Shown: positions 1 through 33,221 of the stretch, one piece after another
Position numbering within the stretch: position 1 is the stretch's first letter
Layout: the number at the start of each line of letters is the position of its first letter
DNA from: a virus
Lineage: Duplodnaviria > Heunggongvirae > Uroviricota > Caudoviricetes
Reading direction: 5' to 3' (one strand)
Length of the DNA stretch: 33,221 bases
Virus record (IMG/VR): IMGVR_UViG_2636415418_000001
Location: 1 to 33,221 of that record
Made by a program: the position numbers and the translations under genes
Notes under the pieces: model-generated
Databases searched by the model: none
What the model saw: the letters and a program-made list of their open reading frames with translations, nothing else
What the model was told of the DNA's origin: nothing

Positions 1-37
1 ACTATTGCTGGGTAAGATCACACAATACGGCTGTCAC

Positions 38-370
38 TTAGACGTAAATATCAATGGTGCCAGCGGTATTTGTATCGTCTTTTTTCTCTTCTTTTTTATC
101 AGGATGAACTGTCGCGTCTTCATTCTTTTTCTCTGCCTGCTGCCTTAACAACTGCTCCAGTTGAGCCCTGAGGCTTTCAATTTGCTTCTGTACCAATGCA
201 GCCATTTCTTTTTTCTGCTGTGTCGTCATCCCCTCTTCCGATGAGATTTTCCCAAGCTTTTCAGTCAGCACCTGAATTTGTCTTGTGATTTTGGCTATTT
301 CTGATGTTCCTTCCGGGGCGGAGTTGTTTGAAATAACGGTTGAGGTATTTCCCTGAATTGTGACAGACAT
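38..370 (-). CDS. flxA: FlxA-like protein (FliA-regulated, function unknown)
   Basis: 110-aa ORF recognised from memory as FlxA family; AAGGAG RBS and a canonical sigma-28 promoter lie immediately upstream. Confidence 0.6.
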   Translation of the reverse strand: MSVTIQGNTSTVISNNSAPEGTSEIAKITRQIQVLTEKLGKISSEEGMTTQQKKEMAALVQKQIESLRAQLEQLLRQQAEKKNEDATVHPDKKEEKKDDTNTAGTIDIYV

Positions 371-393
371 AGATTTCTCCTTTTAAAAAAGCA

Positions 394-420
394 CTATCGG
401 CATGCACAAAAAAATCTTTA
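394..420 (-). promoter_or_regulatory. sigma-28 (FliA) class-3 flagellar promoter
   Basis: Minus strand reads TAAA-N15-GCCGATAG (consensus TAAA-N15-GCCGATAA), about 23 nt upstream of the flxA-like ATG. Confidence 0.55.
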
Positions 421-1096
421 ATCGTATTTCTTGTGTCATTAATTGTTTGATGTTCAGATTGTTTTCCTCGCGGGCTGGCGCGCCTCAGAAAGTAAAGCTT
501 GTTGACAGGGGTAAACGTTCGGCAATAATTTTCTGCCGCATGCGGGTGTTGCATAAAACGTGCTACGTTCCTTTATCGACAGGTCAGGTCACCGCTCACC
601 CGCCGACGAGAAAGCAACACTGACATGCTAAAGCAAAAAATAGATGAATAAGTTGAGTTGTGCATATGTAGCCTGACCGTCACAAAGTATATGGTGTCTG
701 TACCAGTAAGATGGTGGCCGGACTCTTTAAAAACGAGCTGACCTGCACAATACAGGATGGACTTAGCAATGGCTGCTCCTGGCACATAGCAGCCCTAGAG
801 ACAGTGGCGTAAAGTCATGGAGGGTCGGTGGCAGGAGATGCAAATCCTCTCATACAAAAATACGTAAAATCAATAACGGCTAGAAATCATTCAATACTCG
901 CACTATCTAACATTTACCAGCCAACCGCAGCACGTCTTGCATACGACCTGTCTGCGGTTTCAATCACCTCTCACCACCAGTCCCATCAATAATAATTAAA
1001 CAGCGCCTAAACAAAATAAATAACAACAAGTCAACAACCTCGACAGGATGCCGATGGGATGATGAAGAGATAAGAAAGAATAACTAGTAAAGCCCT

Positions 1097-1126
1097 AAAA
1101 CGTCAGCGTTCAGACGCGTTTTTTAC
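1097..1126 (+). terminator. weak candidate intrinsic terminator in AT-rich spacer
   Basis: Imperfect hairpin aacgtc..gacgcgtt followed by TTTTTT on the plus strand; stem has a bulge. Confidence 0.25.
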
Positions 1127-1165
1127 TTAACCGGTAACAAATACGTTGTATCATAGCAACATAAA

Positions 1166-3115
1166 ATGATTGTTCTAAATCAGATTAACTCCTCACTTTT
1201 GTACAATGTCGCTTACAGGTATACCATGAAATCCGAGACGCTAACTGTCCAACAACTTTTTCAAGACCGCCGACAATACTGCGTTCCATTCTATCAACGT
1301 GCCTATGTATGGACTCAGCGAAACCAATGGTCAGCTCTACTGGAGGATATCCTAGAGAAAGCACAATCCCGGCTCTCGGGTACAAAACCAACTCCCCATT
1401 TCCTTGGTGCAGTGGTACTGGAACCTCAACCAAAAAAAGGATTATTAGGTGTAGATTCCATACATATTATTGATGGTCAGCAACGATTGACCACTCTTCA
1501 ATATGTTCTGGCATCCATCCGATTAGCATTACGTGCGACAGATCTTTCCAACTTAGGGCCTCTCATTTCGTCTTGCCTGAAAAACTCAAACGAAGACACA
1601 ATGCGAAATAAAGAAGTAGAGCGCTTCAAACTGTGGCCAACTTTTCGGGATCAAACTCATTTTATTCAAAGTTTTAATGTTGAAAATATTGACGATATCC
1701 GGAATGTATTCTCTGATAGTTTCACGCAGCATGGTACGTTGCGTAAGCATTTTAATCACCCGCCATCACTAGAAGCATTATGTTTTTTTACTGAAGCCTT
1801 TATAAAGTGGATTAAAATAGAAAATCACTCACCACGAGAAAATGCTGTAGCATTAATTGAGGCTGTCTTGACGGATCTGAAACTAGTAAGCATATTTCTC
1901 GAGGCTGAAGATGACGCTCAAATAATTTTTGAAACATTAAATGGCAGAGGTGCGGAACTTCATGCCACAGATCTTATTCGCAATTATATTTTTATGTGCG
2001 CTGAACATGAAAATATTAATGCTGTTGAATTATATGAGAATGAGTGGAAGATCTTTGAAGATACGTACTGGTCAGAAAGACAACGTCGTGGTCGTATTAA
2101 TAAACCACGCATGGAGTGGCTAGTGCATGCGACATTGCAATCAGAAAGGCAACGTGAAATCGATCTGTCTCGTCTTTACAATGAGTATCGTGATTATGTA
2201 AGTAAGGACTTGCCTTCACAACGAGCAGATCTGCAAGTAAAGCGCCTCAAACAATATGCATCACAATATAAAGAATTGGTTGGTGGTTTTGGCACAACCC
2301 CCATCTCACACTTTGGACATCGCATCGCAGCCTATGATGTGACGACACTTTATCCGCTTGCTTTGTTCATTTCGATAGCTAACATCGCCGATGATGAGAA
2401 AGCAGCCATGTATAATGATCTTGTCTCCTACGTAGTACGAAGAGCCGTATGTGGCCTGACGCCAAAGAATTACAACAATGTATTTATGAATGTATTGCGG
2501 CACTTGTCTAAAACGGAAATTTCCAGTGTTGAGTTACGTAATATCCTCAATAGCTTAAATGGCGAAGCCTCACGTTGGCCTGGGGACTCAGAATTTCTCA
2601 ACGCTTGCATCAATGCTCCACTTTATCCTGGCAGGCTCGACGCACCGAAAATGCGCTCAATGTTAACGGAACTTGAAAGAGAACTTTGTCGCCAAGTGAA
2701 GACAGAGAAGCCTGATGTTCCAAATCTTTCTAACCTCGATATCGATCATCTTATGCCTCAAAGTTGGTATTCCTGTTGGCCTCTCGAAAATGGTCATATG
2801 GTGACAAATTCAGATGCTACGGTATTGAACCAAATTGTTCTGTCTGGAACCGATCTTACCCCTGAACAGCTACTGGTAAGGAAACGGCAACAAGCGATAG
2901 CTACGTTGGGAAATCTAACTTTGCTTAACCTTAGCGTAAACCGTTCTGTTCAGAATGCTGTATTTCTGAAAAAACGTGATGCTCTCATCGTCCACACCAA
3001 TCTACGACTGAACATTCCACTTATAGTTAAGGATAAATGGGATGAGGATGAAATCCTGGAGCGGGGTAAAAAGTTGGGGGAAATTGCATTGAAAGTATGG
3101 CCAAAACACGATTAA
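1166..3115 (+). CDS. DUF262 (ParB-like, DGQQR motif) plus DUF1524 (His-Me/HNH-like) fusion protein; GmrSD-like putative type IV restriction/defence nuclease
   Basis: 649-aa ORF; N-terminal YQRAYVW and IDGQQRLTTL motifs, C-terminal DIDHLMP motif; AT-rich relative to the adjacent tail genes; the ATG at 1226 (MKSETL) is an alternative start. Confidence 0.8.
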   Translation: MIVLNQINSSLLYNVAYRYTMKSETLTVQQLFQDRRQYCVPFYQRAYVWTQRNQWSALLEDILEKAQSRLSGTKPTPHFLGAVVLEPQPKKGLLGVDSIHIIDGQQRLTTLQYVLASIRLALRATDLSNLGPLISSCLKNSNEDTMRNKEVERFKLWPTFRDQTHFIQSFNVENIDDIRNVFSDSFTQHGTLRKHFNHPPSLEALCFFTEAFIKWIKIENHSPRENAVALIEAVLTDLKLVSIFLEAEDDAQIIFETLNGRGAELHATDLIRNYIFMCAEHENINAVELYENEWKIFEDTYWSERQRRGRINKPRMEWLVHATLQSERQREIDLSRLYNEYRDYVSKDLPSQRADLQVKRLKQYASQYKELVGGFGTTPISHFGHRIAAYDVTTLYPLALFISIANIADDEKAAMYNDLVSYVVRRAVCGLTPKNYNNVFMNVLRHLSKTEISSVELRNILNSLNGEASRWPGDSEFLNACINAPLYPGRLDAPKMRSMLTELERELCRQVKTEKPDVPNLSNLDIDHLMPQSWYSCWPLENGHMVTNSDATVLNQIVLSGTDLTPEQLLVRKRQQAIATLGNLTLLNLSVNRSVQNAVFLKKRDALIVHTNLRLNIPLIVKDKWDEDEILERGKKLGEIALKVWPKHD

Positions 3116-3135
3116 TGCAATTAATAAAATGATTA

Positions 3136-3163
3136 TAGCGGCTTTACATTAGTAAGGCCGCTA
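3136..3163. terminator. candidate bidirectional hairpin terminator between convergent genes
   Basis: 7-bp stem TAGCGGC/GCCGCTA with a 14-nt loop, between the DUF262 gene stop (3115) and the pin fragment stop (3211). Confidence 0.3.
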
Positions 3164-3210
3164 CTCACTATTAAATCCTTTAATTTGCAACAAGAACAGC
3201 AGTGTCAGCC

Positions 3211-3339
3211 CTAGGTTTCGGACTTTGTACCGCTTATCTTGTCTTCAAAAATCAGCTCGCATCCTGCACAGCTCAACGCATTACGTTGTAGATCGGTGTT
3301 CTGGTCATTTGTTGATACGCGTACATAGCCAATAAGCAT
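3211..3339 (-). pseudogene. pin: truncated serine DNA invertase (Pin/Gin/Hin/Cin family), N-terminal 42 codons only
   Basis: Minus-strand translation MLIGYVRVSTNDQNTDLQRNALSCAGCELIFEDKISGTKSET-stop matches the invertase N-terminus including the catalytic-serine motif; good RBS GGGGGAG; homology ends at the stop and unrelated AT-rich DNA follows. Confidence 0.8.
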
Positions 3340-3365
3340 GGTAGCTCCCCCTGACAAAAGCAGGA

Positions 3366-3740
3366 ATGATGCCATTTGCTCGTTATTTCTGCATCTTCAT
3401 AAACGTTGGTTTGGGAGAAGCGGCAAAACGGAATGTGGGAACTGGGGAAAATCAGATACCTGATATGTCATCATATGCATCAGGTTCAGGCTGGCGAAAA
3501 ATGCCAGATGGTTCAATTGAACAGTGGGGACGAATTAGTTTTCCTAGTGAACACGGGCCTGTATCCGCCAATGTTTCATTCCCGATTCCATTTACACAGA
3601 CACCGGGCATTGTAATTGTGTGCGATGGTGGTTTCGGGGGTGGGAATATGTGGGGGGCGACCAACTGGAGCACTACCGGCTTCATAGCTCACTGCAATTA
3701 TGGTCTTGAAGGTGGTGCGTTTTTCGCTAAGGGCTGGTAA
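3366..3740 (+). CDS. alternative tail-fiber C-terminal cassette (S'v-like); silent in this orientation
   Basis: ORF reads through crossover site A in the same frame and with the same NxGLG(D/E) junction as the expressed fiber at site B; Gly-rich C-terminus; Tfa gene directly downstream. Confidence 0.5.
3394..3419. repeat. 26-bp invertase crossover site (gix/hix/pix-like), pin-proximal
   Basis: TCTTCATAAACG-TT-GGTTTGGGAGAA; inverted copy of the site at 5189-5214 (13-nt perfect core TCTCCCAAACCAA); lies in frame in the alternative fiber cassette. Confidence 0.65.
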
Positions 3741-4183
3741 TGATGAAATATCTGTACGTAAACAACCTGGCATATCCTTACGAACTTAAGTCTCTTTATG
3801 TTGAAAAAGGTGAGTGGCCTGAAGAAAAAGGTGTTGATATAGACGAAGTAATTTTCAGGGAATATTTCTATGATACACCACCAGAAGGAAAATACAGATG
3901 TGTCGGAGAAGATGGACTGCCTGCATGGGTAGATATTCCTCCACCAACACGTGAAGAACAAATTGCATCAGCCGAAACTAAAAAGCAGCAATTGATTAAT
4001 CAGGCCAACGAATACATCAACAGTAAACAATGGCCAGGTAAAGCATCAATTGGTCGTCTGAAAGGTGAGGAACTGGTGCAATATAATTTGTGGCTGGATT
4101 ATCTGGACGCACTGGAACTGGTTGATACCTCCAGTGCTCCAGATATTGAATGGCCTACGCCTCCGGCAGTTCAGGCCAGATGA
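3740..4183 (+). CDS. tail fiber assembly protein (Tfa/U'-like) for the alternative cassette
   Basis: 147-aa ORF with a Tfa-family C-terminus (…TSSAPDIEWPTPP), converging on the minus-strand Tfa. Confidence 0.65.
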   Translation: MMKYLYVNNLAYPYELKSLYVEKGEWPEEKGVDIDEVIFREYFYDTPPEGKYRCVGEDGLPAWVDIPPPTREEQIASAETKKQQLINQANEYINSKQWPGKASIGRLKGEELVQYNLWLDYLDALELVDTSSAPDIEWPTPPAVQAR

Positions 4184-4565
4184 CATCCGGCGCAGTGCTG
4201 GTATCTGTTGCCGTCACCGCGTCAATGTAATCCAGCACGGCGTTAAGTCGGGTGGTTTCTGCCTGCGTCAGCTTCCGCCCGGCCTGCAGCTTTAACTGAA
4301 TCACGCTGATATTGACCATTGCTGCGTCTATCAACGACTGTTTTTTCTGTTCAGCGTCAGCTACCAGTTCATCATGAGAACGTTCCGGAGGGAGCGGCGC
4401 AGTAAATACCCCGTCTGAATACGCCCAGCCGATTCCGGGCTGCTCACTGATATCAGAAATATTAATGAGCTGCAGATTATCCGGCACAGTGAATTCATCC
4501 TCGCCATCCCAGACAATGACATTCACAACCATCCCATTTTCAATAACTGCATATGACGCATTCAT
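4155..4565 (-). CDS. tail fiber assembly protein (Tfa/U-like)
   Basis: Start taken at MNASYAV, where the ATG overlaps the fiber TAA; Tfa-family C-terminus (…TSTAPDVIWPELP). Confidence 0.7.
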   Translation of the reverse strand: MNASYAVIENGMVVNVIVWDGEDEFTVPDNLQLINISDISEQPGIGWAYSDGVFTAPLPPERSHDELVADAEQKKQSLIDAAMVNISVIQLKLQAGRKLTQAETTRLNAVLDYIDAVTATDTSTAPDVIWPELPEA

Positions 4566-5491
4566 TATGCAAACTCCTCGATAATACAAACCCCATCAGC
4601 ACCTTTCCCGCCCGTCATACTGGTTCCGCTATAACCTGCATCGTATGCACCACCTCCGCCTGAACCAAATGCCCTGCCTCTAACGCCACCGCCAGCGCCT
4701 GCACGTCCACCGCCTCCCCAGTACGATGCACCGCCTTCACCGCTGACGCTGATATTCCCGGACTGACCGTCGCCTCCATCTCCACCAGTGATGCGGATAT
4801 CGCCAATATTCGGTACGCCTCCGTTACCGCCGTTTGTGTTTGTGACTCCTACTTTTCCGCCGCCTTCACCACCAGGGGCTATTACCGATCCGAACGAGCT
4901 ATCACCGCCCTTGAGGCCGTTCGTCGCACCAACGCCGCCGGCCCCACCTGCGCCGATAGTGACAGGATAACTATTCTGTGTCGGGGTCAGTATGGTGATT
5001 ACTGTCCCTCCGGCCCCACCGCCAGCACCGAAAAACGTTTCGTTACTGGATATAGCCTGGCAGCCACCCCCTCCGCCACCGCCGCCCGTTATTGTGACCC
5101 TGATCCGTTTTGTTTCTGGTGATGGGGTATACGTACCTGATGACGCGAAAGCCCGGGTACTCAGCCGGCGTCCCACGTATCCGCTTGTATCTCCCAAACC
5201 AAGGTTTTGAAGAGCCGTTTTCACCGTGCCGTCCGATTTGATATCGCCAAACGGATTTTTGCGACTTAACAGCAGCGCACGAAGCGCGGTAAGCAGCTGG
5301 TCATGCCGCCCCTTCTCCAGGCTGGCACCGGATGCCTCCACCACGCTGCAGAGCTCCTCCTGCAACATGTCAAAGTAGTCATCATCCAGATCGGTGGCAG
5401 GCGTGCCGGTCTGGGGGTTACCACGGGTAAAACCGTTCTTACCCGCGCCGAACTTATCCTTCTGCGCGGTTTTCGTGTCTATACGATGCAT
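4565..5491 (-). CDS. tail fiber protein (Mu S-like), Gly-rich variable C-terminus
   Basis: 308-aa ORF; constant N-terminal ~92 aa, then crossover site B in frame, then Gly-rich repeats. Confidence 0.8.
5189..5214. repeat. 26-bp invertase crossover site, fiber-proximal
   Basis: ATCTCCCAAACC-AA-GGTTTTGAAGAG, inside the fiber gene where it encodes ALQNLGLGD; inverted partner of 3394-3419. Confidence 0.65.
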
Positions 5492-5494
5492 GGA

Positions 5495-6079
5495 TTACTC
5501 CGGATATTTAAAAATTACGTAGGTATGCGACGGGCAGAGTTTGTTAAGCACGCACTCGATAACGGTGTCCCCCCAGATACGCAGTGCGGAATCGCAGGGA
5601 TCGCCACATGTCATCCAGGTGGTGTTGGTGGCAGCTGGCATATTGACCTGCCAGTAATACCGCCATTCCGGCGCATTCACCGCGTCAGTACAGGCCGATG
5701 AGCAGGTGAACGTGCTTTTGTCGTATCGCGTGATGGTGGCATCTGGTCTGCCCAGGGCAGCAAGCTGCGCAAGGTAAAAATCCTCATTGATGCCACCCGC
5801 CAGGTTAACCTTCGCATCCAGCCGTTGCTGACGCTGGCGAAGGGTCTGCGTCCCTGCCGGAATACATTCATCCGGCAGGCCGCACAGACGCTCCCAGCGG
5901 TTTATCAGTTCGGTGGTGGTGCGCGGATCCAGCTCCCGCATCAGGGCATCCGCACGCTGATGAGCACGGGTTAATGACGGTGCCGCACCGGCAATCGCCG
6001 GATCGCTGGCTGACCACGCCGGACCGGGGGGCAACAGTGCCGACAACAGACGGATGTAATCATCGTTTGTCACGTCCAT
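5495..6079 (-). CDS. tail protein, Mu gp48-like (DUF2313/YmfQ family)
   Basis: 194-aa ORF in the Mu gp48 position between baseplate J and the fiber gene. Confidence 0.65.
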
Positions 6080-7128
6080 GAAATCGTCCCCAGTACCGCC
6101 AGTTCATTTTTTGCAATGGAGATATTGTCTGCCGGTGCAAGCAACTGATGGCTGTATTCCCCGTTCGCACCGGAAATCGCCTCACTGATACGCGATACCT
6201 TCAGTTCTCCCTGCGGATAACCATCACGCAGAAGAAACGAACGCAACTCCGCGGTGATGGCGGCTCGTATTTCTGGTGTGTCCGGCGTCACGCGGATATG
6301 AAAATCCACTTTGTGCGCCACCGGCCTGAATACATACAAATCAGAGCCTGCCACCGGGGCCAGTGGCACGATATGTTGTCTTGCTGCCGTTTCCGTTGAT
6401 TCTTCCGGAATGGGATTAATCAGGTCACTGCTGGCAATCATCACACCGACAGTTCCCGTTCCCATCCAGTGACGGTATGTCCATGCGCGGGTAATGCCGG
6501 GCACTTCTTTAGCCCAGACGACATAGTCCCCGTCAGCCCCGCCCTGAGGCGTCCAGTAATACCGCTCAATGACGCGGGCGCGCCACGTTTCCAGCTCTTC
6601 AGTATCAAATCCGCCTGTAAGGGTGTCAGCCACACCGGAAGACGGCAGACCATTCACCGGCGTGACCAGGATTAATGCCGTACCGTCGTCAGCGTTACCG
6701 ACCGCACCTGCACTTGAGCAGGCGATCGGCACGCGCAGGACACCACCGGAGCTGGTTGCATCGGCAGTTGCCGTGTACTGAACCAGGTCATCGCGCTGAA
6801 TAACACTCCCGGCGGTCACCTTCAGGCCATCGCTGACACCTTCCCAGCGCATATACCCGCTGGCAGCCGTGGCCCCCTTGCGCGGACACCGTTTCATCGC
6901 AGCATGTCGCGCCAGCCAGGACTCATCGCACAGGTCAGGCAGCATGTTCATTGCCAGATAATCGATGTAACCGTAAACCGTATGCAGCGCCGCCGCATAC
7001 ACCTTTGCCCGCACGTCTTCATCCATGCGCCGGAGCGTGTCGCTGACGTCCAGCCTGGTGAATAAATCGTTACGGAGCATACTGATATTTTCTGCCAGCG
7101 TCGGGCGCTGAAATTCACTGTCCGCCAT
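6070..7128 (-). CDS. baseplate J-like protein (Mu gp47-like)
   Basis: 352-aa ORF in conserved Mu baseplate gene order; overlaps both neighbours as in an operon. Confidence 0.7.
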
Positions 7129-7543
7129 GCGTTATCGCACTCCACAGATCATCAAAAGAAATCATTACCGGTCCGTCACGACGCCAGAGAGTGATACTGT
7201 TACCCAGTTCATTAATCCCGGTGCGGCGGATATCCAGATCAATACGGGACACCACGCCGTCATCAATCATCCATTGCAGGCATTCGCGGATATACCCCCT
7301 TACCGTCTGCACCAGCTGATTGGTCAGTTTGCTGCGCTGAAGCAGCCACAGTCGGGAGCCGTAACGGTCATTCTGTACCGCAGGCCAGGTATCCCCCCAC
7401 CATCCCATCGGGACGTCGGCGTTGTCATCAGGCTCCGCCCGCCGCCAGGTAAACAGGGAAATCACCACGGCGCGGGTCAGCGGATCCAGTTCTGCGCTGG
7501 CGCAGGTGCGTTTACCGTTCACCGTCAGCCACAGTTCCATCAT
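7115..7543 (-). CDS. baseplate protein, Mu gp46-like (GPW/gp25-like)
   Basis: 142-aa ORF between the spike and J genes. Confidence 0.6.
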   Translation of the reverse strand: MMELWLTVNGKRTCASAELDPLTRAVVISLFTWRRAEPDDNADVPMGWWGDTWPAVQNDRYGSRLWLLQRSKLTNQLVQTVRGYIRECLQWMIDDGVVSRIDLDIRRTGINELGNSITLWRRDGPVMISFDDLWSAITHGGQ

Positions 7544-8088
7544 GCCTCCATCGCTTTATCAGGTTTGTCGGTGTTACTGCCCTGACCGTTCTCTCTGTGA
7601 CGATGCCCGTTATAGGCAAGCCGCATCGCTGACATGGTGGTACCGCCGGAGTCGCACAGGTCTTTCACCTGTCCGGTCACTTCCAGGTCCATTTCAAAAC
7701 GTGCTCTGGGCGCATTGCGAAACGTGATCGTTTTACCTGCACCGTCCACCACGATCCCCTCCCGGGTCAGCGTCACAGACTGCCCCTGATCGTCATAGAC
7801 AGCCACCTCACCCGTCTGCAGCCCTTTCAGGCGGTAGCGCCGGTCCGACACCGTAACAACCACCGCATGAGAACGGTCGCCATCCGGAAACAACACCACC
7901 GCTTCCGCACCGCTGTTTGCCCTTGCGGTAAAACCGTAGGGTTCAAGATGTTCAACCCCGGCTTTGGGTTCACCGGCAATCAGGGACACATCCACGGTCT
8001 GACATTTCGTGGCGGCACTGATGCTTTTCACCACTGCCCGCCCAATCAGGCCGAGAAGTTGTCGCTGCATGGCTTCAATCGTCCTCAT
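7540..8088 (-). CDS. baseplate assembly protein V / spike (Mu gp45-like)
   Basis: 182-aa ORF; position and size fit a gpV-type spike. Confidence 0.65.
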   Translation of the reverse strand: MRTIEAMQRQLLGLIGRAVVKSISAATKCQTVDVSLIAGEPKAGVEHLEPYGFTARANSGAEAVVLFPDGDRSHAVVVTVSDRRYRLKGLQTGEVAVYDDQGQSVTLTREGIVVDGAGKTITFRNAPRARFEMDLEVTGQVKDLCDSGGTTMSAMRLAYNGHRHRENGQGSNTDKPDKAMEA

Positions 8089-9167
8089 CAGAACGGGTCC
8101 TCCTGTACTCTGGCTTTTTTCTTTTTCCGCGCACCGGGATCTTCGGGTTCAGGCAGATAAGCATCAGGTGGGCCGACACGGATTTCCGTCAGGGTGCCGT
8201 TCTGGTCCTGAGTAAACGTGACTTCCGAAACAAGCAGTTCGGTATTGTCGAAACCACAGACCGGATCAAAGACAATCACCCGCTGGTTGGGCTGCCACAG
8301 CGTACCGTTACCCTGTCGCCAGCCCTGCACCACATAGGTGGTTTCATCCGTCCGCGCCGCCCGTTGTCGGGCTTCAAAGTCCGCACGGGCAATACAGCCT
8401 GCCCCCGTAGCCTGCCCTGTCTGCCTGATATACATCGGACGGTAACGGGCAATAAATGCGTCCTCTGTGCGGGCCCGCAGCGCGGTGGTGGTGGCCTCAC
8501 CGAAATCATCGTCGTTTCCGGCACGCTGCCCCGCCACCTGGTAAACAGAAAATCGCTCCCGGATACTCTTCTCCGTATCGCAGGAAAGGATGTTTTCCCC
8601 GAGTACCAGCGCAGTATGTGCCCGCGTTGAGCCAATACCGCCAATCACCAGCCTGCCGTGCGGGTCGTCGTAAGCCAGTGCCTGCTGCTGACCGAGTATT
8701 TTGTTGATTACCTCAATCACCGTTTCACCGTGATCAGGCTGAACATCAGGAATAACACCCGACGGCGCACCGCTGTTCACCACCTCAATGCCGAAAGGCG
8801 CAGCAAGCGCCTGCGCAATCTGCACCAGCGAGCGTCCGTTAAACTGTGTCGGTTCGGCTGCACAGTCAATCAGGTCAGCCGTCAGACTACGTCCGGCAAT
8901 ACCGGTGCTGACCGAACGGGCATCGTAACGAACGGGAGTCGCCTCCACCCAGCCGGTGATCACCAGCTCATCACCAATCAGCACTTCCACTTTTGAACCG
9001 TTTTTAATGCGCGGCTGAAGCGTGGTGATACCCTCATCTCCCGGCCACTGGCGAGTGATCTCCACACTGAAATCCCGCGCCAGCCGTTCAATACCGGCAC
9101 CGATGCGCACCGATGTCCAGCCATTCCACTCCCGGCCATTTACCCGTAGCGTGACATTGTCGTTCAT
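8088..9167 (-). CDS. baseplate hub protein (Mu P/gp44-like, P2 gpD-like)
   Basis: 359-aa ORF following the N-like gene, as in Mu. Confidence 0.65.
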   Translation of the reverse strand: MNDNVTLRVNGREWNGWTSVRIGAGIERLARDFSVEITRQWPGDEGITTLQPRIKNGSKVEVLIGDELVITGWVEATPVRYDARSVSTGIAGRSLTADLIDCAAEPTQFNGRSLVQIAQALAAPFGIEVVNSGAPSGVIPDVQPDHGETVIEVINKILGQQQALAYDDPHGRLVIGGIGSTRAHTALVLGENILSCDTEKSIRERFSVYQVAGQRAGNDDDFGEATTTALRARTEDAFIARYRPMYIRQTGQATGAGCIARADFEARQRAARTDETTYVVQGWRQGNGTLWQPNQRVIVFDPVCGFDNTELLVSEVTFTQDQNGTLTEIRVGPPDAYLPEPEDPGARKKKKARVQEDPF

Positions 9168-10492
9168 TGCACTGGCACCTTCAGAGGGATCACCGGCACA
9201 AAGCCGGGATGCGTAATGGCATTACGCCGGATAATGTCCGCGTCACGCGCCGCGTTATCAAACCAGGTCGCCGCCAGCACCAGCGCGGGTAAAACCTCAT
9301 CCGGCGTGCGCTGAATGATCCGTGCAGACTGTTCAAGGCGCGTGTTGATATCCGCATTCAGATCTGCTTTCACCCGGCGCAGCGCCAGAAACAGCGCATC
9401 ACTGGTTGTACGGGACAACTCCTTATCAATTGCCGTATTCAGTGTGTCGCGAATGTCGGTCAGTTCTTCCCACGTTGGCAGGTCAACCGTGTTTTTCACC
9501 GCCGGTGCATTGTTCAGTGCCGGATGCGTGACAGAAGGCCAGCCGGTGCTCTGCGCGGGTGTTGTTGACTGCCCCACTGTGGCATTCTGCATCACCGCGG
9601 AAGTTGTGGGCGCAGGCAATCGTGTGACGGCATACGCCGCTTCGCTGATTGCGGTCGTACGAAGGGTGCTGGCAACCACGTTACGCTGCTGCGTCGCCGT
9701 GGCGGTGGTTTTACTGTCCGTTTTCCAGACGCCGCGCGGTTGCAGATCGCTGCCGAGGCTGACACCGGAAAGCGTTTTGATCATGGTGACCAGGTCGCTG
9801 GCGTTACCATAAAGGCGTTTCCCGGTACGCCACATTTTCTGCACCTGCTCAACGAAATTTTTTCCTGACGATGGCGGCGGCAGAAGTACCGAGATATCCC
9901 CCTGCAACAGCCTGGCGGCATCCGATACGGCAGAATCCACCACTTTCATCGCATCAGAAATATACCCAAGCATTGTGCTGGCATTACCGACGACGTCGTT
10001 CTGCACAAAATCTGCCACGCCATCGATACTGAAACCACTGAAGCTGTCACTGATGCAGTCATCCAGTGCAGAACAGGATGACATCAGCGTCTGCGCCGTC
10101 GCCGCACCTGAAGTGGGGTAAGAGAGTTCTCCCGCTTCGACAAACTTCAGGTCAAAGCGGACAATACGCCCTTCACTCTTCGATGTGCTGACCCGAACTT
10201 CCCCGTCAACACAGACTTTCAGCTCACCGTAAGTCGGATGGACAAGCGTGCCGGGACCGGGTTTATTCAGCGCGTCAATCAGGCGATCGCGCTGGTCAAA
10301 GCAGTCATCTCCCACCACATAAGCTGTGATGGACGGGCGGAAAGTGATTTTCCCCAGGTCTTCGGTATAGGGTTTGTCGCGGTTCGGGTATTCGTGCGTT
10401 TCCACACGACGACCGGTTCCCGCACTTTCTTCTTCAACCTTAAATGGCACACCGCGAAATGACGCGTCCTGAAGTCTGTCTTTCCACGTCAT
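9164..10492 (-). CDS. Mu N-like DNA circularisation protein
   Basis: Start chosen at MTWKDRL (GGAG RBS 5 nt upstream); the track start at 10534 has no RBS and would span the terminator hairpin. Confidence 0.65.
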   Translation of the reverse strand: MTWKDRLQDASFRGVPFKVEEESAGTGRRVETHEYPNRDKPYTEDLGKITFRPSITAYVVGDDCFDQRDRLIDALNKPGPGTLVHPTYGELKVCVDGEVRVSTSKSEGRIVRFDLKFVEAGELSYPTSGAATAQTLMSSCSALDDCISDSFSGFSIDGVADFVQNDVVGNASTMLGYISDAMKVVDSAVSDAARLLQGDISVLLPPPSSGKNFVEQVQKMWRTGKRLYGNASDLVTMIKTLSGVSLGSDLQPRGVWKTDSKTTATATQQRNVVASTLRTTAISEAAYAVTRLPAPTTSAVMQNATVGQSTTPAQSTGWPSVTHPALNNAPAVKNTVDLPTWEELTDIRDTLNTAIDKELSRTTSDALFLALRRVKADLNADINTRLEQSARIIQRTPDEVLPALVLAATWFDNAARDADIIRRNAITHPGFVPVIPLKVPVQ

Positions 10493-10507
10493 ATAAACTC
10501 CGTACAT

Positions 10508-10529
10508 AAAAAATCCCACCGGAGTGGGA
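10508..10529 (-). terminator. intrinsic terminator/attenuator between tape measure and N-like genes
   Basis: Minus strand: TCCCAC-TCCG-GTGGGA followed by TTTTTT, in the 60-nt gap between the two genes. Confidence 0.5.
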
Positions 10530-10552
10530 CTCATTAACAGATTAATTTTTCA

Positions 10553-12388
10553 TTACCTGCCAAAGCGCGTATAGCCAACATCATGGCTGACATCAAAACC
10601 GCTGGATCGCGTTTCCATAACCCGCATACCCGGAGGCGAATTCACAAAAGAGACCTTGATCTCACCATCAACTTTTGGCGCAGAAGCTTTGTTAATCATG
10701 AAGGGATTCGGGCCTGTGGCATCGGAGGCGTTGTTTGACTGAGCCGGATCCACCGCCTGATAAGGTGTGTATCCCCGTGCCGGTATTCCCGTCCCATAAG
10801 CATCATAAGCACCCGCGCCCCACTGCGCAGAGTTAATGGCATCGACCGTGTCACCGGAACTGTCGGTAAACCACTCAATAATTGGCTTCAGCTTGTCCCA
10901 CATATCCTGAAACCACTTAACAACCGGTCCCCAGTTATTGATTACCATCCCCAGCGGCGACCAGGCAAAAACCTTCTTCAGAAGTTCCCAGCCAGCCTCA
11001 AAATAAGGACCAATGGTTTCCCAGAGCTTCTTGAAATAAGGTCCGACAACATCCCAGTTAGTGATAATTAATCCCGCAGCCAGGGCTATCGCCGTCGCAA
11101 TCATGCCAATCGGCGTCATCGACATGATCCTGCTGACAATACTGATGGCACCGCCAACGCCCATCAATCCCAGTTTCAGAATCGCAAGACCGGCAGCAAG
11201 CCCGACGACGCCGCGAATAACCCGGGGATTTTCATCCGCAAACTTCGTGAATTTTTCCCCTAACTCCCCCAGCCATTGCGTGATATTTTGGGCGTCACCA
11301 GAAAATGCGCCGCCAATAGCTGCAAGACCGTTAGTTGCGGTCCCCGTCATTGCCTCCCACAGGTTGGACAGCGTACCAAGCTGTGCCTGAACACGTTTAT
11401 TCAGGCTGGCCTGTTTATTCATCTTCTGCTGGATCTGATCGTAACCATCCTTTCCTTTATCGATCAGAGCATTGACCACCTGAAGGGTTTCGGCATCATC
11501 ACCAAATATTGCCTTAAGTACACCTGTTCGCTTAACGTCGGTCAGTTTTCGCAGCTTTGCCAGTTGCTTAAACATGTTATCAAGACCGCCAAAACTCCCT
11601 TTGCCATCAGTAAAATCGAGCTGCACTCCGAGTTTCTGGCGGGCCATGACTTTATTGACGTCCCTGATTTTCTTAACGCTTAATCCGGACTGGATAACTT
11701 TTCGCAGGGCATTACCTGCCGACTCCCCGTTCATCCCCATCTGATCCATCATGACGCTGATAGGGGCAAGGCTCTGTGCAGCCTGAAGTCCGTCCTTATT
11801 CACCATCTTCAGAACAGAACTGGTTTTAGTGAAGAAGGACAACATGTTGGTATCGTCAACGCCCAGATAAAACGCCTTCTGGATAGTGTCGAACAGCCCC
11901 ATCATGTCTTCTGACGCCGTTCCGGTAGCATCCTGCATCTTTGCAGCAAACTCAGCAGCCGCTTCCGGTGTTTTTTTCAGTTGTACCGCAAGATAAGCTG
12001 TCGCTTTACCCACACCACCAAGAATGTTTTCTGCCGGGATCCCCTGACGCACCAGCATCTGCATCATGTTCTGGAAATCAGCCGTTGTACCGGGTAGCTG
12101 GTTACCCAGGCCAATAGCCAGTTTATTGATGTCCTGAAAGCTCTTTCCAACCTCGCCGTTCGCATCCATCATGGCGACTTTCAGCCCGGTGGCGGCGTTT
12201 TCCTGATCGGCATAAGATTTCAGGGAAAGCGTCAGACCCGCTGCCAGTCCGCCACCAAGCGCCAGCCCACCCTGTGACGCTTCTTCCGCCTGGCGTTTAA
12301 ATCCCCGGATTTTCTTTTGCATTTTCGACAGCGCGGGAGAAAGCCTGTCGACACCGGTGATCAACGCCTTAAGCTCAAATTCAGCCAT
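10553..12388 (-). CDS. tail tape measure protein
   Basis: 611-aa ORF, Ala/Gly-rich helical N-terminus and hydrophobic segments, directly downstream of the frameshifted chaperone pair. Confidence 0.85.
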   Translation of the reverse strand: MAEFELKALITGVDRLSPALSKMQKKIRGFKRQAEEASQGGLALGGGLAAGLTLSLKSYADQENAATGLKVAMMDANGEVGKSFQDINKLAIGLGNQLPGTTADFQNMMQMLVRQGIPAENILGGVGKATAYLAVQLKKTPEAAAEFAAKMQDATGTASEDMMGLFDTIQKAFYLGVDDTNMLSFFTKTSSVLKMVNKDGLQAAQSLAPISVMMDQMGMNGESAGNALRKVIQSGLSVKKIRDVNKVMARQKLGVQLDFTDGKGSFGGLDNMFKQLAKLRKLTDVKRTGVLKAIFGDDAETLQVVNALIDKGKDGYDQIQQKMNKQASLNKRVQAQLGTLSNLWEAMTGTATNGLAAIGGAFSGDAQNITQWLGELGEKFTKFADENPRVIRGVVGLAAGLAILKLGLMGVGGAISIVSRIMSMTPIGMIATAIALAAGLIITNWDVVGPYFKKLWETIGPYFEAGWELLKKVFAWSPLGMVINNWGPVVKWFQDMWDKLKPIIEWFTDSSGDTVDAINSAQWGAGAYDAYGTGIPARGYTPYQAVDPAQSNNASDATGPNPFMINKASAPKVDGEIKVSFVNSPPGMRVMETRSSGFDVSHDVGYTRFGR

Positions 12389-12799
12389 GTGTGCGTTTCT
12401 CCTGCTCTATCCTGTTTGCCTGACTGACCAGCAAGGGAATTTCACTGATCGGCATATTCAGCAATTCGAAGGGATTAATGCGCCAGTAACTGGCGCAGTC
12501 AAAGAAGCGATCAGTGAGGTATTCAGCCGTCAGGCCTGGAGGAAAAAACCGGCCACAAGCCACGCCGCTGCATTCAGGTCTGCCGGAGACATCTGGTCGA
12601 CAGAGCTTTGCGGCACTTTCGCCAGCCGCACGATGTATTTCGATACCACATGCGCCAGAAGTCTGACGGACTCATCCTGATTCATCTGGTAGGGATATCC
12701 CAGCTCGCGGACATCTTTCCCGGTGGGCTCATCAAACTCCAGTACGGAGAGTGTCTCGCCATGAGCGGTAATCGGTTTCTTTAACTCAAGCTCTTTCAT
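12381..12799 (-). CDS. tail assembly chaperone, predicted -1 frameshift fusion product
   Basis: Slippery T TTT TTC (plus 12542-12548) lies 3 codons before the stop of the upstream ORF; the -1 frame continues as PPGLTAEY… for about 53 more codons. Confidence 0.5.
12530..12799 (-). CDS. tail assembly chaperone (short product)
   Basis: 89-aa ORF between the tube and tape measure genes, ending just after a slippery heptamer. Confidence 0.65.
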   Translation of the reverse strand: MKELELKKPITAHGETLSVLEFDEPTGKDVRELGYPYQMNQDESVRLLAHVVSKYIVRLAKVPQSSVDQMSPADLNAAAWLVAGFFLQA

Positions 12800-13155
12800 T
12801 ACTGGTAATCCCCTTCTTCACCGTGGAACTCAAGATCGACCGTGCCTTCTTCGGCATTATGGTTCGCTTCGCCGTGCAGCCAGGCAGACGACAGTACATA
12901 GACCTGACCGTTTGCCAGCTCGGCAGTGATGGTCATCTCATCAGACGAGGTGATTTTGCTCACCGGAAAATTCTTCGGCACCTTGAAGGTCCCTTTGACA
13001 TAAGGCGCACGGTGAGTTTCCTTGCGGTCCACTGAACCGTCCAGGCCGATGATGTCATCATTGACCGTCCTGTTCATGGGCACCTCAATGCCGCCGGTCA
13101 GCGATAGCTGCTGACCGTCAATTTTGAAATAACAGGTTCCCCCGATACGGGCCAT
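12799..13155 (-). CDS. tail tube protein (Mu M-like)
   Basis: 118-aa ORF immediately after the sheath gene. Confidence 0.7.
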   Translation of the reverse strand: MARIGGTCYFKIDGQQLSLTGGIEVPMNRTVNDDIIGLDGSVDRKETHRAPYVKGTFKVPKNFPVSKITSSDEMTITAELANGQVYVLSSAWLHGEANHNAEEGTVDLEFHGEEGDYQ

Positions 13156-14651
13156 TATGCAGACTCCTCTGAATACTGAAGACGGAACTGGTTAACCACG
13201 GCAAAGACACGCAACTGGTTAACATAGTCAGGCGGGAACAGCGTGTTCAGGCGGTTCGGATCGCTGGCATCACGCTCCACAACCAGGTACTGCTTAAACA
13301 GTTCGTAGTTTTCCACGATCCCCGCACGCTCAAGCTGACGGTAGGTTGCCAGCAGTTCCCCTTTGATCACCGCCGGGGTGACAATCGCCTGACCGGGACC
13401 AAAGCGGGTACCGTCACTGGCAAGCTTGTGACGCCCGTACTTACTGGTAATGACGGATTTCAGTTTGCGCAGTACATACGCGCTGGTATGCAGTGTCTCA
13501 CTGTCGAGGTAGCTGTTATCCGCAACCCCGTAAGCGTTTTTCCTGTACGTGGTGACATCACGCTGAATGCGCAGTACCCCGCTTTCGACATACGCCGTTG
13601 CCACGCCATGAGACAGCAGGGTCTGTTGTTCGGTCATCGTGAACCGTTTCCCCTTCGGCGCAGGCAGCATACCCACCAGCTCACCGGTCTGCGTGGGACG
13701 TGCCGGATCGTTGCGGATAAACACCGCTGCGCGGGCGGTACGGCTTGCCGCCAGCTCGTCGGCAGGCGTCTGGGTCTCTTTTTCGTATCCCGCCAGGGTA
13801 ATGTGCTGCTGGTTAAACTGGTCACCTGCGGTCACCAGTTCTGACAGCGTGCCGATCTTTGCCGTATACACATGACCATACAGCTGACGCGCATAGCTCC
13901 AGCGACCGCTGGTATCGTTCATCTCGGTCACCAGCGTGTTAACGGAGGCTGTGTCGTTGAACGGCAGGCCGATATAATCAAACGGCTCATCCGCCATTGC
14001 AGCCACCGCGCCGGTGAGAACAGGAGCGCCCGTTCCGGCGGTACCCGTCGCCACGGCAATCTGTACGCCCGCTGGCAGCACTTCGCCCCCACCAAAGCCG
14101 TAGTAATTGAGGCTGACAGGAATTTCATTCCCGCAAAGCCCCTTATGACGCGCGGTCAGTGTGACCACGCCTGCCGAAGATGAGGCAGTAAACGGCAGGG
14201 TCGGAACGGCATTGATGGCATCTTTGATACTGCTGGCAATCGTCGCGACGTTATCGCCGTTGGTCACCGGTGCCTGCACGCGGGTACGTCCCACATAAAC
14301 ATTCACCGTGCCGGTTTCGGTTGCCGCGCCGGTCACCGTCAGCGTAACTGTTGCCGCCGCGCCCGTGGATTCAGGAACGGCAATCACATACAGTTCACCA
14401 AACGGGTCGGTCTGGCGATAAGCCTCGACCATACGCGCCAGCTGACTTCCCGCACCACAAATCTGGCGTGCATAGTCTGCCGATGGCATCAGCACCAGAC
14501 TGTTGGCAACAATCTCTGCACCGTTATTGGCATGACCAATCAGCAGCGATGCTCCGCTGTCCTGTGCAGTATTCGCCGCCGAGTTATCCATTTCCGCATA
14601 AAAAATCGGAACCAGCGTATTCGACGGAATGGTGTTAAAGCTTATCGTCAT
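13155..14651 (-). CDS. contractile tail sheath protein (Mu L-like)
   Basis: 498-aa ORF; size and position fit a myovirus sheath upstream of the tube gene. Confidence 0.85.
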   Translation of the reverse strand: MTISFNTIPSNTLVPIFYAEMDNSAANTAQDSGASLLIGHANNGAEIVANSLVLMPSADYARQICGAGSQLARMVEAYRQTDPFGELYVIAVPESTGAAATVTLTVTGAATETGTVNVYVGRTRVQAPVTNGDNVATIASSIKDAINAVPTLPFTASSSAGVVTLTARHKGLCGNEIPVSLNYYGFGGGEVLPAGVQIAVATGTAGTGAPVLTGAVAAMADEPFDYIGLPFNDTASVNTLVTEMNDTSGRWSYARQLYGHVYTAKIGTLSELVTAGDQFNQQHITLAGYEKETQTPADELAASRTARAAVFIRNDPARPTQTGELVGMLPAPKGKRFTMTEQQTLLSHGVATAYVESGVLRIQRDVTTYRKNAYGVADNSYLDSETLHTSAYVLRKLKSVITSKYGRHKLASDGTRFGPGQAIVTPAVIKGELLATYRQLERAGIVENYELFKQYLVVERDASDPNRLNTLFPPDYVNQLRVFAVVNQFRLQYSEESA

Positions 14652-14805
14652 CGGTATTCACCTTTTTATTCACGCGCCGGATATCACCCGCTGCTTCACG
14701 GCGCAGCCAGTAGTTGTTCTCATCAACATTTCGCCCCTCGGCGGGCAAAAGGTCGCCGCGGGCAGGGTCAGGAACTGACCGCCCTTTAACAGGTTTCACA
14801 AACAT
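14635..14805 (-). CDS. small hypothetical protein (56 aa) upstream of the sheath gene
   Basis: Unlisted ORF that I translated by hand; overlaps both neighbours; could be spurious. Confidence 0.25.
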   Translation of the reverse strand: MFVKPVKGRSVPDPARGDLLPAEGRNVDENNYWLRREAAGDIRRVNKKVNTDDDKL

Positions 14806-14813
14806 GAAGATTC

Positions 14814-15374
14814 TCAGGAAGGAAGGGTTATTTCGGTGTGATGTTCGATATCGCCGTCAGGCCCGTTACCGGGATCGAGATAATCAACATCAATCGCCAG
14901 CGTTCGCAGTTCATCCAGACTGTTCAGGTCATCCTGCTGGCGGGTATCGTCTTCGGTCAGCTCGCTGATGACCGAAAAATCGAACTGATAAATCAGCTCA
15001 TGACGATTCAGATCCAGCAGCGTGCCGCCGTCATAAGTAATCGGGTTACCGCACGCTTCCGGGTTCCAGCCCAGAATGGCCTTAAAGAGCATCTGCCGGA
15101 CATCGTCCACCACATCATACGAGGCAAACTGACCGCGCTCATCACGCCCGTTACTCAGTATGACAACCACGGAGAAACCCTCTTTCAGCTCCTGCCAGTA
15201 GTCGGTCTGGCTTTTGTTTTCTCCCGGAGAGTCATCACCCGGTACCACATACGCCGCCGGGAGTCTCAGCTTTCCGACCTCCGGCAGATTTTTGAACTGT
15301 GCCGCGCCTGCCACCCGGTTTTCAAAATACGGGCAGCGGGCACGCAGCGCAGCAATAACAGGCGTCAGTTTCAT
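14814..15374 (-). CDS. tail completion/terminator-like protein (Gp37-like)
   Basis: 186-aa ORF between head-completion genes and the sheath gene. Confidence 0.5.
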   Translation of the reverse strand: MKLTPVIAALRARCPYFENRVAGAAQFKNLPEVGKLRLPAAYVVPGDDSPGENKSQTDYWQELKEGFSVVVILSNGRDERGQFASYDVVDDVRQMLFKAILGWNPEACGNPITYDGGTLLDLNRHELIYQFDFSVISELTEDDTRQQDDLNSLDELRTLAIDVDYLDPGNGPDGDIEHHTEITLPS

Positions 15375-15889
15375 CTGCGTCGTCGCTCCGGCTTCAGTGA
15401 TTTACGTAATTCCCGCGCCAGAAAATAGCGTGTCCAGCTGCGGTTCTTTTCAAGCGTTTCCACCATGAAGTTATTACGTGGAGCCAGTCGCCAGCCGCTG
15501 CCACCGGATGCACCACGATGATGGCTGCGACGACGCTTTGCCCCTCGCCTCACGCCATAGAACAAAAAAGCCGGATAAAAATCACCGGTGATACGGCGGT
15601 TTCCCTCTCCATTACGCTGGTTAGGGGCTATACGTGCCATAAAACCAGGGCGATGTTTACTGGCTCTGGGTACCATATACCCAATCGAACGTGCCAGGCG
15701 TCCGGTCTGATAACCGGGGTTTTCACCCGGTGCCGACCGCGCACGGCGCATCACCAGCCGACGGGCATCACGCATATGACGCTGACCAATCGTGACAAAC
15801 GCCCGCCGGACACGGGCGCGGTTAAAGCGCATCTCCGCGGGCTGCTGAAAATCAACGTGCAAAAAGGAAGTCGTCATTGTTGCCTCCAT
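15371..15889 (-). CDS. HK97 gp10-like virion morphogenesis protein
   Basis: 172-aa basic protein in the head-tail joining cluster. Confidence 0.45.
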   Translation of the reverse strand: MEATMTTSFLHVDFQQPAEMRFNRARVRRAFVTIGQRHMRDARRLVMRRARSAPGENPGYQTGRLARSIGYMVPRASKHRPGFMARIAPNQRNGEGNRRITGDFYPAFLFYGVRRGAKRRRSHHRGASGGSGWRLAPRNNFMVETLEKNRSWTRYFLARELRKSLKPERRRR

Positions 15890-16262
15890 GACTCTGCCTA
15901 TATTCGCCCAGCTCCGTACACTCCAGCAGCAGAAAGCGCCGCGCCCCGTTCAGATCGCGCTGACGTTTCACCCGGTACACACTGTCATCACAGACCACCT
16001 CATAATCAGCAGTGATCCCCCGGCGGTAGCGAATGGTGATGTAATGGGTGATGGCGTCCCCGGTCTGCGCGGTTTCCTGCCAGGTGGTGGCACTGGTCTG
16101 GATAACCTTCGCCCATGTCCGGAACGTAACCGGGTATTGAGACTCCACACCAAAGTTATCCGCGGGCATATCCACCCGCTGGCGGATCAGGACGCGTTTA
16201 TTCAGTTCACCGGGGTCCGGCAGAATGTAGGTTGCGCTGGTCTGCGCCTGACGAATTTTCAT
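15852..16262 (-). CDS. head-tail adaptor / head closure protein
   Basis: Position after the connector gene; the true start may be an internal ATG. Confidence 0.5.
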   Translation of the reverse strand: MKIRQAQTSATYILPDPGELNKRVLIRQRVDMPADNFGVESQYPVTFRTWAKVIQTSATTWQETAQTGDAITHYITIRYRRGITADYEVVCDDSVYRVKRQRDLNGARRFLLLECTELGEYRQSHGGNNDDFLFAR

Positions 16263-16582
16263 TGCGGAAAGTACCTGTACGGGCCGACAAGCCAGCCAAA
16301 ACTCTGCGGCATGTCGAGTTTCTCCACTTCCGTAACCGACGAGCGGTTTTCGTAAAAATGGCTGATAAGCATCAGCATCCCCAGGCGAATATCATCCGGC
16401 AGGTGCAGCCCGTCTGGATCGCTGTCCGGAATGGTTTCATCCGGTGCATAGAGCTTCCGGTTCAGATACGTTTCCGTCCGCTTTTGCGCCGCACAGGCCA
16501 GCAGTTGCAGATGGCGGTCATCAGCATCGAAATCCTCATCCAGCCGGAGTTGGGCTTTAATCTCTTCCATTGTCAGAAGCAT
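16259..16582 (-). CDS. gp6-like head-tail connector protein
   Basis: 107-aa ORF in the usual position downstream of the capsid gene. Confidence 0.6.
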   Translation of the reverse strand: MLLTMEEIKAQLRLDEDFDADDRHLQLLACAAQKRTETYLNRKLYAPDETIPDSDPDGLHLPDDIRLGMLMLISHFYENRSSVTEVEKLDMPQSFGWLVGPYRYFPQ

Positions 16583-16584
16583 AC

Positions 16585-16785
16585 TCAGCCCTCTTTACTG
16601 GTCGTGGCTTTTTTCTCTTTTGCCGCTTTACTGCTTTTTGCACTGATTCCGCGCTCTGCTAACCCGGCCTGAAGTGCAATCTCCTGCACCCGGGCAGGAA
16701 GCGCCCCGTCGTCATACTCACCGGCCCGAATGACCTCAACACGCATACCGTCCGGTGACCATTTCAGATCTTGTTTCAGGATCAT
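16585..16785 (-). CDS. small hypothetical head-module protein
   Basis: 66-aa ORF between capsid and connector genes with a weak RBS. Confidence 0.35.
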   Translation of the reverse strand: MILKQDLKWSPDGMRVEVIRAGEYDDGALPARVQEIALQAGLAERGISAKSSKAAKEKKATTSKEG

Positions 16786-16806
16786 GATTCTTCACCCGTC
16801 AGAACA

Positions 16807-16827
16807 GGGGGCGCGGTTCCGCGCCCC
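16807..16827 (-). terminator. GC-rich stem-loop just after the major capsid gene
   Basis: Perfect 9-bp inverted repeat GGGGCGCGG-TT-CCGCGCCCC about 8 nt past the capsid stop; no U-run follows. Confidence 0.4.
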
Positions 16828-16834
16828 TGAGTGA

Positions 16835-18040
16835 TTACGCCGCTGCAATCTTCAGCAGTTTGATGGCCTGCGAATCGACCAGCATCCCGCCGGTGCGCTT
16901 GGTGGTATAAAAACCGACAAACGGTTTATTGGTGTACGGGTCACGCAGAATGCGGGTGCCGATACGGTCAACGATGGTGTAACCCCGTTTGAAGTTACCA
17001 AATGCAATGGCTTTCGCATCAGCGGCGATATCCGGCATCTGTTCGTTTTCAGCGATACCGTAACCCGCCAGAGAGGACGGCTGCCCCAGCTCCAGCCCCG
17101 GACGCCACAGATAGTTACCCTCGCTGTCTTTCAGCAGACGGATGGCAAACAGGCTATTGTTGTTCATCATGAACTTCGCGCCGGTGCGGTGTGCCTTACG
17201 CAGCGTGTAAATCAGTTTGATAATGGCGTCTGCGGTCACCGCCGTCGCGTCGCCGGATACAATATGCTGAAGTTTGCCGAACGCCCGGACCTTATCGGTT
17301 TCATCCGTGGATTCATACGCCAGGAACCCTTTCGGCTTCTTGGTACCATCGCCGGTGGTAAAGGCAATTTCTTCCTGTTCAGCAAATTCGGTCGCCAGCT
17401 CGCTGTTGATCCAGGCCTCCACGTTGAAGAAGGCATCATCCAGCATTTTCTGAGTGGCCTGCGGGTTACCGTAGATTTCCCCCATGAAAGGTTCAATCAG
17501 GCCCAGTTTTGAGGTGGCAGTCTGGGAGCGCGCGTCAGTCTCGCCAACCCATCCGGAAGCCGTGCCGCCCAGATTCACCAGTTTTTTGTAGTCGGAACCA
17601 CCAACGGTGATCACCGTGGCTTCCTGACGCATCACCACTTCATCTTTCAGCAAGGTCAGAATGTTGCGATCCAGCGCTTCCGGCACGGCATAGCCACCGT
17701 CTTCATCGGTGCCCACCTGTAATGCCTTGCGCTCCAGATCGCGCAGACCATCTTCACGGCCTTTACGCAGGAAGCCCACAAACGCTTCTTTATGCTCGGT
17801 GGCCAGTTTATTTTGCGCACCACCTGCCGGACGTTTCAGCTCAAGCAGCTCTTTTTCAAGGTCGCTTTTGAGGTTTTCCAGCTCGCTGAGTTTTCCGTTC
17901 AGGGTTTCCACCTGCCCGGCAAGTTTGCCTTTTTCCTGCTCAATCGCCTCAACGCGCTTGTCGTTCTTTGCTTTGAAGTCGTCAAACTTCTGCTGCAGCT
18001 CCTGCGCGACCTGTTCGACATCTTTAATATCAACTGCCAT
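16835..18040 (-). CDS. major capsid protein (HK97 fold)
   Basis: 401-aa ORF following the prohead protease; coiled-coil N-terminal delta-like region. Confidence 0.9.
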   Translation of the reverse strand: MAVDIKDVEQVAQELQQKFDDFKAKNDKRVEAIEQEKGKLAGQVETLNGKLSELENLKSDLEKELLELKRPAGGAQNKLATEHKEAFVGFLRKGREDGLRDLERKALQVGTDEDGGYAVPEALDRNILTLLKDEVVMRQEATVITVGGSDYKKLVNLGGTASGWVGETDARSQTATSKLGLIEPFMGEIYGNPQATQKMLDDAFFNVEAWINSELATEFAEQEEIAFTTGDGTKKPKGFLAYESTDETDKVRAFGKLQHIVSGDATAVTADAIIKLIYTLRKAHRTGAKFMMNNNSLFAIRLLKDSEGNYLWRPGLELGQPSSLAGYGIAENEQMPDIAADAKAIAFGNFKRGYTIVDRIGTRILRDPYTNKPFVGFYTTKRTGGMLVDSQAIKLLKIAAA

Positions 18041-18054
18041 CGTATTTCTCCTGA

Positions 18055-18741
18055 TTAGAAGTTCAGATTTTTCAGTGCATTCAGTGCAGAGCCCACATCC
18101 TCAGCGTCGCGCAGGGACAGTGCGCCATAGCCCCCGGCCATGAATGCTTTGGCCTGGGTACGGGAGAGTCCGACATCACGCAGGACTCTTTCGATTTTTT
18201 TCTGTTCGGGGATTTCCCCGCGGGCCAGTGCGTTCTTGACGTCGCTGATCCGCGCCTCGTCGTTAGACGGGAATGTCACCAGACTGACTTCCCAGAGGTC
18301 GATTTCTTTCAGCAGAAAGGCTTCTTTCGTCCGGTCGTATTCCCAGTCCTTCAGGACGTACCCAATAGAAAGGCCGGTTAACGAACCGGCCTTCATGTGT
18401 GCATGTGCGCGTTTTGCGAGGGGATCATCATCAATAAGCAACCGTCCCCTGACGTAAAGCCCGACATCGTCTTCCTTCATTTCGGTGTAAACACCGATGG
18501 GTTCATCCATGCGGTGCTGCCAGAGCAGCGCAGGTAACGCTTTTCTGTCACTCCACGCCCGCAGGGAAGCAGCAAATGCCCCGGACATCACCACATCATC
18601 GTGGCTGTCCTTTACACCAAAGACGGAGCCATACCCTTCAAACTCACCGGAGTCACTGACAGATTTCAGACTCAGCGGTACATCAAGACGTTGTTTCGTC
18701 TGCATTGGCGTTATCCTTCTGCTTACCGGCTTTACTGCCAT
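18055..18741 (-). CDS. prohead protease (HK97 family)
   Basis: Position between portal and capsid; true start probably the internal MQTKQ. Confidence 0.75.
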   Translation of the reverse strand: MAVKPVSRRITPMQTKQRLDVPLSLKSVSDSGEFEGYGSVFGVKDSHDDVVMSGAFAASLRAWSDRKALPALLWQHRMDEPIGVYTEMKEDDVGLYVRGRLLIDDDPLAKRAHAHMKAGSLTGLSIGYVLKDWEYDRTKEAFLLKEIDLWEVSLVTFPSNDEARISDVKNALARGEIPEQKKIERVLRDVGLSRTQAKAFMAGGYGALSLRDAEDVGSALNALKNLNF

Positions 18742-19924
18742 CGGAGGGTTTCGTGGTCATGTTCATCGGTGTGAGATAGACATCCCCACCGGGACGCGGA
18801 TTCATATCTTCCAGGTCGCGGCAGTCATTGGGAGAGTAAATTCCCCAGTTAATCCCGGTGGCGTAGGCTTCAAAACGGGACTTCATATCCCCGCGCAGTA
18901 ACGCCCCGGCGTTAAATTTGGCGTAATAAACGCCCTGCTTACTTTTTCGTACCAGTCCGGTGTTGATCCGCTGCTCAATGCGGGTCAGATACGGCACCAG
19001 TGAATAGTTGATAAATCCGAGCCCCAGCTCTTCGATATTGTTGAAGGTGGCGCGATCGGTGTTCTGCACCATGTGCAATGGCACACGGAACAGACGACAA
19101 ATTTCTTCAAGCTGAAACTTGCGGGTTTCCAGGAACTGGCTGTCCTCTGCGTTCAACGCCATCGACTTCCAGTCCAGCCCCATCTCAAGGATCATCGGGC
19201 GGTGAGCATTGCCAAGCCCGGTGTGACGCTCCTCAAAATCTTTCTTCAGGCGCTCATAAGCCTGATCCGACAGCGTCTGCTCTGTACGCAAAACACCCGA
19301 CGTCACCGCGCCATTGCTGAACAGTCTGGCCCCGTGCTCTTCGGTCGCTGCCGCCAGCGATATTGCCTCGCGGGCATAGGCGATGGGATTCAGCCCCACC
19401 AGTCCGTCCAGCGTCAGCGTACGCACATGCCAGATATCCTCCTGGCTCAGTACATCCGTGGAGCCATCCGGGAATGTGACCTGATAGACCGGCTCCCAGC
19501 TACTGTTAAGCTTCGGTACCACACAGCCGGGATCGACGGGCAGCAGTTCAGCCACTTCGCCAAATGCTTTCACTTTGTAGGCGTAAAAGTTTCCCCGCAG
19601 GCACAGACAGGTGACCACCAGCTCCCAGAACTCCTGCGGCGTCATATAGCCATTGGGATGCGTGGAGATCAGCTTATGCAGACGTTCGCCAGTGGCTCTC
19701 TGCTTCAGGCTGCCGTTCAGGTGATACAGGTTGCAGGGCAACATCCCGACCGACTCCGCCAGCACCCTGACACAGGAAAAAACCGCCGTCAGTCGCATGG
19801 CCCGCTGGCTGCTGATCTGCTTTCCGGTATAGGTGTCGTAGGACAACCCGATAGCATCCGCCAGCTCTGCTGGCGTGGTCACCGGTGCGTCACTTTTTCG
19901 TTGAAATAATCCCGAAAAGAACAC
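18683..19924 (-). CDS. portal protein (HK97 family)
   Basis: 413-aa ORF downstream of the large terminase. Confidence 0.85.
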   Translation of the reverse strand: MFFSGLFQRKSDAPVTTPAELADAIGLSYDTYTGKQISSQRAMRLTAVFSCVRVLAESVGMLPCNLYHLNGSLKQRATGERLHKLISTHPNGYMTPQEFWELVVTCLCLRGNFYAYKVKAFGEVAELLPVDPGCVVPKLNSSWEPVYQVTFPDGSTDVLSQEDIWHVRTLTLDGLVGLNPIAYAREAISLAAATEEHGARLFSNGAVTSGVLRTEQTLSDQAYERLKKDFEERHTGLGNAHRPMILEMGLDWKSMALNAEDSQFLETRKFQLEEICRLFRVPLHMVQNTDRATFNNIEELGLGFINYSLVPYLTRIEQRINTGLVRKSKQGVYYAKFNAGALLRGDMKSRFEAYATGINWGIYSPNDCRDLEDMNPRPGGDVYLTPMNMTTKPSDGSKAGKQKDNANADETTS

Positions 19925-20106
19925 TATTTACCTCCGCCGACAGACGACTGTGTACGGTCGAGATATCGCGCCACCAGCCACGACCAGAACAGGCACAACG
20001 CCCCGGCAACAACAAACCCCGCCGGGGGATAAATCAGCCAGGCACCATACGCCAGCAAAAGCACCCCCAGCACGCCCACCAGAGGCGCGAGAATCAGCAT
20101 GATCAT
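19924..20106 (-). CDS. small membrane protein (two predicted TM helices)
   Basis: 60-aa hydrophobic ORF filling the terL-portal gap. Confidence 0.4.
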
Positions 20107-20117
20107 AATTACCTCAG

Positions 20118-21851
20118 TTAAAGCGAGCGGATCCCGTAGGACTCAATGTGGTCGGACAGCGTGTCTTCTTTCTCATACAGCATGGCTCTGCCAACCGCCA
20201 TAATCAGCGCAACTGCACCATCGATTTTGTTTTCCGCCTGCTCTTTGACGGGCTTCACCACATCATCGTTACCCGGAATGGTTTTGCCGACCACGTTGCC
20301 GATACACCAGGTCATGATGGGATTGCCATCATGATGAAAGCGCCCCGATTCAATTGCCGCTTCCAGCTCTTTCATCGGGTCGGACATGTTGGTGTAGTTC
20401 TGAATGATGGTGATGGGATTCAGGTCTTCATCAGCAAGGTCATGTGACAGCCCGGTCGCCCCGAAGGGGTCGATGGGTGACTCGCTGACCGGGCTGATTT
20501 TGTTCGCCGCTTTGGCCTCTTCGAGGATGTAGCGATAATCCACCTCTGCACCATCGGTAACGGTCAGGACGCCCATTTCCACCCATTTCTGAAAGCGTTC
20601 GGCTGTCCGGCGATCTTCATTTTTCTCGACGCTGTACACCGTGTCATACGGTACCCAGAAACGCGGGGCCACACTGTAGTAATGCGTTTTACCGTCAATC
20701 TCGCGGGTATAAAGTCGCGCCATGCTGTTCATATCCAGCTTACGGGCCAGGTCAAAGGCCAGAATGCACGGCTGCCCCTCGAACTGCTCAAGGGTCAGTG
20801 ATTTATCCTCGCAGCTCTGCCAGCTCACCAGGTTGAAATACGCCGAACGCGCCGACACCCAGATATTGAGGTGTTTTGTTTTAAAGACGTTTGCCAGACG
20901 GGCGTTATTTTTCGCACGCTGCTGCTGACTTAACAAAAATTCGCGATAAACCGACACGCCAATATTCGGGTTAGCTTTTTCCAGCACCTGCGGGTCGGTC
21001 CAGTCATCGCCTTCGTCAACGGTATAGATGATCCCGAACAGTTCATCGTTGGGTACCGACCCGTTGAGCATCTCGATAACTTCCCGTCGCTTGTCGTAGC
21101 ACGGCCCCTCAATGTTGTACCCGGCAGTAGTAATGGCCCACATCAGTGGCTGACGTCGCGCCCCCATCCCGGTAAGCATCGTGGTGTAAAGCGCATCGGT
21201 GGCGTGCTCGTGATATTCATCCACCACCGCACAGTGGGGTGATGAACCATCACCGGGGTTACCGATCAGCGGTTCAAACCGCGCGCCATCCTCCGGACGA
21301 TTCATGTTTGAGGCGTTAACCTCAATCCCGAACGCTTCCGTCAGCATGGGTGTGCGTTTACACATCAGTCGCGCCGGGCGAAAGACTTCCCACGCCTGTT
21401 TCTCTGTCGTGGCACCGGAATACACTTCCGCGCCAAACTCGTTATCACAGGCAAAACAATACAGGGCAACACCGGCAGAGATTGCCGATTTGCCGTTCTT
21501 ACGGGGGATTTCGGTATACACCTCCCGGAAGCGGCGCAGCCGGGACCCTTTATTGACCCAGCCAAACGCACAGCAGACCACAAATAGCTGCCACGGCTCC
21601 AGCGTGATGGGCATCCTCTTGAATGCCCACTCACCCTTGGTGTGCGGCAACAGCTGAATAAATTTGGCGGCCCGTTCAGCCAGGTCCTTGTCGAAGCGGT
21701 AACGAAACGACTTACTTTTTTCCGCCATCAGGTCATCAAGATGGCGCTGGCAGGCCTGAATCACAAACTGGCAGGCCACAATCTTTCCGCGCACAACATC
21801 ACGGGCATACTGATTGGCAGCATTTACGTTGGGGTAAGATTTCCGGCTCAT
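20118..21851 (-). CDS. terminase large subunit
   Basis: 577-aa ORF; ATPase and nuclease-like regions, overlapping terS by 4 nt. Confidence 0.9.
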
Positions 21852-22342
21852 GACTCGATGATTTTCAGAAACGGGTTAGTGGCTTTCTTCTGCCCCGCCA
21901 GGCCAATCAGACGCTGGCGGCTGCTGGGGTCGAGTCCGAGCATTGCCCCCGTGCTGCTCATCTCGGACTCCTGTTCTTTTTTGGCGGTCAGCTCCGGATT
22001 TTTGACCCTGCCGCCCATTGCACCGGTGATGGTGTTGCCCTGTATGGCAATATTTTTCACGGCACGTCGCCAGAACTCATAGGCCACGCACCACCGCTCA
22101 AGTACCGCCAGGTCAGTCACGCACAGCAGGCCCTGACCGCAGAGTTCTTTGGTTGTCAGTTGCCACATGATCGTGGCGAGAGGGAGATCTTCTTCAGCGA
22201 ACCACTCTGGTGGCTCAACACCTTTGATGGGCGTAAAAACAGGTTCATCTTTGTTCAGGGCTCGCTTGCCGGGGTTTCCGGCCAGCGCCTTGCGCGCCGT
22301 TGGCTTGGGGCGACGCCCGGAACGCCCCGCCGTTCCAGCCAT
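21848..22342 (-). CDS. terminase small subunit (P27-like)
   Basis: ATG at 22342 has an AGGAG RBS; the track ORF begins 3 codons earlier at a GTG. Confidence 0.75.
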
Positions 22343-22467
22343 ATGCGGCACTCCTGGTTAAATTTCATTTTTCGCGGGTATAAAAAAACGATGGGGCGGG
22401 CAGTCCGGAAGACGTCAGGTCACAGGGATTTGACCCGCCCCTCCCCTCTGGCAGTGGGAACTGGTTC

Positions 22468-22875
22468 TTACTTCAACCGTTCACGGGCCGTCTTCGCCTT
22501 ATGACACGGCCAGCACAGACTCTGCAGATTACTGTCGGCATCAGTGCCGCCATGTGCTTTAGGGATGATGTGGTCAACGGTTTTCGCCTCGCGCACCACA
22601 CCGGCACGCAAACACAACTGACACAGGCCTTTGTCACGCTTGAGCACACGTTCACGGATAACATCCCATTTCGCACCATAACCGCGCTGGTGTCGGGACT
22701 GGCCTGGCTTGTATTGCTTCCAGCCTTCGCTTTTGTGGCTTTCGCAGTAGCCTGACGGGTCTGTGGTGGTATTACGGCAACCTCGAGCACGGCAGGCTTT
22801 CGGGATACGAGGAGGCACTTTATTACCTTGATTATTTATAGGGTTAAAATAAGTATATTCGCAAAAAACATTCAT
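22468..22875 (-). CDS. HNH endonuclease (terminase-associated)
   Basis: Cys-rich HNH motifs; a GTG with an AAGG RBS is an alternative shorter start. Confidence 0.8.
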   Translation of the reverse strand: MNVFCEYTYFNPINNQGNKVPPRIPKACRARGCRNTTTDPSGYCESHKSEGWKQYKPGQSRHQRGYGAKWDVIRERVLKRDKGLCQLCLRAGVVREAKTVDHIIPKAHGGTDADSNLQSLCWPCHKAKTARERLK

Positions 22876-22894
22876 TGATTATGAGAATCAAAAA

Positions 22895-23758
22895 TCAGGA
22901 AATAATACCCTCCGATTTTCCTTTGCTTATGTAAACTAATTTATCATTACCTAATGATAACACTTGTTGAAATTGTGGCTTTATTTTTATGCATCCTCCC
23001 AAAAAATAAGCAAAACTACTTACCCCTCCAATAACATTATAAGGATAATCTACTGACATAGATAAAACAGTTCCCGCCAGACTAAATATTTGTGAAAAAT
23101 CGAACTCAAAGGAAGTAGAGATGCTAAATTTTATTGGACTTTTCCACACTTCACAATTTAAGCGTTCAATATCCTTTATTGCTTGTTTAAGATTAGAAAG
23201 AGCTTTTGCTTTCTGAAGATTGATATCACCAGAACGTTTTATATCCAAGTAAAGCTCATCAAGATATTCATGTAAAGCGATTAATTCAGGTTTTCTTCTT
23301 TCCTTGAAATCAAGAATATCATGTAGGTGCACATCTTCTGTGGGAACGGGTAATAAATTTGCTAGTTCAAAACGTATCACTTCTGAGGTTCTAGATAATT
23401 CAGGCACCAAGTTTATTTGGTCACTTAAAAAATGCATGCGCCAATCGACAGAAGAATCCGCATGCCTAAGTATATCTATTGTTTTGGCATGAGTTTCAGC
23501 ATAAAAATCAGCCATATATTGGCCATCAAAACAACCATGATGTCTATATACAGGTCTGGTTAGCAATCCACATTTTTCTAATTCATCCTCGTTATTTAAT
23601 GCTGTATGTATAATATTATTAGTGGGTGAAACTAGTTTATCCCAATAAAGACATAGATAGTTTATTTCTAATTGACTAATCCATTTACCTGTACGGATGC
23701 CTTTTCCATCCTCGGTTTTAAGTAATTCGCATGCACTAAATACCACACCTCTTTCCAT
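22895..23758 (-). CDS. hypothetical protein, AT-rich cargo (no family recognised)
   Basis: 287-aa ORF with a strong RBS (AGGAGA 7 nt upstream); markedly AT-rich compared with flanking lysis and packaging genes. Confidence 0.6.
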   Translation of the reverse strand: MERGVVFSACELLKTEDGKGIRTGKWISQLEINYLCLYWDKLVSPTNNIIHTALNNEDELEKCGLLTRPVYRHHGCFDGQYMADFYAETHAKTIDILRHADSSVDWRMHFLSDQINLVPELSRTSEVIRFELANLLPVPTEDVHLHDILDFKERRKPELIALHEYLDELYLDIKRSGDINLQKAKALSNLKQAIKDIERLNCEVWKSPIKFSISTSFEFDFSQIFSLAGTVLSMSVDYPYNVIGGVSSFAYFLGGCIKIKPQFQQVLSLGNDKLVYISKGKSEGIIS

Positions 23759-23830
23759 GTCCGTCTCCTGTGATTAAGCTAATAGTAATTTAGCATTATC
23801 TTATACGAACGTGGAGTGTCATCTATAGAT

Positions 23831-24292
23831 TCATTTCTGGCACTGTGTCTTGATGTACTCCTGCAAATAGTTAACCTGTGCAGTTATCTTGTCGATCCCA
23901 CTTCGGAGGCGGTAATAATTGAGTTCAGCATCAGCTGTAAGTCTTGGACTTTCTCCATAGCCCATGCCGCTGGCTCCGGTCGTTGACTTTGCACAGGTGG
24001 CGGCGATTTGCAAGCGCTTACGACCAGCAGAGACATCAGTACGGAGACTTTCGAGAGTCGTGTTAGCATCAGCAAGCTCCTTTGTGTATCTGGCGTCAAG
24101 TTCAGCTACGTCACGTTGACGCTTCTGCATATCAGAGATCGTCGCCATAGCCGAATGTAATGCCATAGCGTTTTCGTCGCGCTGCTTTTTGTATTCAATG
24201 GCTTGATTGTGGTAATGATTCGCTGACCAGATGAAAGAACCAATAATAGTAACGAAGAAAGCAGCGATAACTAGCTTATAGCTCAACTTCAT
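23831..24292 (-). CDS. Rz: i-spanin Rz
   Basis: Close match to lambda Rz; N-terminal TM helix and coiled-coil periplasmic domain. Confidence 0.85.
   Translation of the reverse strand: MKLSYKLVIAAFFVTIIGSFIWSANHYHNQAIEYKKQRDENAMALHSAMATISDMQKRQRDVAELDARYTKELADANTTLESLRTDVSAGRKRLQIAATCAKSTTGASGMGYGESPRLTADAELNYYRLRSGIDKITAQVNYLQEYIKTQCQK
23884..24069 (-). CDS. Rz1: o-spanin Rz1 (lipoprotein), embedded in Rz in the +1 frame
   Basis: Start MLTRLSKVS with AAGGAG RBS; lipobox VVSAC; Pro-rich mature region. Confidence 0.7.
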   Translation of the reverse strand: MLTRLSKVSVLMSLLVVSACKSPPPVQSQRPEPAAWAMEKVQDLQLMLNSIITASEVGSTR

Positions 24293-24752
24293 TTACCACC
24301 CCGCCAACCTCTTTAAACCTGGCAATCAGGTCACCAATTTTATGTTCATACTGACCGTAACCAGCGCCCGGCAACGAAGCCCAGATATTGCTGCAACGGT
24401 CGATAGCCTGACGAATATCACCGCGATCAATCATCGGTAAAGCGCCACGCTCTTTAATCTGCTGCAGAGCTACAGCGTCCTGGCTTTCTGGAGAAAAATC
24501 TTTCAGGCCAAGCTGTTTACGGTAAGCATCCCACCAGCGTGAAAGAAGCTGGTAACGTCCGGCTGCTGTTGATTTGAGTTTGGGGTTTAGCGTGACAAGT
24601 TTGCGAGGGTGATCGGAGTAATCAGTGAATAGCTCTCCGCCTACAATGACGTCATAACCATGATTTCTGGTTTTCTGACGTCCGTTATCAGTTCCTTCTG
24701 ACCATGCCACCATATCGAGGAAAGCTTTACGCTGAGGATTAAGATTTTGCAT
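24276..24752 (-). CDS. R: endolysin, lambda R-type lytic transglycosylase
   Basis: 158 aa, near-identical to lambda R over most of its length. Confidence 0.9.
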   Translation of the reverse strand: MQNLNPQRKAFLDMVAWSEGTDNGRQKTRNHGYDVIVGGELFTDYSDHPRKLVTLNPKLKSTAAGRYQLLSRWWDAYRKQLGLKDFSPESQDAVALQQIKERGALPMIDRGDIRQAIDRCSNIWASLPGAGYGQYEHKIGDLIARFKEVGGVVNEVEL

Positions 24753-25056
24753 TTTTCACCCCTGTCAGTCGTTCCCAGAAGTACGTCAGTGCAACCGAAC
24801 CCATCGCACCACTAATCCCCGCTGTCGCGAGAATCATGTAAATACTGAATCCACTTTCGATGCTGATCAGGCCACCAATAACACCGGTGAATCCTGATAC
24901 CACTATCTGAGCCAAAGCATTTATCCAACTCCACGTTGCTTTACTCTGCTTCACATCTATCAGGTAGCGGACTAGACCGCCCCAACCTGCGATGATCAGC
25001 AAAACGAGCCAGAACGCTCCGGCAAGGCTCTCTTTTTCGTGCATATGAATAGCCAA
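24739..25056 (-). CDS. holin
   Basis: Hydrophobic ORF with TM segments overlapping the endolysin start; TTG start at 25056 and ATG at 25044 could form a dual-start pair. Confidence 0.7.
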   Translation of the reverse strand: MAIHMHEKESLAGAFWLVLLIIAGWGGLVRYLIDVKQSKATWSWINALAQIVVSGFTGVIGGLISIESGFSIYMILATAGISGAMGSVALTYFWERLTGVKNAKS

Positions 25057-25159
25057 TGTTTCGCCGCCGACAAAAGGCCGGGACGTTAAATGTCAGAAAT
25101 CAGGCTCACGGGGTAATTTAACGACAAAGCACGGAGTTGATGCTCCCCGCAAGCCTGGA

Positions 25160-25184
25160 ATAAAAAAGCCAGCATGTAGCTGGC
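25160..25184 (-). terminator. tR'-like intrinsic terminator of the short late leader
   Basis: Minus strand: GCCAGC-TACAT-GCTGGC followed by TTTTTTATT, about 185 nt downstream of the pR' candidate. Confidence 0.5.
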
Positions 25185-25353
25185 AACAGAGGGTTAAGCA
25201 ATATCAACTCAACAGCTGAAGACACCCTGGCTGGGGTACGTTGGAAGGATACTCACCGCCCAGAAACAGAAAAGCCCAAGGCTTTAAACCTCGAGCTTGA
25301 ATTTGGATTACTGCCAGTGCGTACAACATTGGCAAAATATCAGTTTTATATGA

Positions 25354-25382
25354 AATATATGCTTTTTAATCCAGTTTTGCAA
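25354..25382 (-). promoter_or_regulatory. pR'-like late promoter
   Basis: Minus strand: TTGCAA-N17-TATATT spanning the Q stop codon; the qut site would be expected just downstream. Confidence 0.45.
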
Positions 25383-26055
25383 TATTTTGCTGTGAAAATG
25401 TCGCCTTTTGTTTTGAACGTGTTCTCGTTAGAAGCAATAAAGCTTCGCTATCAAGCTGTAGAAAAATGTGCTTCATTGCAACCCAGCGTTCAGTGAATGT
25501 CTCAGACCAGTTTTTTGATGTCACTCCCACCAGTGACGCCAGTTCCTGGTATTCATAAGCCTCACGCCCTGCCAGTTCGCTCTTCACATCCTGTGCCGCC
25601 AGCCAGATCAACTTCTTCAGGCGTTCCAGTGTCTTACCTGCAATTTTTCTGGTACCCAACAGAGTCTTAAACTCGCTCCATGCCCACTGCGTTATGGCAA
25701 CCTGATGCTCCCAGCGAATATTTTCACTGTAACTCCACAGCAACCATGCTTTCTGATGCTCATCGAGAGACAGAACAGCGCGGCGCCATGAAGAGGTTGA
25801 AAACTCGACCGGACTGATCAGGGCGACAGATGAACCTTTTGCGTACGACTGTTTACCGGAAATCGGCGGATTATCCAGCATAATAATCTTGCCAGTTACC
25901 TCATCCAGAATGCGTCGCTTCTTTCGTTTGTATGTACCAGTATCAAATTGTGCATGCTCCAGCCAGGCTTCAAGCTGGCCTTTCGTTGCTCCGCTCAAGT
26001 CAGCGGTAGCCACCATGAGTTGCTCGCGGACATACTGTAAATATTGGGTATTCAT
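25366..26055 (-). CDS. putative late-gene antiterminator Q
   Basis: 229-aa ORF with strong AAGGAG RBS, between ylcG/rusA and the pR'-lysis region; family not confirmed by sequence. Confidence 0.5.
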   Translation of the reverse strand: MNTQYLQYVREQLMVATADLSGATKGQLEAWLEHAQFDTGTYKRKKRRILDEVTGKIIMLDNPPISGKQSYAKGSSVALISPVEFSTSSWRRAVLSLDEHQKAWLLWSYSENIRWEHQVAITQWAWSEFKTLLGTRKIAGKTLERLKKLIWLAAQDVKSELAGREAYEYQELASLVGVTSKNWSETFTERWVAMKHIFLQLDSEALLLLTRTRSKQKATFSQQNIAKLD

Positions 26056-26189
26056 GCGGCAGCTCCTTTCAGTGTTTTGGCGTAATTCCTCAGTATTCGG
26101 TAATCGGTCAAAACAGAACCGGGGAAACGATATAAGCGCAGGCGCATCCAGCGGTGGCGAAGACGTTCTGCCATATAAGACTCAAACAT
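26052..26189 (-). CDS. ylcG: YlcG-like small protein
   Basis: Unlisted 45-aa ORF whose start overlaps the rusA stop and whose stop overlaps the Q start; DLP12 order rusA-ylcG-Q. Confidence 0.55.
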   Translation of the reverse strand: MFESYMAERLRHRWMRLRLYRFPGSVLTDYRILRNYAKTLKGAAA

Positions 26190-26551
26190 CATTCATCTCC
26201 CAGTTCAGTGATGGTCAGCTCCAGCTTTCCACCTTTGGTAACGGGCATCTTCACAACGCGGTAATCAACGACCTGAGCATCATCCAGCCAGAAACCCGCT
26301 TTGGAGAGTGCGTCAAAAGCGGCCTTTTGCAGATTATCCAGGTCACGGCGACGGCGATCCGGCATGTGGCACTCAATGCGGATTTTCACAGGAATAGCCA
26401 GGCCGATATCCAGCATTGCGTTTTTAATGATTCTGGCGACGTTATCGCGGTATGCCTGCCCCTCTGCGCTGACGTGCGTGCGCCCGCGATTATGGCGGTA
26501 ATAGCGATTATTGCTCGGAGGCCAGGGTAATGTGATGCTGTAGGTATTCAC
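26189..26551 (-). CDS. rusA: RusA Holliday-junction resolvase
   Basis: 120 aa, near-identical to DLP12 RusA. Confidence 0.9.
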
Positions 26552-26838
26552 GCCTTAATAACCCCCTCTTTCAGCCACATAACCTGTGTTCTCGCCATAC
26601 CTTCCAGCGCGCATTCTTTTGCATATCCAGCGTCAACAAAATGCGTGCGACGGTCGATCTCATCGTGACAGGCAGAACATGCAATGGTGGCAATCAGGTC
26701 TGGCGGTTTGGTACCGGTGCCGCACAATCCAGCCAGCCGGATATGTGCCAGTACAGATGTTTCAGGGTTGCCATTACATACGCCAGGGATTCTTACCTGG
26801 CATTCCCGACCACGCGCTGCTTTTCTCAAATCAGCCAT
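26548..26838 (-). CDS. ybcO: YbcO-like protein (DUF1364)
   Basis: Start taken at MADLRKA (96 aa), which matches DLP12 YbcO; the track ORF starts 13 codons earlier. Confidence 0.8.
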
Positions 26839-27001
26839 GACTCCTCCTTGCTGCCAGTCGCAACCATTTTTTATCAACCAGGCTGGCGGTATATCCGAGC
26901 AGTGTTGGTATTTCGGATGGCTTCAGCTCAGGTTTACGCTTACGACGATTTGGTACTCTGTAGATGTGTCCGTTCATGACACGAATAAGCGGTGTAGCCA
27001 T
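26831..27001 (-). CDS. ninE: NinE
   Basis: 56-aa product from MATPLIRV; C-terminal WLRLAARR motif as in lambda NinE. Confidence 0.7.
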   Translation of the reverse strand: MATPLIRVMNGHIYRVPNRRKRKPELKPSEIPTLLGYTASLVDKKWLRLAARRSHG

Positions 27002-27456
27002 TACGCCTCCTGCTTGTCGCGCAGCAGCTGGAACTCGCAGCTCTGTGGAATAGTCAGGTGGCAACCAATATTCATCGCCCAGGCTTCAACCTTACACAGG
27101 AAGACATACATCTCTCCGGTATCAAGATCGGAGGTATGGCGTAACGATTGGATAGTGGTGATATCACCGGTTACGACATCAACCAGGTCTTTGGTTTCAT
27201 AACCGAGATATGTGTGTTTGAGAGCATCTTTTACCCAAGCTGGAGTGGCGAACGTTTTACCCCTGCTGATGAGGTATTCACTGATTTCGCTGTACCACAT
27301 GTGGCTGAGTGCATTCTGGGAAAGACTGCGTCTCTCGCGCCACGGTTTAAGCACCATGCGAAAGCATTTGCCGTCCTCCAGATAAGGCTGGATCTGCCGA
27401 CCGATAGCGGTGAAGTTACCGCGATGCAATTTGATACCATCTTGTGGGAGGTTCAC
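27001..27456 (-). CDS. ybcN: YbcN/NinB-like protein
   Basis: 151-aa ORF with RSLSQN motif as in NinB; DLP12 order ybcN-ninE-ybcO-rusA. Confidence 0.7.
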
Positions 27457-27640
27457 GCTTCACCTCCGCAGAGGTCAAACGCTGGATGCAAAAAATCGCA
27501 GGTACATTTCTGCATCTGTGAAGGGAGAAGAGAGTTTGGATTGTATGTGCGCATAAACGTCCCCGTTTAGCGCAGAAGTCACCGAAGTTGTTCAAGCTCC
27601 GGTGACACAAGTATGGCGGTTTGATTATGGAAAATCAATT

Positions 27641-28453
27641 TTAGAATTTCATGTTAAAGCCGCTAAAATCTGTTTTTTTCTTGTATGGTATGGTCGTGTA
27701 CTGATCTGTTGATGTTTTACTCATAACATGTGCGAGAATAAGTTCATCTCCTGAATCCAGCCAAAACTCCACAGTCAAATGAATTTTTGGTTTAAGACCA
27801 TGCATTAATGCAACCATTTGTGCGCTAAACACTTCACCCGTGCTTAGTTTATAGTCTGAACGGAAACCTTGGATAAAACCACTTTCACCTAATACATTAT
27901 ATCTTAATTCATTATCCTTTAATTTATTAGTAAATAAGAACAAAAAGTCAGCGGTAACCTCGCTAAAATGATCAGCGGAAACCCTAACTATTACTTTATT
28001 GGATTCTGTTTTAAAGTCATATGAAAGATTGGAGAATAATTCATCCTGAGGTTTATAAGTGCTTTTACCAGAGATAATATCATTCATTTGTGCTATCACT
28101 ACATCTATACCATTTGTATAAAGGTCCAAATACACTTTTTGAGTAAGAAGTGCAGGCATAGGTGATTCATCACAACGTATAGCAATGAATTTAACATCTC
28201 CAGTGGCGGCTTTCATAAGTGCATTCTGCCATTCTAAAGACACCATATCACTCTTAAGGCTATTTTTTGTAACAAAGAAAAAGAAAATTTTAACGGATTC
28301 GATTCCATCATTCATTCGTTCAATAATCCCTTCACCAGGCTGAATTGACCACGAATCATAAAATACGTTATCCCTGCCATATATATCTGCAATTTTATCT
28401 GCAATATACCCAACGAAAGCTTTGTCTTTATAATTATGACTAATAAAAATCAT
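27641..28453 (-). CDS. TIR-domain protein with uncharacterised ~140-aa C-terminal domain
   Basis: N-terminus MIFISHNYKDKAFVGY…WSIQPGE…SLEWQNAL fits the bacterial TIR fold; strongly AT-rich gene with its own RBS. Confidence 0.7.
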   Translation of the reverse strand: MIFISHNYKDKAFVGYIADKIADIYGRDNVFYDSWSIQPGEGIIERMNDGIESVKIFFFFVTKNSLKSDMVSLEWQNALMKAATGDVKFIAIRCDESPMPALLTQKVYLDLYTNGIDVVIAQMNDIISGKSTYKPQDELFSNLSYDFKTESNKVIVRVSADHFSEVTADFLFLFTNKLKDNELRYNVLGESGFIQGFRSDYKLSTGEVFSAQMVALMHGLKPKIHLTVEFWLDSGDELILAHVMSKTSTDQYTTIPYKKKTDFSGFNMKF

Positions 28454-28545
28454 CGCTTAAACCCTTATTTTATGTGCAAAAGATATAAAAACCAGCCATT
28501 GAGGCCTTGTTATTATAACTTTAGGTTTTGGAAATTCCATTGATT

Positions 28546-28839
28546 TCAATACCCTACCCTCCCCCAAACCATCAACACCCGTTTCATCGCGGCACTCTGG
28601 CGACACTCCTTAAAAATTAGGTTCGTGCTCACCTTTCCTTCCCGTTCTTCCCTGGTAGCAAACCGGTAATACACCGTTCGCCAGACCTTACCTTCGATAA
28701 CCAGAAGACCTGCCCGTGCCATTTTAGCCGCGGCCTGATTTATGCTGGTTACTGTTGCGCCTGTTAGCGCGGCAACGTCCGGCGCACAGAAGCTATTATG
28801 CGTCCCCAGGTAATGAATAATTGCCTCTTTGCCCGTCAT
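28546..28839 (-). CDS. ren: Ren
   Basis: 97 aa, near-identical to lambda Ren over most of its length. Confidence 0.85.
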   Translation of the reverse strand: MTGKEAIIHYLGTHNSFCAPDVAALTGATVTSINQAAAKMARAGLLVIEGKVWRTVYYRFATREEREGKVSTNLIFKECRQSAAMKRVLMVWGRVGY

Positions 28840-29537
28840 ACACTTGCTCCTTTCAGTCCGAACTTAGCTTTGAGTTCTGCGATCTTCGCCAGAGCCTGTG
28901 CACGATTTAGAGGTCTACCGCCCATGACAGGAAGTTGTTTTACTGGTTCAGGGATCGCCTCACCACGGTTAATTCTCGCAGTCATATGGACAAGCTCATC
29001 TGCGGCCTTACGGCGTAATTCCGCATCAGTAAGCGCATTGGCCCGCATGTTCTGATACAGGTTGGTAACCAGCCAGTAGTGCGCGTTTGATTTCCACGGA
29101 TAAGACTCCGCATCCGGATACAGGCCTCGCTTCCGGCAATACTCGTAAACCATATCAACCAGCTCGCTGACGTTTGGCAGTCCGGCGATAACGGATGCTT
29201 CTTCCCGGCACCATGCAATAAACTGCCCGGGTGATGGCAGAAATGGTCGATTCTGCCGACGGGCTACGCGCATTCCAGCGTTAACCTGTTCCATCGTGGT
29301 GATCCCATTTTCCCGGAAAGCCAGAACCCACTGGCGGCGGATTTCGTTCAGTTCGTTCTGGTCCCGGTTAGCCAGGCTCGCCGGGAAAGTTGCCAGTAAC
29401 TGGCTGAACACACCATTGATAATCTGCGCTACCTGCTGTACCTGCGGCTTTTCGTCGTACTGTTCCGGCATGTTATTGGCGATCCGGCACATCTGCTCAC
29501 GGTCAAAGTTAACCATCTGTGCGGCGATGTTTTTCAT
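28836..29537 (-). CDS. P: replication protein P (DnaB helicase loader)
   Basis: 233 aa, near-identical to lambda P. Confidence 0.9.
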   Translation of the reverse strand: MKNIAAQMVNFDREQMCRIANNMPEQYDEKPQVQQVAQIINGVFSQLLATFPASLANRDQNELNEIRRQWVLAFRENGITTMEQVNAGMRVARRQNRPFLPSPGQFIAWCREEASVIAGLPNVSELVDMVYEYCRKRGLYPDAESYPWKSNAHYWLVTNLYQNMRANALTDAELRRKAADELVHMTARINRGEAIPEPVKQLPVMGGRPLNRAQALAKIAELKAKFGLKGASV

Positions 29538-30463
29538 AAATCCACCCCATAAATCCAGTCAGTGTTTGTCAGGTCGAGTTTTGATTTTCCGGCTGTCACG
29601 CCAGCCTGTTGCTTGTTCCGGTTGATTTCGAGCTGGGTCCACTTGTCGCGGAGTTTGGCCGGACTCAGCACGTTACCGGACCAGAAGTTGTCCTGGCAGG
29701 CCCAGCGGAACAGTACACACATGTCGCGGTGGTTACGTCCATCACGTTCACGCATCAGACGGATATCGTTAGCCCACCCTGCAAAATTCGGTTTTCTGGC
29801 TGATGGCGCGATGGTCTTCACCATATCAAACATCCACTCTGCGGCGGTCAGGTCTTCTGCTGTCCCCCACTTGCTGCCGCTCTGAATCGCAGCATCCGCT
29901 TTCACCACAGGAAGGTCGTTTTCTGGCAGGTCAGAGGATTCGCCAGAATTCTCGGACGAATAAGGTTTTATATTGTCTTTTGTTAGTTTGTCTTTTGTGT
30001 TTACCTGATTCGGGTAAGTGCCTTTACCTGATTTGGGTAAACTTTTCTTACCTGATTCAGGTAAATTTACCTCTTTCAGGTAAACTTTATTTTTCTTACC
30101 TGATTCGGGTAATGTTGACCATTCACTGACCACATTATTAATGCCTATATTCCGCCCGCTCTGAATAAAAATCCCACGCTTTACCAGAGCACTTTTTGCA
30201 GCAGAACACTTGTGCGGCAATATCCCGGTCAACTCGGAAAGTTGCTCGTTGCTCACCCAATCCAGTTTTTTATTAAAGCCATATGTTTTGCGCATGACAG
30301 CCAGGAAGACCAGAAGCTGGTGCTGTGTTAATCCGGCCAGCATTACAGCTTCCAGCAACTCATTTGCAATGCGCGTATAACCATCATCGAGATCTGCCAC
30401 GCGCGGCTCCTTTTGTGCCGCATCCGGCACAGGAAAATTGAATATCTCAGCAGTGTTTGCCAT
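29534..30463 (-). CDS. O: replication initiator O
   Basis: Start at MANTAEIFNF with GGGAGG RBS; N-terminus aligns with lambda O; iterons lie inside the gene; the track ORF extends 30 codons further upstream. Confidence 0.85.
   Translation of the reverse strand: MANTAEIFNFPVPDAAQKEPRVADLDDGYTRIANELLEAVMLAGLTQHQLLVFLAVMRKTYGFNKKLDWVSNEQLSELTGILPHKCSAAKSALVKRGIFIQSGRNIGINNVVSEWSTLPESGKKNKVYLKEVNLPESGKKSLPKSGKGTYPNQVNTKDKLTKDNIKPYSSENSGESSDLPENDLPVVKADAAIQSGSKWGTAEDLTAAEWMFDMVKTIAPSARKPNFAGWANDIRLMRERDGRNHRDMCVLFRWACQDNFWSGNVLSPAKLRDKWTQLEINRNKQQAGVTAGKSKLDLTNTDWIYGVDL
30001..30112. repeat. origin of replication: five 17-bp iterons inside the O gene
   Basis: TTACCTGATTCGGGTAA and variants at 30001, 30024, 30048, 30067, 30096; AT-rich stretch at 29960-30000; encode the LPESGKK repeats in O. 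Confidence 0.75.
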
Positions 30464-30549
30464 AATTCCTCCCGCAATGAGTGTGTTACGATTTGCACCT
30501 GAAAGTCGGTTCTGTTCCCGCAGACCGACTTTCGCCATTTTTGAACCTG

Positions 30550-31140
30550 TCATATTGCCCCCAACATGGTGGTAACCATCGCCATCAATGGACCAGCCAG
30601 ATCCGGGTCCACACGAAACATCGACACAATACCTTCACTCATCTCCTTCAGTTTCTGGTGGCGTGGTGCGTTGAGAATGACAGCCTGTTTTGCCTCACTG
30701 AGTTCCTTTTCCATTTCAGCCAACCGAGTCATGAAGCTATCCTGCTCAACCAGGTAACCGCGATATTCCAGCGGTAGTACCGCCAGAATTGCCGGGGTCA
30801 ATTCACGCACGTTATTTCGGTATTTTTCAGAATCGAATTTGTTATCGAGGAAGCGGAACAGCTTCTGGCGTGCACGGCTGACATCATCAGGGAAATCGAT
30901 GGTGCCGCCGCCCTGTGCTCGATACTCATTCACAATGAGTGCGGCAACGACATCCTGATTATCTTCAGCCGACCAGGCGCGGACGGCATCACGAATTTTT
31001 TCGTGGCCTGGCACCTGTTTTGTTTGAGAACGATTTATCACCGCTGTCGGGGTAAATCCGCTAGTCTGTTGGTATGTAAGTGGTTGCATAATTGACTCCT
31101 TTAGTTTGAATTGACTGTTAAGTTGATTGCTTATTGTCAA
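30550..31140 (-). CDS. YdaT-like protein in the cII position
   Basis: Motifs EYRAQGGG and LTPAILAVLP match the YdaT family as recalled; start uncertain (an internal ATG is possible). Confidence 0.6.
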   Translation of the reverse strand: MTISNQLNSQFKLKESIMQPLTYQQTSGFTPTAVINRSQTKQVPGHEKIRDAVRAWSAEDNQDVVAALIVNEYRAQGGGTIDFPDDVSRARQKLFRFLDNKFDSEKYRNNVRELTPAILAVLPLEYRGYLVEQDSFMTRLAEMEKELSEAKQAVILNAPRHQKLKEMSEGIVSMFRVDPDLAGPLMAMVTTMLGAI

Positions 31141-31158
31141 AGAGCGTGAAATGGAAAT

Positions 31159-31389
31159 TTAAGCTGCGTTCTTTTCGGTGTGTGGAAACAACTTCGGAAG
31201 ATCCGGGCGAATCTGGTATGCCTTCACTACTCCACCAGTAGCCGTAACAATGCTGCCGACATGTTCAGGGGATACCTTTGCTTTGTTGTGAAGCCACTTA
31301 TAGACGGCCTGCTGCGAAACTTCACAGGCAGCGCCCAGTTTCTTTTGTGAACCAACGATATTGATCGCTGTTTTGATAGCTGGGTTCAT
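31159..31389 (-). CDS. Cro-like / YdaS-family HTH regulator
   Basis: 76-aa ORF with GSQ…CEVSQQAVYKWL HTH, divergent from the repressor gene. Confidence 0.7.
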   Translation of the reverse strand: MNPAIKTAINIVGSQKKLGAACEVSQQAVYKWLHNKAKVSPEHVGSIVTATGGVVKAYQIRPDLPKLFPHTEKNAA

Positions 31390-31493
31390 AACAACCTCCG
31401 TGGTTAATTTGAATCAAGATTAAAACTATGGTTGTTTTTAGTCAACAACCATTTTCGTTTGATGGAATAAAACCTTGGTTGTACATTTGGACT
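31390..31493. promoter_or_regulatory. immunity switch region with operator-like repeats
   Basis: Recurring ACAACC/GGTTGT half-sites, including a 9-bp perfect inverted repeat ATGGTTGTT-N7-AACAACCAT (31428-31452). Confidence 0.5.
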
Positions 31494-32183
31494 ATGAAAA
31501 CAACACTCTCAGAAAGACTTAAAGAAGCCAGATTAGCGCGAGGCCTTACACAAAAGGCGCTTGGGGATTTGGTCGGGGTTAGCCAAGCTGCTATTCAGAA
31601 AATCGAAACAGGGAAAGCTAACCAAACAACTAAAATCGTGGAGATCGCGAACGCTTTGGGTGTGCGTGCAGAATGGTTATCTTCTGGCGTTGGAAATATG
31701 TCAGACAGTACAGTGCAACCAATACAATCCACTGTCAGCCATTCCAAATACTTCAAGATTGACGTTCTTGATATAGAAGTGAGTGCCGGGCCGGGAGTCA
31801 TCAACCGTGAGTTTGTAGAAGTCCTACGCTCGGTTGAGTACTCGTTTGACGATGCTCGTCACATGTTCGATGGCAGGAAGGCGGAAAATATCCGCATCAT
31901 TAACGTGCGTGGTGACAGCATGTCAGGAACGATCGAACCAGGTGATCTGCTGTTCGTTGATATCACGGTTAAATCTTTCGACGGTGATGGTATCTATGCG
32001 TTTCTGTATGACGACACAGCCCATGTAAAGCGCCTGCAAATGATGAAGGATAAGCTGCTCGTTATCTCTGATAACAAGAGTTACTCACCGTGGGACCCGA
32101 TCGAGAAAGACGAGATGAACCGGGTATTCATTTTCGGGAAAGTCATCGGGAGCATGCCGCAGACGTACAGGAAGCATGGTTGA
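31494..32183 (+). CDS. cI: CI-like repressor (HTH_XRE plus S24 LexA-like peptidase domain)
   Basis: Start at MKTTLSERLKEARL; S24 motif VRGDSMSGTIEPGDLLFVD; the track start at 31428 would place the operator palindrome inside the ORF. Confidence 0.85.
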   Translation: MKTTLSERLKEARLARGLTQKALGDLVGVSQAAIQKIETGKANQTTKIVEIANALGVRAEWLSSGVGNMSDSTVQPIQSTVSHSKYFKIDVLDIEVSAGPGVINREFVEVLRSVEYSFDDARHMFDGRKAENIRIINVRGDSMSGTIEPGDLLFVDITVKSFDGDGIYAFLYDDTAHVKRLQMMKDKLLVISDNKSYSPWDPIEKDEMNRVFIFGKVIGSMPQTYRKHG

Positions 32184-32359
32184 TTTAATGCTCATATTTT
32201 AGCCTTAGAAGGCCATTACAGACAAGTTAAACCTCAGCCCTTTAATTTATTAATACTTTGAATTTTATGTGTTTTTTATGATTGCATTTTATGCCCTGTT
32301 GATATCGCCTCCGTGTGAGTGCATAATTTAACCAAGGCATATTTTCAAGAGATTTCGTC

Positions 32360-32539
32360 ATGATTCGCAAATTATTAAAAATTATTGAATCTAAACCCCC
32401 TAGGGCCACTGATGCAGAGGTTCAGGAAGTTATTGACGAAATAAAGAAAAAACAAAATGAAATTGCCGAAAAGAAGGAAGAGATAAAGAATGACCGTATC
32501 CGCGGCGCAAGAATCACAAACCACCGATTCATTGTATGA
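32360..32539 (+). CDS. small hypothetical protein (59 aa), first ORF downstream of cI
   Basis: Unlisted ORF that I translated by hand; Lys/Glu-rich; weak RBS; overlaps the next ORF by 50 nt, so it may not be real. Confidence 0.3.
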   Translation: MIRKLLKIIESKPPRATDAEVQEVIDEIKKKQNEIAEKKEEIKNDRIRGARITNHRFIV

Positions 32540-33221
32540 TTTTCTATATGTTGATAACAAGCGGGCATCATCGCTCTTGGCACAGATGCATGGGCCTGGT
32601 GTAATAACATCTATCAGACAGGTAACAGCTGAAGTTGACAAATCAGTAAGTGATGCCGGCTTTGACATTAAAATCATTAAGTCAAAACTTGGTGTTGAGG
32701 AAACTATCAATTACACCCATGAAAAAAGCTATGATGCTTCATGGACGCTTCCTATTAACCTCTTAGATAAACTTTCTGAAAATGATCTAATAAAAACAGA
32801 ACTTAATGGTGAAAGACTTGGGAGTACTGTTTTATCTAAAGGCCATGTTCGTATTTTTGATATTTCCATGTTTCAAAAAAGCGTCCCGTTTGTAGCAAAA
32901 ATGCTAAAGGCAGAACGCTCCAAGCTACCGCCAAAAGCAAAAAAAACGAATGATAGTATTGACGAAATCCCCGTCTCGCCCGGTGTCACTTTTGGCATGA
33001 TGAAAGAAGTACTTAATATTGTCCCGAACACATTGCAGGTTGATTTTATTAATGATTTTGGTCAAACCATTTGGATGACTATTAATCGTGATTACCTCAC
33101 CATTAATCCAGACGATATGGTTCTAAAATATGGTGGGAGTATTCCAGGCGAATGGTACGTACTTGGTTTTATCGATGCCCTTCCTGAATATGACCAAGAA
33201 CTTTTGGTGATGCTGCCAACT
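32490..33221 (+). CDS. hypothetical protein, 3'-partial (at least 244 aa), rexA-position cargo
   Basis: ATG at 32490 with GAAGGAAG RBS; open to the window end with no stop; AT-rich; no recognisable motif. Confidence 0.55.
   Translation, partial: MTVSAAQESQTTDSLYDFLYVDNKRASSLLAQMHGPGVITSIRQVTAEVDKSVSDAGFDIKIIKSKLGVEETINYTHEKSYDASWTLPINLLDKLSENDLIKTELNGERLGSTVLSKGHVRIFDISMFQKSVPFVAKMLKAERSKLPPKAKKTNDSIDEIPVSPGVTFGMMKEVLNIVPNTLQVDFINDFGQTIWMTINRDYLTINPDDMVLKYGGSIPGEWYVLGFIDALPEYDQELLVMLPT

Follow-up and report, generated by a model that had tools for sequence, protein, structure and literature searches.

The window analysed here is the whole of a 33,221-nucleotide stretch of a Caudoviricetes virus (IMG/VR record IMGVR_UViG_2636415418_000001). 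Near its left end lies a large gene, gmrSD, which has a flxA-like gene and a ydfV fragment on one side and an invertase remnant and an invertible tail-fibre segment on the other. The features of this region, from left to right, are:

38-370: flxA-like gene.
573-788: ydfV fragment (ydfV').
883-3204, plus strand: low-GC (41%) gmrSD cassette common to different prophages, delimited by blastn against UTI89, APEC O18, PK8276 and E700025.
1127-1154, plus strand: promoter-like site (TTAACC-16-TATCAT) from a consensus scan, ~70 nt 5' of the ATG at 1226.
1166-3115, plus strand: maximal open reading frame, 649 residues, intact.
1166-1225, plus strand: in-frame extension of 20 codons within the maximal frame, probably 5' UTR and non-coding.
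1226-3115, plus strand: gmrSD coding sequence, assigned to a single-chain type IV modification-dependent restriction endonuclease, 629 residues plus stop.
1247-1993, plus strand: GmrSD_N/DUF262 (ParB/Srx-like NTPase) domain (PF03235, E = 5.2e-34).
1472-1486, plus strand: DGQQR nucleotide-binding motif.
2576-3082, plus strand: GmrSD_C/DUF1524 His-Me (HNH) nuclease domain (PF07510, E = 5.2e-20).
2744-2791, plus strand: catalytic residues D507-H508 ... N522, at positions equal to those of Eco94GmrSD.
3116-3204: non-coding spacer between the gmrSD stop codon and pin'.
3138-3161, plus strand: imperfect hairpin (GCGGCTTTAC-ATTA-GTAAGGCCGC) 3' of the gmrSD stop codon, read from the sequence.
3205-3339, minus strand: pin', a pseudogene remnant of the serine invertase gene pinE, comprising the first ~45 of 184 codons with a 1-bp deletion near the junction.
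3401-3418, no strand assigned: left crossover (pix-like) site of the invertible tail-fibre segment, one arm of an 18-nt inverted repeat.
5190-5207, no strand assigned: right crossover (pix-like) site, inside the tail-fibre gene at 4565-5491 (minus strand).

Translation of gmrSD very probably begins at the ATG at 1226, for a protein of 629 residues. We prefer this codon because it is the RefSeq start of the identical gene in strain 127 (WP_032193087.1), because Eco94GmrSD is also 629 residues long, and because two other alleles, those of PK8276 and E700025, are interrupted by an in-frame stop directly 5' of the equivalent ATG. The 649-residue reading from the ATG at 1166 was dropped on account of these stops. 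The initial annotation had assigned the entire span 1166-3210 to the gene; the open reading frame is real, but the gene ends at 3115 and the remaining ~95 bp to 3210 are non-coding spacer.

The two domains that had been claimed for the protein, DUF262 with a DGQQR motif and DUF1524, were both recovered in a Pfam HMM search, well above the gathering scores. The GmrSD_N match spans residues 28-276 of the 649-residue frame and the full length of the model (1-199), and the GmrSD_C match spans residues 471-639. The DGQQR motif, whose definition and role have been described (PMC4619093), falls at residues 83-87 of the 629-residue protein. In PADLOC, the type IV methyl-directed model mREase_IV (PDLC03655) matches with 1438 bits over 629 of 629 positions, beginning at residue 21 of the long frame. 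No NCBIfam model matched the protein, and a PDB sequence search with E values up to 10 returned a single entry, 9jfl, a DUF262 protein (1.2e-07, N-terminal domain), but not BrxU or SspE.

For comparison with characterised enzymes, we used the sequences of the CT596, Eco94 and UTI89 GmrSD proteins that He et al. 2015 give in their supplement (PMC4437046). All three align with the window protein over 629 residues without a gap, with an identity of 94.1% (37 differences) to both Eco94GmrSD and CT596 GmrSD and of 96.3% (23 differences) to UTI89 GmrSD. The architecture that had been described as GmrSD-type is, at 94-96% identity to these three enzymes, that of GmrSD itself, and we assign the protein as a bona fide GmrSD, beyond merely GmrSD-like. 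Eco94GmrSD (E. coli STEC_94C, WP_000834395), like the single-chain CT596 GmrSD, is the prototype of type IV enzymes restricting glc-hmC DNA. The window protein shares with it the length of 629 residues, the DGQQR motif, the D507-H508-N522 residues and the genomic position: in both cases the gene lies just past the tail-fibre genes in a prophage of the SfII/e14 type and has an invertase fragment next to it. It differs in its N-terminal third, which is of another lineage and contains 28 of the 37 substitutions within the first 204 residues, and in the replacement of K280 by threonine. As a result, its IPI* sensitivity and the range of phages restricted may differ from those of the prototype. UTI89 GmrSD (UTI89_C2960, the "UT enzyme") has an N-terminal third of the same type as the window protein and an identical gmrSD-pin' junction. 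It differs in its middle portion, where the window protein (residues 330-559) agrees with Eco94 at 8 diagnostic positions, and in the location of its prophage, at ssrA as opposed to thrW for the prophage that matches the gmrSD part of the window.

Residues E271, E273, E278, D505, D507, H508, C517, N522, N528 and N535 are all kept in the window protein. The three glutamates of the ExEx4ExK motif (E271, E273, E278, K280) are thus retained, and the lysine is a threonine. This motif was flagged as important in Eco94GmrSD, for which only the double mutant E278A/K280A was assayed and had little or no activity (He et al., PMC4437046). Further widespread alleles have the same threonine, among them an E. 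albertii allele and one seen on 134 contigs, and by this comparison T280 is not a private lesion of the window allele.

The gene was found in 306 of 5,426 complete E. coli genomes (~5.6%), covering at least 80% of its length in 300 of the 306. Identity is at least 99% in 69 of these genomes, 95-99% in 154 and 90-95% in 83, and the exact window protein occurs on 316 contigs. Megablast gave no match to gmrSD in the phage GenBank collection, and the gene was therefore seen only in chromosomal prophages. Some copies are disrupted, by an IS1 insertion in KTa005 and by a frameshift in the 1891-nt copy of APEC O1, which fits the known toxicity of GmrSD. Among four alleles (window, UTI89, PK8276 and E700025) the whole-gene dN/dS is 0.12-0.17, a range that points clearly to purifying selection. 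Divergence along the gene is uneven. Over the first 210 codons, dS between the window/UTI89 type and the CT596/Eco94 type is ~0.6, compared to 0.05-0.2 for the remainder, and dN/dS of this N-terminal part is 0.11-0.14. Such a pattern is consistent with recombinational exchange of an old N-terminal module; positive selection as the source of the N-terminal divergence is not supported, given the low dN/dS combined with a very high dS. The window allele appears to be a natural chimera, in which an N-terminal third of the UTI89 type is combined with a middle portion like that of Eco94 and with T280.

Beyond the spacer, gmrSD converges on what is left of pin. On the minus strand, 3216-3339 matches the initial 124 nt of intact pinE at 97.6% identity, and weaker homology reaches ~3204/3205, possibly 3194, and covers 136 nt of K-12 pinE. 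The abrupt end of invertase homology that had been placed at 3211 thus lies within ~10 bp of the measured breakpoint (~3204/3205). The fragment still matches Pfam Resolvase (9e-09) and carries the RefSeq label "missing C-terminus". A complete invertase of ~184 residues, with a resolvase domain and a C-terminal HTH, is absent, about 41-45 N-terminal codons being left. The breakpoint is identical in UTI89 and APEC O18, with the prophage at ssrA, and in PK8276 and E700025, with the E700025 prophage at icd. The PK8276 prophage with gmrSD has a different baseplate module and adjoins a retron Ec67 gene. In total, the gmrSD-pin' breakpoint was found in prophages at four sites, thrW, ssrA, icd and one beside a retron Ec67 gene, and a 251-bp junction probe was covered to at least 80% in 289 genomes, close to the 300 with gmrSD. 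Sister prophages without gmrSD have an intact pinE of 555 nt. In CH423, whose gmrSD-less prophage is also at thrW, genes for a GIY-YIG protein and an AraC regulator come after the full pinE; in K-12 e14, mcrA comes next, and after it the att end at icd'. We take the invertase to be ancestral because these sister prophages keep it, full-length pin being present among the relatives.

The initial annotation had drawn an analogy with e14, which carries McrA beside pinE, and this relationship proved to be one of homology. The gene order in K-12 e14 is ymfQ, the invertible segment, pinE, mcrA and icd'. When the E700025 prophage at icd is compared with it, homology runs through icd' to the att end, breaks, and restarts at pinE nucleotide 136, so that 2,779 bp with gmrSD stand in place of 1,584 bp of K-12 (mcrA and the 3' part of pinE). 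The E700025 cassette therefore sits exactly in the mcrA slot. McrA and GmrSD occupy homologous slots between pinE and the att end, and both are HNH-type type IV restriction enzymes carried as prophage cargo. McrA is, however, an unrelated protein of 277 residues that targets 5mC/5hmC rather than glc-hmC, and the orientations differ: mcrA and its intact pinE neighbour point the same way, gmrSD and the truncated pin towards each other.

The DNA around gmrSD had been described as AT-rich and foreign, and its low GC content is evident: 41.4% for 789-3215, while the structural genes at 5500-20000 have 55.6%. Of the two edges of the shared block, the right one is fixed and the left one lies at 763, 883 or 1015 of the window, depending on the partner locus. 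The promoter-like block at 1127-1154 is conserved across alleles in a four-locus alignment; its role as a promoter is putative, the site being a consensus-level call. The hairpin at 3138-3161, which received no call in the terminator scan, is a possible candidate terminator. An Rfam scan of 1-5600 yielded chance-level matches alone, far under the gathering scores. The gene is likely expressed from its own promoter, as a self-contained low-GC cassette of ~2.3 kb.

The position at the end of a prophage that had been proposed for the gene agrees with its context in strain 127, which matches the window at 100% identity over the initial 11.5 kb. The integrase of the strain 127 prophage adjoins tRNA-Thr (thrW, beside proA), and a 63-bp thrW att repeat lies ~2.4 kb left of the window start, that is ~3.6 kb left of gmrSD including an IS3 copy. 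The repeat was not found inside the window. Between the att repeat and gmrSD, strain 127 carries a small "4-fold beta flower" gene, the IS3 copy, the flxA-like gene and the ydfV fragment. The gene thus belongs to the cargo stretch, which has the tail-fibre/invertase module on one side and the attachment site on the other.

The activity of close relatives is well documented. Eco94 and CT596 GmrSD catalyse NTP-stimulated (ATP) cleavage of 5hmC and glc-5hmC DNA, the D507A, H508A and N522A variants of Eco94GmrSD are inactive, close relatives restrict T4 delta-ip1 more than 10^6-fold, and GmrSD is toxic on over-expression (He et al. 2015, PMC4437046). A single cloned gene is sufficient for restriction, as already demonstrated for the Eco94 and CT596 enzymes. 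Inhibition of close relatives by the injected T4 protein IPI* is also published. By homology, the DUF262 (ParB/Srx-like) N-terminal domain of the window protein would bind and hydrolyse NTPs through DGQQR, and the DUF1524 His-Me/HNH domain (D507-H508-N522) would cut DNA containing 5-hydroxymethylcytosine or glucosyl-hydroxymethylcytosine. This would shield a lysogen against T-even phages, except those that inject a matching IPI*-type inhibitor. A structural model for this mechanism is likely provided by BrxU, including its ATP-driven switch from dimer to monomer. BrxU is a GmrSD-family enzyme from the BREX island of E. fergusonii pEFER, has the same DUF262 and DUF1524 architecture, and yielded the first structure of the family; it cleaves modified DNA in an NTP-dependent manner and changes from dimer to monomer on an ATP-driven switch (PMC8565348). 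We infer the enzymatic activity, substrate range and inhibitor sensitivity of the window allele from its sequence, and it is highly likely that 1226-3115 encodes a functional single-chain GmrSD, a type IV enzyme carried as cargo of an e14/SfII-type prophage.

One alternative is that the allele is inactive or decaying, kept in sequence and no longer restricting phage. K280T falls within a motif whose E278A/K280A double mutant is nearly dead, UTI89 GmrSD, the nearest of the characterised relatives, showed no in vitro activity after purification even though its strain does restrict certain T-even phages (PMC4437046), and the toxicity of over-expressed GmrSD, together with the disrupted copies in KTa005 and APEC O1, would accord with loss of function. 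Against this, the frame is unbroken over its 629 codons, the identical protein occurs on 316 contigs, dN/dS between alleles is low, every catalytic and DGQQR residue is kept, and T280 is common to several frequent alleles, all of which makes decay improbable. A second alternative, that the protein is of the BrxU or SspE type and acts within a larger system (BREX, or phosphorothioate sensing by Ssp) as opposed to working alone, is less probable still, to the point of being negligible. The initial annotation had grouped the protein with GmrSD, BrxU and SspE alike, and of this grouping only GmrSD proper holds. The two-domain architecture is alike, and PADLOC SspE models do match, but only in the N-terminal part, over ~100 residues (22-131, E = 1e-15 to 1e-9); no full-length SspE match (~750-790 residues) was obtained, and the top PADLOC match is the stand-alone type IV model at full length. 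BrxU is only about 13% identical to GmrSD, lies within a plasmid BREX operon and has a broader substrate promiscuity (PMC8565348). The flanks of gmrSD in the window consist of the flxA-like gene, ydfV', pin' and tail-fibre genes and contain no BREX genes, nor were any ssp genes found near gmrSD, and the cassette transfers alone between prophages. A functional, stand-alone GmrSD remains the reading that we adopt.

The history of the locus can be read in two ways. The gene had been thought to be inserted into pin, and a clean insertion into an intact pin, for example by transposition, would have split the invertase gene into halves and would explain why pin homology stops abruptly where low-GC DNA starts. 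The truncation of pin beside gmrSD is indeed evident, but the 3' half is missing beyond gmrSD: none of the 3' ~420 nt of pinE was found in a search throughout window positions 1-3215. Furthermore, neither a transposase nor terminal repeats were noticed around the cassette, its left edge differs among loci, and at icd it takes the place of mcrA and of the 3' portion of pinE, all the way to the att end. We consider a clean insertion very improbable. As no 3' half of pin lies beyond gmrSD, the 3' part of the invertase gene and the old downstream cargo were replaced, and the comparison of loci indicates that pin is truncated once, by replacement. In the scenario we favour, one ancestral event would have put the cassette at the att-proximal end of a prophage, replacing the 3' three quarters of pin and the cargo downstream of it, which in the e14 case is mcrA; the cassette with the attached pin stump would then have spread by recombination among related prophages.

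Much of this context is already known. He et al. 2015 (PMC4437046) reported the Eco94GmrSD gene immediately 3' of the tail-fibre genes of an SfII-like prophage, and likewise in UTI89 and APEC O1, and tail-fibre and invertase neighbours have been published for the CT596, Eco94 and UTI89 genes. The gene described here thus represents one allele of an enzyme whose characterisation dates from 2007 and 2015. Neither He et al. nor Machnicka et al. mention an invertase truncated at a conserved breakpoint, and the passages covered here do not equate the locus with the mcrA slot of e14. The conserved pin breakpoint and this slot equivalence are small additions and do not amount to a new kind of system. 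About 5.6% of the complete E. coli genomes carry the prototype GmrSD family, in the form of a fixed cassette joined to a pin stump, and the sharing of the mcrA slot is a clear example of type IV restriction enzymes swapped at one prophage cargo site. In practice, the gmrSD-pin' junction can serve as a marker for locating such loci.

A point of some value is whether the allele types differ in the T-even phages and inhibitors to which they respond. Since its N-terminal third is of the UTI89 type, a UT-like profile would be the better guess for the window allele, that is, insensitivity to IPI* and restriction of T2/T6-like phages but not T4. It is also conceivable, though rather unlikely, that the chimeric allele has its own mix of substrate range and immunity to the T-even inhibitors IPI*, IPII and IPIII, with, as a secondary element, a tail-fibre switch that may need invertases supplied in trans. 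If true, the two diverged N-terminal lineages would mark a module under a phage-host arms race.

The tail-fibre segment itself is still delimited by the 18-nt inverted repeat at 3401-3418 and 5190-5207, whose arms are 94% complementary and which we take to resemble the crossover sites of Gin/Pin. The retention of these sites beside a pin stump could mean that the switch relies on invertases acting in trans.

The type IV restriction gene gmrSD is heterogeneous along its length. Its first ~210 codons (1226..1855) fall into two deeply diverged lineages with a dS of about 0.6; the remainder of the gene (1856..3115) is much closer between alleles, with a dS of 0.05-0.2. Since dN/dS is low along the whole gene, comparison of the alleles indicates that this ~210-codon N-terminal part is an exchanged module. 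Broken copies of gmrSD also occur. The copy in KTa005 (NZ_CP147084.1) is interrupted by an IS1 insertion, and the 1891-nt copy in APEC O1 (NC_008563.1) is disrupted, its product having been given as 604 aa by He et al. (PMC4437046). These copies are consistent with the enzyme being costly or toxic.

The cassette consisting of gmrSD and the remnant of the pin invertase gene (pin′) is also found in the PK8276 prophage (NZ_CP080146.1), which differs from the window in its baseplate module, with a DUF2612 protein and a different gp47-type protein. An integrase and a reverse transcriptase/endonuclease of the retron Ec67 family lie roughly 1 kb away from the PK8276 cassette, so that two defence genes are next to each other.

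Both crossover sites of the invertible tail-fibre segment (3401..5207) are kept despite the truncation of pin. UTI89, PK8276 and E700025 carry the same pin stump, and the segment in UTI89 is oriented opposite to that in the other two. Either invertases acting in trans kept the inversion going, or prophages of both orientations acquired the cassette by recombination.

The window is mosaic relative to strain 127, the differences lying in 11500..33221. The two are 100% identical up to 11.5 kb and 98.9% identical from there to about 22.8 kb, beyond which the lysis and early region of the window differs from that of strain 127. Genes for lambda-type O, P and Q lie in this divergent region, together with one for a YdaT-domain protein and one for the following repressor:

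31428..32183, S24/HTH repressor

Two further genes were considered as possible cargo:

27641..28453, minus strand, TIR-domain protein of 270 aa (PF13676, 8.5e-20; domain N-terminal)
22895..23758, minus strand, DUF6236 protein of 287 aa (PF19749, 2.9e-31)

The TIR-domain gene has a lambda-P-like replication gene on one side and a NinB-like gene on the other, and its product gave weak matches only in PADLOC (TIR-NLR, 2e-07). It may represent a second defence or counter-defence cargo in this gmrSD prophage. The DUF6236 gene separates the Rz lysis gene from the packaging genes, and a PADLOC search with its product returned no match; it looks like moron-type cargo with no assigned function.

Between gmrSD and the att end are two features, whose names (flxA and ydfV) are known from the K-12 Qin prophage:

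38..370, minus strand, flxA-like gene (PF14282, 5e-15)
573..788, minus strand, ydfV fragment

In strain 127, an IS3 copy is located directly to the left of the position matching the start of the window.

Follow-up and report, generated by a model that had tools for sequence, protein, structure and literature searches.

A tail-fibre inversion switch left without its own invertase beside a GmrSD gene in an e14-like Escherichia coli prophage

Organization of the tail-fibre locus

The window, i.e., the whole 33,221-nucleotide stretch of DNA that was analysed, belongs to an e14/SfV/SfII-like temperate prophage with a Mu-type baseplate. Its tail-fibre locus consists of a fibre gene whose 3' part lies in an invertible segment, the 5' end of a pin invertase gene and a GmrSD gene (Table 1). 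The two crossover sites bear complementary central dinucleotides (TT versus AA) and are inverted relative to each other. Common to both is the 13-mer TTGGTTTGGGAGA, found at 3406-3418 on the plus strand and at 5190-5202 on the minus strand. Exactly two copies of it, in inverted orientation, occur in the 33-kb window, against 0.04 expected from shuffles (0 of 100 shuffles reached two copies). Between the repeats, identity is perfect over 13 bases and extends to 18 with one mismatch. From left to right, the segment contains the silent Gp53-like_C cassette, a tfa gene on the plus strand, a tfa gene on the minus strand and the expressed Gly_rich_2 cassette. Its length is equal to that published for the e14 P segment, which is a coincidence of end counting, the K-12 interval being 1829 bp by the same definition.

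Table 1. Features of the tail-fibre inversion locus and of the adjoining GmrSD module (positions are those of the window).
Feature	Positions	Strand	Size or sequence	Remarks
GmrSD (DUF262/DUF1524) type IV restriction gene module	883-3215	+	2.3 kb	Replaces the 3' three-quarters of pin
GmrSD gene	1226-3115 (NCBI)	+	629 aa	Longest ORF starts at 1166
pin remnant	3211-3339	-	42 codons + stop; MLIGYVRVSTNDQ...SGTKSET, then stop	Pfam Resolvase positions 2-48 of 145
Recombinational enhancer homologue	3250-3321			Wholly inside the remnant; matches the P1 cin enhancer
Left crossover site	3394-3419		26 bp; TCTTCATAAACG TT GGTTTGGGAGAA	Central TT at 3406-3407
Invertible segment	3406-5202		1797 bp	Counted between central dinucleotides
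Silent alternative fibre C-terminus, gp53-like	3408-3740	+		Pfam Gp53-like_C
tfa (tail fibre assembly) of the silent cassette	3740-4183	+		Pfam Caudo_TAP, E = 2e-33
tfa of the expressed cassette	4155-4565	-		Pfam Caudo_TAP, E = 2e-21
Expressed tail fibre gene	4565-5491	-	308 aa	From the ORF list; Pfam Gly_rich_2 residues 119-305
Variable glycine-rich fibre C-terminus	4565-5200	-		Expressed cassette
Right crossover site	5189-5214		26 bp; ATCTCCCAAACC AA GGTTTTGAAGAG	Central AA at 5201-5202
Constant StfP-like fibre N-terminus	5203-5491	-		Outside the segment

The expressed fibre crosses the right site in frame at ...QNLGLGD and the silent copy crosses the left site at ...INVGLGE, while the ATG of the expressed-cassette tfa overlaps the fibre stop codon (TAATG). 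Reverse-complementing the segment in silico yielded an uninterrupted alternative fibre of 207 aa, and in strains T2 and ET474 the gp53-like cassette is indeed joined in frame to the constant part. The layout is that of a host-range switch, with a constant N-terminus outside the segment, two in-frame C-termini inside it, each with its own tfa, and ORFs of 308 and 207 aa. Each flip would join the constant N-terminus to the glycine-rich or to the gp53-like C-terminus and place the matching tfa downstream. An earlier sequence-based reading (hereafter, the first-pass annotation) had proposed 26-bp inverted sites around about 1.8 kb, two fibre C-termini and convergent tfa genes, with both sites in frame at an N(L/V)GLG(D/E) junction, and it proved accurate on each of these points, positions included. 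Annotation pipelines label pieces of this locus as pseudogenes, and the expressed fibre gene is split into two features by the NCBI annotation.

On the other side of the pin remnant, the GmrSD protein carries the Pfam domains GmrSD_N and GmrSD_C, matches PADLOC mREase_IV over its full length (1438 bits) and possesses the HNH-type D-H-N catalytic residues D507/H508/N522 (numbering per PMC4437046). By its domains, this neighbouring gene is predicted to encode a GmrSD type IV restriction enzyme. The hairpin that follows it was not called by a simple terminator scan. At 96% identity, the block 883-3467 also recurs in loci located elsewhere in the chromosome. Eco94GmrSD, UTI89_C2960 and APECO1_3911 were described as prophage-borne GmrSD enzymes, the genes of which lie "immediately downstream of the tail fibre genes" of an SfII-like prophage (PMC4437046). 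The GmrSD of the window is a member of the family that includes Eco94GmrSD and UTI89_C2960; its gene resembles those described in domain layout, in its D-H-N residues and in its position past the tail-fibre genes, and the same junction between GmrSD and the pin remnant was found in UTI89 and APEC O1. The word "invertase" is absent from that report, so the truncated invertase is not described there.

Truncation of pin and the enhancer homologue in its remnant

The pin remnant keeps the YVRVST serine motif, with a purine-rich (AGGGGGAG) ribosome-binding stretch upstream of its ATG. According to local alignment to the intact pinE of TK3896 and K-12, pinE similarity spans 3216-3339, i.e., nt 1-124 of the gene. 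Identity to the TK3896 and K-12 e14 loci amounts to 94% from the left site to gene nt 124 (window position 3216), and there is none past it. The stop codon of the remnant is supplied by the foreign DNA, there is no frameshifted continuation of the pin ORF, and the NCBI annotation of identical DNA reads "recombinase family protein, missing C-terminus". The 3' part of pin is absent from the 33-kb window and from the full prophages that were fetched. When PinE, Gin and Cin were used in tblastn, the remnant was their only match in the window, and no other serine recombinase was found in the 33-kb window or in the 42-kb prophage region of T2. The first-pass description of an invertase gene that keeps its ribosome-binding site and catalytic-serine motif and stops after 42 codons was borne out by the ORF and by the Pfam Resolvase match. 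The GmrSD module has replaced pin from codon 42 onward, and the prophage no longer encodes its own invertase.

A count over 5,426 complete E. coli genomes gave 286 (~5%) with the junction between GmrSD and the pin remnant. This junction was found at different chromosomal sites, namely the ydfV / thrW prophage (strains 127 and T2) and tRNA-Pro (MLI107 and TW14425); the cassette pair that accompanies it also varies, NU14 having a different one. Because the junction is seen at several chromosomal sites and with different cassette pairs, the truncation of pin is one old event that has spread, and not an error. An artefact of sequencing or assembly, by which a full-length invertase gene would have been reduced to a 42-codon ORF, has practically no chance of being the explanation: no point in its support was found, and it is refuted by the unrelatedness to pin of the DNA past 3216, by the missing 3' part and by the recurrence of an identical junction in 286 independently sequenced genomes. 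The truncation was also considered as one end of a local inversion with the 3' part of pin nearby, and this was rejected, no such part being present in any fetched locus. Likewise, K-12 pinH and the remnant were compared as reciprocal products of one event, and their flanks share no similarity.

The portion of pin that was left includes a region of interest for the inversion reaction. In the P1 record, the annotated Cin enhancer covers cin nt 19-90, and no gap is needed to align the remnant with cin, gin and K-12 pinE over their first 124 nt. Over the corresponding stretch, the remnant is 96% identical to K-12 pinE, and 34 bp of pin sequence are left beyond it. The segment served by K-12 pinE is known to invert (PMC4272514; PMC12529663). 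Two Fis-core-like G-N13-C 15-mers were observed at 3304-3318 (gene nt 22-36) and 3255-3269 (nt 71-85), separated centre to centre from the left site by 95.5 and 144.5 bp, respectively. This spacing is in line with the Hin system, in which a 65-bp enhancer has its proximal Fis site ~100 bp from hixL (PMC3798978). Judging by homology, the Fis-dependent enhancer appears to have survived in full within the first 124 nt of pin, with the native spacing of ~95-145 bp to the left site, and Fis binding and enhancer activity are predicted for the remnant from its sequence. The first-pass annotation had guessed that the remnant keeps the enhancer and had proposed to look for Fis sites in 3211-3339; the guess gains support from the homology to cin nt 19-90, and the two 15-mers are the candidate sites.

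Orientation of the segment and source of the invertase

The in-silico flip of the segment was built and then searched for in sequenced genomes. Among genomes with the window-type cassettes, nine show the orientation of the window, with an identity of 99.7% or more over full length, and two show the flipped form; along the 2701 nt compared, identity to the flip is 100.0% for T2 and 99.8% for ET474. Both of the latter carry the same GmrSD protein and the same remnant as the window. With the NU14/UTI89-type cassettes, the carriers of which we take to be largely ST95 extraintestinal pathogens, 78 genomes are in the NU14 orientation and 24 are flipped. Twenty-two of these 24, IHE3034 and APEC O1 among them, match the in-silico flip without a single difference (100.0%) along 3101 nt. 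The truncated invertase is identical in all these genomes, whatever the orientation. Since exact flip products exist in genomes with the same truncated invertase, the truncation was followed, in two lineages or more, by inversion of the segment exactly at these sites, although the independent flips could be as few as one per lineage. The switch had been considered probably locked in the first-pass annotation. As stated, this view does not hold, because the same truncated invertase accompanies either orientation, base-for-base flip matches included. A truncated invertase gene by itself does not mean a frozen phase-variable locus.

A few assemblies deserve comment. PA45B corresponds to a flipped NU14; the 94 one-base gaps between the two are all confined to the segment, and the 7.5 kb of flanking DNA is free of them. 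Such a pattern is as expected for a consensus of reads in both orientations and is suggestive of a possible live mixture. PMV-1 was considered as a second assembly of mixed reads and was discarded, its differences being real substitutions and not gaps. In the tRNA-Pro lineage, both orientations occur (50EVA flipped versus TW14425 unflipped). This lineage was not retained as a third clean flip, the segment differing by 4.4% between the two strains and the left flank being 100% identical.

Donors of an invertase were sought with blastn by joining a strain-specific GmrSD marker to invertase probes and counting the matching places per chromosome. This method gives counts and not locations, it covers chromosomes, and divergent genes escape its DNA probes. 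By the first counts, 58 of 60 window-type carriers seemed to have an additional pinE-like locus. This turned out to be misleading: the extra place is probably a fragment similar to the K-12 pinH pseudogene fragment, because pinH matches the same part of pinE (nt 124-270). The 3' third of a pinE/gin/cin-type or TD225-type gene was detected nowhere in 28 of the 45 window-type chromosomes listed, including those of T2, ET474 and 127. By count difference, pinQ/R-like loci number one in T2, three in strain 127 and zero in ET474, and the pinE probe does not cross-match pinQ. Among the NU14-type chromosomes, 29 of 60 gave the marker only, including the flipped EC9682, DETEC-S589, GN06489, GN06758 and PMV-1; PA45B, NU14, UTI89 and IHE3034 gave one extra matching place each. 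In T2, the e14 element was looked for at icd and is absent there, and no donor invertase was identified in these chromosomal probe searches. In TD225-C4, a 182-aa invertase lies beside the same segment; it is 55% identical to PinE and nearly invisible to the pinE DNA probe.

As orientation is inherited, the enzyme that flipped a genome may since have been lost from it. The first-pass annotation had allowed for an invertase from elsewhere acting in trans. The evidence favours this, but no full-length Gin/Cin/PinE-type gene was found with blastn on the chromosomes of the closest carriers. Hence, inversion is probably occasional and dependent on what else is in the cell.

From these results, the locus can be regarded as an orphan, trans-dependent variant of the known tail-fibre inversion switch, descended from an e14-type locus. 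Our main reading, to which we give a probability of about 0.7, is that of a complete inversion substrate (two sites and an enhancer) which lost its enzyme to the insertion of a defence gene and is inverted only by a Pin-family invertase in trans, its orientation being otherwise inherited. Displacement of pin from codon 42 by the GmrSD module has left a complete substrate that lacks an enzyme. In the mechanism we propose, a serine invertase of the Pin/Gin/Cin/Hin type or of the PinQ/R type, encoded by a plasmid, by a different prophage or by a phage that infects the cell, would act in trans, with the assistance of Fis bound to the retained enhancer. In a cell devoid of such an enzyme, the orientation would simply be inherited. 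Cross-complementation among these invertases is classical, and a specialist would not be very surprised by such a mechanism.

Other explanations have to be weighed against this one. The switch could be truly locked, the two orientations resulting from homologous import of a flipped segment or from RecA-type recombination at the short repeats, which we consider quite unlikely. These prophages are mosaic, so some homologous exchange does occur: T2 and the window are identical up to ~5600 and then only 98.4% and 97.2% identical, PMV-1 diverges from ~6225, and the 4.4% difference between the segments of 50EVA and TW14425, next to a left flank without differences, is explained by exchange no less well than by a clean flip. 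Many carriers, moreover, are without a detectable invertase. However, in two lineages the flipped form does not differ at all from the in-silico product (100.0% identity through the segment and the flanks on either side), whereas for loci that combine an intact pinE with these cassette types identity reaches only ~94-95%, and import of DNA ~5% divergent would leave differences. Recombination at the repeats would have to proceed from 13 identical bases (18 with one mismatch), which is below the usual length for RecA-dependent recombination, and the gap pattern of PA45B is suggestive of a live mixture of orientations.

The inverting enzyme might also be a recombinase that does not belong to the recognised Pin family, or is too divergent to be seen, encoded elsewhere in the carrier genomes. 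ET474, PMV-1, GN06489 and GN06758 are flipped in the absence of any chromosomal gene of the pinE, TD225 or pinQ type detectable by blastn, and the TD225-C4 invertase illustrates how an enzyme that serves the same segment was nearly missed by the probe. Against this, orientation is heritable and a flipped genome may have lost the enzyme, the searches were conducted at the DNA level on chromosomes, and the sites and enhancer are canonical for the Gin/Cin/Pin/Hin class; we hold this explanation to be very improbable. It is conceivable, though still unlikely, that the prophage has exchanged its invertase for a restriction gene and that the 124-nt remnant is kept by selection as a cis enhancer, fibre switching being outsourced to the invertases of other elements and to an unrecognised recombinase where no Pin-family gene is detectable. 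Host range would then be governed by the other mobile elements of the cell and, in view of the PinQ/StfE2 precedent, a surface-blocking anti-phage state could be governed in the same way.

This orphan switch beside a well-studied GmrSD gene is found in ~5% of complete E. coli genomes, and the carriers include the much-used pathogenic strains UTI89, NU14, S88, APEC O1 and IHE3034. If flipping occurs only in the presence of a foreign invertase, the kind of fibre borne by the phage that is released would follow from the remaining mobile genes of the cell. By analogy with StfE2, phage resistance of the lysogen might depend on the switch too. Concrete and testable points are the existence of exact flip-product genomes, the retention of the enhancer, the prevalence of 5% and the adjacency to GmrSD in standard pathogen strains.

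Comparison with known inversion systems

In the Gin, Cin, Pin and Hin systems, the segment is adjoined by a serine invertase of ~180-190 aa made of catalytic and C-terminal DNA-binding domains. In the window, the adjacent gene is reduced to 42 codons. The other hallmarks of these systems are present: two inverted 26-bp sites with matching central dinucleotides, a putative enhancer recognised by homology in the 5' end of the invertase gene ~100 bp from the site, and a segment that inverts at these sites, as attested by the exact flip-product genomes with the same truncated invertase.

The locus shares with the e14 P segment of K-12 (stfP/tfaP/tfaE/stfE-pinE-mcrA) the order ymfQ, StfP-like part, segment with two cassettes and two tfa genes, and pin. 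The crossover core TTGGTTTGGGAGA is identical, the 5' end of pin is 96-100% identical to K-12 pinE, and a type IV restriction gene lies beyond pin, this gene being mcrA in e14. Unlike in e14, pin is cut at codon 42, with GmrSD occupying the position of both mcrA and the lost 3' portion. Most of the cassette sequence also differs, and alignment with e14 is limited to one tfa gene and the constant part. In addition, whereas e14 is a cryptic element at icd, strains 127 and T2 harbour a full-length ~37-kb prophage at thrW (tRNA-Thr next to proA) with unbroken head, tail, baseplate, lysis, Q, replication, repressor and integrase genes. In the window, too, these structural and regulatory genes are intact. 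Because the prophage genes are unbroken, the choice of fibre is likely to be of consequence to a phage whose production is still possible. The phage collection contained none with the truncated arrangement.

Like the G segment of Mu (Gin) and the C segment of P1 (Cin), the locus would switch tail-fibre C-termini in a Fis- and enhancer-dependent manner, with the enhancer in the 5' end of the invertase gene. Mu and P1 encode their own full-length invertase, and none is encoded here. Action in trans has precedents: Fin of Fels-2 is said to act on the hix sites of Salmonella, as Kutsukake reportedly described in 2006, and PinQ of prophage Qin, when made from a plasmid, inverts the e14 P segment (PMC12529663). 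As in these two cases, the serine invertase of one element would invert the segment of another. However, the PinQ and Fin targets keep an invertase of their own, PinE and Hin, respectively, whereas for the locus described here the outside enzyme would be obligatory.

The invertible segment in other genomes and in databases

The 1.8-kb segment is also found in strain TD225-C4 (L017 3501-5308, 99.4% identical to window 3401-5208), where it is located in an unrelated prophage remnant and adjoins an intact 182-aa invertase that is just 55% identical to PinE. The similarity between TD225-C4 and the window ends within the 26-bp sites, on the left as on the right; the entire segment thus behaves as a portable module swapped at the crossover sites. 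Between the near-identical strains NU14 (L007) and PA45B (L008), all one-base gaps (94/94) fall within the invertible segment (L007 4972-6840), a pattern that looks like a consensus degraded by mixed-orientation reads. In the NCBI annotation of identical DNA, the single 308-aa fibre ORF appears as two features, a "StfP pseudogene" (window 5189-5491) and a "glycine-rich protein" (window 4565-5176), the silent cassette is a separate gene from an upstream ATG at 3366 (window 3366-3740), and the second tfa gene is flagged as partial. Phase-variable fibre genes end up in annotation as pseudogenes.

The pin breakpoint and the left flank

The pinH pseudogene of K-12 (NC_000913.3 2783065-2783304; L018 13065-13304) is a fragment from the interior of pin. 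Its similarity to pinE begins at nt 124, the same nucleotide at which the pinE similarity of the truncated pin remnant stops (window 3216); two independent breaks at most one base apart in a 555-nt gene would be expected by chance with a probability of about 0.5-1%. When the two loci were compared, no similarity was observed between the flanks of pinH and those of the remnant. An internally deleted fragment, probably of IS3, precedes pinH.

The left flank (window 1-883), adjoining the thrW prophage end, carries flxA and a ydfV fragment, both being Qin prophage genes in K-12. In strain T2, which carries a related prophage, the thrW/proA region is oriented opposite to that of K-12 whereas the gene order of the icd region is as in K-12, which hints at a rearrangement.

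Possible defence genes and the slot beyond pin

In the minus-strand gene order of the prophage, the window TIR-domain gene is situated between the replication genes and the Q antiterminator gene, upstream of the latter. In the related T2 prophage, a TIR-domain gene is accompanied by a caspase-family gene, both being placed between the holin gene and the antiterminator Q gene. The TIR-domain genes of both prophages and the caspase-family gene of T2 are possibly additional defence cargo.

Location of the possible cargo genes and their neighbours
Feature	Location	Strand	Position
TIR-domain protein, 270 aa	window 27641-28453	-	
Q antiterminator gene	window 25366-26055		
Replication genes	window 28836-30553		
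TIR-domain and caspase-family genes	L011 (T2) 26148-27525		
GmrSD gene	window 1226-3115		just past pin remnant
GIY-YIG protein gene	L005 (TK3896) 2236-3009		just past pin
mcrA, type IV restriction	L009 (K-12 e14) 6347-7180		just past pin

Directly past pin, a different nuclease or defence-type gene is found in each relative, and this slot at the prophage end looks like a cargo hotspot, occupied by GmrSD in the window, by the GIY-YIG gene in TK3896 and by mcrA in e14 of K-12.

What the first reader, a model, noticed from the sequence alone, without database searches (positions are those of the whole stretch)
22895..23758. Orphan AT-rich 287-aa gene between the lysis cassette and the packaging genes
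A strongly AT-rich gene with a good RBS sits between Rz/Rz1 and the HNH-terS-terL block, a recurrent moron site (bor in lambda, stx or porin genes near the lysis cassette in other lambdoid phages). I recognise no motif in it. Its composition and position suggest horizontally acquired cargo, possibly defence or lysogenic conversion.
Basis: partly seen in the sequence, partly recalled or inferred. Interest (0 to 1): 0.55.

Follow-up and report, generated by a model that had tools for sequence, protein, structure and literature searches.

The report
Uncharacterised DUF6236 cargo gene in prophage
A real, foreign-looking gene of unknown function sits in a swap-prone slot of an E. coli prophage. It belongs to a large, never-studied protein family (DUF6236) and is a reasonable but unproven candidate for a new one-gene anti-phage or lysogen-benefit function.

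Summary
Window 22895-23758 (minus strand) is an intact 287-aa ORF with an AGGAG ribosome-binding site. Its GC is 33.7% (GC3 22%) against about 47-59% in its neighbours. It lies between Rz/Rz1 and HNH-terS-terL of an SfI/SfII/SfV-like E. coli prophage.

It is not an orphan. It matches Pfam DUF6236 and PHROG 23128, both of unknown function. The family has about 1,700 clusters at 50% identity across many phyla, mostly about 270-340 aa, with no fused domains among the 150 best hits.

It is accessory cargo: 32 of 5,426 complete E. coli genomes carry it. It is absent from the near-identical Sf phages, and relatives hold other genes, or almost nothing, in the same 1-kb slot. In every enterobacterial context sampled, homologs down to about 30% identity occupy the same lysis-to-packaging slot and keep an extended -10-like element upstream. 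Elsewhere the gene stands alone with no conserved partner.

Confident AlphaFold models match no solved structure. No known defence, lysis or packaging family matches, and the HEPN motif test failed.

Most likely it is a moron with its own promoter. I favour a single-protein phage-exclusion role (about 0.4), but this is inferred, not shown.

The parts
22895..23758 (-). DUF6236-family protein gene, 287 aa. Predicted layout: N-terminal alpha/beta domain (about 1-140), long helical hairpin (about 145-204), and a C-terminal beta / Gly-Ala-Ser-rich, low-charge segment (about 209-287).
   Evidence: ORF. Pfam PF19749 E 2.9e-31. PHROG 23128 E 4.8e-144. dN/dS 0.05-0.26. AlphaFold2 pLDDT 84.7, pTM 0.83.
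23765..23769 (-). Shine-Dalgarno AGGAG, 6 nt upstream of the ATG
   Evidence: Read directly from the sequence. A purine-rich GGAG/GAGG is present at the same place in the homolog loci.
23787..23822 (-). Promoter-like region inside the variable cassette. It contains an extended -10-like TGCTAAATT (23795-23787) overlapping a GATAAT hexamer (23800-23795) with ATGACA 16 nt upstream (23822-23817).
   Evidence: Consensus scan gave 10 of 12 matches. TGnTAnnnT sits at the same distance from the start codon in 7 of 7 enterobacterial homolog loci whose intergenic DNA otherwise does not align. Function is inferred, not shown.
22819..23830 (-). Variable 1.0-kb cassette: the gene plus about 70 bp on each side, bounded by the Rz stop codon and the HNH start codon
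   Evidence: BLAST similarity to other E. coli prophages stops at about window 22824 and resumes at about 23829. An alignment with 'empty' and alternative junctions shows homology resuming at the HNH start, GTG 22818. There are no flanking direct or inverted repeats.
23831..24292 (-). Rz spanin gene (Rz1-like ORF embedded at 23884-24099): the upstream, conserved flank of the slot
   Evidence: ORFs. Annotated 'lysis protein' in identical RefSeq prophages.
22468..22818 (-). HNH endonuclease gene next to cos and terS: the downstream, conserved flank of the slot
   Evidence: Annotated HNH in RefSeq relatives. The start is set by homology. In SfI and SfII the HNH gene is the last gene of the linear genome record.

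Best explanation
The feature is a moron: a horizontally acquired, self-contained 1-kb cassette of promoter-like element, RBS and one gene. It sits in the variable slot between the lysis cassette and the HNH/terminase genes of an SfI/SfV-like temperate myovirus integrated in E. coli. That part is shown, and I hold it at about 0.85. The product is a cytoplasmic 287-aa DUF6236-family protein that works without a dedicated partner. My preferred function, which is inferred, is a single-protein phage-exclusion (abortive-infection or superinfection-exclusion type) factor expressed from its own promoter in the lysogen. In this model the well-folded N-terminal alpha/beta domain and helical hairpin act as sensor and oligomerisation module. 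The conserved Gly/Ala/Ser-rich, charge-poor C-terminal segment is the likely effector or conformational-switch element, possibly membrane-active. No step of this mechanism has been demonstrated.
For: Cargo status:
- Present in 32 of 5,426 genomes, always in this slot.
- Other occupants, or none, in relatives.
- GC 0.337 against about 0.47-0.59 in the neighbours. Enterobacterial homologs are also AT-rich, 0.36-0.41, whatever the host.

Autonomy:
- A conserved extended -10-like element lies 30-40 nt upstream in 7 of 7 enterobacterial loci.
- A terminator-like hairpin follows the Klebsiella copy.

Single-gene module:
- No neighbour family recurs across 36 loci from many phyla.
- No fused domains among the 150 best family representatives.

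Not tied to the phage's own lytic cycle:
- Stand-alone chromosomal copies exist in Pseudoalteromonas, Psychrobacter and many other lineages.
- Among 50,697 phage records only 4 hits were found. Three are from temperate phages or prophage-derived elements and the fourth, Kp4865-1, is unannotated.

A benefit shared by gut, marine, soil and vent bacteria argues against an animal-host virulence role.

Defence context:
- The same prophage carries a GmrSD restriction gene and a TIR-domain gene in other AT-rich slots.
- A type IIG R-M gene lies directly upstream in Comamonas L046, and SIR2-HerA lies upstream in Flavobacteriaceae L044.
- Validated prophage-borne defence systems typically show little defence-island association (PMC9519451).

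Protein features:
- Purifying selection.
- Conserved D40, K152, D178 and aromatic residues.
- C-terminal window with G/A/S 33% against 18% elsewhere, charged residues 13% against 26%, and an uncharged run of about 21 residues.
Against: - No homology to any PADLOC defence or candidate model, for the query or for 144 family members.
- Among 145 neighbours at 33 non-enterobacterial chromosomal loci, only about 4-5 loci have a recognisable defence gene within three genes. That is roughly what chance would give.
- Other occupants of this slot are not known defence genes.
- Three Psychrobacter species keep the gene in conserved chromosomal synteny, which looks more like a stable cellular function.
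- The C-terminal hydrophobic segment is only borderline (Kyte-Doolittle 19-residue maximum 1.25 in the E. coli protein). AlphaFold packs part of it as a beta-strand, so membrane activity is speculative.
- No enzymatic or toxin motif was found.
- In the window no terminator-like site was found by the scan between the gene and HNH, so it is probably also transcribed with the late operon.
- The promoter is a sequence inference only.
Confidence: 0.4

Rival explanations
1. It is a lysogenic-conversion or host-physiology factor unrelated to phage defence (for example stress tolerance, envelope or metabolic modulation). It would be expressed from its own promoter in the lysogen and be useful to many kinds of bacteria.
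For: Same cargo and promoter evidence. Most chromosomal neighbours are ordinary housekeeping or stress genes: GNAT acetyltransferases, redoxins, glyoxalase, photolyase, NnrS. Synteny is conserved across three Psychrobacter species. There is no clear excess of defence neighbours.
Against: No recognisable enzymatic, transport, regulatory or secretion motif. No signal peptide or lipobox in the sequence. The neighbouring genes differ from locus to locus, so no pathway link emerges. The strong, repeated association with temperate-phage accessory slots, next to defence cargo in the same prophage, fits inter-phage conflict better.
Confidence: 0.2
2. It is a non-essential accessory function of the phage's own late programme (for example lysis timing, exclusion of superinfecting phage during lytic growth, or help with cos cleavage or packaging). 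It would be transcribed with the late operon.
For: Positional conservation is striking. In every enterobacterial prophage context sampled the gene is co-oriented with, and lies directly between, the spanin gene and the packaging genes. This holds across at least four terminase types and down to about 30% identity. In the viral contigs, 23 upstream ORFs match endolysin families, and terminase or HNH genes are the commonest downstream. In the window no terminator-like site was found by the scan between the gene and HNH.
Against: Absent from SfI, SfII, SfIV and SfV and from most E. coli relatives with the same lysis and packaging genes. No hits in virulent phages. Other phage copies lie next to the integrase or at the prophage end. 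Many copies are chromosomal with no phage genes nearby. A conserved promoter-like element of its own exists. No similarity to holin, antiholin, spanin or terminase-accessory families.
Confidence: 0.15
3. It is a counter-defence gene, for example a binder or sponge for a host immune signal or protein, carried as variable phage cargo.
Against: The fold matches are not significant. Stand-alone chromosomal copies, two of them immediately downstream of R-M or SIR2-HerA systems in cellular genomes, are hard to explain for an anti-defence gene. Its position at the end of the late region, with a promoter-like element of its own, is atypical for early-acting anti-defence genes. At 287 aa it is large for known sponges.
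Confidence: 0.1
4. It is a selfish toxin or addiction-type element, or cargo with no current function.
For: AT-rich, mobile and patchily distributed. IS insertions lie next to or in the gene in 2 of 32 E. coli genomes.
Against: No conserved adjacent antitoxin-like gene. Purifying selection and conserved length across hundreds of lineages. Thirty-one of 32 E. coli copies are full-length at 99.5% identity or more.
Confidence: 0.07

Closest known systems
Pfam DUF6236 (PF19749) / PHROG 23128 (both 'unknown function')
   Same: It is a member by sequence: 109.3 bits against a 26.2-bit gathering score, and a full-length match to PHROG 23128 at E 4.8e-144. All 144 aligned relatives also hit DUF6236.
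   Different: Only positions 74-266 of the 324-position Pfam model are matched, so this is a shorter, divergent subfamily, mostly about 270-340 aa. Membership says nothing about function, because none is known.
Classical morons of lambdoid phages (lambda bor downstream of Rz; HK97/HK022-type morons)
   Same: An extra gene in a late-region slot that is present in only some otherwise near-identical phages. It has atypical base composition and a promoter-like element of its own, with a terminator in the Klebsiella copy.
   Different: No sequence relation to Bor or other named morons. It is co-oriented with the late operon, and the scan found no terminator-like site after it in this window. Expression in the lysogen is untested.
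Single-protein prophage-encoded exclusion/abortive-infection factors (e.g. HepS of Gifsy-1, PMC13043305; BstA, PMC8585504; Tab, PMC10884400)
   Same: One prophage-borne gene with no partner, carried as variable cargo, with homologs both in prophages and in chromosomes. This is the working model I propose.
Glycine-rich or 2TM membrane effectors of defence systems, and class II bacteriocin-like peptides
   Same: The C-terminal about 50 residues are G/A/S-rich, charge-poor and the most hydrophobic part of the protein in 53 of the 54 aligned members of A1. A few members give weak hits to Bacteriocin_IIc, DUF1269, SLATT_6 and CBASS 2TM effectors.
   Different: All those hits are individually insignificant and non-recurrent. 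Hydrophobicity is borderline for a membrane helix, and AlphaFold models part of the segment as a beta-strand of the globular body.

Membership tests
Pfam DUF6236 (PF19749) | Score above the curated gathering threshold of the family HMM | tested here: met
   109.3 bits against 26.2, E 2.9e-31, residues 24-227 on model positions 74-266 of 324. All 144 aligned relatives hit the model.
PHROG 23128 | Full-length match to the family profile | tested here: met
   E 4.8e-144, residues 1-285 on profile positions 1-288 of 288.
Moron (accessory gene unit in a temperate phage) | Present in some but absent from other closely related phage genomes at the same site | tested here: met
   32 of 5,426 E. coli genomes. 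Absent from SfI, SfII, SfIV and SfV. Alternative or no occupants in relatives.
Moron (accessory gene unit in a temperate phage) | Base composition unlike the surrounding phage genes | tested here: met
   GC 0.337 and GC3 0.222 against 0.47-0.59 and 0.42-0.68 in the neighbours.
Moron (accessory gene unit in a temperate phage) | Own promoter and terminator flanking the gene | tested here: inconclusive
   A promoter-like element is present and conserved in 7 of 7 enterobacterial loci. No terminator-like site was found after the gene in this window; one is present after the Klebsiella copy. This is sequence inference only.
Moron (accessory gene unit in a temperate phage) | Transcribed from the repressed prophage | not testable with these tools
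   Needs RNA-seq or 5'-RACE of an uninduced lysogen.
Known or candidate anti-phage defence systems (PADLOC-DB 2.0) | Match to a defence-protein HMM | tested here: not met
   0 hits at E<=1 for the protein. Only scattered single hits among 144 family members.
Defence-island gene ('guilt by association') | Clear excess of known defence genes among neighbours | tested here: inconclusive
   Type IIG R-M at -1 in L046, SIR2-HerA at -3/-2 in L044, one Shedu hit and one methyltransferase hit among 145 neighbours of 33 loci. The rest are housekeeping genes. That is about the chance level. Prophage-borne systems are known to score low on this test (PMC9519451).
HEPN-domain RNases (e.g. HepS, Tha, AbiD-like) | Conserved R-x(4-6)-H catalytic motif in an all-helical domain | tested here: not met
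Lysis or packaging accessory proteins (holin/antiholin/spanin/terminase-associated) | Sequence similarity to a known lysis or packaging family, and restriction to phages | tested here: not met
   No Pfam, NCBIfam or PHROG functional match. Many non-phage chromosomal copies.
Integral-membrane superinfection-exclusion proteins | Signal peptide or clear transmembrane helices | tested here: inconclusive
   No N-terminal hydrophobic segment. A single borderline C-terminal segment has a Kyte-Doolittle 19-residue maximum of 1.25 (0.8-2.1 across the family). No dedicated TM predictor was available.
CARF/Rossmann-like nucleotide sensor domains | Significant structural match of the N-terminal domain | tested here: inconclusive

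The most novel reading that the evidence does not exclude
DUF6236 is the founding member of a new, widespread single-protein anti-phage immunity family with an architecture not represented among solved structures. It would be spread mainly by temperate phages through the lysis-to-packaging slot, and would kill or arrest infected cells through its conserved Gly-rich C-terminal segment.
Probability: 0.3. Interest if true: 0.7.

Novelty: new member of a known kind. Interest (0 to 1): 0.42.

Why it matters
If the gene proves to be a defence or exclusion factor, it would add a compact one-gene immune module. The family has about 1,700 clusters at 50% identity across many bacterial phyla, and no solved structure resembles the predicted architecture. 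It would also establish the lysis-to-terminase junction of lambdoid and Sf-like prophages as a searchable hotspot for further cargo, as the P2/P4 hotspots have become. Even without that, it gives DUF6236 its first contextual description: a stand-alone gene, mobile on temperate phages, with a promoter-like element of its own. The candidate is ready to test, with defined boundaries, conserved residues and an explicit experiment.

Tried and rejected
- **NCBIfam and PADLOC scans.** Nothing for the protein. A PADLOC scan of 144 relatives gave only noise-level single hits.
- **PDB profile search.** Only a chance 14-3-3 helix match, E 0.3 or worse.
- **HEPN idea** (from the conserved ERR..EL..LH stretch). 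Rejected, because His163 is Arg in 37% of sequences and the spacing is wrong.
- **Conserved partner gene.** Rejected by clustering neighbours from 36 loci.
- **Transposon-like insertion.** No flanking repeats.
- **Known RNA or tRNA in the window.** None.
- **Literature.** Searches for DUF6236, PF19749 and WP_021556491 returned no paper. HepS and TerI, both prophage-defence proteins, are unrelated proteins.
- **'Guilt by location' at the Rz-HNH slot.** The other occupants are mostly unnamed hypotheticals, so it is uninformative.
- **The search for related loci with the broad alignment.** Failed for lack of a conserved stretch; the narrower alignment worked.

Full report
**1. The observation**

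Window 22895-23758 holds, on the minus strand, an ATG-initiated ORF of 287 codons. An AGGAG lies 6 nt upstream of the start (sequence).
- Its GC content is 0.337 and GC3 is 0.222.
- Its neighbours have GC 0.47 (Rz), 0.48 (endolysin), 0.57 (HNH), 0.59 (terS) and 0.55 (terL). The window as a whole is 0.507.
- In gene orientation the upstream genes are holin, endolysin and Rz with an embedded Rz1-like ORF. The downstream genes are HNH, a P27-type terS, terL and portal.

The description is therefore accurate. It is a genuine gene. Against homologs of 48-68% amino-acid identity, dN/dS is 0.05-0.26. Hundreds of relatives of the same length exist.

**2. Host element**

The structural and packaging module (window 8000-22400) is about 97-98% identical to the Shigella serotype-converting myoviruses SfI, SfII, SfIV and SfV. 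Identical prophages are integrated in E. coli chromosomes. The window also carries a lambda-like immunity, replication and nin region: an S24 repressor, O and P proteins, NinB-like, YbcO and Q. In SfI and SfII the HNH gene is the last gene of the linear genome record and terS is at the other end. The gene of interest therefore lies near the right end of the virion DNA.

**3. Not an orphan in databases**

The protein matches Pfam DUF6236 (109 bits against a 26.2-bit cut-off) and PHROG 23128 over its full length. Both are 'unknown function'. RefSeq calls it 'DUF6236 family protein'.
- NCBIfam and PADLOC give nothing.
- No paper in the library mentions DUF6236, PF19749 or the RefSeq accession.

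A profile search of 1.84 billion cluster representatives finds 1,710 clusters at E<=1e-3. Most of the 150 best hits are about 270-340 aa and match end to end (a few are shorter fragments), and none of them carries a fused domain. Genomic hits span:
- Gamma-, Beta-, Alpha-, Delta- and Epsilonproteobacteria;
- Bacteroidota, Firmicutes, Nitrospirota, Verrucomicrobiota and Cyanobacteria.

**4. Accessory cargo in a variable slot**

Only 32 of 5,426 complete E. coli genomes carry the gene, always between Rz and HNH. Thirty-one copies are full-length at 99.5% identity or more, and one is truncated by IS5. The flanks occur in thousands of genomes.

BLAST similarity to other prophages stops at about 22824 and resumes at about 23829. 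Alignment shows homology resuming exactly at the HNH start, GTG 22818. The exchangeable unit is therefore about 1.0 kb: the gene plus about 70 bp on each side. It has no flanking repeats.

The same slot holds other things in relatives:

| Relative | Slot content |
|---|---|
| APEC O78 | KilA-N gene |
| GE3, UTI89 | small hypotheticals |
| Br_178 | almost nothing |
| one E. coli genome | DUF6979 gene |
| SfI | 124-aa hypothetical |
| SfII | terminator, IS911 and a 206-aa hypothetical |

**5. The family in phages**

Within Enterobacteriaceae every context I sampled places the homolog in the same position. It is co-oriented with the late genes, directly after the spanin gene and before the packaging genes. 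This holds although protein identity falls to about 30% and the packaging modules differ.

| Host | Identity to the window protein | Packaging module |
|---|---|---|
| Klebsiella | 47% | Terminase_4 + HNH |
| Enterobacter | 28-33% | E217/XM1-like head |
| Citrobacter | 68% | DUF1441 + GpA |
| Cronobacter | 52% | Terminase_4 + TerL |
| Salmonella | 48% | Nu1 + GpA |

Sixty IMG/VR loci carry relatives; I analysed neighbours in 52 of them.
- Upstream ORFs are dominated by endolysins (23 hits across three families), holins and Rz.
- Downstream ORFs are dominated by terminase subunits and HNH.

Other phage copies occupy other classical accessory positions: between integrase and tail fibre in Klebsiella phage Mulock, and at the prophage end in a Vibrio prophage. 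Among 50,697 phage records there are only four hits. Three are from temperate phages or prophage-derived elements and the fourth, Kp4865-1, is unannotated. None is an Sf phage.

**6. The family outside phages**

In Pseudoalteromonas, Psychrobacter and most other non-enterobacterial genomes the gene stands alone among unrelated chromosomal genes.
- Clustering the four ORFs on each side of 36 loci found no recurring neighbour apart from sister-genome synteny. The protein therefore needs no dedicated partner.
- Known defence genes are adjacent in a few loci: type IIG R-M immediately upstream in a Comamonas MAG, SIR2-HerA upstream in a Flavobacteriaceae MAG, and one Shedu hit.
- Four to five loci of 33 is about what chance would give, so this neither supports nor refutes a defence role.
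- Vassallo et al. (PMC9519451) showed that experimentally validated prophage-borne systems score low on defence-island association.

**7. Expression signals**

Inside the cassette, just after the Rz stop, a consensus scan finds ATGACA-16-GATAAT (10 of 12 matches).

More tellingly, an extended -10-like TGnTAnnnT (TGCTAAATT at 23795-23787) sits 30-40 nt before the start codon in all seven distinct enterobacterial upstream sequences (E. coli, Klebsiella, two Citrobacter lineages, Cronobacter, Salmonella, Enterobacter). Their intergenic DNA otherwise does not align.

A good terminator-like hairpin follows the Klebsiella copy. The scan found none after the gene in this window. I infer that the gene carries its own promoter and is also read through by late transcription. 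Neither has been shown.

**8. The protein**

With a 144-sequence alignment AlphaFold2 gives pLDDT 84.7 and pTM 0.83. Mean pLDDT is above 90 for each ten-residue block through about residue 110 and stays at 81 or above through residue 220. The predicted layout is:
- an N-terminal alpha/beta domain (about 1-140);
- a long helical hairpin (about 145-204);
- a C-terminal beta element interrupted by a low-confidence stretch (about 229-255).

Nearly invariant residues are G4, L37, Y38, W39, D40, P45, W106, P137, P139, F151, K152, Y170, D178 and Y276. The ERR..EL..LH stretch is not a HEPN motif: the spacing is 7, and His163 is Arg in 53 of 144 sequences.

The C-terminal window is G/A/S-rich (33% against 18%) and charge-poor (13% against 26%). 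It contains the most hydrophobic 19-residue segment of the protein in 53 of the 54 aligned members (all but P0083). Hydrophobicity is only borderline for a membrane helix. Weak, non-recurrent hits to glycine-rich membrane peptides are suggestive at most.

**9. Interpretation**

Shown:
- a real, selected, AT-rich, stand-alone gene of the DUF6236 family;
- carried as exchangeable cargo in the lysis-to-packaging slot of temperate phages;
- also present as a solitary chromosomal gene in many phyla.

Inferred: it has its own promoter and is expressed in lysogens.

Three points argue that it serves the lysogen rather than the lytic cycle, and that the benefit is one shared by very different bacteria:
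- the known hits are in temperate phages or prophage-derived elements, with none found in a virulent phage;
- it is independent of phage genes in chromosomal copies;
- it spans a wide ecological range.

Protection against other phages is the most economical such benefit. It also fits the company the gene keeps in this prophage: a GmrSD restriction gene at 1166-3115 and a TIR-domain gene at 27641-28453, both in AT-rich slots.

I therefore favour a single-protein exclusion or abortive-infection role at about 0.4. The N-terminal domain and hairpin would act as sensor and oligomeriser, and the Gly-rich C-terminus as the effector or switch. The rivals are:
- a non-phage lysogen-benefit function (0.2);
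- a non-essential late-cycle accessory function, suggested by the striking positional conservation (0.15);
- counter-defence (0.1);
- a selfish or functionless element (0.07).

**10. Novelty and score**

The kind of thing, a moron in a known variable slot, is familiar, and the family is already catalogued as a DUF. New here is the contextual characterisation and the case for testing it. Interest is moderate (0.42). It would rise substantially if a phage-resistance phenotype were found.

Noticed in passing
window 27641-28453 (-): A second strongly AT-rich gene (GC 0.336, 270 aa) has an N-terminal TIR domain (PF13676, E 8.5e-20) and weak PADLOC hits (TIR-NLR 2e-7, ThsB 0.03). Its C-terminal about 150 residues are unassigned. 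It sits between a NinB-like gene and replication gene P, and is probably a stand-alone TIR defence or NADase cargo gene.
   Followed up: partly
window 1166-3115 (+): A 649-aa GmrSD-family (GmrSD_N + GmrSD_C) type IV restriction-like gene, GC 0.415. It lies beside the tail-fibre and tail-fibre-assembly genes (3366-4183), another accessory slot of the same prophage.
   Followed up: partly
window 25057-25365; locus L001 22981-24312: The Q-holin gap holds several terminator-like hairpins on the minus strand (25298-25272, 25184-25168, 25151-25130). This is probably the pR'/tR' late-promoter region. In an otherwise near-identical E. coli prophage the same gap carries a 443-aa KAP-family NTPase gene on the opposite strand, so this is a second variable cargo slot.
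   Followed up: no
window 22818-22875: The longest HNH ORF starts at ATG 22875 (135 aa). Homology with SfI, GE3 and Br_178 prophages begins at GTG 22818 (116 aa, as RefSeq annotates). The true intergenic gap after the DUF6236 gene is therefore 76 bp, not 19 bp.
   Followed up: yes
window 23787-23800; L004, L008, L018, L055, L058, L060 (about 30-40 nt upstream of each homolog): A short motif (consensus RATGMTAAATT, readable as an extended -10, TGnTAnnnT) is conserved at a fixed distance upstream of DUF6236 genes in six enterobacterial genera. The surrounding intergenic DNA is not alignable.
   Followed up: partly
E. coli ECE313 (NZ_CP196255.1) and PEC41 (NZ_CM168023.1), hits H5/H22/H126: IS elements are inserted at this locus in 2 of the 32 carrier genomes. 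An IS3-family element lies next to the gene, and an IS5 element leaves only the first 80% of the gene matched. SfII also has IS911 in the same slot.
   Followed up: no
L031, L032, L036 (Psychrobacter spp.): Three Psychrobacter species keep the DUF6236 gene in the same chromosomal neighbourhood (photolyase / DUF3429 upstream, NnrS / Rrf2 downstream). In that genus it behaves as a stably inherited chromosomal gene rather than mobile cargo.
   Followed up: partly
L044 34-4205 and L046 5026-8992: In a Flavobacteriaceae MAG a SIR2-HerA defence pair lies just upstream of the DUF6236 gene on the same strand. In a Comamonas MAG a type IIG restriction-methyltransferase gene ends 35 bp before it.
   Followed up: partly

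Follow-up and report, generated by a model that had tools for sequence, protein, structure and literature searches.

A TIR-domain gene carried as cargo at the ren-ybcN junction of a lambdoid prophage: a probable single-protein sensor-effector with a private C-terminal beta-sandwich

The DNA analyzed here, referred to below as the window, is a stretch of 33,221 nucleotides in which a lambda-like prophage carries a gene for a TIR-domain protein. The complete coding sequence occupies positions 27641..28453 on the minus strand; it starts with ATG in the list of open reading frames and encodes 270 aa plus a stop codon, confirming the length given in a preliminary description of this DNA. The protein is 100% identical to WP_052246034.1, a 'toll/interleukin-1 receptor domain-containing protein' of NZ_CP063499.1. 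Only one E. coli genome has a copy that is 100% identical; its RefSeq annotation gives the gene order O-P-ren-[TIR]-33-aa ORF-ybcN-ninE-ybcO-rusA-ylcG-Q, and both flanking genes named in the preliminary description are found there under the same names. The upstream flank, ren (28546..28839, minus strand), is 'protein ren' in the matching record, and its last ~5 codons form part of the replaced segment described below. The downstream flank, ybcN (27001..27456, minus strand), belongs to the NinB family and is annotated as 'DNA base-flipping protein YbcN', with a weak match to Pfam NinB (E=4.2e-4). A conserved 33-aa ORF (27453-27554) precedes ybcN.

The base composition of the region and its alignment with related prophages were used to delimit the replaced segment. 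GC content across the TIR gene is 31-37% in 300-bp windows compared with ~50% in the flanks; the gene as a whole is 33.6% GC, as against 50.7% for the whole window, 52.7% for ren and 50.4% for ybcN, so the AT-rich island previously noted is real. Homology with sister E. coli prophages stops at ~28562 and restarts at 27641. The intervening ~920 bp (27642..28561; 33.7% GC), which differ from the sister prophages, extend from the last codons of ren, through 92 bp of upstream region, to the stop codon of the TIR coding sequence. The gene had been described as inserted, and the mapped breakpoints define this as the replacement of a cassette between ren and ybcN. The same slot holds other cargo in place of the TIR gene in those sister prophages that were examined. 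Among 5426 complete E. coli genomes, flank-like sequence is present in 3657 and the TIR gene in 1. By its atypical composition, its variable slot and its rarity in relatives, this segment is a cargo cassette, or moron, of a lambdoid prophage.

Upstream of the gene, the hexamer TATAAT (28512..28517, minus strand), 59 nt 5' of the ATG, may be the -10 element of a moron promoter. It was read by eye and from its conservation, being kept in 4/4 copies of the E. coli-type cassette. A candidate -35 element, ATGAAA, is found at 16-nt spacing in three relatives with a 4/6 match, the match in the window being 3/6 only. Since a consensus promoter scan of the coding strand upstream of the TIR gene called no site, TATAAT is regarded as a candidate only. 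A Shine-Dalgarno sequence, AAGGG (28462..28466, minus strand), lies 8 nt 5' of the ATG and is kept in all 7 of the 7 enterobacterial copies aligned. Between the cassette and the ybcN gene that follows it, a terminator scan located a terminator-like hairpin with a T-run (27487..27514, minus strand) in the flank common to the sister prophages; we take this to be the position of lambda tR2. No structured RNA from Rfam was detected in 27000-29000.

The N-terminal half of the protein was examined for the features of TIR enzymes. Residues 1-128 (28070..28453, minus strand) form the TIR domain: residues 2-113 match Pfam TIR_2 (PF13676) at E=8.5e-20 and 71.9 bits, well above the cut-off of 28, and this half adopts the flavodoxin-like TIR fold, in agreement with the TIR-like assignment made earlier. 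The preliminary description had asked whether the Glu of an SLEWQ motif stands at the catalytic position. This motif is residues 72-76, and in profile alignments to solved TIR NADases its Glu, E74, aligns with E208 of AbTir (the Glu of 'WTNYELDG') and with E74 of Cat1. E208 is essential in AbTir, where the E208A variant is inactive, and E74 lines the NADase pocket of Cat1. The predicted catalytic codon is GAA at 28232..28234 (minus strand), within the motif S68-D-M70-V-S-L-E74-W75, and E74 is retained in every one of 43 family members. The BB-loop region, residues 31-44 (FYDSWSIQPGEGII; 28322..28363, minus strand), is near-invariant, with F31, Y32, D33, S34, W35, S36, P39, G40 and G42 invariant, and is modeled at low pLDDT (62-65). 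Within it, G40 aligns with AbTir G174, whose replacement in G174A leaves no or very low activity, and D33 aligns with Cat1 D33, a residue lining the active site. Taken together, S5, H6, N7, D33 and S68 align with S7, H8, N9, D33 and S68 of the Cat1 pocket, and each of these residues, like E74 and G40, is either invariant across the family or conserved in at least 90% of it. The catalytic features of a TIR NADase, the alpha-C Glu and the BB-loop Gly, therefore appear intact by alignment, and cleavage of NAD+ is predicted.

One position of the active site departs from the TIR cyclases. M70 is invariant and occupies the position of AbTir W204, four residues before the catalytic Glu in the WxxxE motif, where every cyclase TIR examined by Manik et al. 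has an aromatic residue. The family thus has Met in place of the aromatic residue associated with production of cADPR isomers, and a non-canonical product or substrate arising from the unusual M-x-x-x-E-W motif is a further, though improbable, possibility. The aromatic residue is needed for cyclization yet is not sufficient for it, and non-cyclic TIR signals have been described, such as His-ADPR in type II Thoeris; for these reasons M70 does not exclude a role in signaling. If defense is confirmed, the family would provide a natural test of the aromatic requirement for cADPR-isomer production.

The TIR domain is joined to the second domain by a linker of residues 129-142 (28028..28069, minus strand), which ends in the conserved F140-S-N142-L; its pLDDT is low at residues 134-136, and T132, F140 and N142 are at least 90% conserved. 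Residues 143-256 (27686..28027, minus strand) are confidently modeled (pLDDT 91) as a nine-strand beta-sandwich, which we propose to be a recognition or assembly domain. The C-terminal half has no match in Pfam, NCBIfam, PADLOC or PHROGs, which bears out the earlier remark that this domain is unrecognized; a weak hit to Pfam RNase_P_Rpp14 (E=0.0059), below the cut-off, was taken as chance. The beta-sandwich is confined to this TIR family. We considered whether it is a shuffled sensor module, but it was never found with another effector domain and therefore is not demonstrably a modular sensor. A fold search with the beta-sandwich returned resemblance to binding modules, including carbohydrate-binding modules, and not to enzymes. 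Pairwise identity within the family is 60.7% for the TIR domain versus 30.5% for the beta-sandwich. Within this variable region, a small patch of F140, N142, A160 and E165 is conserved across phyla; such conservation would be better explained by an intramolecular contact or a conserved ligand than by recognition of fast-evolving phage proteins. The E. coli clade has His at the otherwise near-invariant P225.

These properties of the C-terminal domain bear on whether the protein could be a ligand-gated effector of an unrecognized pathway, operating by the logic of Cat1, TIR-SAVED and TIR-STING. The beta-sandwich would then bind a small molecule that an enzyme of the host or of a phage, encoded elsewhere, makes upon infection; in response, the TIR domains would form filaments and deplete NAD+. 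The order of domains and the size are those of Cat1, to which the TIR domain also has its closest sequence similarity; the cross-phylum patch would suit a conserved ligand, and the fold resembles carbohydrate-binding modules. Against this, searches of Pfam and PADLOC and the fold search identified no CARF, SAVED, STING or cNMP-binding fold in the domain, the family is linked to neither cyclases nor CRISPR (a SMODS protein is found in only 1/107 immediate neighbors), and outside the patch the domain is poorly conserved at the 30.5% given above. We consider such gating very unlikely. A more specific and speculative form of the idea is also improbable in our estimation: the private beta-sandwich would bind a ligand or regulate TIR effectors as a domain of a new class, a counterpart of CARF, SAVED and STING built like a carbohydrate-binding module, whose patch reads a conserved small molecule or glycan produced in the course of infection or envelope damage. 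In that case the family would supply the effectors of an undescribed signaling route that has no linked cyclase.

The distribution of the family was examined next to its genomic neighborhoods. Its members, ~260 aa in size, are encoded on chromosomes, in phages and on 8-kb plasmids of many bacterial phyla and in one archaeal MAG. Host-associated Bacteroidales, Prevotella and Parvimonas account for many of the homologs; others are found in free-living soil and marine taxa. A tblastn search of a collection of 50,697 deposited phage records gave no match. The family gene is present in 30 IMG/VR contigs, and in ~14 of these, from several phage groups, it lies between the late regulator and terS-terL-portal. 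A 57%-identical homolog sits directly before ninB in two different Enterobacter lambdoid prophages, and Bacillus plasmids of 8.3 kb and 8.8 kb carry the gene with no ThsA-like gene listed. The lone TIR gene of the window is a member of a widespread yet uncharacterized family, which is not mentioned in the NAR 2026 domain-centric E. coli screen or in the gut-TIR survey.

No conserved partner was detected across 84 loci extending 6 kb to each side, the TIR family alone being common to all of them. The next commonest neighbor cluster is a tyrosine integrase (9/84 loci), and among the 107 immediate neighbors each Pfam family is found in 4 at most. The description of the gene as standalone holds for these loci, the 30 viral contigs and the two 8-kb plasmids. 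A 102-aa ORF upstream of a Bacteroidales homolog was considered as a partner and dismissed because it does not recur at other loci. Similarly, a toxin-antitoxin or addiction module was judged unlikely since no neighbor is conserved. Neighbors of chromosomal copies include GmrSD, type II Thoeris, type III R-M, a TIR+HD protein and integrases, and many chromosomal copies lie among housekeeping genes (UvrB, MreB, mfd, glyS), outside recognizable defense islands, a setting that speaks against a defensive role.

The preliminary description had offered two readings: an abortive-infection module consisting of one gene, or a ThsB-like sensor whose partner lies elsewhere. As a ThsB-like signal generator, the TIR domain would make a signal (a cADPR isomer, His-ADPR or similar) for an effector encoded elsewhere in the host, the protein being an orphan prophage sensor that joins a resident Thoeris-type system. 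ThsB proteins are indeed small TIR proteins, and one Thoeris system may have several TIR sensors. In one Prevotella lineage a homolog lies ~3.5 kb from a pair of ThsA_Macro and ThsB_TIR genes, and the SMODS protein in 1 of the 107 immediate neighbors might be counted on the same side. However, the Prevotella Thoeris has its own ThsB already, and no ThsA-type gene (SIR2/SLOG or Macro) is linked to the family in the 84 loci, the 30 viral contigs or the two 8-kb plasmids. The Pfam scans of neighbors and the RefSeq annotation likewise contain no ThsA-like partner adjacent to the gene in question, as had been stated. The protein does not match PF08937 (ThsB_TIR), no solved ThsB chain was retrieved by sequence at E<=10, and the family has an invariant Met where all cyclase TIRs examined are aromatic. 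Furthermore, since the family spans many phyla, the ThsB-like reading needs a compatible effector in every host. Of the two original readings, then, the single-gene module is favored; the ThsB-like sensor is disfavored by the lack of ThsA linkage, the weak match to ThsB1, the lack of PF08937 and Met70, and we regard it as rather unlikely.

The TIR protein could instead have a function other than defense against phages: a Tcp-like factor in host interaction or virulence, acting as a mimic of animal TIR adaptors; a factor of benefit to the phage, which remodels NAD metabolism or forms hetero-oligomers that interfere with host TIR immunity; or an inter-bacterial toxin. The many homologs from host-associated Bacteroidales, Prevotella and Parvimonas are compatible with such a function, carriage by phages would also fit a phage-benefit gene, and only 12/32 E. 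coli TIR candidates showed defense when tested (Wang et al., PMC11350192). On the other hand, neither the Pfam, PADLOC, NCBIfam and PHROGs scans nor the model revealed a secretion-related domain, and homologs extend to free-living taxa of soil and marine habitats and to the archaeal MAG. The strictly conserved catalytic Glu and pocket residues argue for an enzyme and not an adaptor mimic; chromosomal copies beside R-M genes, GmrSD and integrases fit defense; and no conserved immunity or antitoxin gene, which a toxin would need, is found nearby. A non-defense function is therefore judged unlikely.

We propose that the protein is probably a self-contained sensor-effector NADase that acts in abortive infection or superinfection exclusion and is carried as prophage cargo. 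In the lysogen, the gene would be expressed from a weak promoter of its own, and the protein would be idle as a monomer or small oligomer. When a second phage infects, the C-terminal beta-sandwich would act as the sensor and bind a trigger, for which an oligomeric virion or assembly protein (portal, tail tube, tail fiber or capsid) seems the likeliest candidate. Binding would cluster the N-terminal TIR domains head-to-tail and complete a composite active site. The predicted NADase activity, whatever its product, would starve the infected cell of NAD+ and abort the infection, protecting sibling lysogens and the prophage they carry.

Several lines of evidence support a single-protein sensor-effector. 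The absence of a shared partner in the 84 loci, the 107 neighbors and the small plasmids supports self-sufficiency. As judged from sequence, the invariant M70 and the profile similarity to Cat1, a pure effector, would support an effector over a signal generator. The combination of a conserved TIR domain with a variable beta-sandwich of binding-module-like fold supports a division into effector and sensor. The rarity of the gene in E. coli, its variable cargo slot, its occurrence in phages and its R-M, GmrSD, Thoeris and integrase neighbors support a mobile and defensive context. [quoted passage not shown] If confirmed as defense, the family would be a further TIR immune system made of one protein, widespread and equipped with a new sensor domain, in which the TIR comes first, in the order of Cat1 and not of SpbK. 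At 270 aa the protein would be a small, tractable model for the control of TIR assembly and NAD+ depletion by a domain that is not itself catalytic. The lambdoid ren-ninB/ybcN and late-regulator/terS junctions would then be cargo slots to mine for anti-phage genes.

The protein was compared with known TIR systems. SpbK (YddK) of the Bacillus subtilis element ICEBs1 is an abortive-infection protein of ~267 aa with a sensor at residues 1-94 and a TIR domain at 116-267, the TIR domains being clustered by the dodecamer of the phage portal YonE. Both are single proteins of mobile elements that combine a TIR domain bearing a conserved catalytic Glu with a small non-catalytic second domain. However, the order of domains is reversed and the sensor domains are unrelated. 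The likeness is at the level of fold only, as SpbK was retrieved neither at E<=10 nor by the family profile at E<=0.01, and PADLOC gave no SpbK-type match. SpbK also makes N1-cADPR, whereas the present family is without the aromatic 'cyclase' residue. Cat1 (CRISPR-associated TIR 1; 263 aa) is an effector that converts NAD+ to ADPR and NAM through sensor-driven filament assembly. It is similar in size, has the same succession of N-terminal TIR, linker and C-terminal second domain, and is among the best PDB profile matches of the TIR domain (E=1.3e-9). In contrast, the C-terminal domain of Cat1 is a CARF domain that binds cA4 downstream of type III CRISPR-Cas, where the present protein has an all-beta sandwich, and Cat1 has Trp in place of Met70. 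With no CARF domain and no CRISPR or cyclase linkage in the family loci, the protein is not assigned to Cat1.

In the survey of E. coli TIRs, which form 64 clusters (Wang et al. [quoted passage not shown] Their triggers are portal proteins for TIR-V and TIR-IX and a tail fiber protein for TIR-VI (PMC11350192). The C-termini of TIR-V and TIR-IX can be superimposed and their N-termini diverge (PMC11350192), which implies an order of sensor, then TIR; here the TIR comes first, the comparison with these three proteins being by description only. A single-sequence search found the closest TIR in a TIR-NLR/TIR-TPR protein (PDB 9m0n; E=5.9e-6), which likewise has an N-terminal TIR and is paralleled by a PADLOC match to TIR-NLR (E=2e-7). 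That protein, however, is ~824 aa long with NTPase and TPR sensor modules, and the match is limited to the first ~85 residues. Indeed, the matches in PADLOC, NCBIfam and PHROGs (TIR-NLR, PDC-S66, retron-TIR, phrog_15646) were set aside as covering the TIR portion only, in unrelated architectures. Membership in the TIR effectors of CBASS and Pycsar (TIR-SAVED, TIR-STING, PycTIR) is not indicated, as no such sensor domain is present and SMODS occurs in the one neighbor noted. Unlike ThsB of Thoeris, to which PADLOC gives only a weak ThsB1 match (E=0.032, 11.5 bits), the protein has no adjacent ThsA, no PF08937 and Met at the cyclase position, and it carries an extra private beta-sandwich. By analogy with SpbK, Cat1 and the E. 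coli TIRs that it resembles, the protein most likely belongs to a known kind, TIR single-protein defense, and what appears to be new is its sensor domain.

The TIR gene occupies positions 27641..28453 on the minus strand, with an ATG start and 270 codons. On the same strand, the upstream genes are lambda-type O, P and then ren, and the downstream genes are the NinB-family ybcN, ybcO, rusA and Q. An identical copy of the TIR gene is present in a single complete E. coli genome, NZ_CP063499.1, whose prophage lies at tRNA-Thr beside proA; RefSeq annotates the flanking genes there as 'protein ren' and 'DNA base-flipping protein YbcN'. Residues 2-113 matched Pfam TIR_2 (E=8.5e-20, 71.9 bits), well over the gathering cut-off of 28 bits. 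The reading frame, the domain match and the flank names agree with the preliminary description, which had placed a standalone TIR-domain gene between ren and ybcN. The AT-rich island it reported is a sharp GC trough of 31-37% in 300-bp windows against ~50% on either side, and the gene as a whole has 33.6% GC compared with 50.7% for the window. Rfam gave zero family matches within or around the gene.

We compared the ren-ybcN junction in related prophages, as the preliminary description had proposed, and saw cassette replacement, with other cargo in the sisters. Homology to sister prophages ends in the last ren codons (~28562) and restarts exactly at the TIR stop codon (27641), and these breakpoints therefore define a replaced cassette of ~920 bp. 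Of 5426 complete E. coli genomes, 3657 have ren-ybcN-like sequence but a single one has the TIR gene. With this rarity and its low GC content, the gene is swapped-in cargo rather than a conserved core nin gene of ordinary composition, the alternative that the preliminary description had set against its own reading. The other cargo at this junction in the sister prophages examined consists of pairs of small hypothetical genes, encoding 102 and 67 aa in one E. coli prophage (L018 1900-2570) and 82 and 93 aa in another (L019 1962-2535). These pairs end with their stop codon at that conserved junction, and small cargo genes for defence or toxin-antitoxin functions are one possibility.

The cassette carries candidate signals of its own. 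A perfect TATAAT, common to four close cassette copies, lies 59 nt 5' of the ATG and is a candidate promoter. The candidate -35 element scores 4/6 at 16-nt spacing in three of the four close copies and only 3/6 in the window, which is why the promoter scan did not report the site. An AAGGG ribosome-binding site is kept in 7/7 enterobacterial copies, and a hairpin followed by a T-run is found in the shared flank just before ybcN, at what we take to be the lambda tR2 position. This arrangement matches that of a classical moron, with the promoter as a candidate.

In fold comparisons the TIR domain scored 16.0 with Hydra TRR-2, 14.9 with MyD88, 13.7 with SARM1, 13.5 with Cat1, 13.0 with SpbK, 11.7 with BcThsB and 10.5 with AbTIR. 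The family profile matched Cat1 (1.3e-9), a TIR-TPR protein, AbTIR and PdTIR among PDB sequences. The Glu of SLEWQ, which the preliminary description had singled out, is the invariant E74; it aligns with AbTir E208 and Cat1 E74 and is the predicted catalytic residue. AbTir E208A is inactive, and Cat1 E74 lines the Cat1 pocket. S5, H6, N7, D33 and S68 align with Cat1 S7, H8, N9, D33 and S68, which line the NADase pocket, and the BB-loop residue G40 aligns with AbTir G174, whose replacement by alanine leaves no or very low activity. The invariant M70 falls at AbTir W204, a position that is aromatic in every cyclase TIR examined and where W204A sharply lowers cyclisation. All these family residues are invariant or at least 90% conserved. 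The window protein is a genuine member of TIR_2 that bears the hallmarks of an NADase, and its active site looks competent and hydrolase-like. The residue correspondences together with M70 lead us to infer that NAD+ would be converted to ADPR and nicotinamide as in Cat1, rather than to a cADPR isomer. This carries moderate weight because cyclisation requires the aromatic residue but is not guaranteed by it, and because non-cyclic TIR signals exist. The preliminary description had also considered a ThsB-like sensor with a partner elsewhere. The protein is not a ThsB, given the non-aromatic residue at the cyclase position and a lack of both ThsA linkage and any match to a ThsB profile, and a ThsB-like orphan signal generator seems quite unlikely.

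The C-terminal domain, when modelled alone, formed a nine-strand beta-sandwich (pLDDT 90.9, pTM 0.84). Its best PDB matches were generic binding modules, namely CBM2/CBM3, chitin-binding, Ig-like pilin or adhesin and mu-homology domains, at Z scores of up to 8.1 and less than 15% identity; structure comparison against BFVD found nothing significant. An exhaustive profile search of 1.84 billion representative proteins, using this domain alone, gave only 230 matches. All but two of these, a chimeric assembly and an unrelated FN3-repeat protein, were ~260-aa proteins with the domain at ~135-257 or truncated fragments still bearing TIR remnants, so the beta-sandwich is private to this TIR clade.

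The family is large, widespread and mobile, and its architecture is constant. A search of 5.8 billion proteins returned 617 clusters, with the best matches listed near full length (~260 aa), and species-representative genomes yielded 96 relatives. The best 80 of these 96 loci share 34-51% identity and span Bacteroidota, Firmicutes, Alpha-, Beta- and Gammaproteobacteria, Spirochaetes, Actinobacteria and Ignavibacteria, as well as a Gracilibacteria MAG and an archaeal Nitrosocosmicus MAG. The Candidatus Gracilibacteria (CPR bacterium) member (L084 3565-4125) stops at 186 aa under table 11, which we presume may be lineage UGA recoding rather than a real truncation; the member from the thaumarchaeal Nitrosocosmicus MAG lies at L096 2701-3465.

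The two halves are unequally conserved. The TIR domain has a mean pairwise identity of 60.7% with 43 of 128 positions at least 90% conserved, including most of the F31-I44 BB-loop segment, where model confidence is low. The values for the beta-sandwich are 30.5% and 6 of 114 positions. P225, in its 'TP-x-x-P' strand, is proline in at least 90% of the family. In the window protein, codon 225 (27779-27781) encodes His, and the E. coli-type relatives nearest to it have His as well (alignment A1). We lean towards the window protein being a self-contained sensor-effector. The beta-sandwich would recognise an infection cue, and the TIR domains would thereby cluster and form the composite active site on which TIR NADases depend; NAD+ would then be consumed and the infection would abort. 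The unequal conservation is in keeping with a conserved effector fused to a recognition domain that diversifies. A poorer fit is that the beta-sandwich has never recombined with other effectors. The most divergent C-termini still keep F/Y-x-N-[LV] and A-x-x-[FY]-x-E-P motifs. A small patch of the domain that is conserved across phyla also fits less well, since it could instead bind a ligand or hold the TIR domain in an autoinhibited state. A ligand site would suit a ligand-gated effector of an undescribed pathway, which we regard as very unlikely.

For genomic context, we took every ORF lying up to 6 kb from the gene at 84 genomic loci and clustered them. The TIR family was the only cluster common to all 84; the next commonest were tyrosine integrase (9 loci), hybrid kinase (6), Dcm-type methylase (5) and Mfd-like helicases (5). 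The mod and res genes of type III R-M systems, at three loci each, are 7-16 bp from the gene. Among 107 immediate neighbours no Pfam family occurred more than four times, and PADLOC matches were mainly type III and type II methylases with a single SMODS. These loci have no conserved partner gene. UvrB, MreB and other housekeeping neighbours are also common, Bacteroidales and Parvimonas homologues are lone genes among housekeeping genes, and many chromosomal copies lie outside obvious defence islands, which fits a sensor-effector poorly. A TIR role other than defence seems unlikely to us.

Individual loci have their own arrangements. A Prevotella homologue lies in a defence island with an integrase, GmrSD, an FRG protein, an AAA_15 ATPase and a complete type II Thoeris with its own ThsB. 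There, a 317-aa FRG-domain protein (L010 7032-7985) ends 15 nt before the homologue, which is followed by a 538-aa protein (9201-10817) with zero Pfam matches; this may be a lineage-specific operon. At three loci (L013-L015 4720-7689, minus strand) a 989-aa protein with a weak TIR_2 match and HD_3, an unusual architecture, is divergent from the homologue and adjoins RadC. Two plasmids from Bacillus, 8.3 and 8.8 kb in size, both have the TIR gene, a small recombinase next to it and a DUF3967 gene but share little else. The homologue is tail-to-tail with this ~190-aa tyrosine recombinase in both (L130 2744-4129, L131 6903-8302), and such pairing in otherwise different plasmids suggests a small mobile two-gene unit.

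Phage carriage recurs. In two Enterobacter lambdoid prophages whose replication modules differ, a 57%-identical homologue takes up the equivalent slot, immediately in front of ninB; a degraded lambdoid element has an 84% homologue. Thirty loci are present in IMG/VR, one of them 100% identical. At ~14 of the 30, from several phage groups, the gene sits between a sigma70-r4/DUF1492-type late regulator and terS-terL-portal, an early/late boundary functionally analogous to the nin/Q region.

The prophage likely carries at least one further defence cargo gene, since the window holds a GmrSD-type type IV restriction gene (1166-3115, plus strand; 649 aa, GmrSD_N plus GmrSD_C). It is encoded on the opposite strand to the tail genes, beside those for the tail fibre and assembly (3366-4183), and the Prevotella homologue of the TIR gene likewise has a GmrSD neighbour. 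A 287-aa DUF6236 protein (22895-23758, minus strand) is encoded between the lysis cassette and HNH/terminase genes, where the otherwise related EH10-18-47 prophage has a DUF6979 gene; this looks like a further variable cargo slot. The slot adjoining the cI-type repressor, presumably the lambda rexAB position, holds a DUF6414 protein in EH10-18-47 (L001 7152-8012) and a DUF7946/DUF7947 protein in an Enterobacter prophage (L002 974-1837), both further candidate cargo.

Among known systems, we rejected CBASS or Pycsar effector identity, and our literature search found no paper describing a TIR-first plus beta-sandwich architecture. SpbK, Cat1 and the E. coli single-protein TIR systems are precedents for the proposed sensor-effector mechanism. 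In SpbK (267 aa), binding of the dodecameric portal YonE by the N-terminal sensor clusters the C-terminal TIR; the window protein is not a homologue, as it has the reverse domain order and does not retrieve SpbK even at E<=10. Cat1 has a TIR followed by CARF, forms cA4-driven filaments and converts NAD+ to ADPR plus NAM, whereas the window protein has neither a CARF nor a CRISPR link. [quoted passage not shown] The protein is best classed with the single-protein TIR abortive-infection systems, as a variant.

What the first reader, a model, noticed from the sequence alone, without database searches (positions are those of the whole stretch)
32184..33221. Unrecognised AT-rich module downstream of cI, in the rexAB-equivalent slot
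Immediately after the repressor gene, on the same strand, the composition drops and one or two ORFs begin (59 aa, then at least 244 aa running off the window). In lambda this slot holds rexA/rexB, co-transcribed with cI in the lysogen. Neither protein resembles anything I recognise, and the 50-nt overlap between the two ORFs is unusual.
Basis: partly seen in the sequence, partly recalled or inferred. Interest (0 to 1): 0.7.

Follow-up and report, generated by a model that had tools for sequence, protein, structure and literature searches.

The report
IS1-broken DolA-like prophage defence cassette
Just after the prophage repressor gene sits a small self-contained two-gene insert (a 59-residue protein plus a distant relative of a known anti-phage protein) that is common in prophages and probably protects the host from other phages, but this particular copy has been cut by a jumping gene (IS1).

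Summary
After the cI-like repressor, G+C drops to 35-41%, a 59-codon ORF (32360-32539) follows, and a second ORF starts at 32490 with a 50-nt overlap.

The second protein is recognisable. It belongs to Pfam DUF6414, the family of DolA from the Dodola anti-phage system. It does not simply run off the window. At 33205/33206 homology to intact copies stops, and the last 16 bases are the terminal inverted repeat of IS1. The gene is cut after codon 238 of 283 and loses its most conserved motif.

Intact relatives show a compact cassette: its own sigma-70-like promoter, the small ORF, the DUF6414 gene and a terminator. The flanks are unrelated. It sits after at least eight different repressors, and also in tail modules and next to integrases.

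The small ORF, its frame, a roughly 38-nt overlap and a C-terminal tail motif (G-A-R-x4-[KR]-F-x-[LIV]) are kept in 51 of 51 loci, down to 24% identity.

It is not Dodola proper. The PADLOC DolA model does not match, HMMs do not cross-detect, and no ClpB-like DolB is nearby. The predicted fold matches DolA (an OB-like core).

Best reading: an uncharacterised, DolB-less, DolA-like prophage defence cassette, inactivated here. Function is inferred, not shown.

The parts
31494..32183 (+). cI-like prophage repressor (HTH + S24 peptidase). This is context, not part of the mobile cassette.
   Evidence: Pfam Peptidase_S24 67 bits and HTH_3 49 bits. The identical gene in NZ_CP117717 is annotated as an S24 family peptidase of 229 aa. 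An upstream ATG at 31428 is also open.
32184..32298 (.). AT-rich spacer between the repressor stop and the cassette promoter. It is specific to this E. coli variant and is not conserved in other carriers.
   Evidence: In the alignment of 11 loci this stretch is an insertion found only in the window-type sequence, and there is no conservation upstream of the -35. No terminator-like site was found here.
32299..32327 (+). The cassette's own sigma-70-like promoter: -35 TTGATA (32299-32304), 17-nt spacer, -10 CATAAT (32322-32327).
   Evidence: 10 of 12 consensus match in the scan of the identical sequence in L001. TTG of the -35 and CATAAT of the -10 are invariant across 11 loci whose upstream flanks are unrelated.
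32360..32539 (+). Small partner gene, 59 aa. The product is soluble and highly charged, with the conserved C-terminal tail R-G-A-R-I-T-N-H-R-F-I-V.
   Evidence: ORF. PHROG 29688, E = 7e-36, unknown function. Present in 51 of 51 related loci in the same relative frame, with the tail motif G[AST]Rx4[RK]Fx[LIV]. dN/dS 0.29. No TM segment. The exact protein is on record in 496 blocks of the assembly collection.
32490..33205 (+). 5' part (codons 1-238 of 283) of the DUF6414 (DolA-like) gene, truncated by IS1.
   Evidence: Translation. 99.5% identical to intact 283-aa genes annotated 'DUF6414 family protein'. Pfam DUF6414 38.1 bits against a cut-off of 25. PHROG 9699, E = 3e-98. The lost C-terminus holds invariant G265, R266, Y271, G272, T274, P275, F279 and R280.
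32490..32539 (+). 50-nt overlap of the two genes. The large gene is in the +1 frame and has a Shine-Dalgarno-like AAGGAAGAG just upstream of its ATG.
   Evidence: Sequence. The overlap is 38 nt in 20 of 31 family loci and 35-71 nt in the rest.
33206..33221 (+). First 16 bases of the IS1 left terminal inverted repeat. The contig/window ends inside the IS.
   Evidence: It does not match the intact gene. It is identical to bases 1-16 of a 118-nt IS1 end that is 100% identical in more than 5000 plasmid records annotated with IS1 transposase, and that starts 55 nt before the transposase CDS in R100. The gene's remainder is absent from the window.

Best explanation
**What it is.** The region is a mobile two-gene 'moron' cassette inserted in the rexAB slot of a lambdoid prophage. 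Its order is: own promoter, a 59-aa charged helical protein with a conserved basic C-terminal tail, an overlapping and translationally coupled gene for a soluble 283-aa DUF6414 protein, then an intrinsic terminator.

**The large protein.** Its fold is predicted to have an OB-like beta-barrel core and a roughly 45-residue disordered loop, the same layout as DolA of the Dodola anti-phage system.

**Most likely function (inferred).** It is probably a prophage-carried, lysogen-expressed anti-phage module of the abortive-infection or exclusion type that works in the cytoplasm. The DolA-like protein would be the sensor or effector, possibly binding nucleic acid. The small protein would be its obligate partner (regulator, or antitoxin-like). 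It would take the place that the ClpB-like ATPase DolB has in Dodola.

**This copy.** IS1 has inserted after codon 238. This removes the last helix and the core C-terminal strand with the family's most conserved motif, so this copy is most likely dead.

**Shown:** anatomy, conservation, mobility, family membership, IS1 disruption.
**Inferred:** expression in lysogens, defence function, partner role.
For: **Family**
- Pfam DUF6414 at 38.1 bits, above the gathering cut-off of 25.
- Homologues are precomputed as PF19952.
- DUF6414 is the DolA component of Dodola.
- The validated DolA sequences from Millman et al. Table S2 hit DUF6414 at 78-103 bits.
- Dodola gives phage resistance in S. thermophilus.

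**Fold**
- The AF2 models of our protein and of DolA have the same order of secondary-structure elements and the same long disordered loop.

**Two-gene unit**
- The small ORF is present in 51 of 51 loci with a conserved frame, overlap and tail motif.
- It is under purifying selection.

**Moron anatomy**
- Sequence conservation begins at the -35 and ends at the terminator.
- G+C is low.

**Mobility and accessory sites**
- The cassette sits after many unrelated repressors. Among 56 flanking genes there are 15 Peptidase_S24, 19 HTH_3 and 9 Phage_CI_repr.
- It also sits inside tail modules and beside integrases.

**Other points**
- The same prophage carries other defence genes, a GmrSD type IV restriction enzyme and a TIR-domain protein.
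- IS1 cut.
- The family is large, with 1382 clusters at 50% identity.
Against: - No experiment links this clade to phage resistance.
- The PADLOC DolA model and all other PADLOC models give no hit.
- Reciprocal HMMs and hhalign between this clade and DolA homologues fail: E > 0.2, probability 0.6%. Homology to DolA therefore rests on the Pfam profile and on predicted folds of only moderate confidence (pLDDT about 71-73).
- Dodola needs DolB, which is absent here in every locus examined.
- Dodola's own mechanism is unknown, so 'works like DolA' predicts little.
- Promoter and terminator are consensus and conservation calls, not transcript data.
Confidence: 0.6

Rival explanations
1. It is a toxin-antitoxin or addiction module whose main role is to stabilise the prophage or kill segregants. 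The small upstream protein would be a labile antitoxin and the DUF6414 protein the toxin, with phage defence at most a side effect.
For: - The layout is that of a type II TA pair: small upstream gene, overlapping larger downstream gene, own promoter.
- Disrupted alleles hit the large gene while the small one stays intact: IS1 here and premature stops in L058 and L068.
- The conserved C-terminal tail could be a binding peptide or a degron.
Against: - There is no similarity to any known toxin or antitoxin family in Pfam, NCBIfam or PADLOC.
- The small protein has no DNA-binding domain of the kind most type II antitoxins use for autoregulation.
- Integrated prophages gain little from addiction.
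- A 38-nt overlap is atypical for TA pairs.
- TA and abortive infection are not mutually exclusive.
Confidence: 0.15
2. It serves the phage's own lytic or lysogenic biology, for example an OB-fold single-strand-DNA-binding accessory for replication or recombination, or an anti-defence factor, and not host protection.
For: - The OB-like core resembles SSB, RPA and PriB.
- In enterobacterial carriers it neighbours the recombination genes gam, bet and exo.
Against: - It is outside the pL operon, bracketed by its own promoter and terminator.
- It is equally found in tail modules and at prophage ends beside integrases, where a replication factor would make little sense.
- It is absent from most related lambdoid phages: only 2 of 5426 complete E. 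coli genomes carry this variant, and there is no match in 50,697 phage records at the near-identity level. It is therefore dispensable.
- The prophage in this window tolerates its disruption.
Confidence: 0.12
3. The two ORFs are one gene. A programmed +1 ribosomal frameshift in the conserved overlap would fuse the small ORF to the DUF6414 protein.
For: - The large ORF is always in the +1 frame relative to the small one.
- The overlap length is strikingly conserved, at 38 nt in 20 of 31 loci.
Against: - All six large ORFs whose start regions were read have their own ATG or GTG preceded by a purine-rich Shine-Dalgarno-like sequence at normal spacing, and a start codon was found for all 31.
- The position of the start within the overlap varies (35-71 nt) while the small ORF's tail motif stays fixed.
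- No natural in-frame fusion was seen among 49 homologues or 150 representatives.
- The small ORF's tail, ending in a stop codon, is itself conserved as a C-terminus.
Confidence: 0.05

Closest known systems
Dodola anti-phage system (DolA + DolB; Millman et al. 2022)
   Same: - The large protein falls in the same Pfam family as DolA (DUF6414, PF19952).
- Its size is similar (283 vs 256-260 aa).
- Both are two-gene operons with overlapping genes.
   Different: - The PADLOC DolA model (250 bits on true DolA) gives nothing here.
- HMMs of the two clades do not cross-detect, and hhalign probability is 0.6%.
- There is no ClpB-like AAA+ DolB in any locus.
- The partner is instead a 58-99-aa upstream protein that is absent from the validated Dodola locus.
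- The C-terminal GRx4YGMTPLxIFR motif is absent from DolA.
- This clade is proteobacterial and prophage-borne, whereas the DolA homologues retrieved here are mostly from Bacillota.
Lambda RexA/RexB exclusion system
   Same: - Same genomic slot: directly downstream of cI on the same strand and upstream of OL/pL.
- Both are two-gene accessory modules.
- RexA (279 aa) is about the size of the DUF6414 protein.
   Different: - There is no sequence similarity to RexA or RexB.
- Neither product has a transmembrane segment, whereas RexB is a polytopic membrane protein (established knowledge).
- The gene order is small-then-large with a 38-50-nt overlap.
- The cassette has its own promoter and is not restricted to this slot.
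Phage 'morons' (Juhala et al. 2000; Hendrix et al. 2000)
   Same: It is an autonomous transcription unit (promoter, genes, terminator) with lower G+C than its surroundings. It is present or absent between otherwise related prophages and is inserted between functional modules.
   Different: 'Moron' is an anatomical class and says nothing about function.
IS1 insertion sequence
   Same: The last 16 bases of the window equal the IS1 left terminal inverted repeat.
   Different: Only 16 bases are in the window. The transposase, the other end and the target-site duplication cannot be seen.

Membership tests
Pfam DUF6414 (PF19952) | Whole-protein HMM score at or above Pfam's gathering cut-off (25 bits) | tested here: met
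   38.1 bits, E = 2e-9, residues 15-231 on profile positions 1-222 of 283. 44 of 49 homologues are precomputed as PF19952.
Dodola system | DolA component recognised by the curated DolA model (PADLOC PDLC03837) | tested here: not met
   No PADLOC hit at E <= 1. The positive controls, the two DolA sequences from Millman Table S2, score 251 and 256 bits. Reciprocal HMMs give E > 0.2, and hhalign probability is 0.6%.
Dodola system | Adjacent DolB, a ClpB-like AAA+ (AAA_2) ATPase | tested here: not met
   None in the neighbours of E. coli, Klebsiella, Salmonella, Acinetobacter or Serratia loci. No AAA_2 among 56 flanking genes. The true Dodola locus L071 has AAA_2 directly downstream.
Dodola system | DolA-type fold | tested here: inconclusive
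Dodola system | Confers resistance to phage infection | not testable with these tools
   Needs a plaque assay with the intact cassette.
RexAB-type exclusion | Located between cI and OL/pL on the cI strand | tested here: met
   In L001/L002 the order is cI, cassette, pL-like promoter with TATCACC repeats, then kil-gam-bet-exo. Compare the lambda map.
RexAB-type exclusion | Homology to RexA and RexB | tested here: not met
   hhalign probabilities are 0.2% and 0.15%. BLASTP gives no alignment.
RexAB-type exclusion | A membrane ion-channel component (RexB-like, several TM helices) | tested here: not met
   Maximum 19-residue Kyte-Doolittle mean is 1.04 (large protein) and -0.31 (small protein), so there is no TM segment.
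Moron | Own promoter and terminator bracketing the genes, with conservation ending at these elements | tested here: met
   Invariant TTG-17-CATAAT and a conserved GC-rich hairpin with T-run, with flanks unrelated across 11 loci. These are sequence calls only, with no transcript data.
Moron | Composition different from the host phage, and sporadic presence | tested here: met
   G+C 0.35-0.41 against about 0.50. 2 of 5426 complete E. coli genomes carry this variant. It is found behind at least 8 different repressor types and at other prophage sites.
Type II toxin-antitoxin | Small upstream antitoxin gene overlapping a larger toxin gene, with demonstrable toxicity and neutralisation | not testable with these tools
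   The layout is compatible. There is no match to known TA families. Toxicity is untested.
IS1 | Terminal inverted repeat GGTGATGCTGCCAACTTACTGAT at the element boundary | tested here: met
   16 of 16 bases match at the exact point where homology to the intact gene stops. In plasmid R100 the same sequence starts 55 nt before the IS1 transposase CDS. The rest of the element lies outside the window.

The most novel reading that the evidence does not exclude
The small-ORF + DUF6414 cassette may be a previously undescribed, widespread (about 1400 clusters at 50% identity) two-component anti-phage system of prophages: a minimal, ATPase-less relative of Dodola. In it, a roughly 60-residue protein with a conserved C-terminal G-A-R-x4-[KR]-F-x-[LIV] tail would control or complete an OB-fold DolA-like sensor/effector. 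The conserved 38-nt gene overlap would set their stoichiometry.
Probability: 0.4. Interest if true: 0.7.

Novelty: new variant of a known kind. Interest (0 to 1): 0.5.

Why it matters
- Dodola is a validated defence system with no known mechanism. A large sister clade of its DUF6414 component swaps the ClpB-like ATPase for a tiny conserved partner, which gives a simpler system for finding out what the DolA fold senses or does.
- The cassette is carried by temperate phages of E. coli, Klebsiella, Salmonella, Serratia and Acinetobacter at classic accessory-gene sites. If protective, it would affect phage therapy host ranges and prophage competition.
- Current defence annotation did not flag it when tested here. 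PADLOC gave no hit.
- For this window specifically, the copy is an IS1-disrupted pseudogene, so no phenotype should be expected from this strain.

Tried and rejected
- **Profile databases.** PADLOC, NCBIfam and a PDB sequence search gave nothing for either protein. PHROGs gave only unknown-function families.
- **Fold searches.** Foldseek against BFVD gave no significant hit. The afdb50 library was unavailable.
- **Direct homology to DolA.** hhalign with a single sequence and with a 35-sequence profile, and reciprocal HMM searches, all failed.
- **Complex model.** I tried to model the small+large complex as a linker fusion with a paired alignment.
- **RNA.** Rfam found no RNA family in the leader, the overlap or the pL leader.
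- **Literature leads that were unrelated.** The overlapping exclusion genes of P. aeruginosa phage Fc02 lie upstream of the repressor and have a different geometry. Gifsy GiPD474 is an ATPase-domain protein.
- **RexA/RexB homology.** Rejected.
- **Programmed frameshift fusion.** Considered, and judged unlikely because all six large-ORF start regions that were read have their own Shine-Dalgarno-like sequence and start codon, and a start codon was found for all 31.
- **Missing 3' part of the gene.** Not found elsewhere in the window.
- **Possible second pseudogene.** One split allele (L080) sits in an assembly with other odd gene lengths, so it was not counted.

Full report
**1. What is in the sequence**

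The window is a lambdoid prophage read with the early-right genes on the minus strand. These are replication P and O, a YdaT-like gene in the cII position, and cro.

On the plus strand, a repressor with an HTH and an S24 peptidase domain ends at 32183. After it, G+C drops from 0.44-0.54 to 0.35-0.41.

A 59-codon ORF occupies 32360-32539. A second ORF starts at ATG 32490 in the +1 frame, which gives a 50-nt overlap. It stays open for 244 codons to the last base of the window.

**2. The large ORF is cut by IS1**

Megablast against 5426 complete E. coli genomes finds the region in only two of them: TUM9868 (L001) and B1S11 (L002). Identity is 99.5%, but only over window 32184-33205.

In both genomes the gene is 852 nt (283 aa) and is annotated 'DUF6414 family protein'.

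The window's last 16 bases, GGTGATGCTGCCAACT, differ from the intact gene. They equal the first 16 bases of a 118-nt IS1 end. That end is 100% identical in more than 5000 plasmid records annotated with IS1 transposase. In plasmid R100 it begins 55 nt before the IS1 transposase CDS.

The remaining 3' part of the gene is nowhere else in the window.

The gene is therefore interrupted after codon 238. The predicted product is 238 native residues plus LVMLPTY. It lacks the last helix and the C-terminal core strand. It also lacks the family's most conserved block, invariant G265 R266 Y271 G272 T274 P275 F279 R280.

A contig that ends a few bases into an IS is typical of short-read assemblies. That last point is an inference.

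**3. A conserved, mobile two-gene cassette**

*Neighbourhoods.* Homologues at 50-79% identity in Raoultella, Kluyvera, Citrobacter, Klebsiella, Serratia, Enterobacter, Pantoea and Salmonella keep the same pair. So do homologues at 24-38% identity in Acinetobacter, Serratia fonticola and metagenomic viral contigs.

- In Klebsiella and Salmonella prophages, a 59-aa ORF plus a 276-278-aa DUF6414 gene lies directly after the repressor.
- In an Acinetobacter prophage the pair sits inside the tail module. In Serratia it sits at the prophage end by the tail fibre.

*The small ORF.* In 52 IMG/VR loci, the small upstream ORF is present in 51 of 51 testable cases. It is always in the same relative frame and ends 32-71 nt inside the large ORF. 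Its C-terminal motif G-[AST]-R-x4-[RK]-F-x-[LIV]-stop persists where the large proteins share only about 25% identity.

- The overlap is 38 nt in 20 of 31 loci.
- All six large ORFs whose start regions were read have their own start codon behind a Shine-Dalgarno-like purine run, and a start codon was found for all 31.
- The 46 non-overlapping codons of the small ORF have a median dN/dS of 0.29, so it is a real gene.

*Boundaries.* Alignments of 11 enterobacterial loci show that conservation starts exactly at a -35 TTG. It continues through an invariant -10 CATAAT 17 nt later (window 32299-32327). It ends at a GC-rich hairpin plus T-run immediately after the stop codon. Sequence beyond either end is unrelated.

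*Flanking genes.* Of 56 scanned flanking genes, 15 have Peptidase_S24, 19 have HTH_3 and 9 have Phage_CI_repr. Others are integrases, tail proteins and a terminase. None has a ClpB-type AAA_2 domain.

This is the textbook anatomy of a phage moron. It has been shuffled behind at least eight different immunity repressors and into other accessory sites.

The family is large, with 1382 clusters at 50% identity at E <= 1e-3. The exact E. coli small protein is on record in 496 blocks of the assembly collection, and its partner is intact in 9 of 10 places shown.

**4. What the proteins are**

*The large protein.* It passes Pfam's threshold for DUF6414 at 38.1 bits against a cut-off of 25. A 2024 preprint states that the Dodola defence system consists of a DUF6414 protein and a ClpB-related protein.

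I took the two DolA/DolB pairs tested by Millman et al. from their Table S2; only the B. cereus FM1 system is marked protective there. Those DolA sequences hit DUF6414 at 78-103 bits and the PADLOC DolA model at about 250 bits.

Our protein hits no PADLOC model. Further tests of a direct link also fail:
- HMMs built from 35 members of each clade do not cross-detect (best E = 0.24-0.62).
- hhalign gives a probability of 0.6%.

The predicted structures do agree. Our protein's model has pLDDT 72.6 and pTM 0.68. The DolA model has pLDDT 70.7 and pTM 0.68.
- Both show the same order of elements: an N-terminal strand and helix, a roughly 45-residue disordered loop, and then a helix/strand series ending in a long C-terminal strand.

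No homologue has a solved structure.

The validated Dodola locus has dolB (AAA_2) overlapping the 3' end of dolA. It has no small upstream ORF.

I therefore place the protein in Pfam DUF6414 as a sister clade of DolA. It has a DolA-like fold, but it is not a Dodola system.

*The small protein.* It has only an unknown-function PHROG (29688) and no other family. It is K/E-rich, with no transmembrane segment.

*Rex comparison.* Neither protein resembles lambda RexA or RexB.

**5. How it most likely works**

*Shown.*
- It is an autonomous promoter-to-terminator unit outside the pL operon.
- It consists of two co-conserved, overlapping genes.
- Both products are soluble.
- It is found at prophage accessory sites.
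- The large protein shows remote but consistent kinship to a component of a validated defence system.

*Supporting context.* The same prophage also carries a GmrSD type IV restriction enzyme and a TIR-domain gene in another AT-rich island. It is evidently a collector of defence cargo.

*Inferred.* The cassette is expressed in the lysogen and protects it against other phages by a cytoplasmic mechanism. The OB-like DolA-type protein would be the sensor or effector, and the small protein its obligate partner. The fixed overlap would couple their translation.

Two further details fit a costly or toxic effector held in check by the small protein, but the evidence is thin:
- The conserved basic tail is a candidate docking peptide.
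- The disruptions seen hit the large gene while sparing the small one: IS1 here, and premature stops in L058 and L068.

Dodola's own mechanism is unknown, so the analogy does not specify the biochemistry.

**6. Rivals**

- A pure addiction or TA role is compatible with the layout but unsupported by any family match.
- A role in the phage's own replication or recombination is suggested by the OB fold and the neighbouring gam-bet-exo genes. It is hard to reconcile with the cassette's own transcription signals, its variable positions and its dispensability.
- A frameshift fusion is unlikely, given the independent start signals and the conserved C-terminus of the small protein.

**7. Verdict**

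The slot assignment is right, and the defence-like interpretation is reasonable but unproven. Three corrections apply:
- the large protein is a recognisable DUF6414 member;
- the module is a self-contained moron;
- this copy is broken by IS1.

The cassette as a family is a new variant of a known kind, a DolB-less DolA-like two-gene module that PADLOC does not detect. The instance in this window is a pseudogene. Interest is moderate.

Noticed in passing
window 1166-3115 (+): A 649-aa GmrSD-type type IV (modification-dependent) restriction enzyme: Pfam GmrSD_N 119 bits + GmrSD_C 72 bits, PADLOC mREase_IV 1438 bits. It lies beside tail-fibre and tail-fibre-assembly genes (3366-4183). This is a second defence cargo in the same prophage.
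   Followed up: partly
window 27600-28500, ORF 27641-28453 (-): A second AT-rich island (G+C 0.31-0.37) between the replication genes and the nin region. It encodes a 270-aa protein with an N-terminal TIR domain (TIR_2 72 bits, weak PADLOC TIR-NLR 28 bits). It looks like another defence-type moron. The C-terminal 150 residues are unassigned.
   Followed up: partly
window 22895-23758 (-): A 287-aa DUF6236 protein (109 bits) near the lysis/late region. It has no PADLOC match and its function is unknown.
   Followed up: no
L001 13159-13637 (downstream of the intact cassette; beyond the window end): In intact relatives, a pL-like promoter (TTGATA-17-TATTAT, 13332-13360) sits among TATCACC operator-like repeats. 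It is followed by a roughly 280-nt leader and then kil. No N-like antiterminator gene is annotated. This raises the question of an HK022-style RNA-based antitermination, but Rfam found nothing.
   Followed up: partly
L001 vs L002 repressors (L001 11308-12000; L002 11311-12000; window 31494-32183): The two E. coli carriers have repressors with different N-terminal DNA-binding halves but near-identical C-terminal S24 halves, followed by the same cassette. This is a recombinant immunity region, with the junction inside cI.
   Followed up: no
L004 (1289 nt), L005 (1003 nt); size distribution: In many public short-read assemblies the cassette sits alone on a contig of about 1-2 kb (119 blocks under 2 kb). 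This suggests that its flanks are repeated between co-resident prophages and break assemblies.
   Followed up: no
L016 1255-3893 and 4945-5859: A distant DUF6414 homologue (P0049, 321 aa) has no small upstream ORF called. It lies next to an IS1595 transposase and a Schlafen-like helicase + EEP nuclease pair, a defence-island-like, non-prophage context.
   Followed up: no
PMC11514479 vs Millman Table S2: The S. thermophilus paper describes 'DolA' as the Clp-ATPase-like hexamer and 'DolB' as the two-domain protein. This is the reverse of the naming in Millman et al. and PADLOC. It is a labelling inconsistency in the literature to keep in mind.
   Followed up: no
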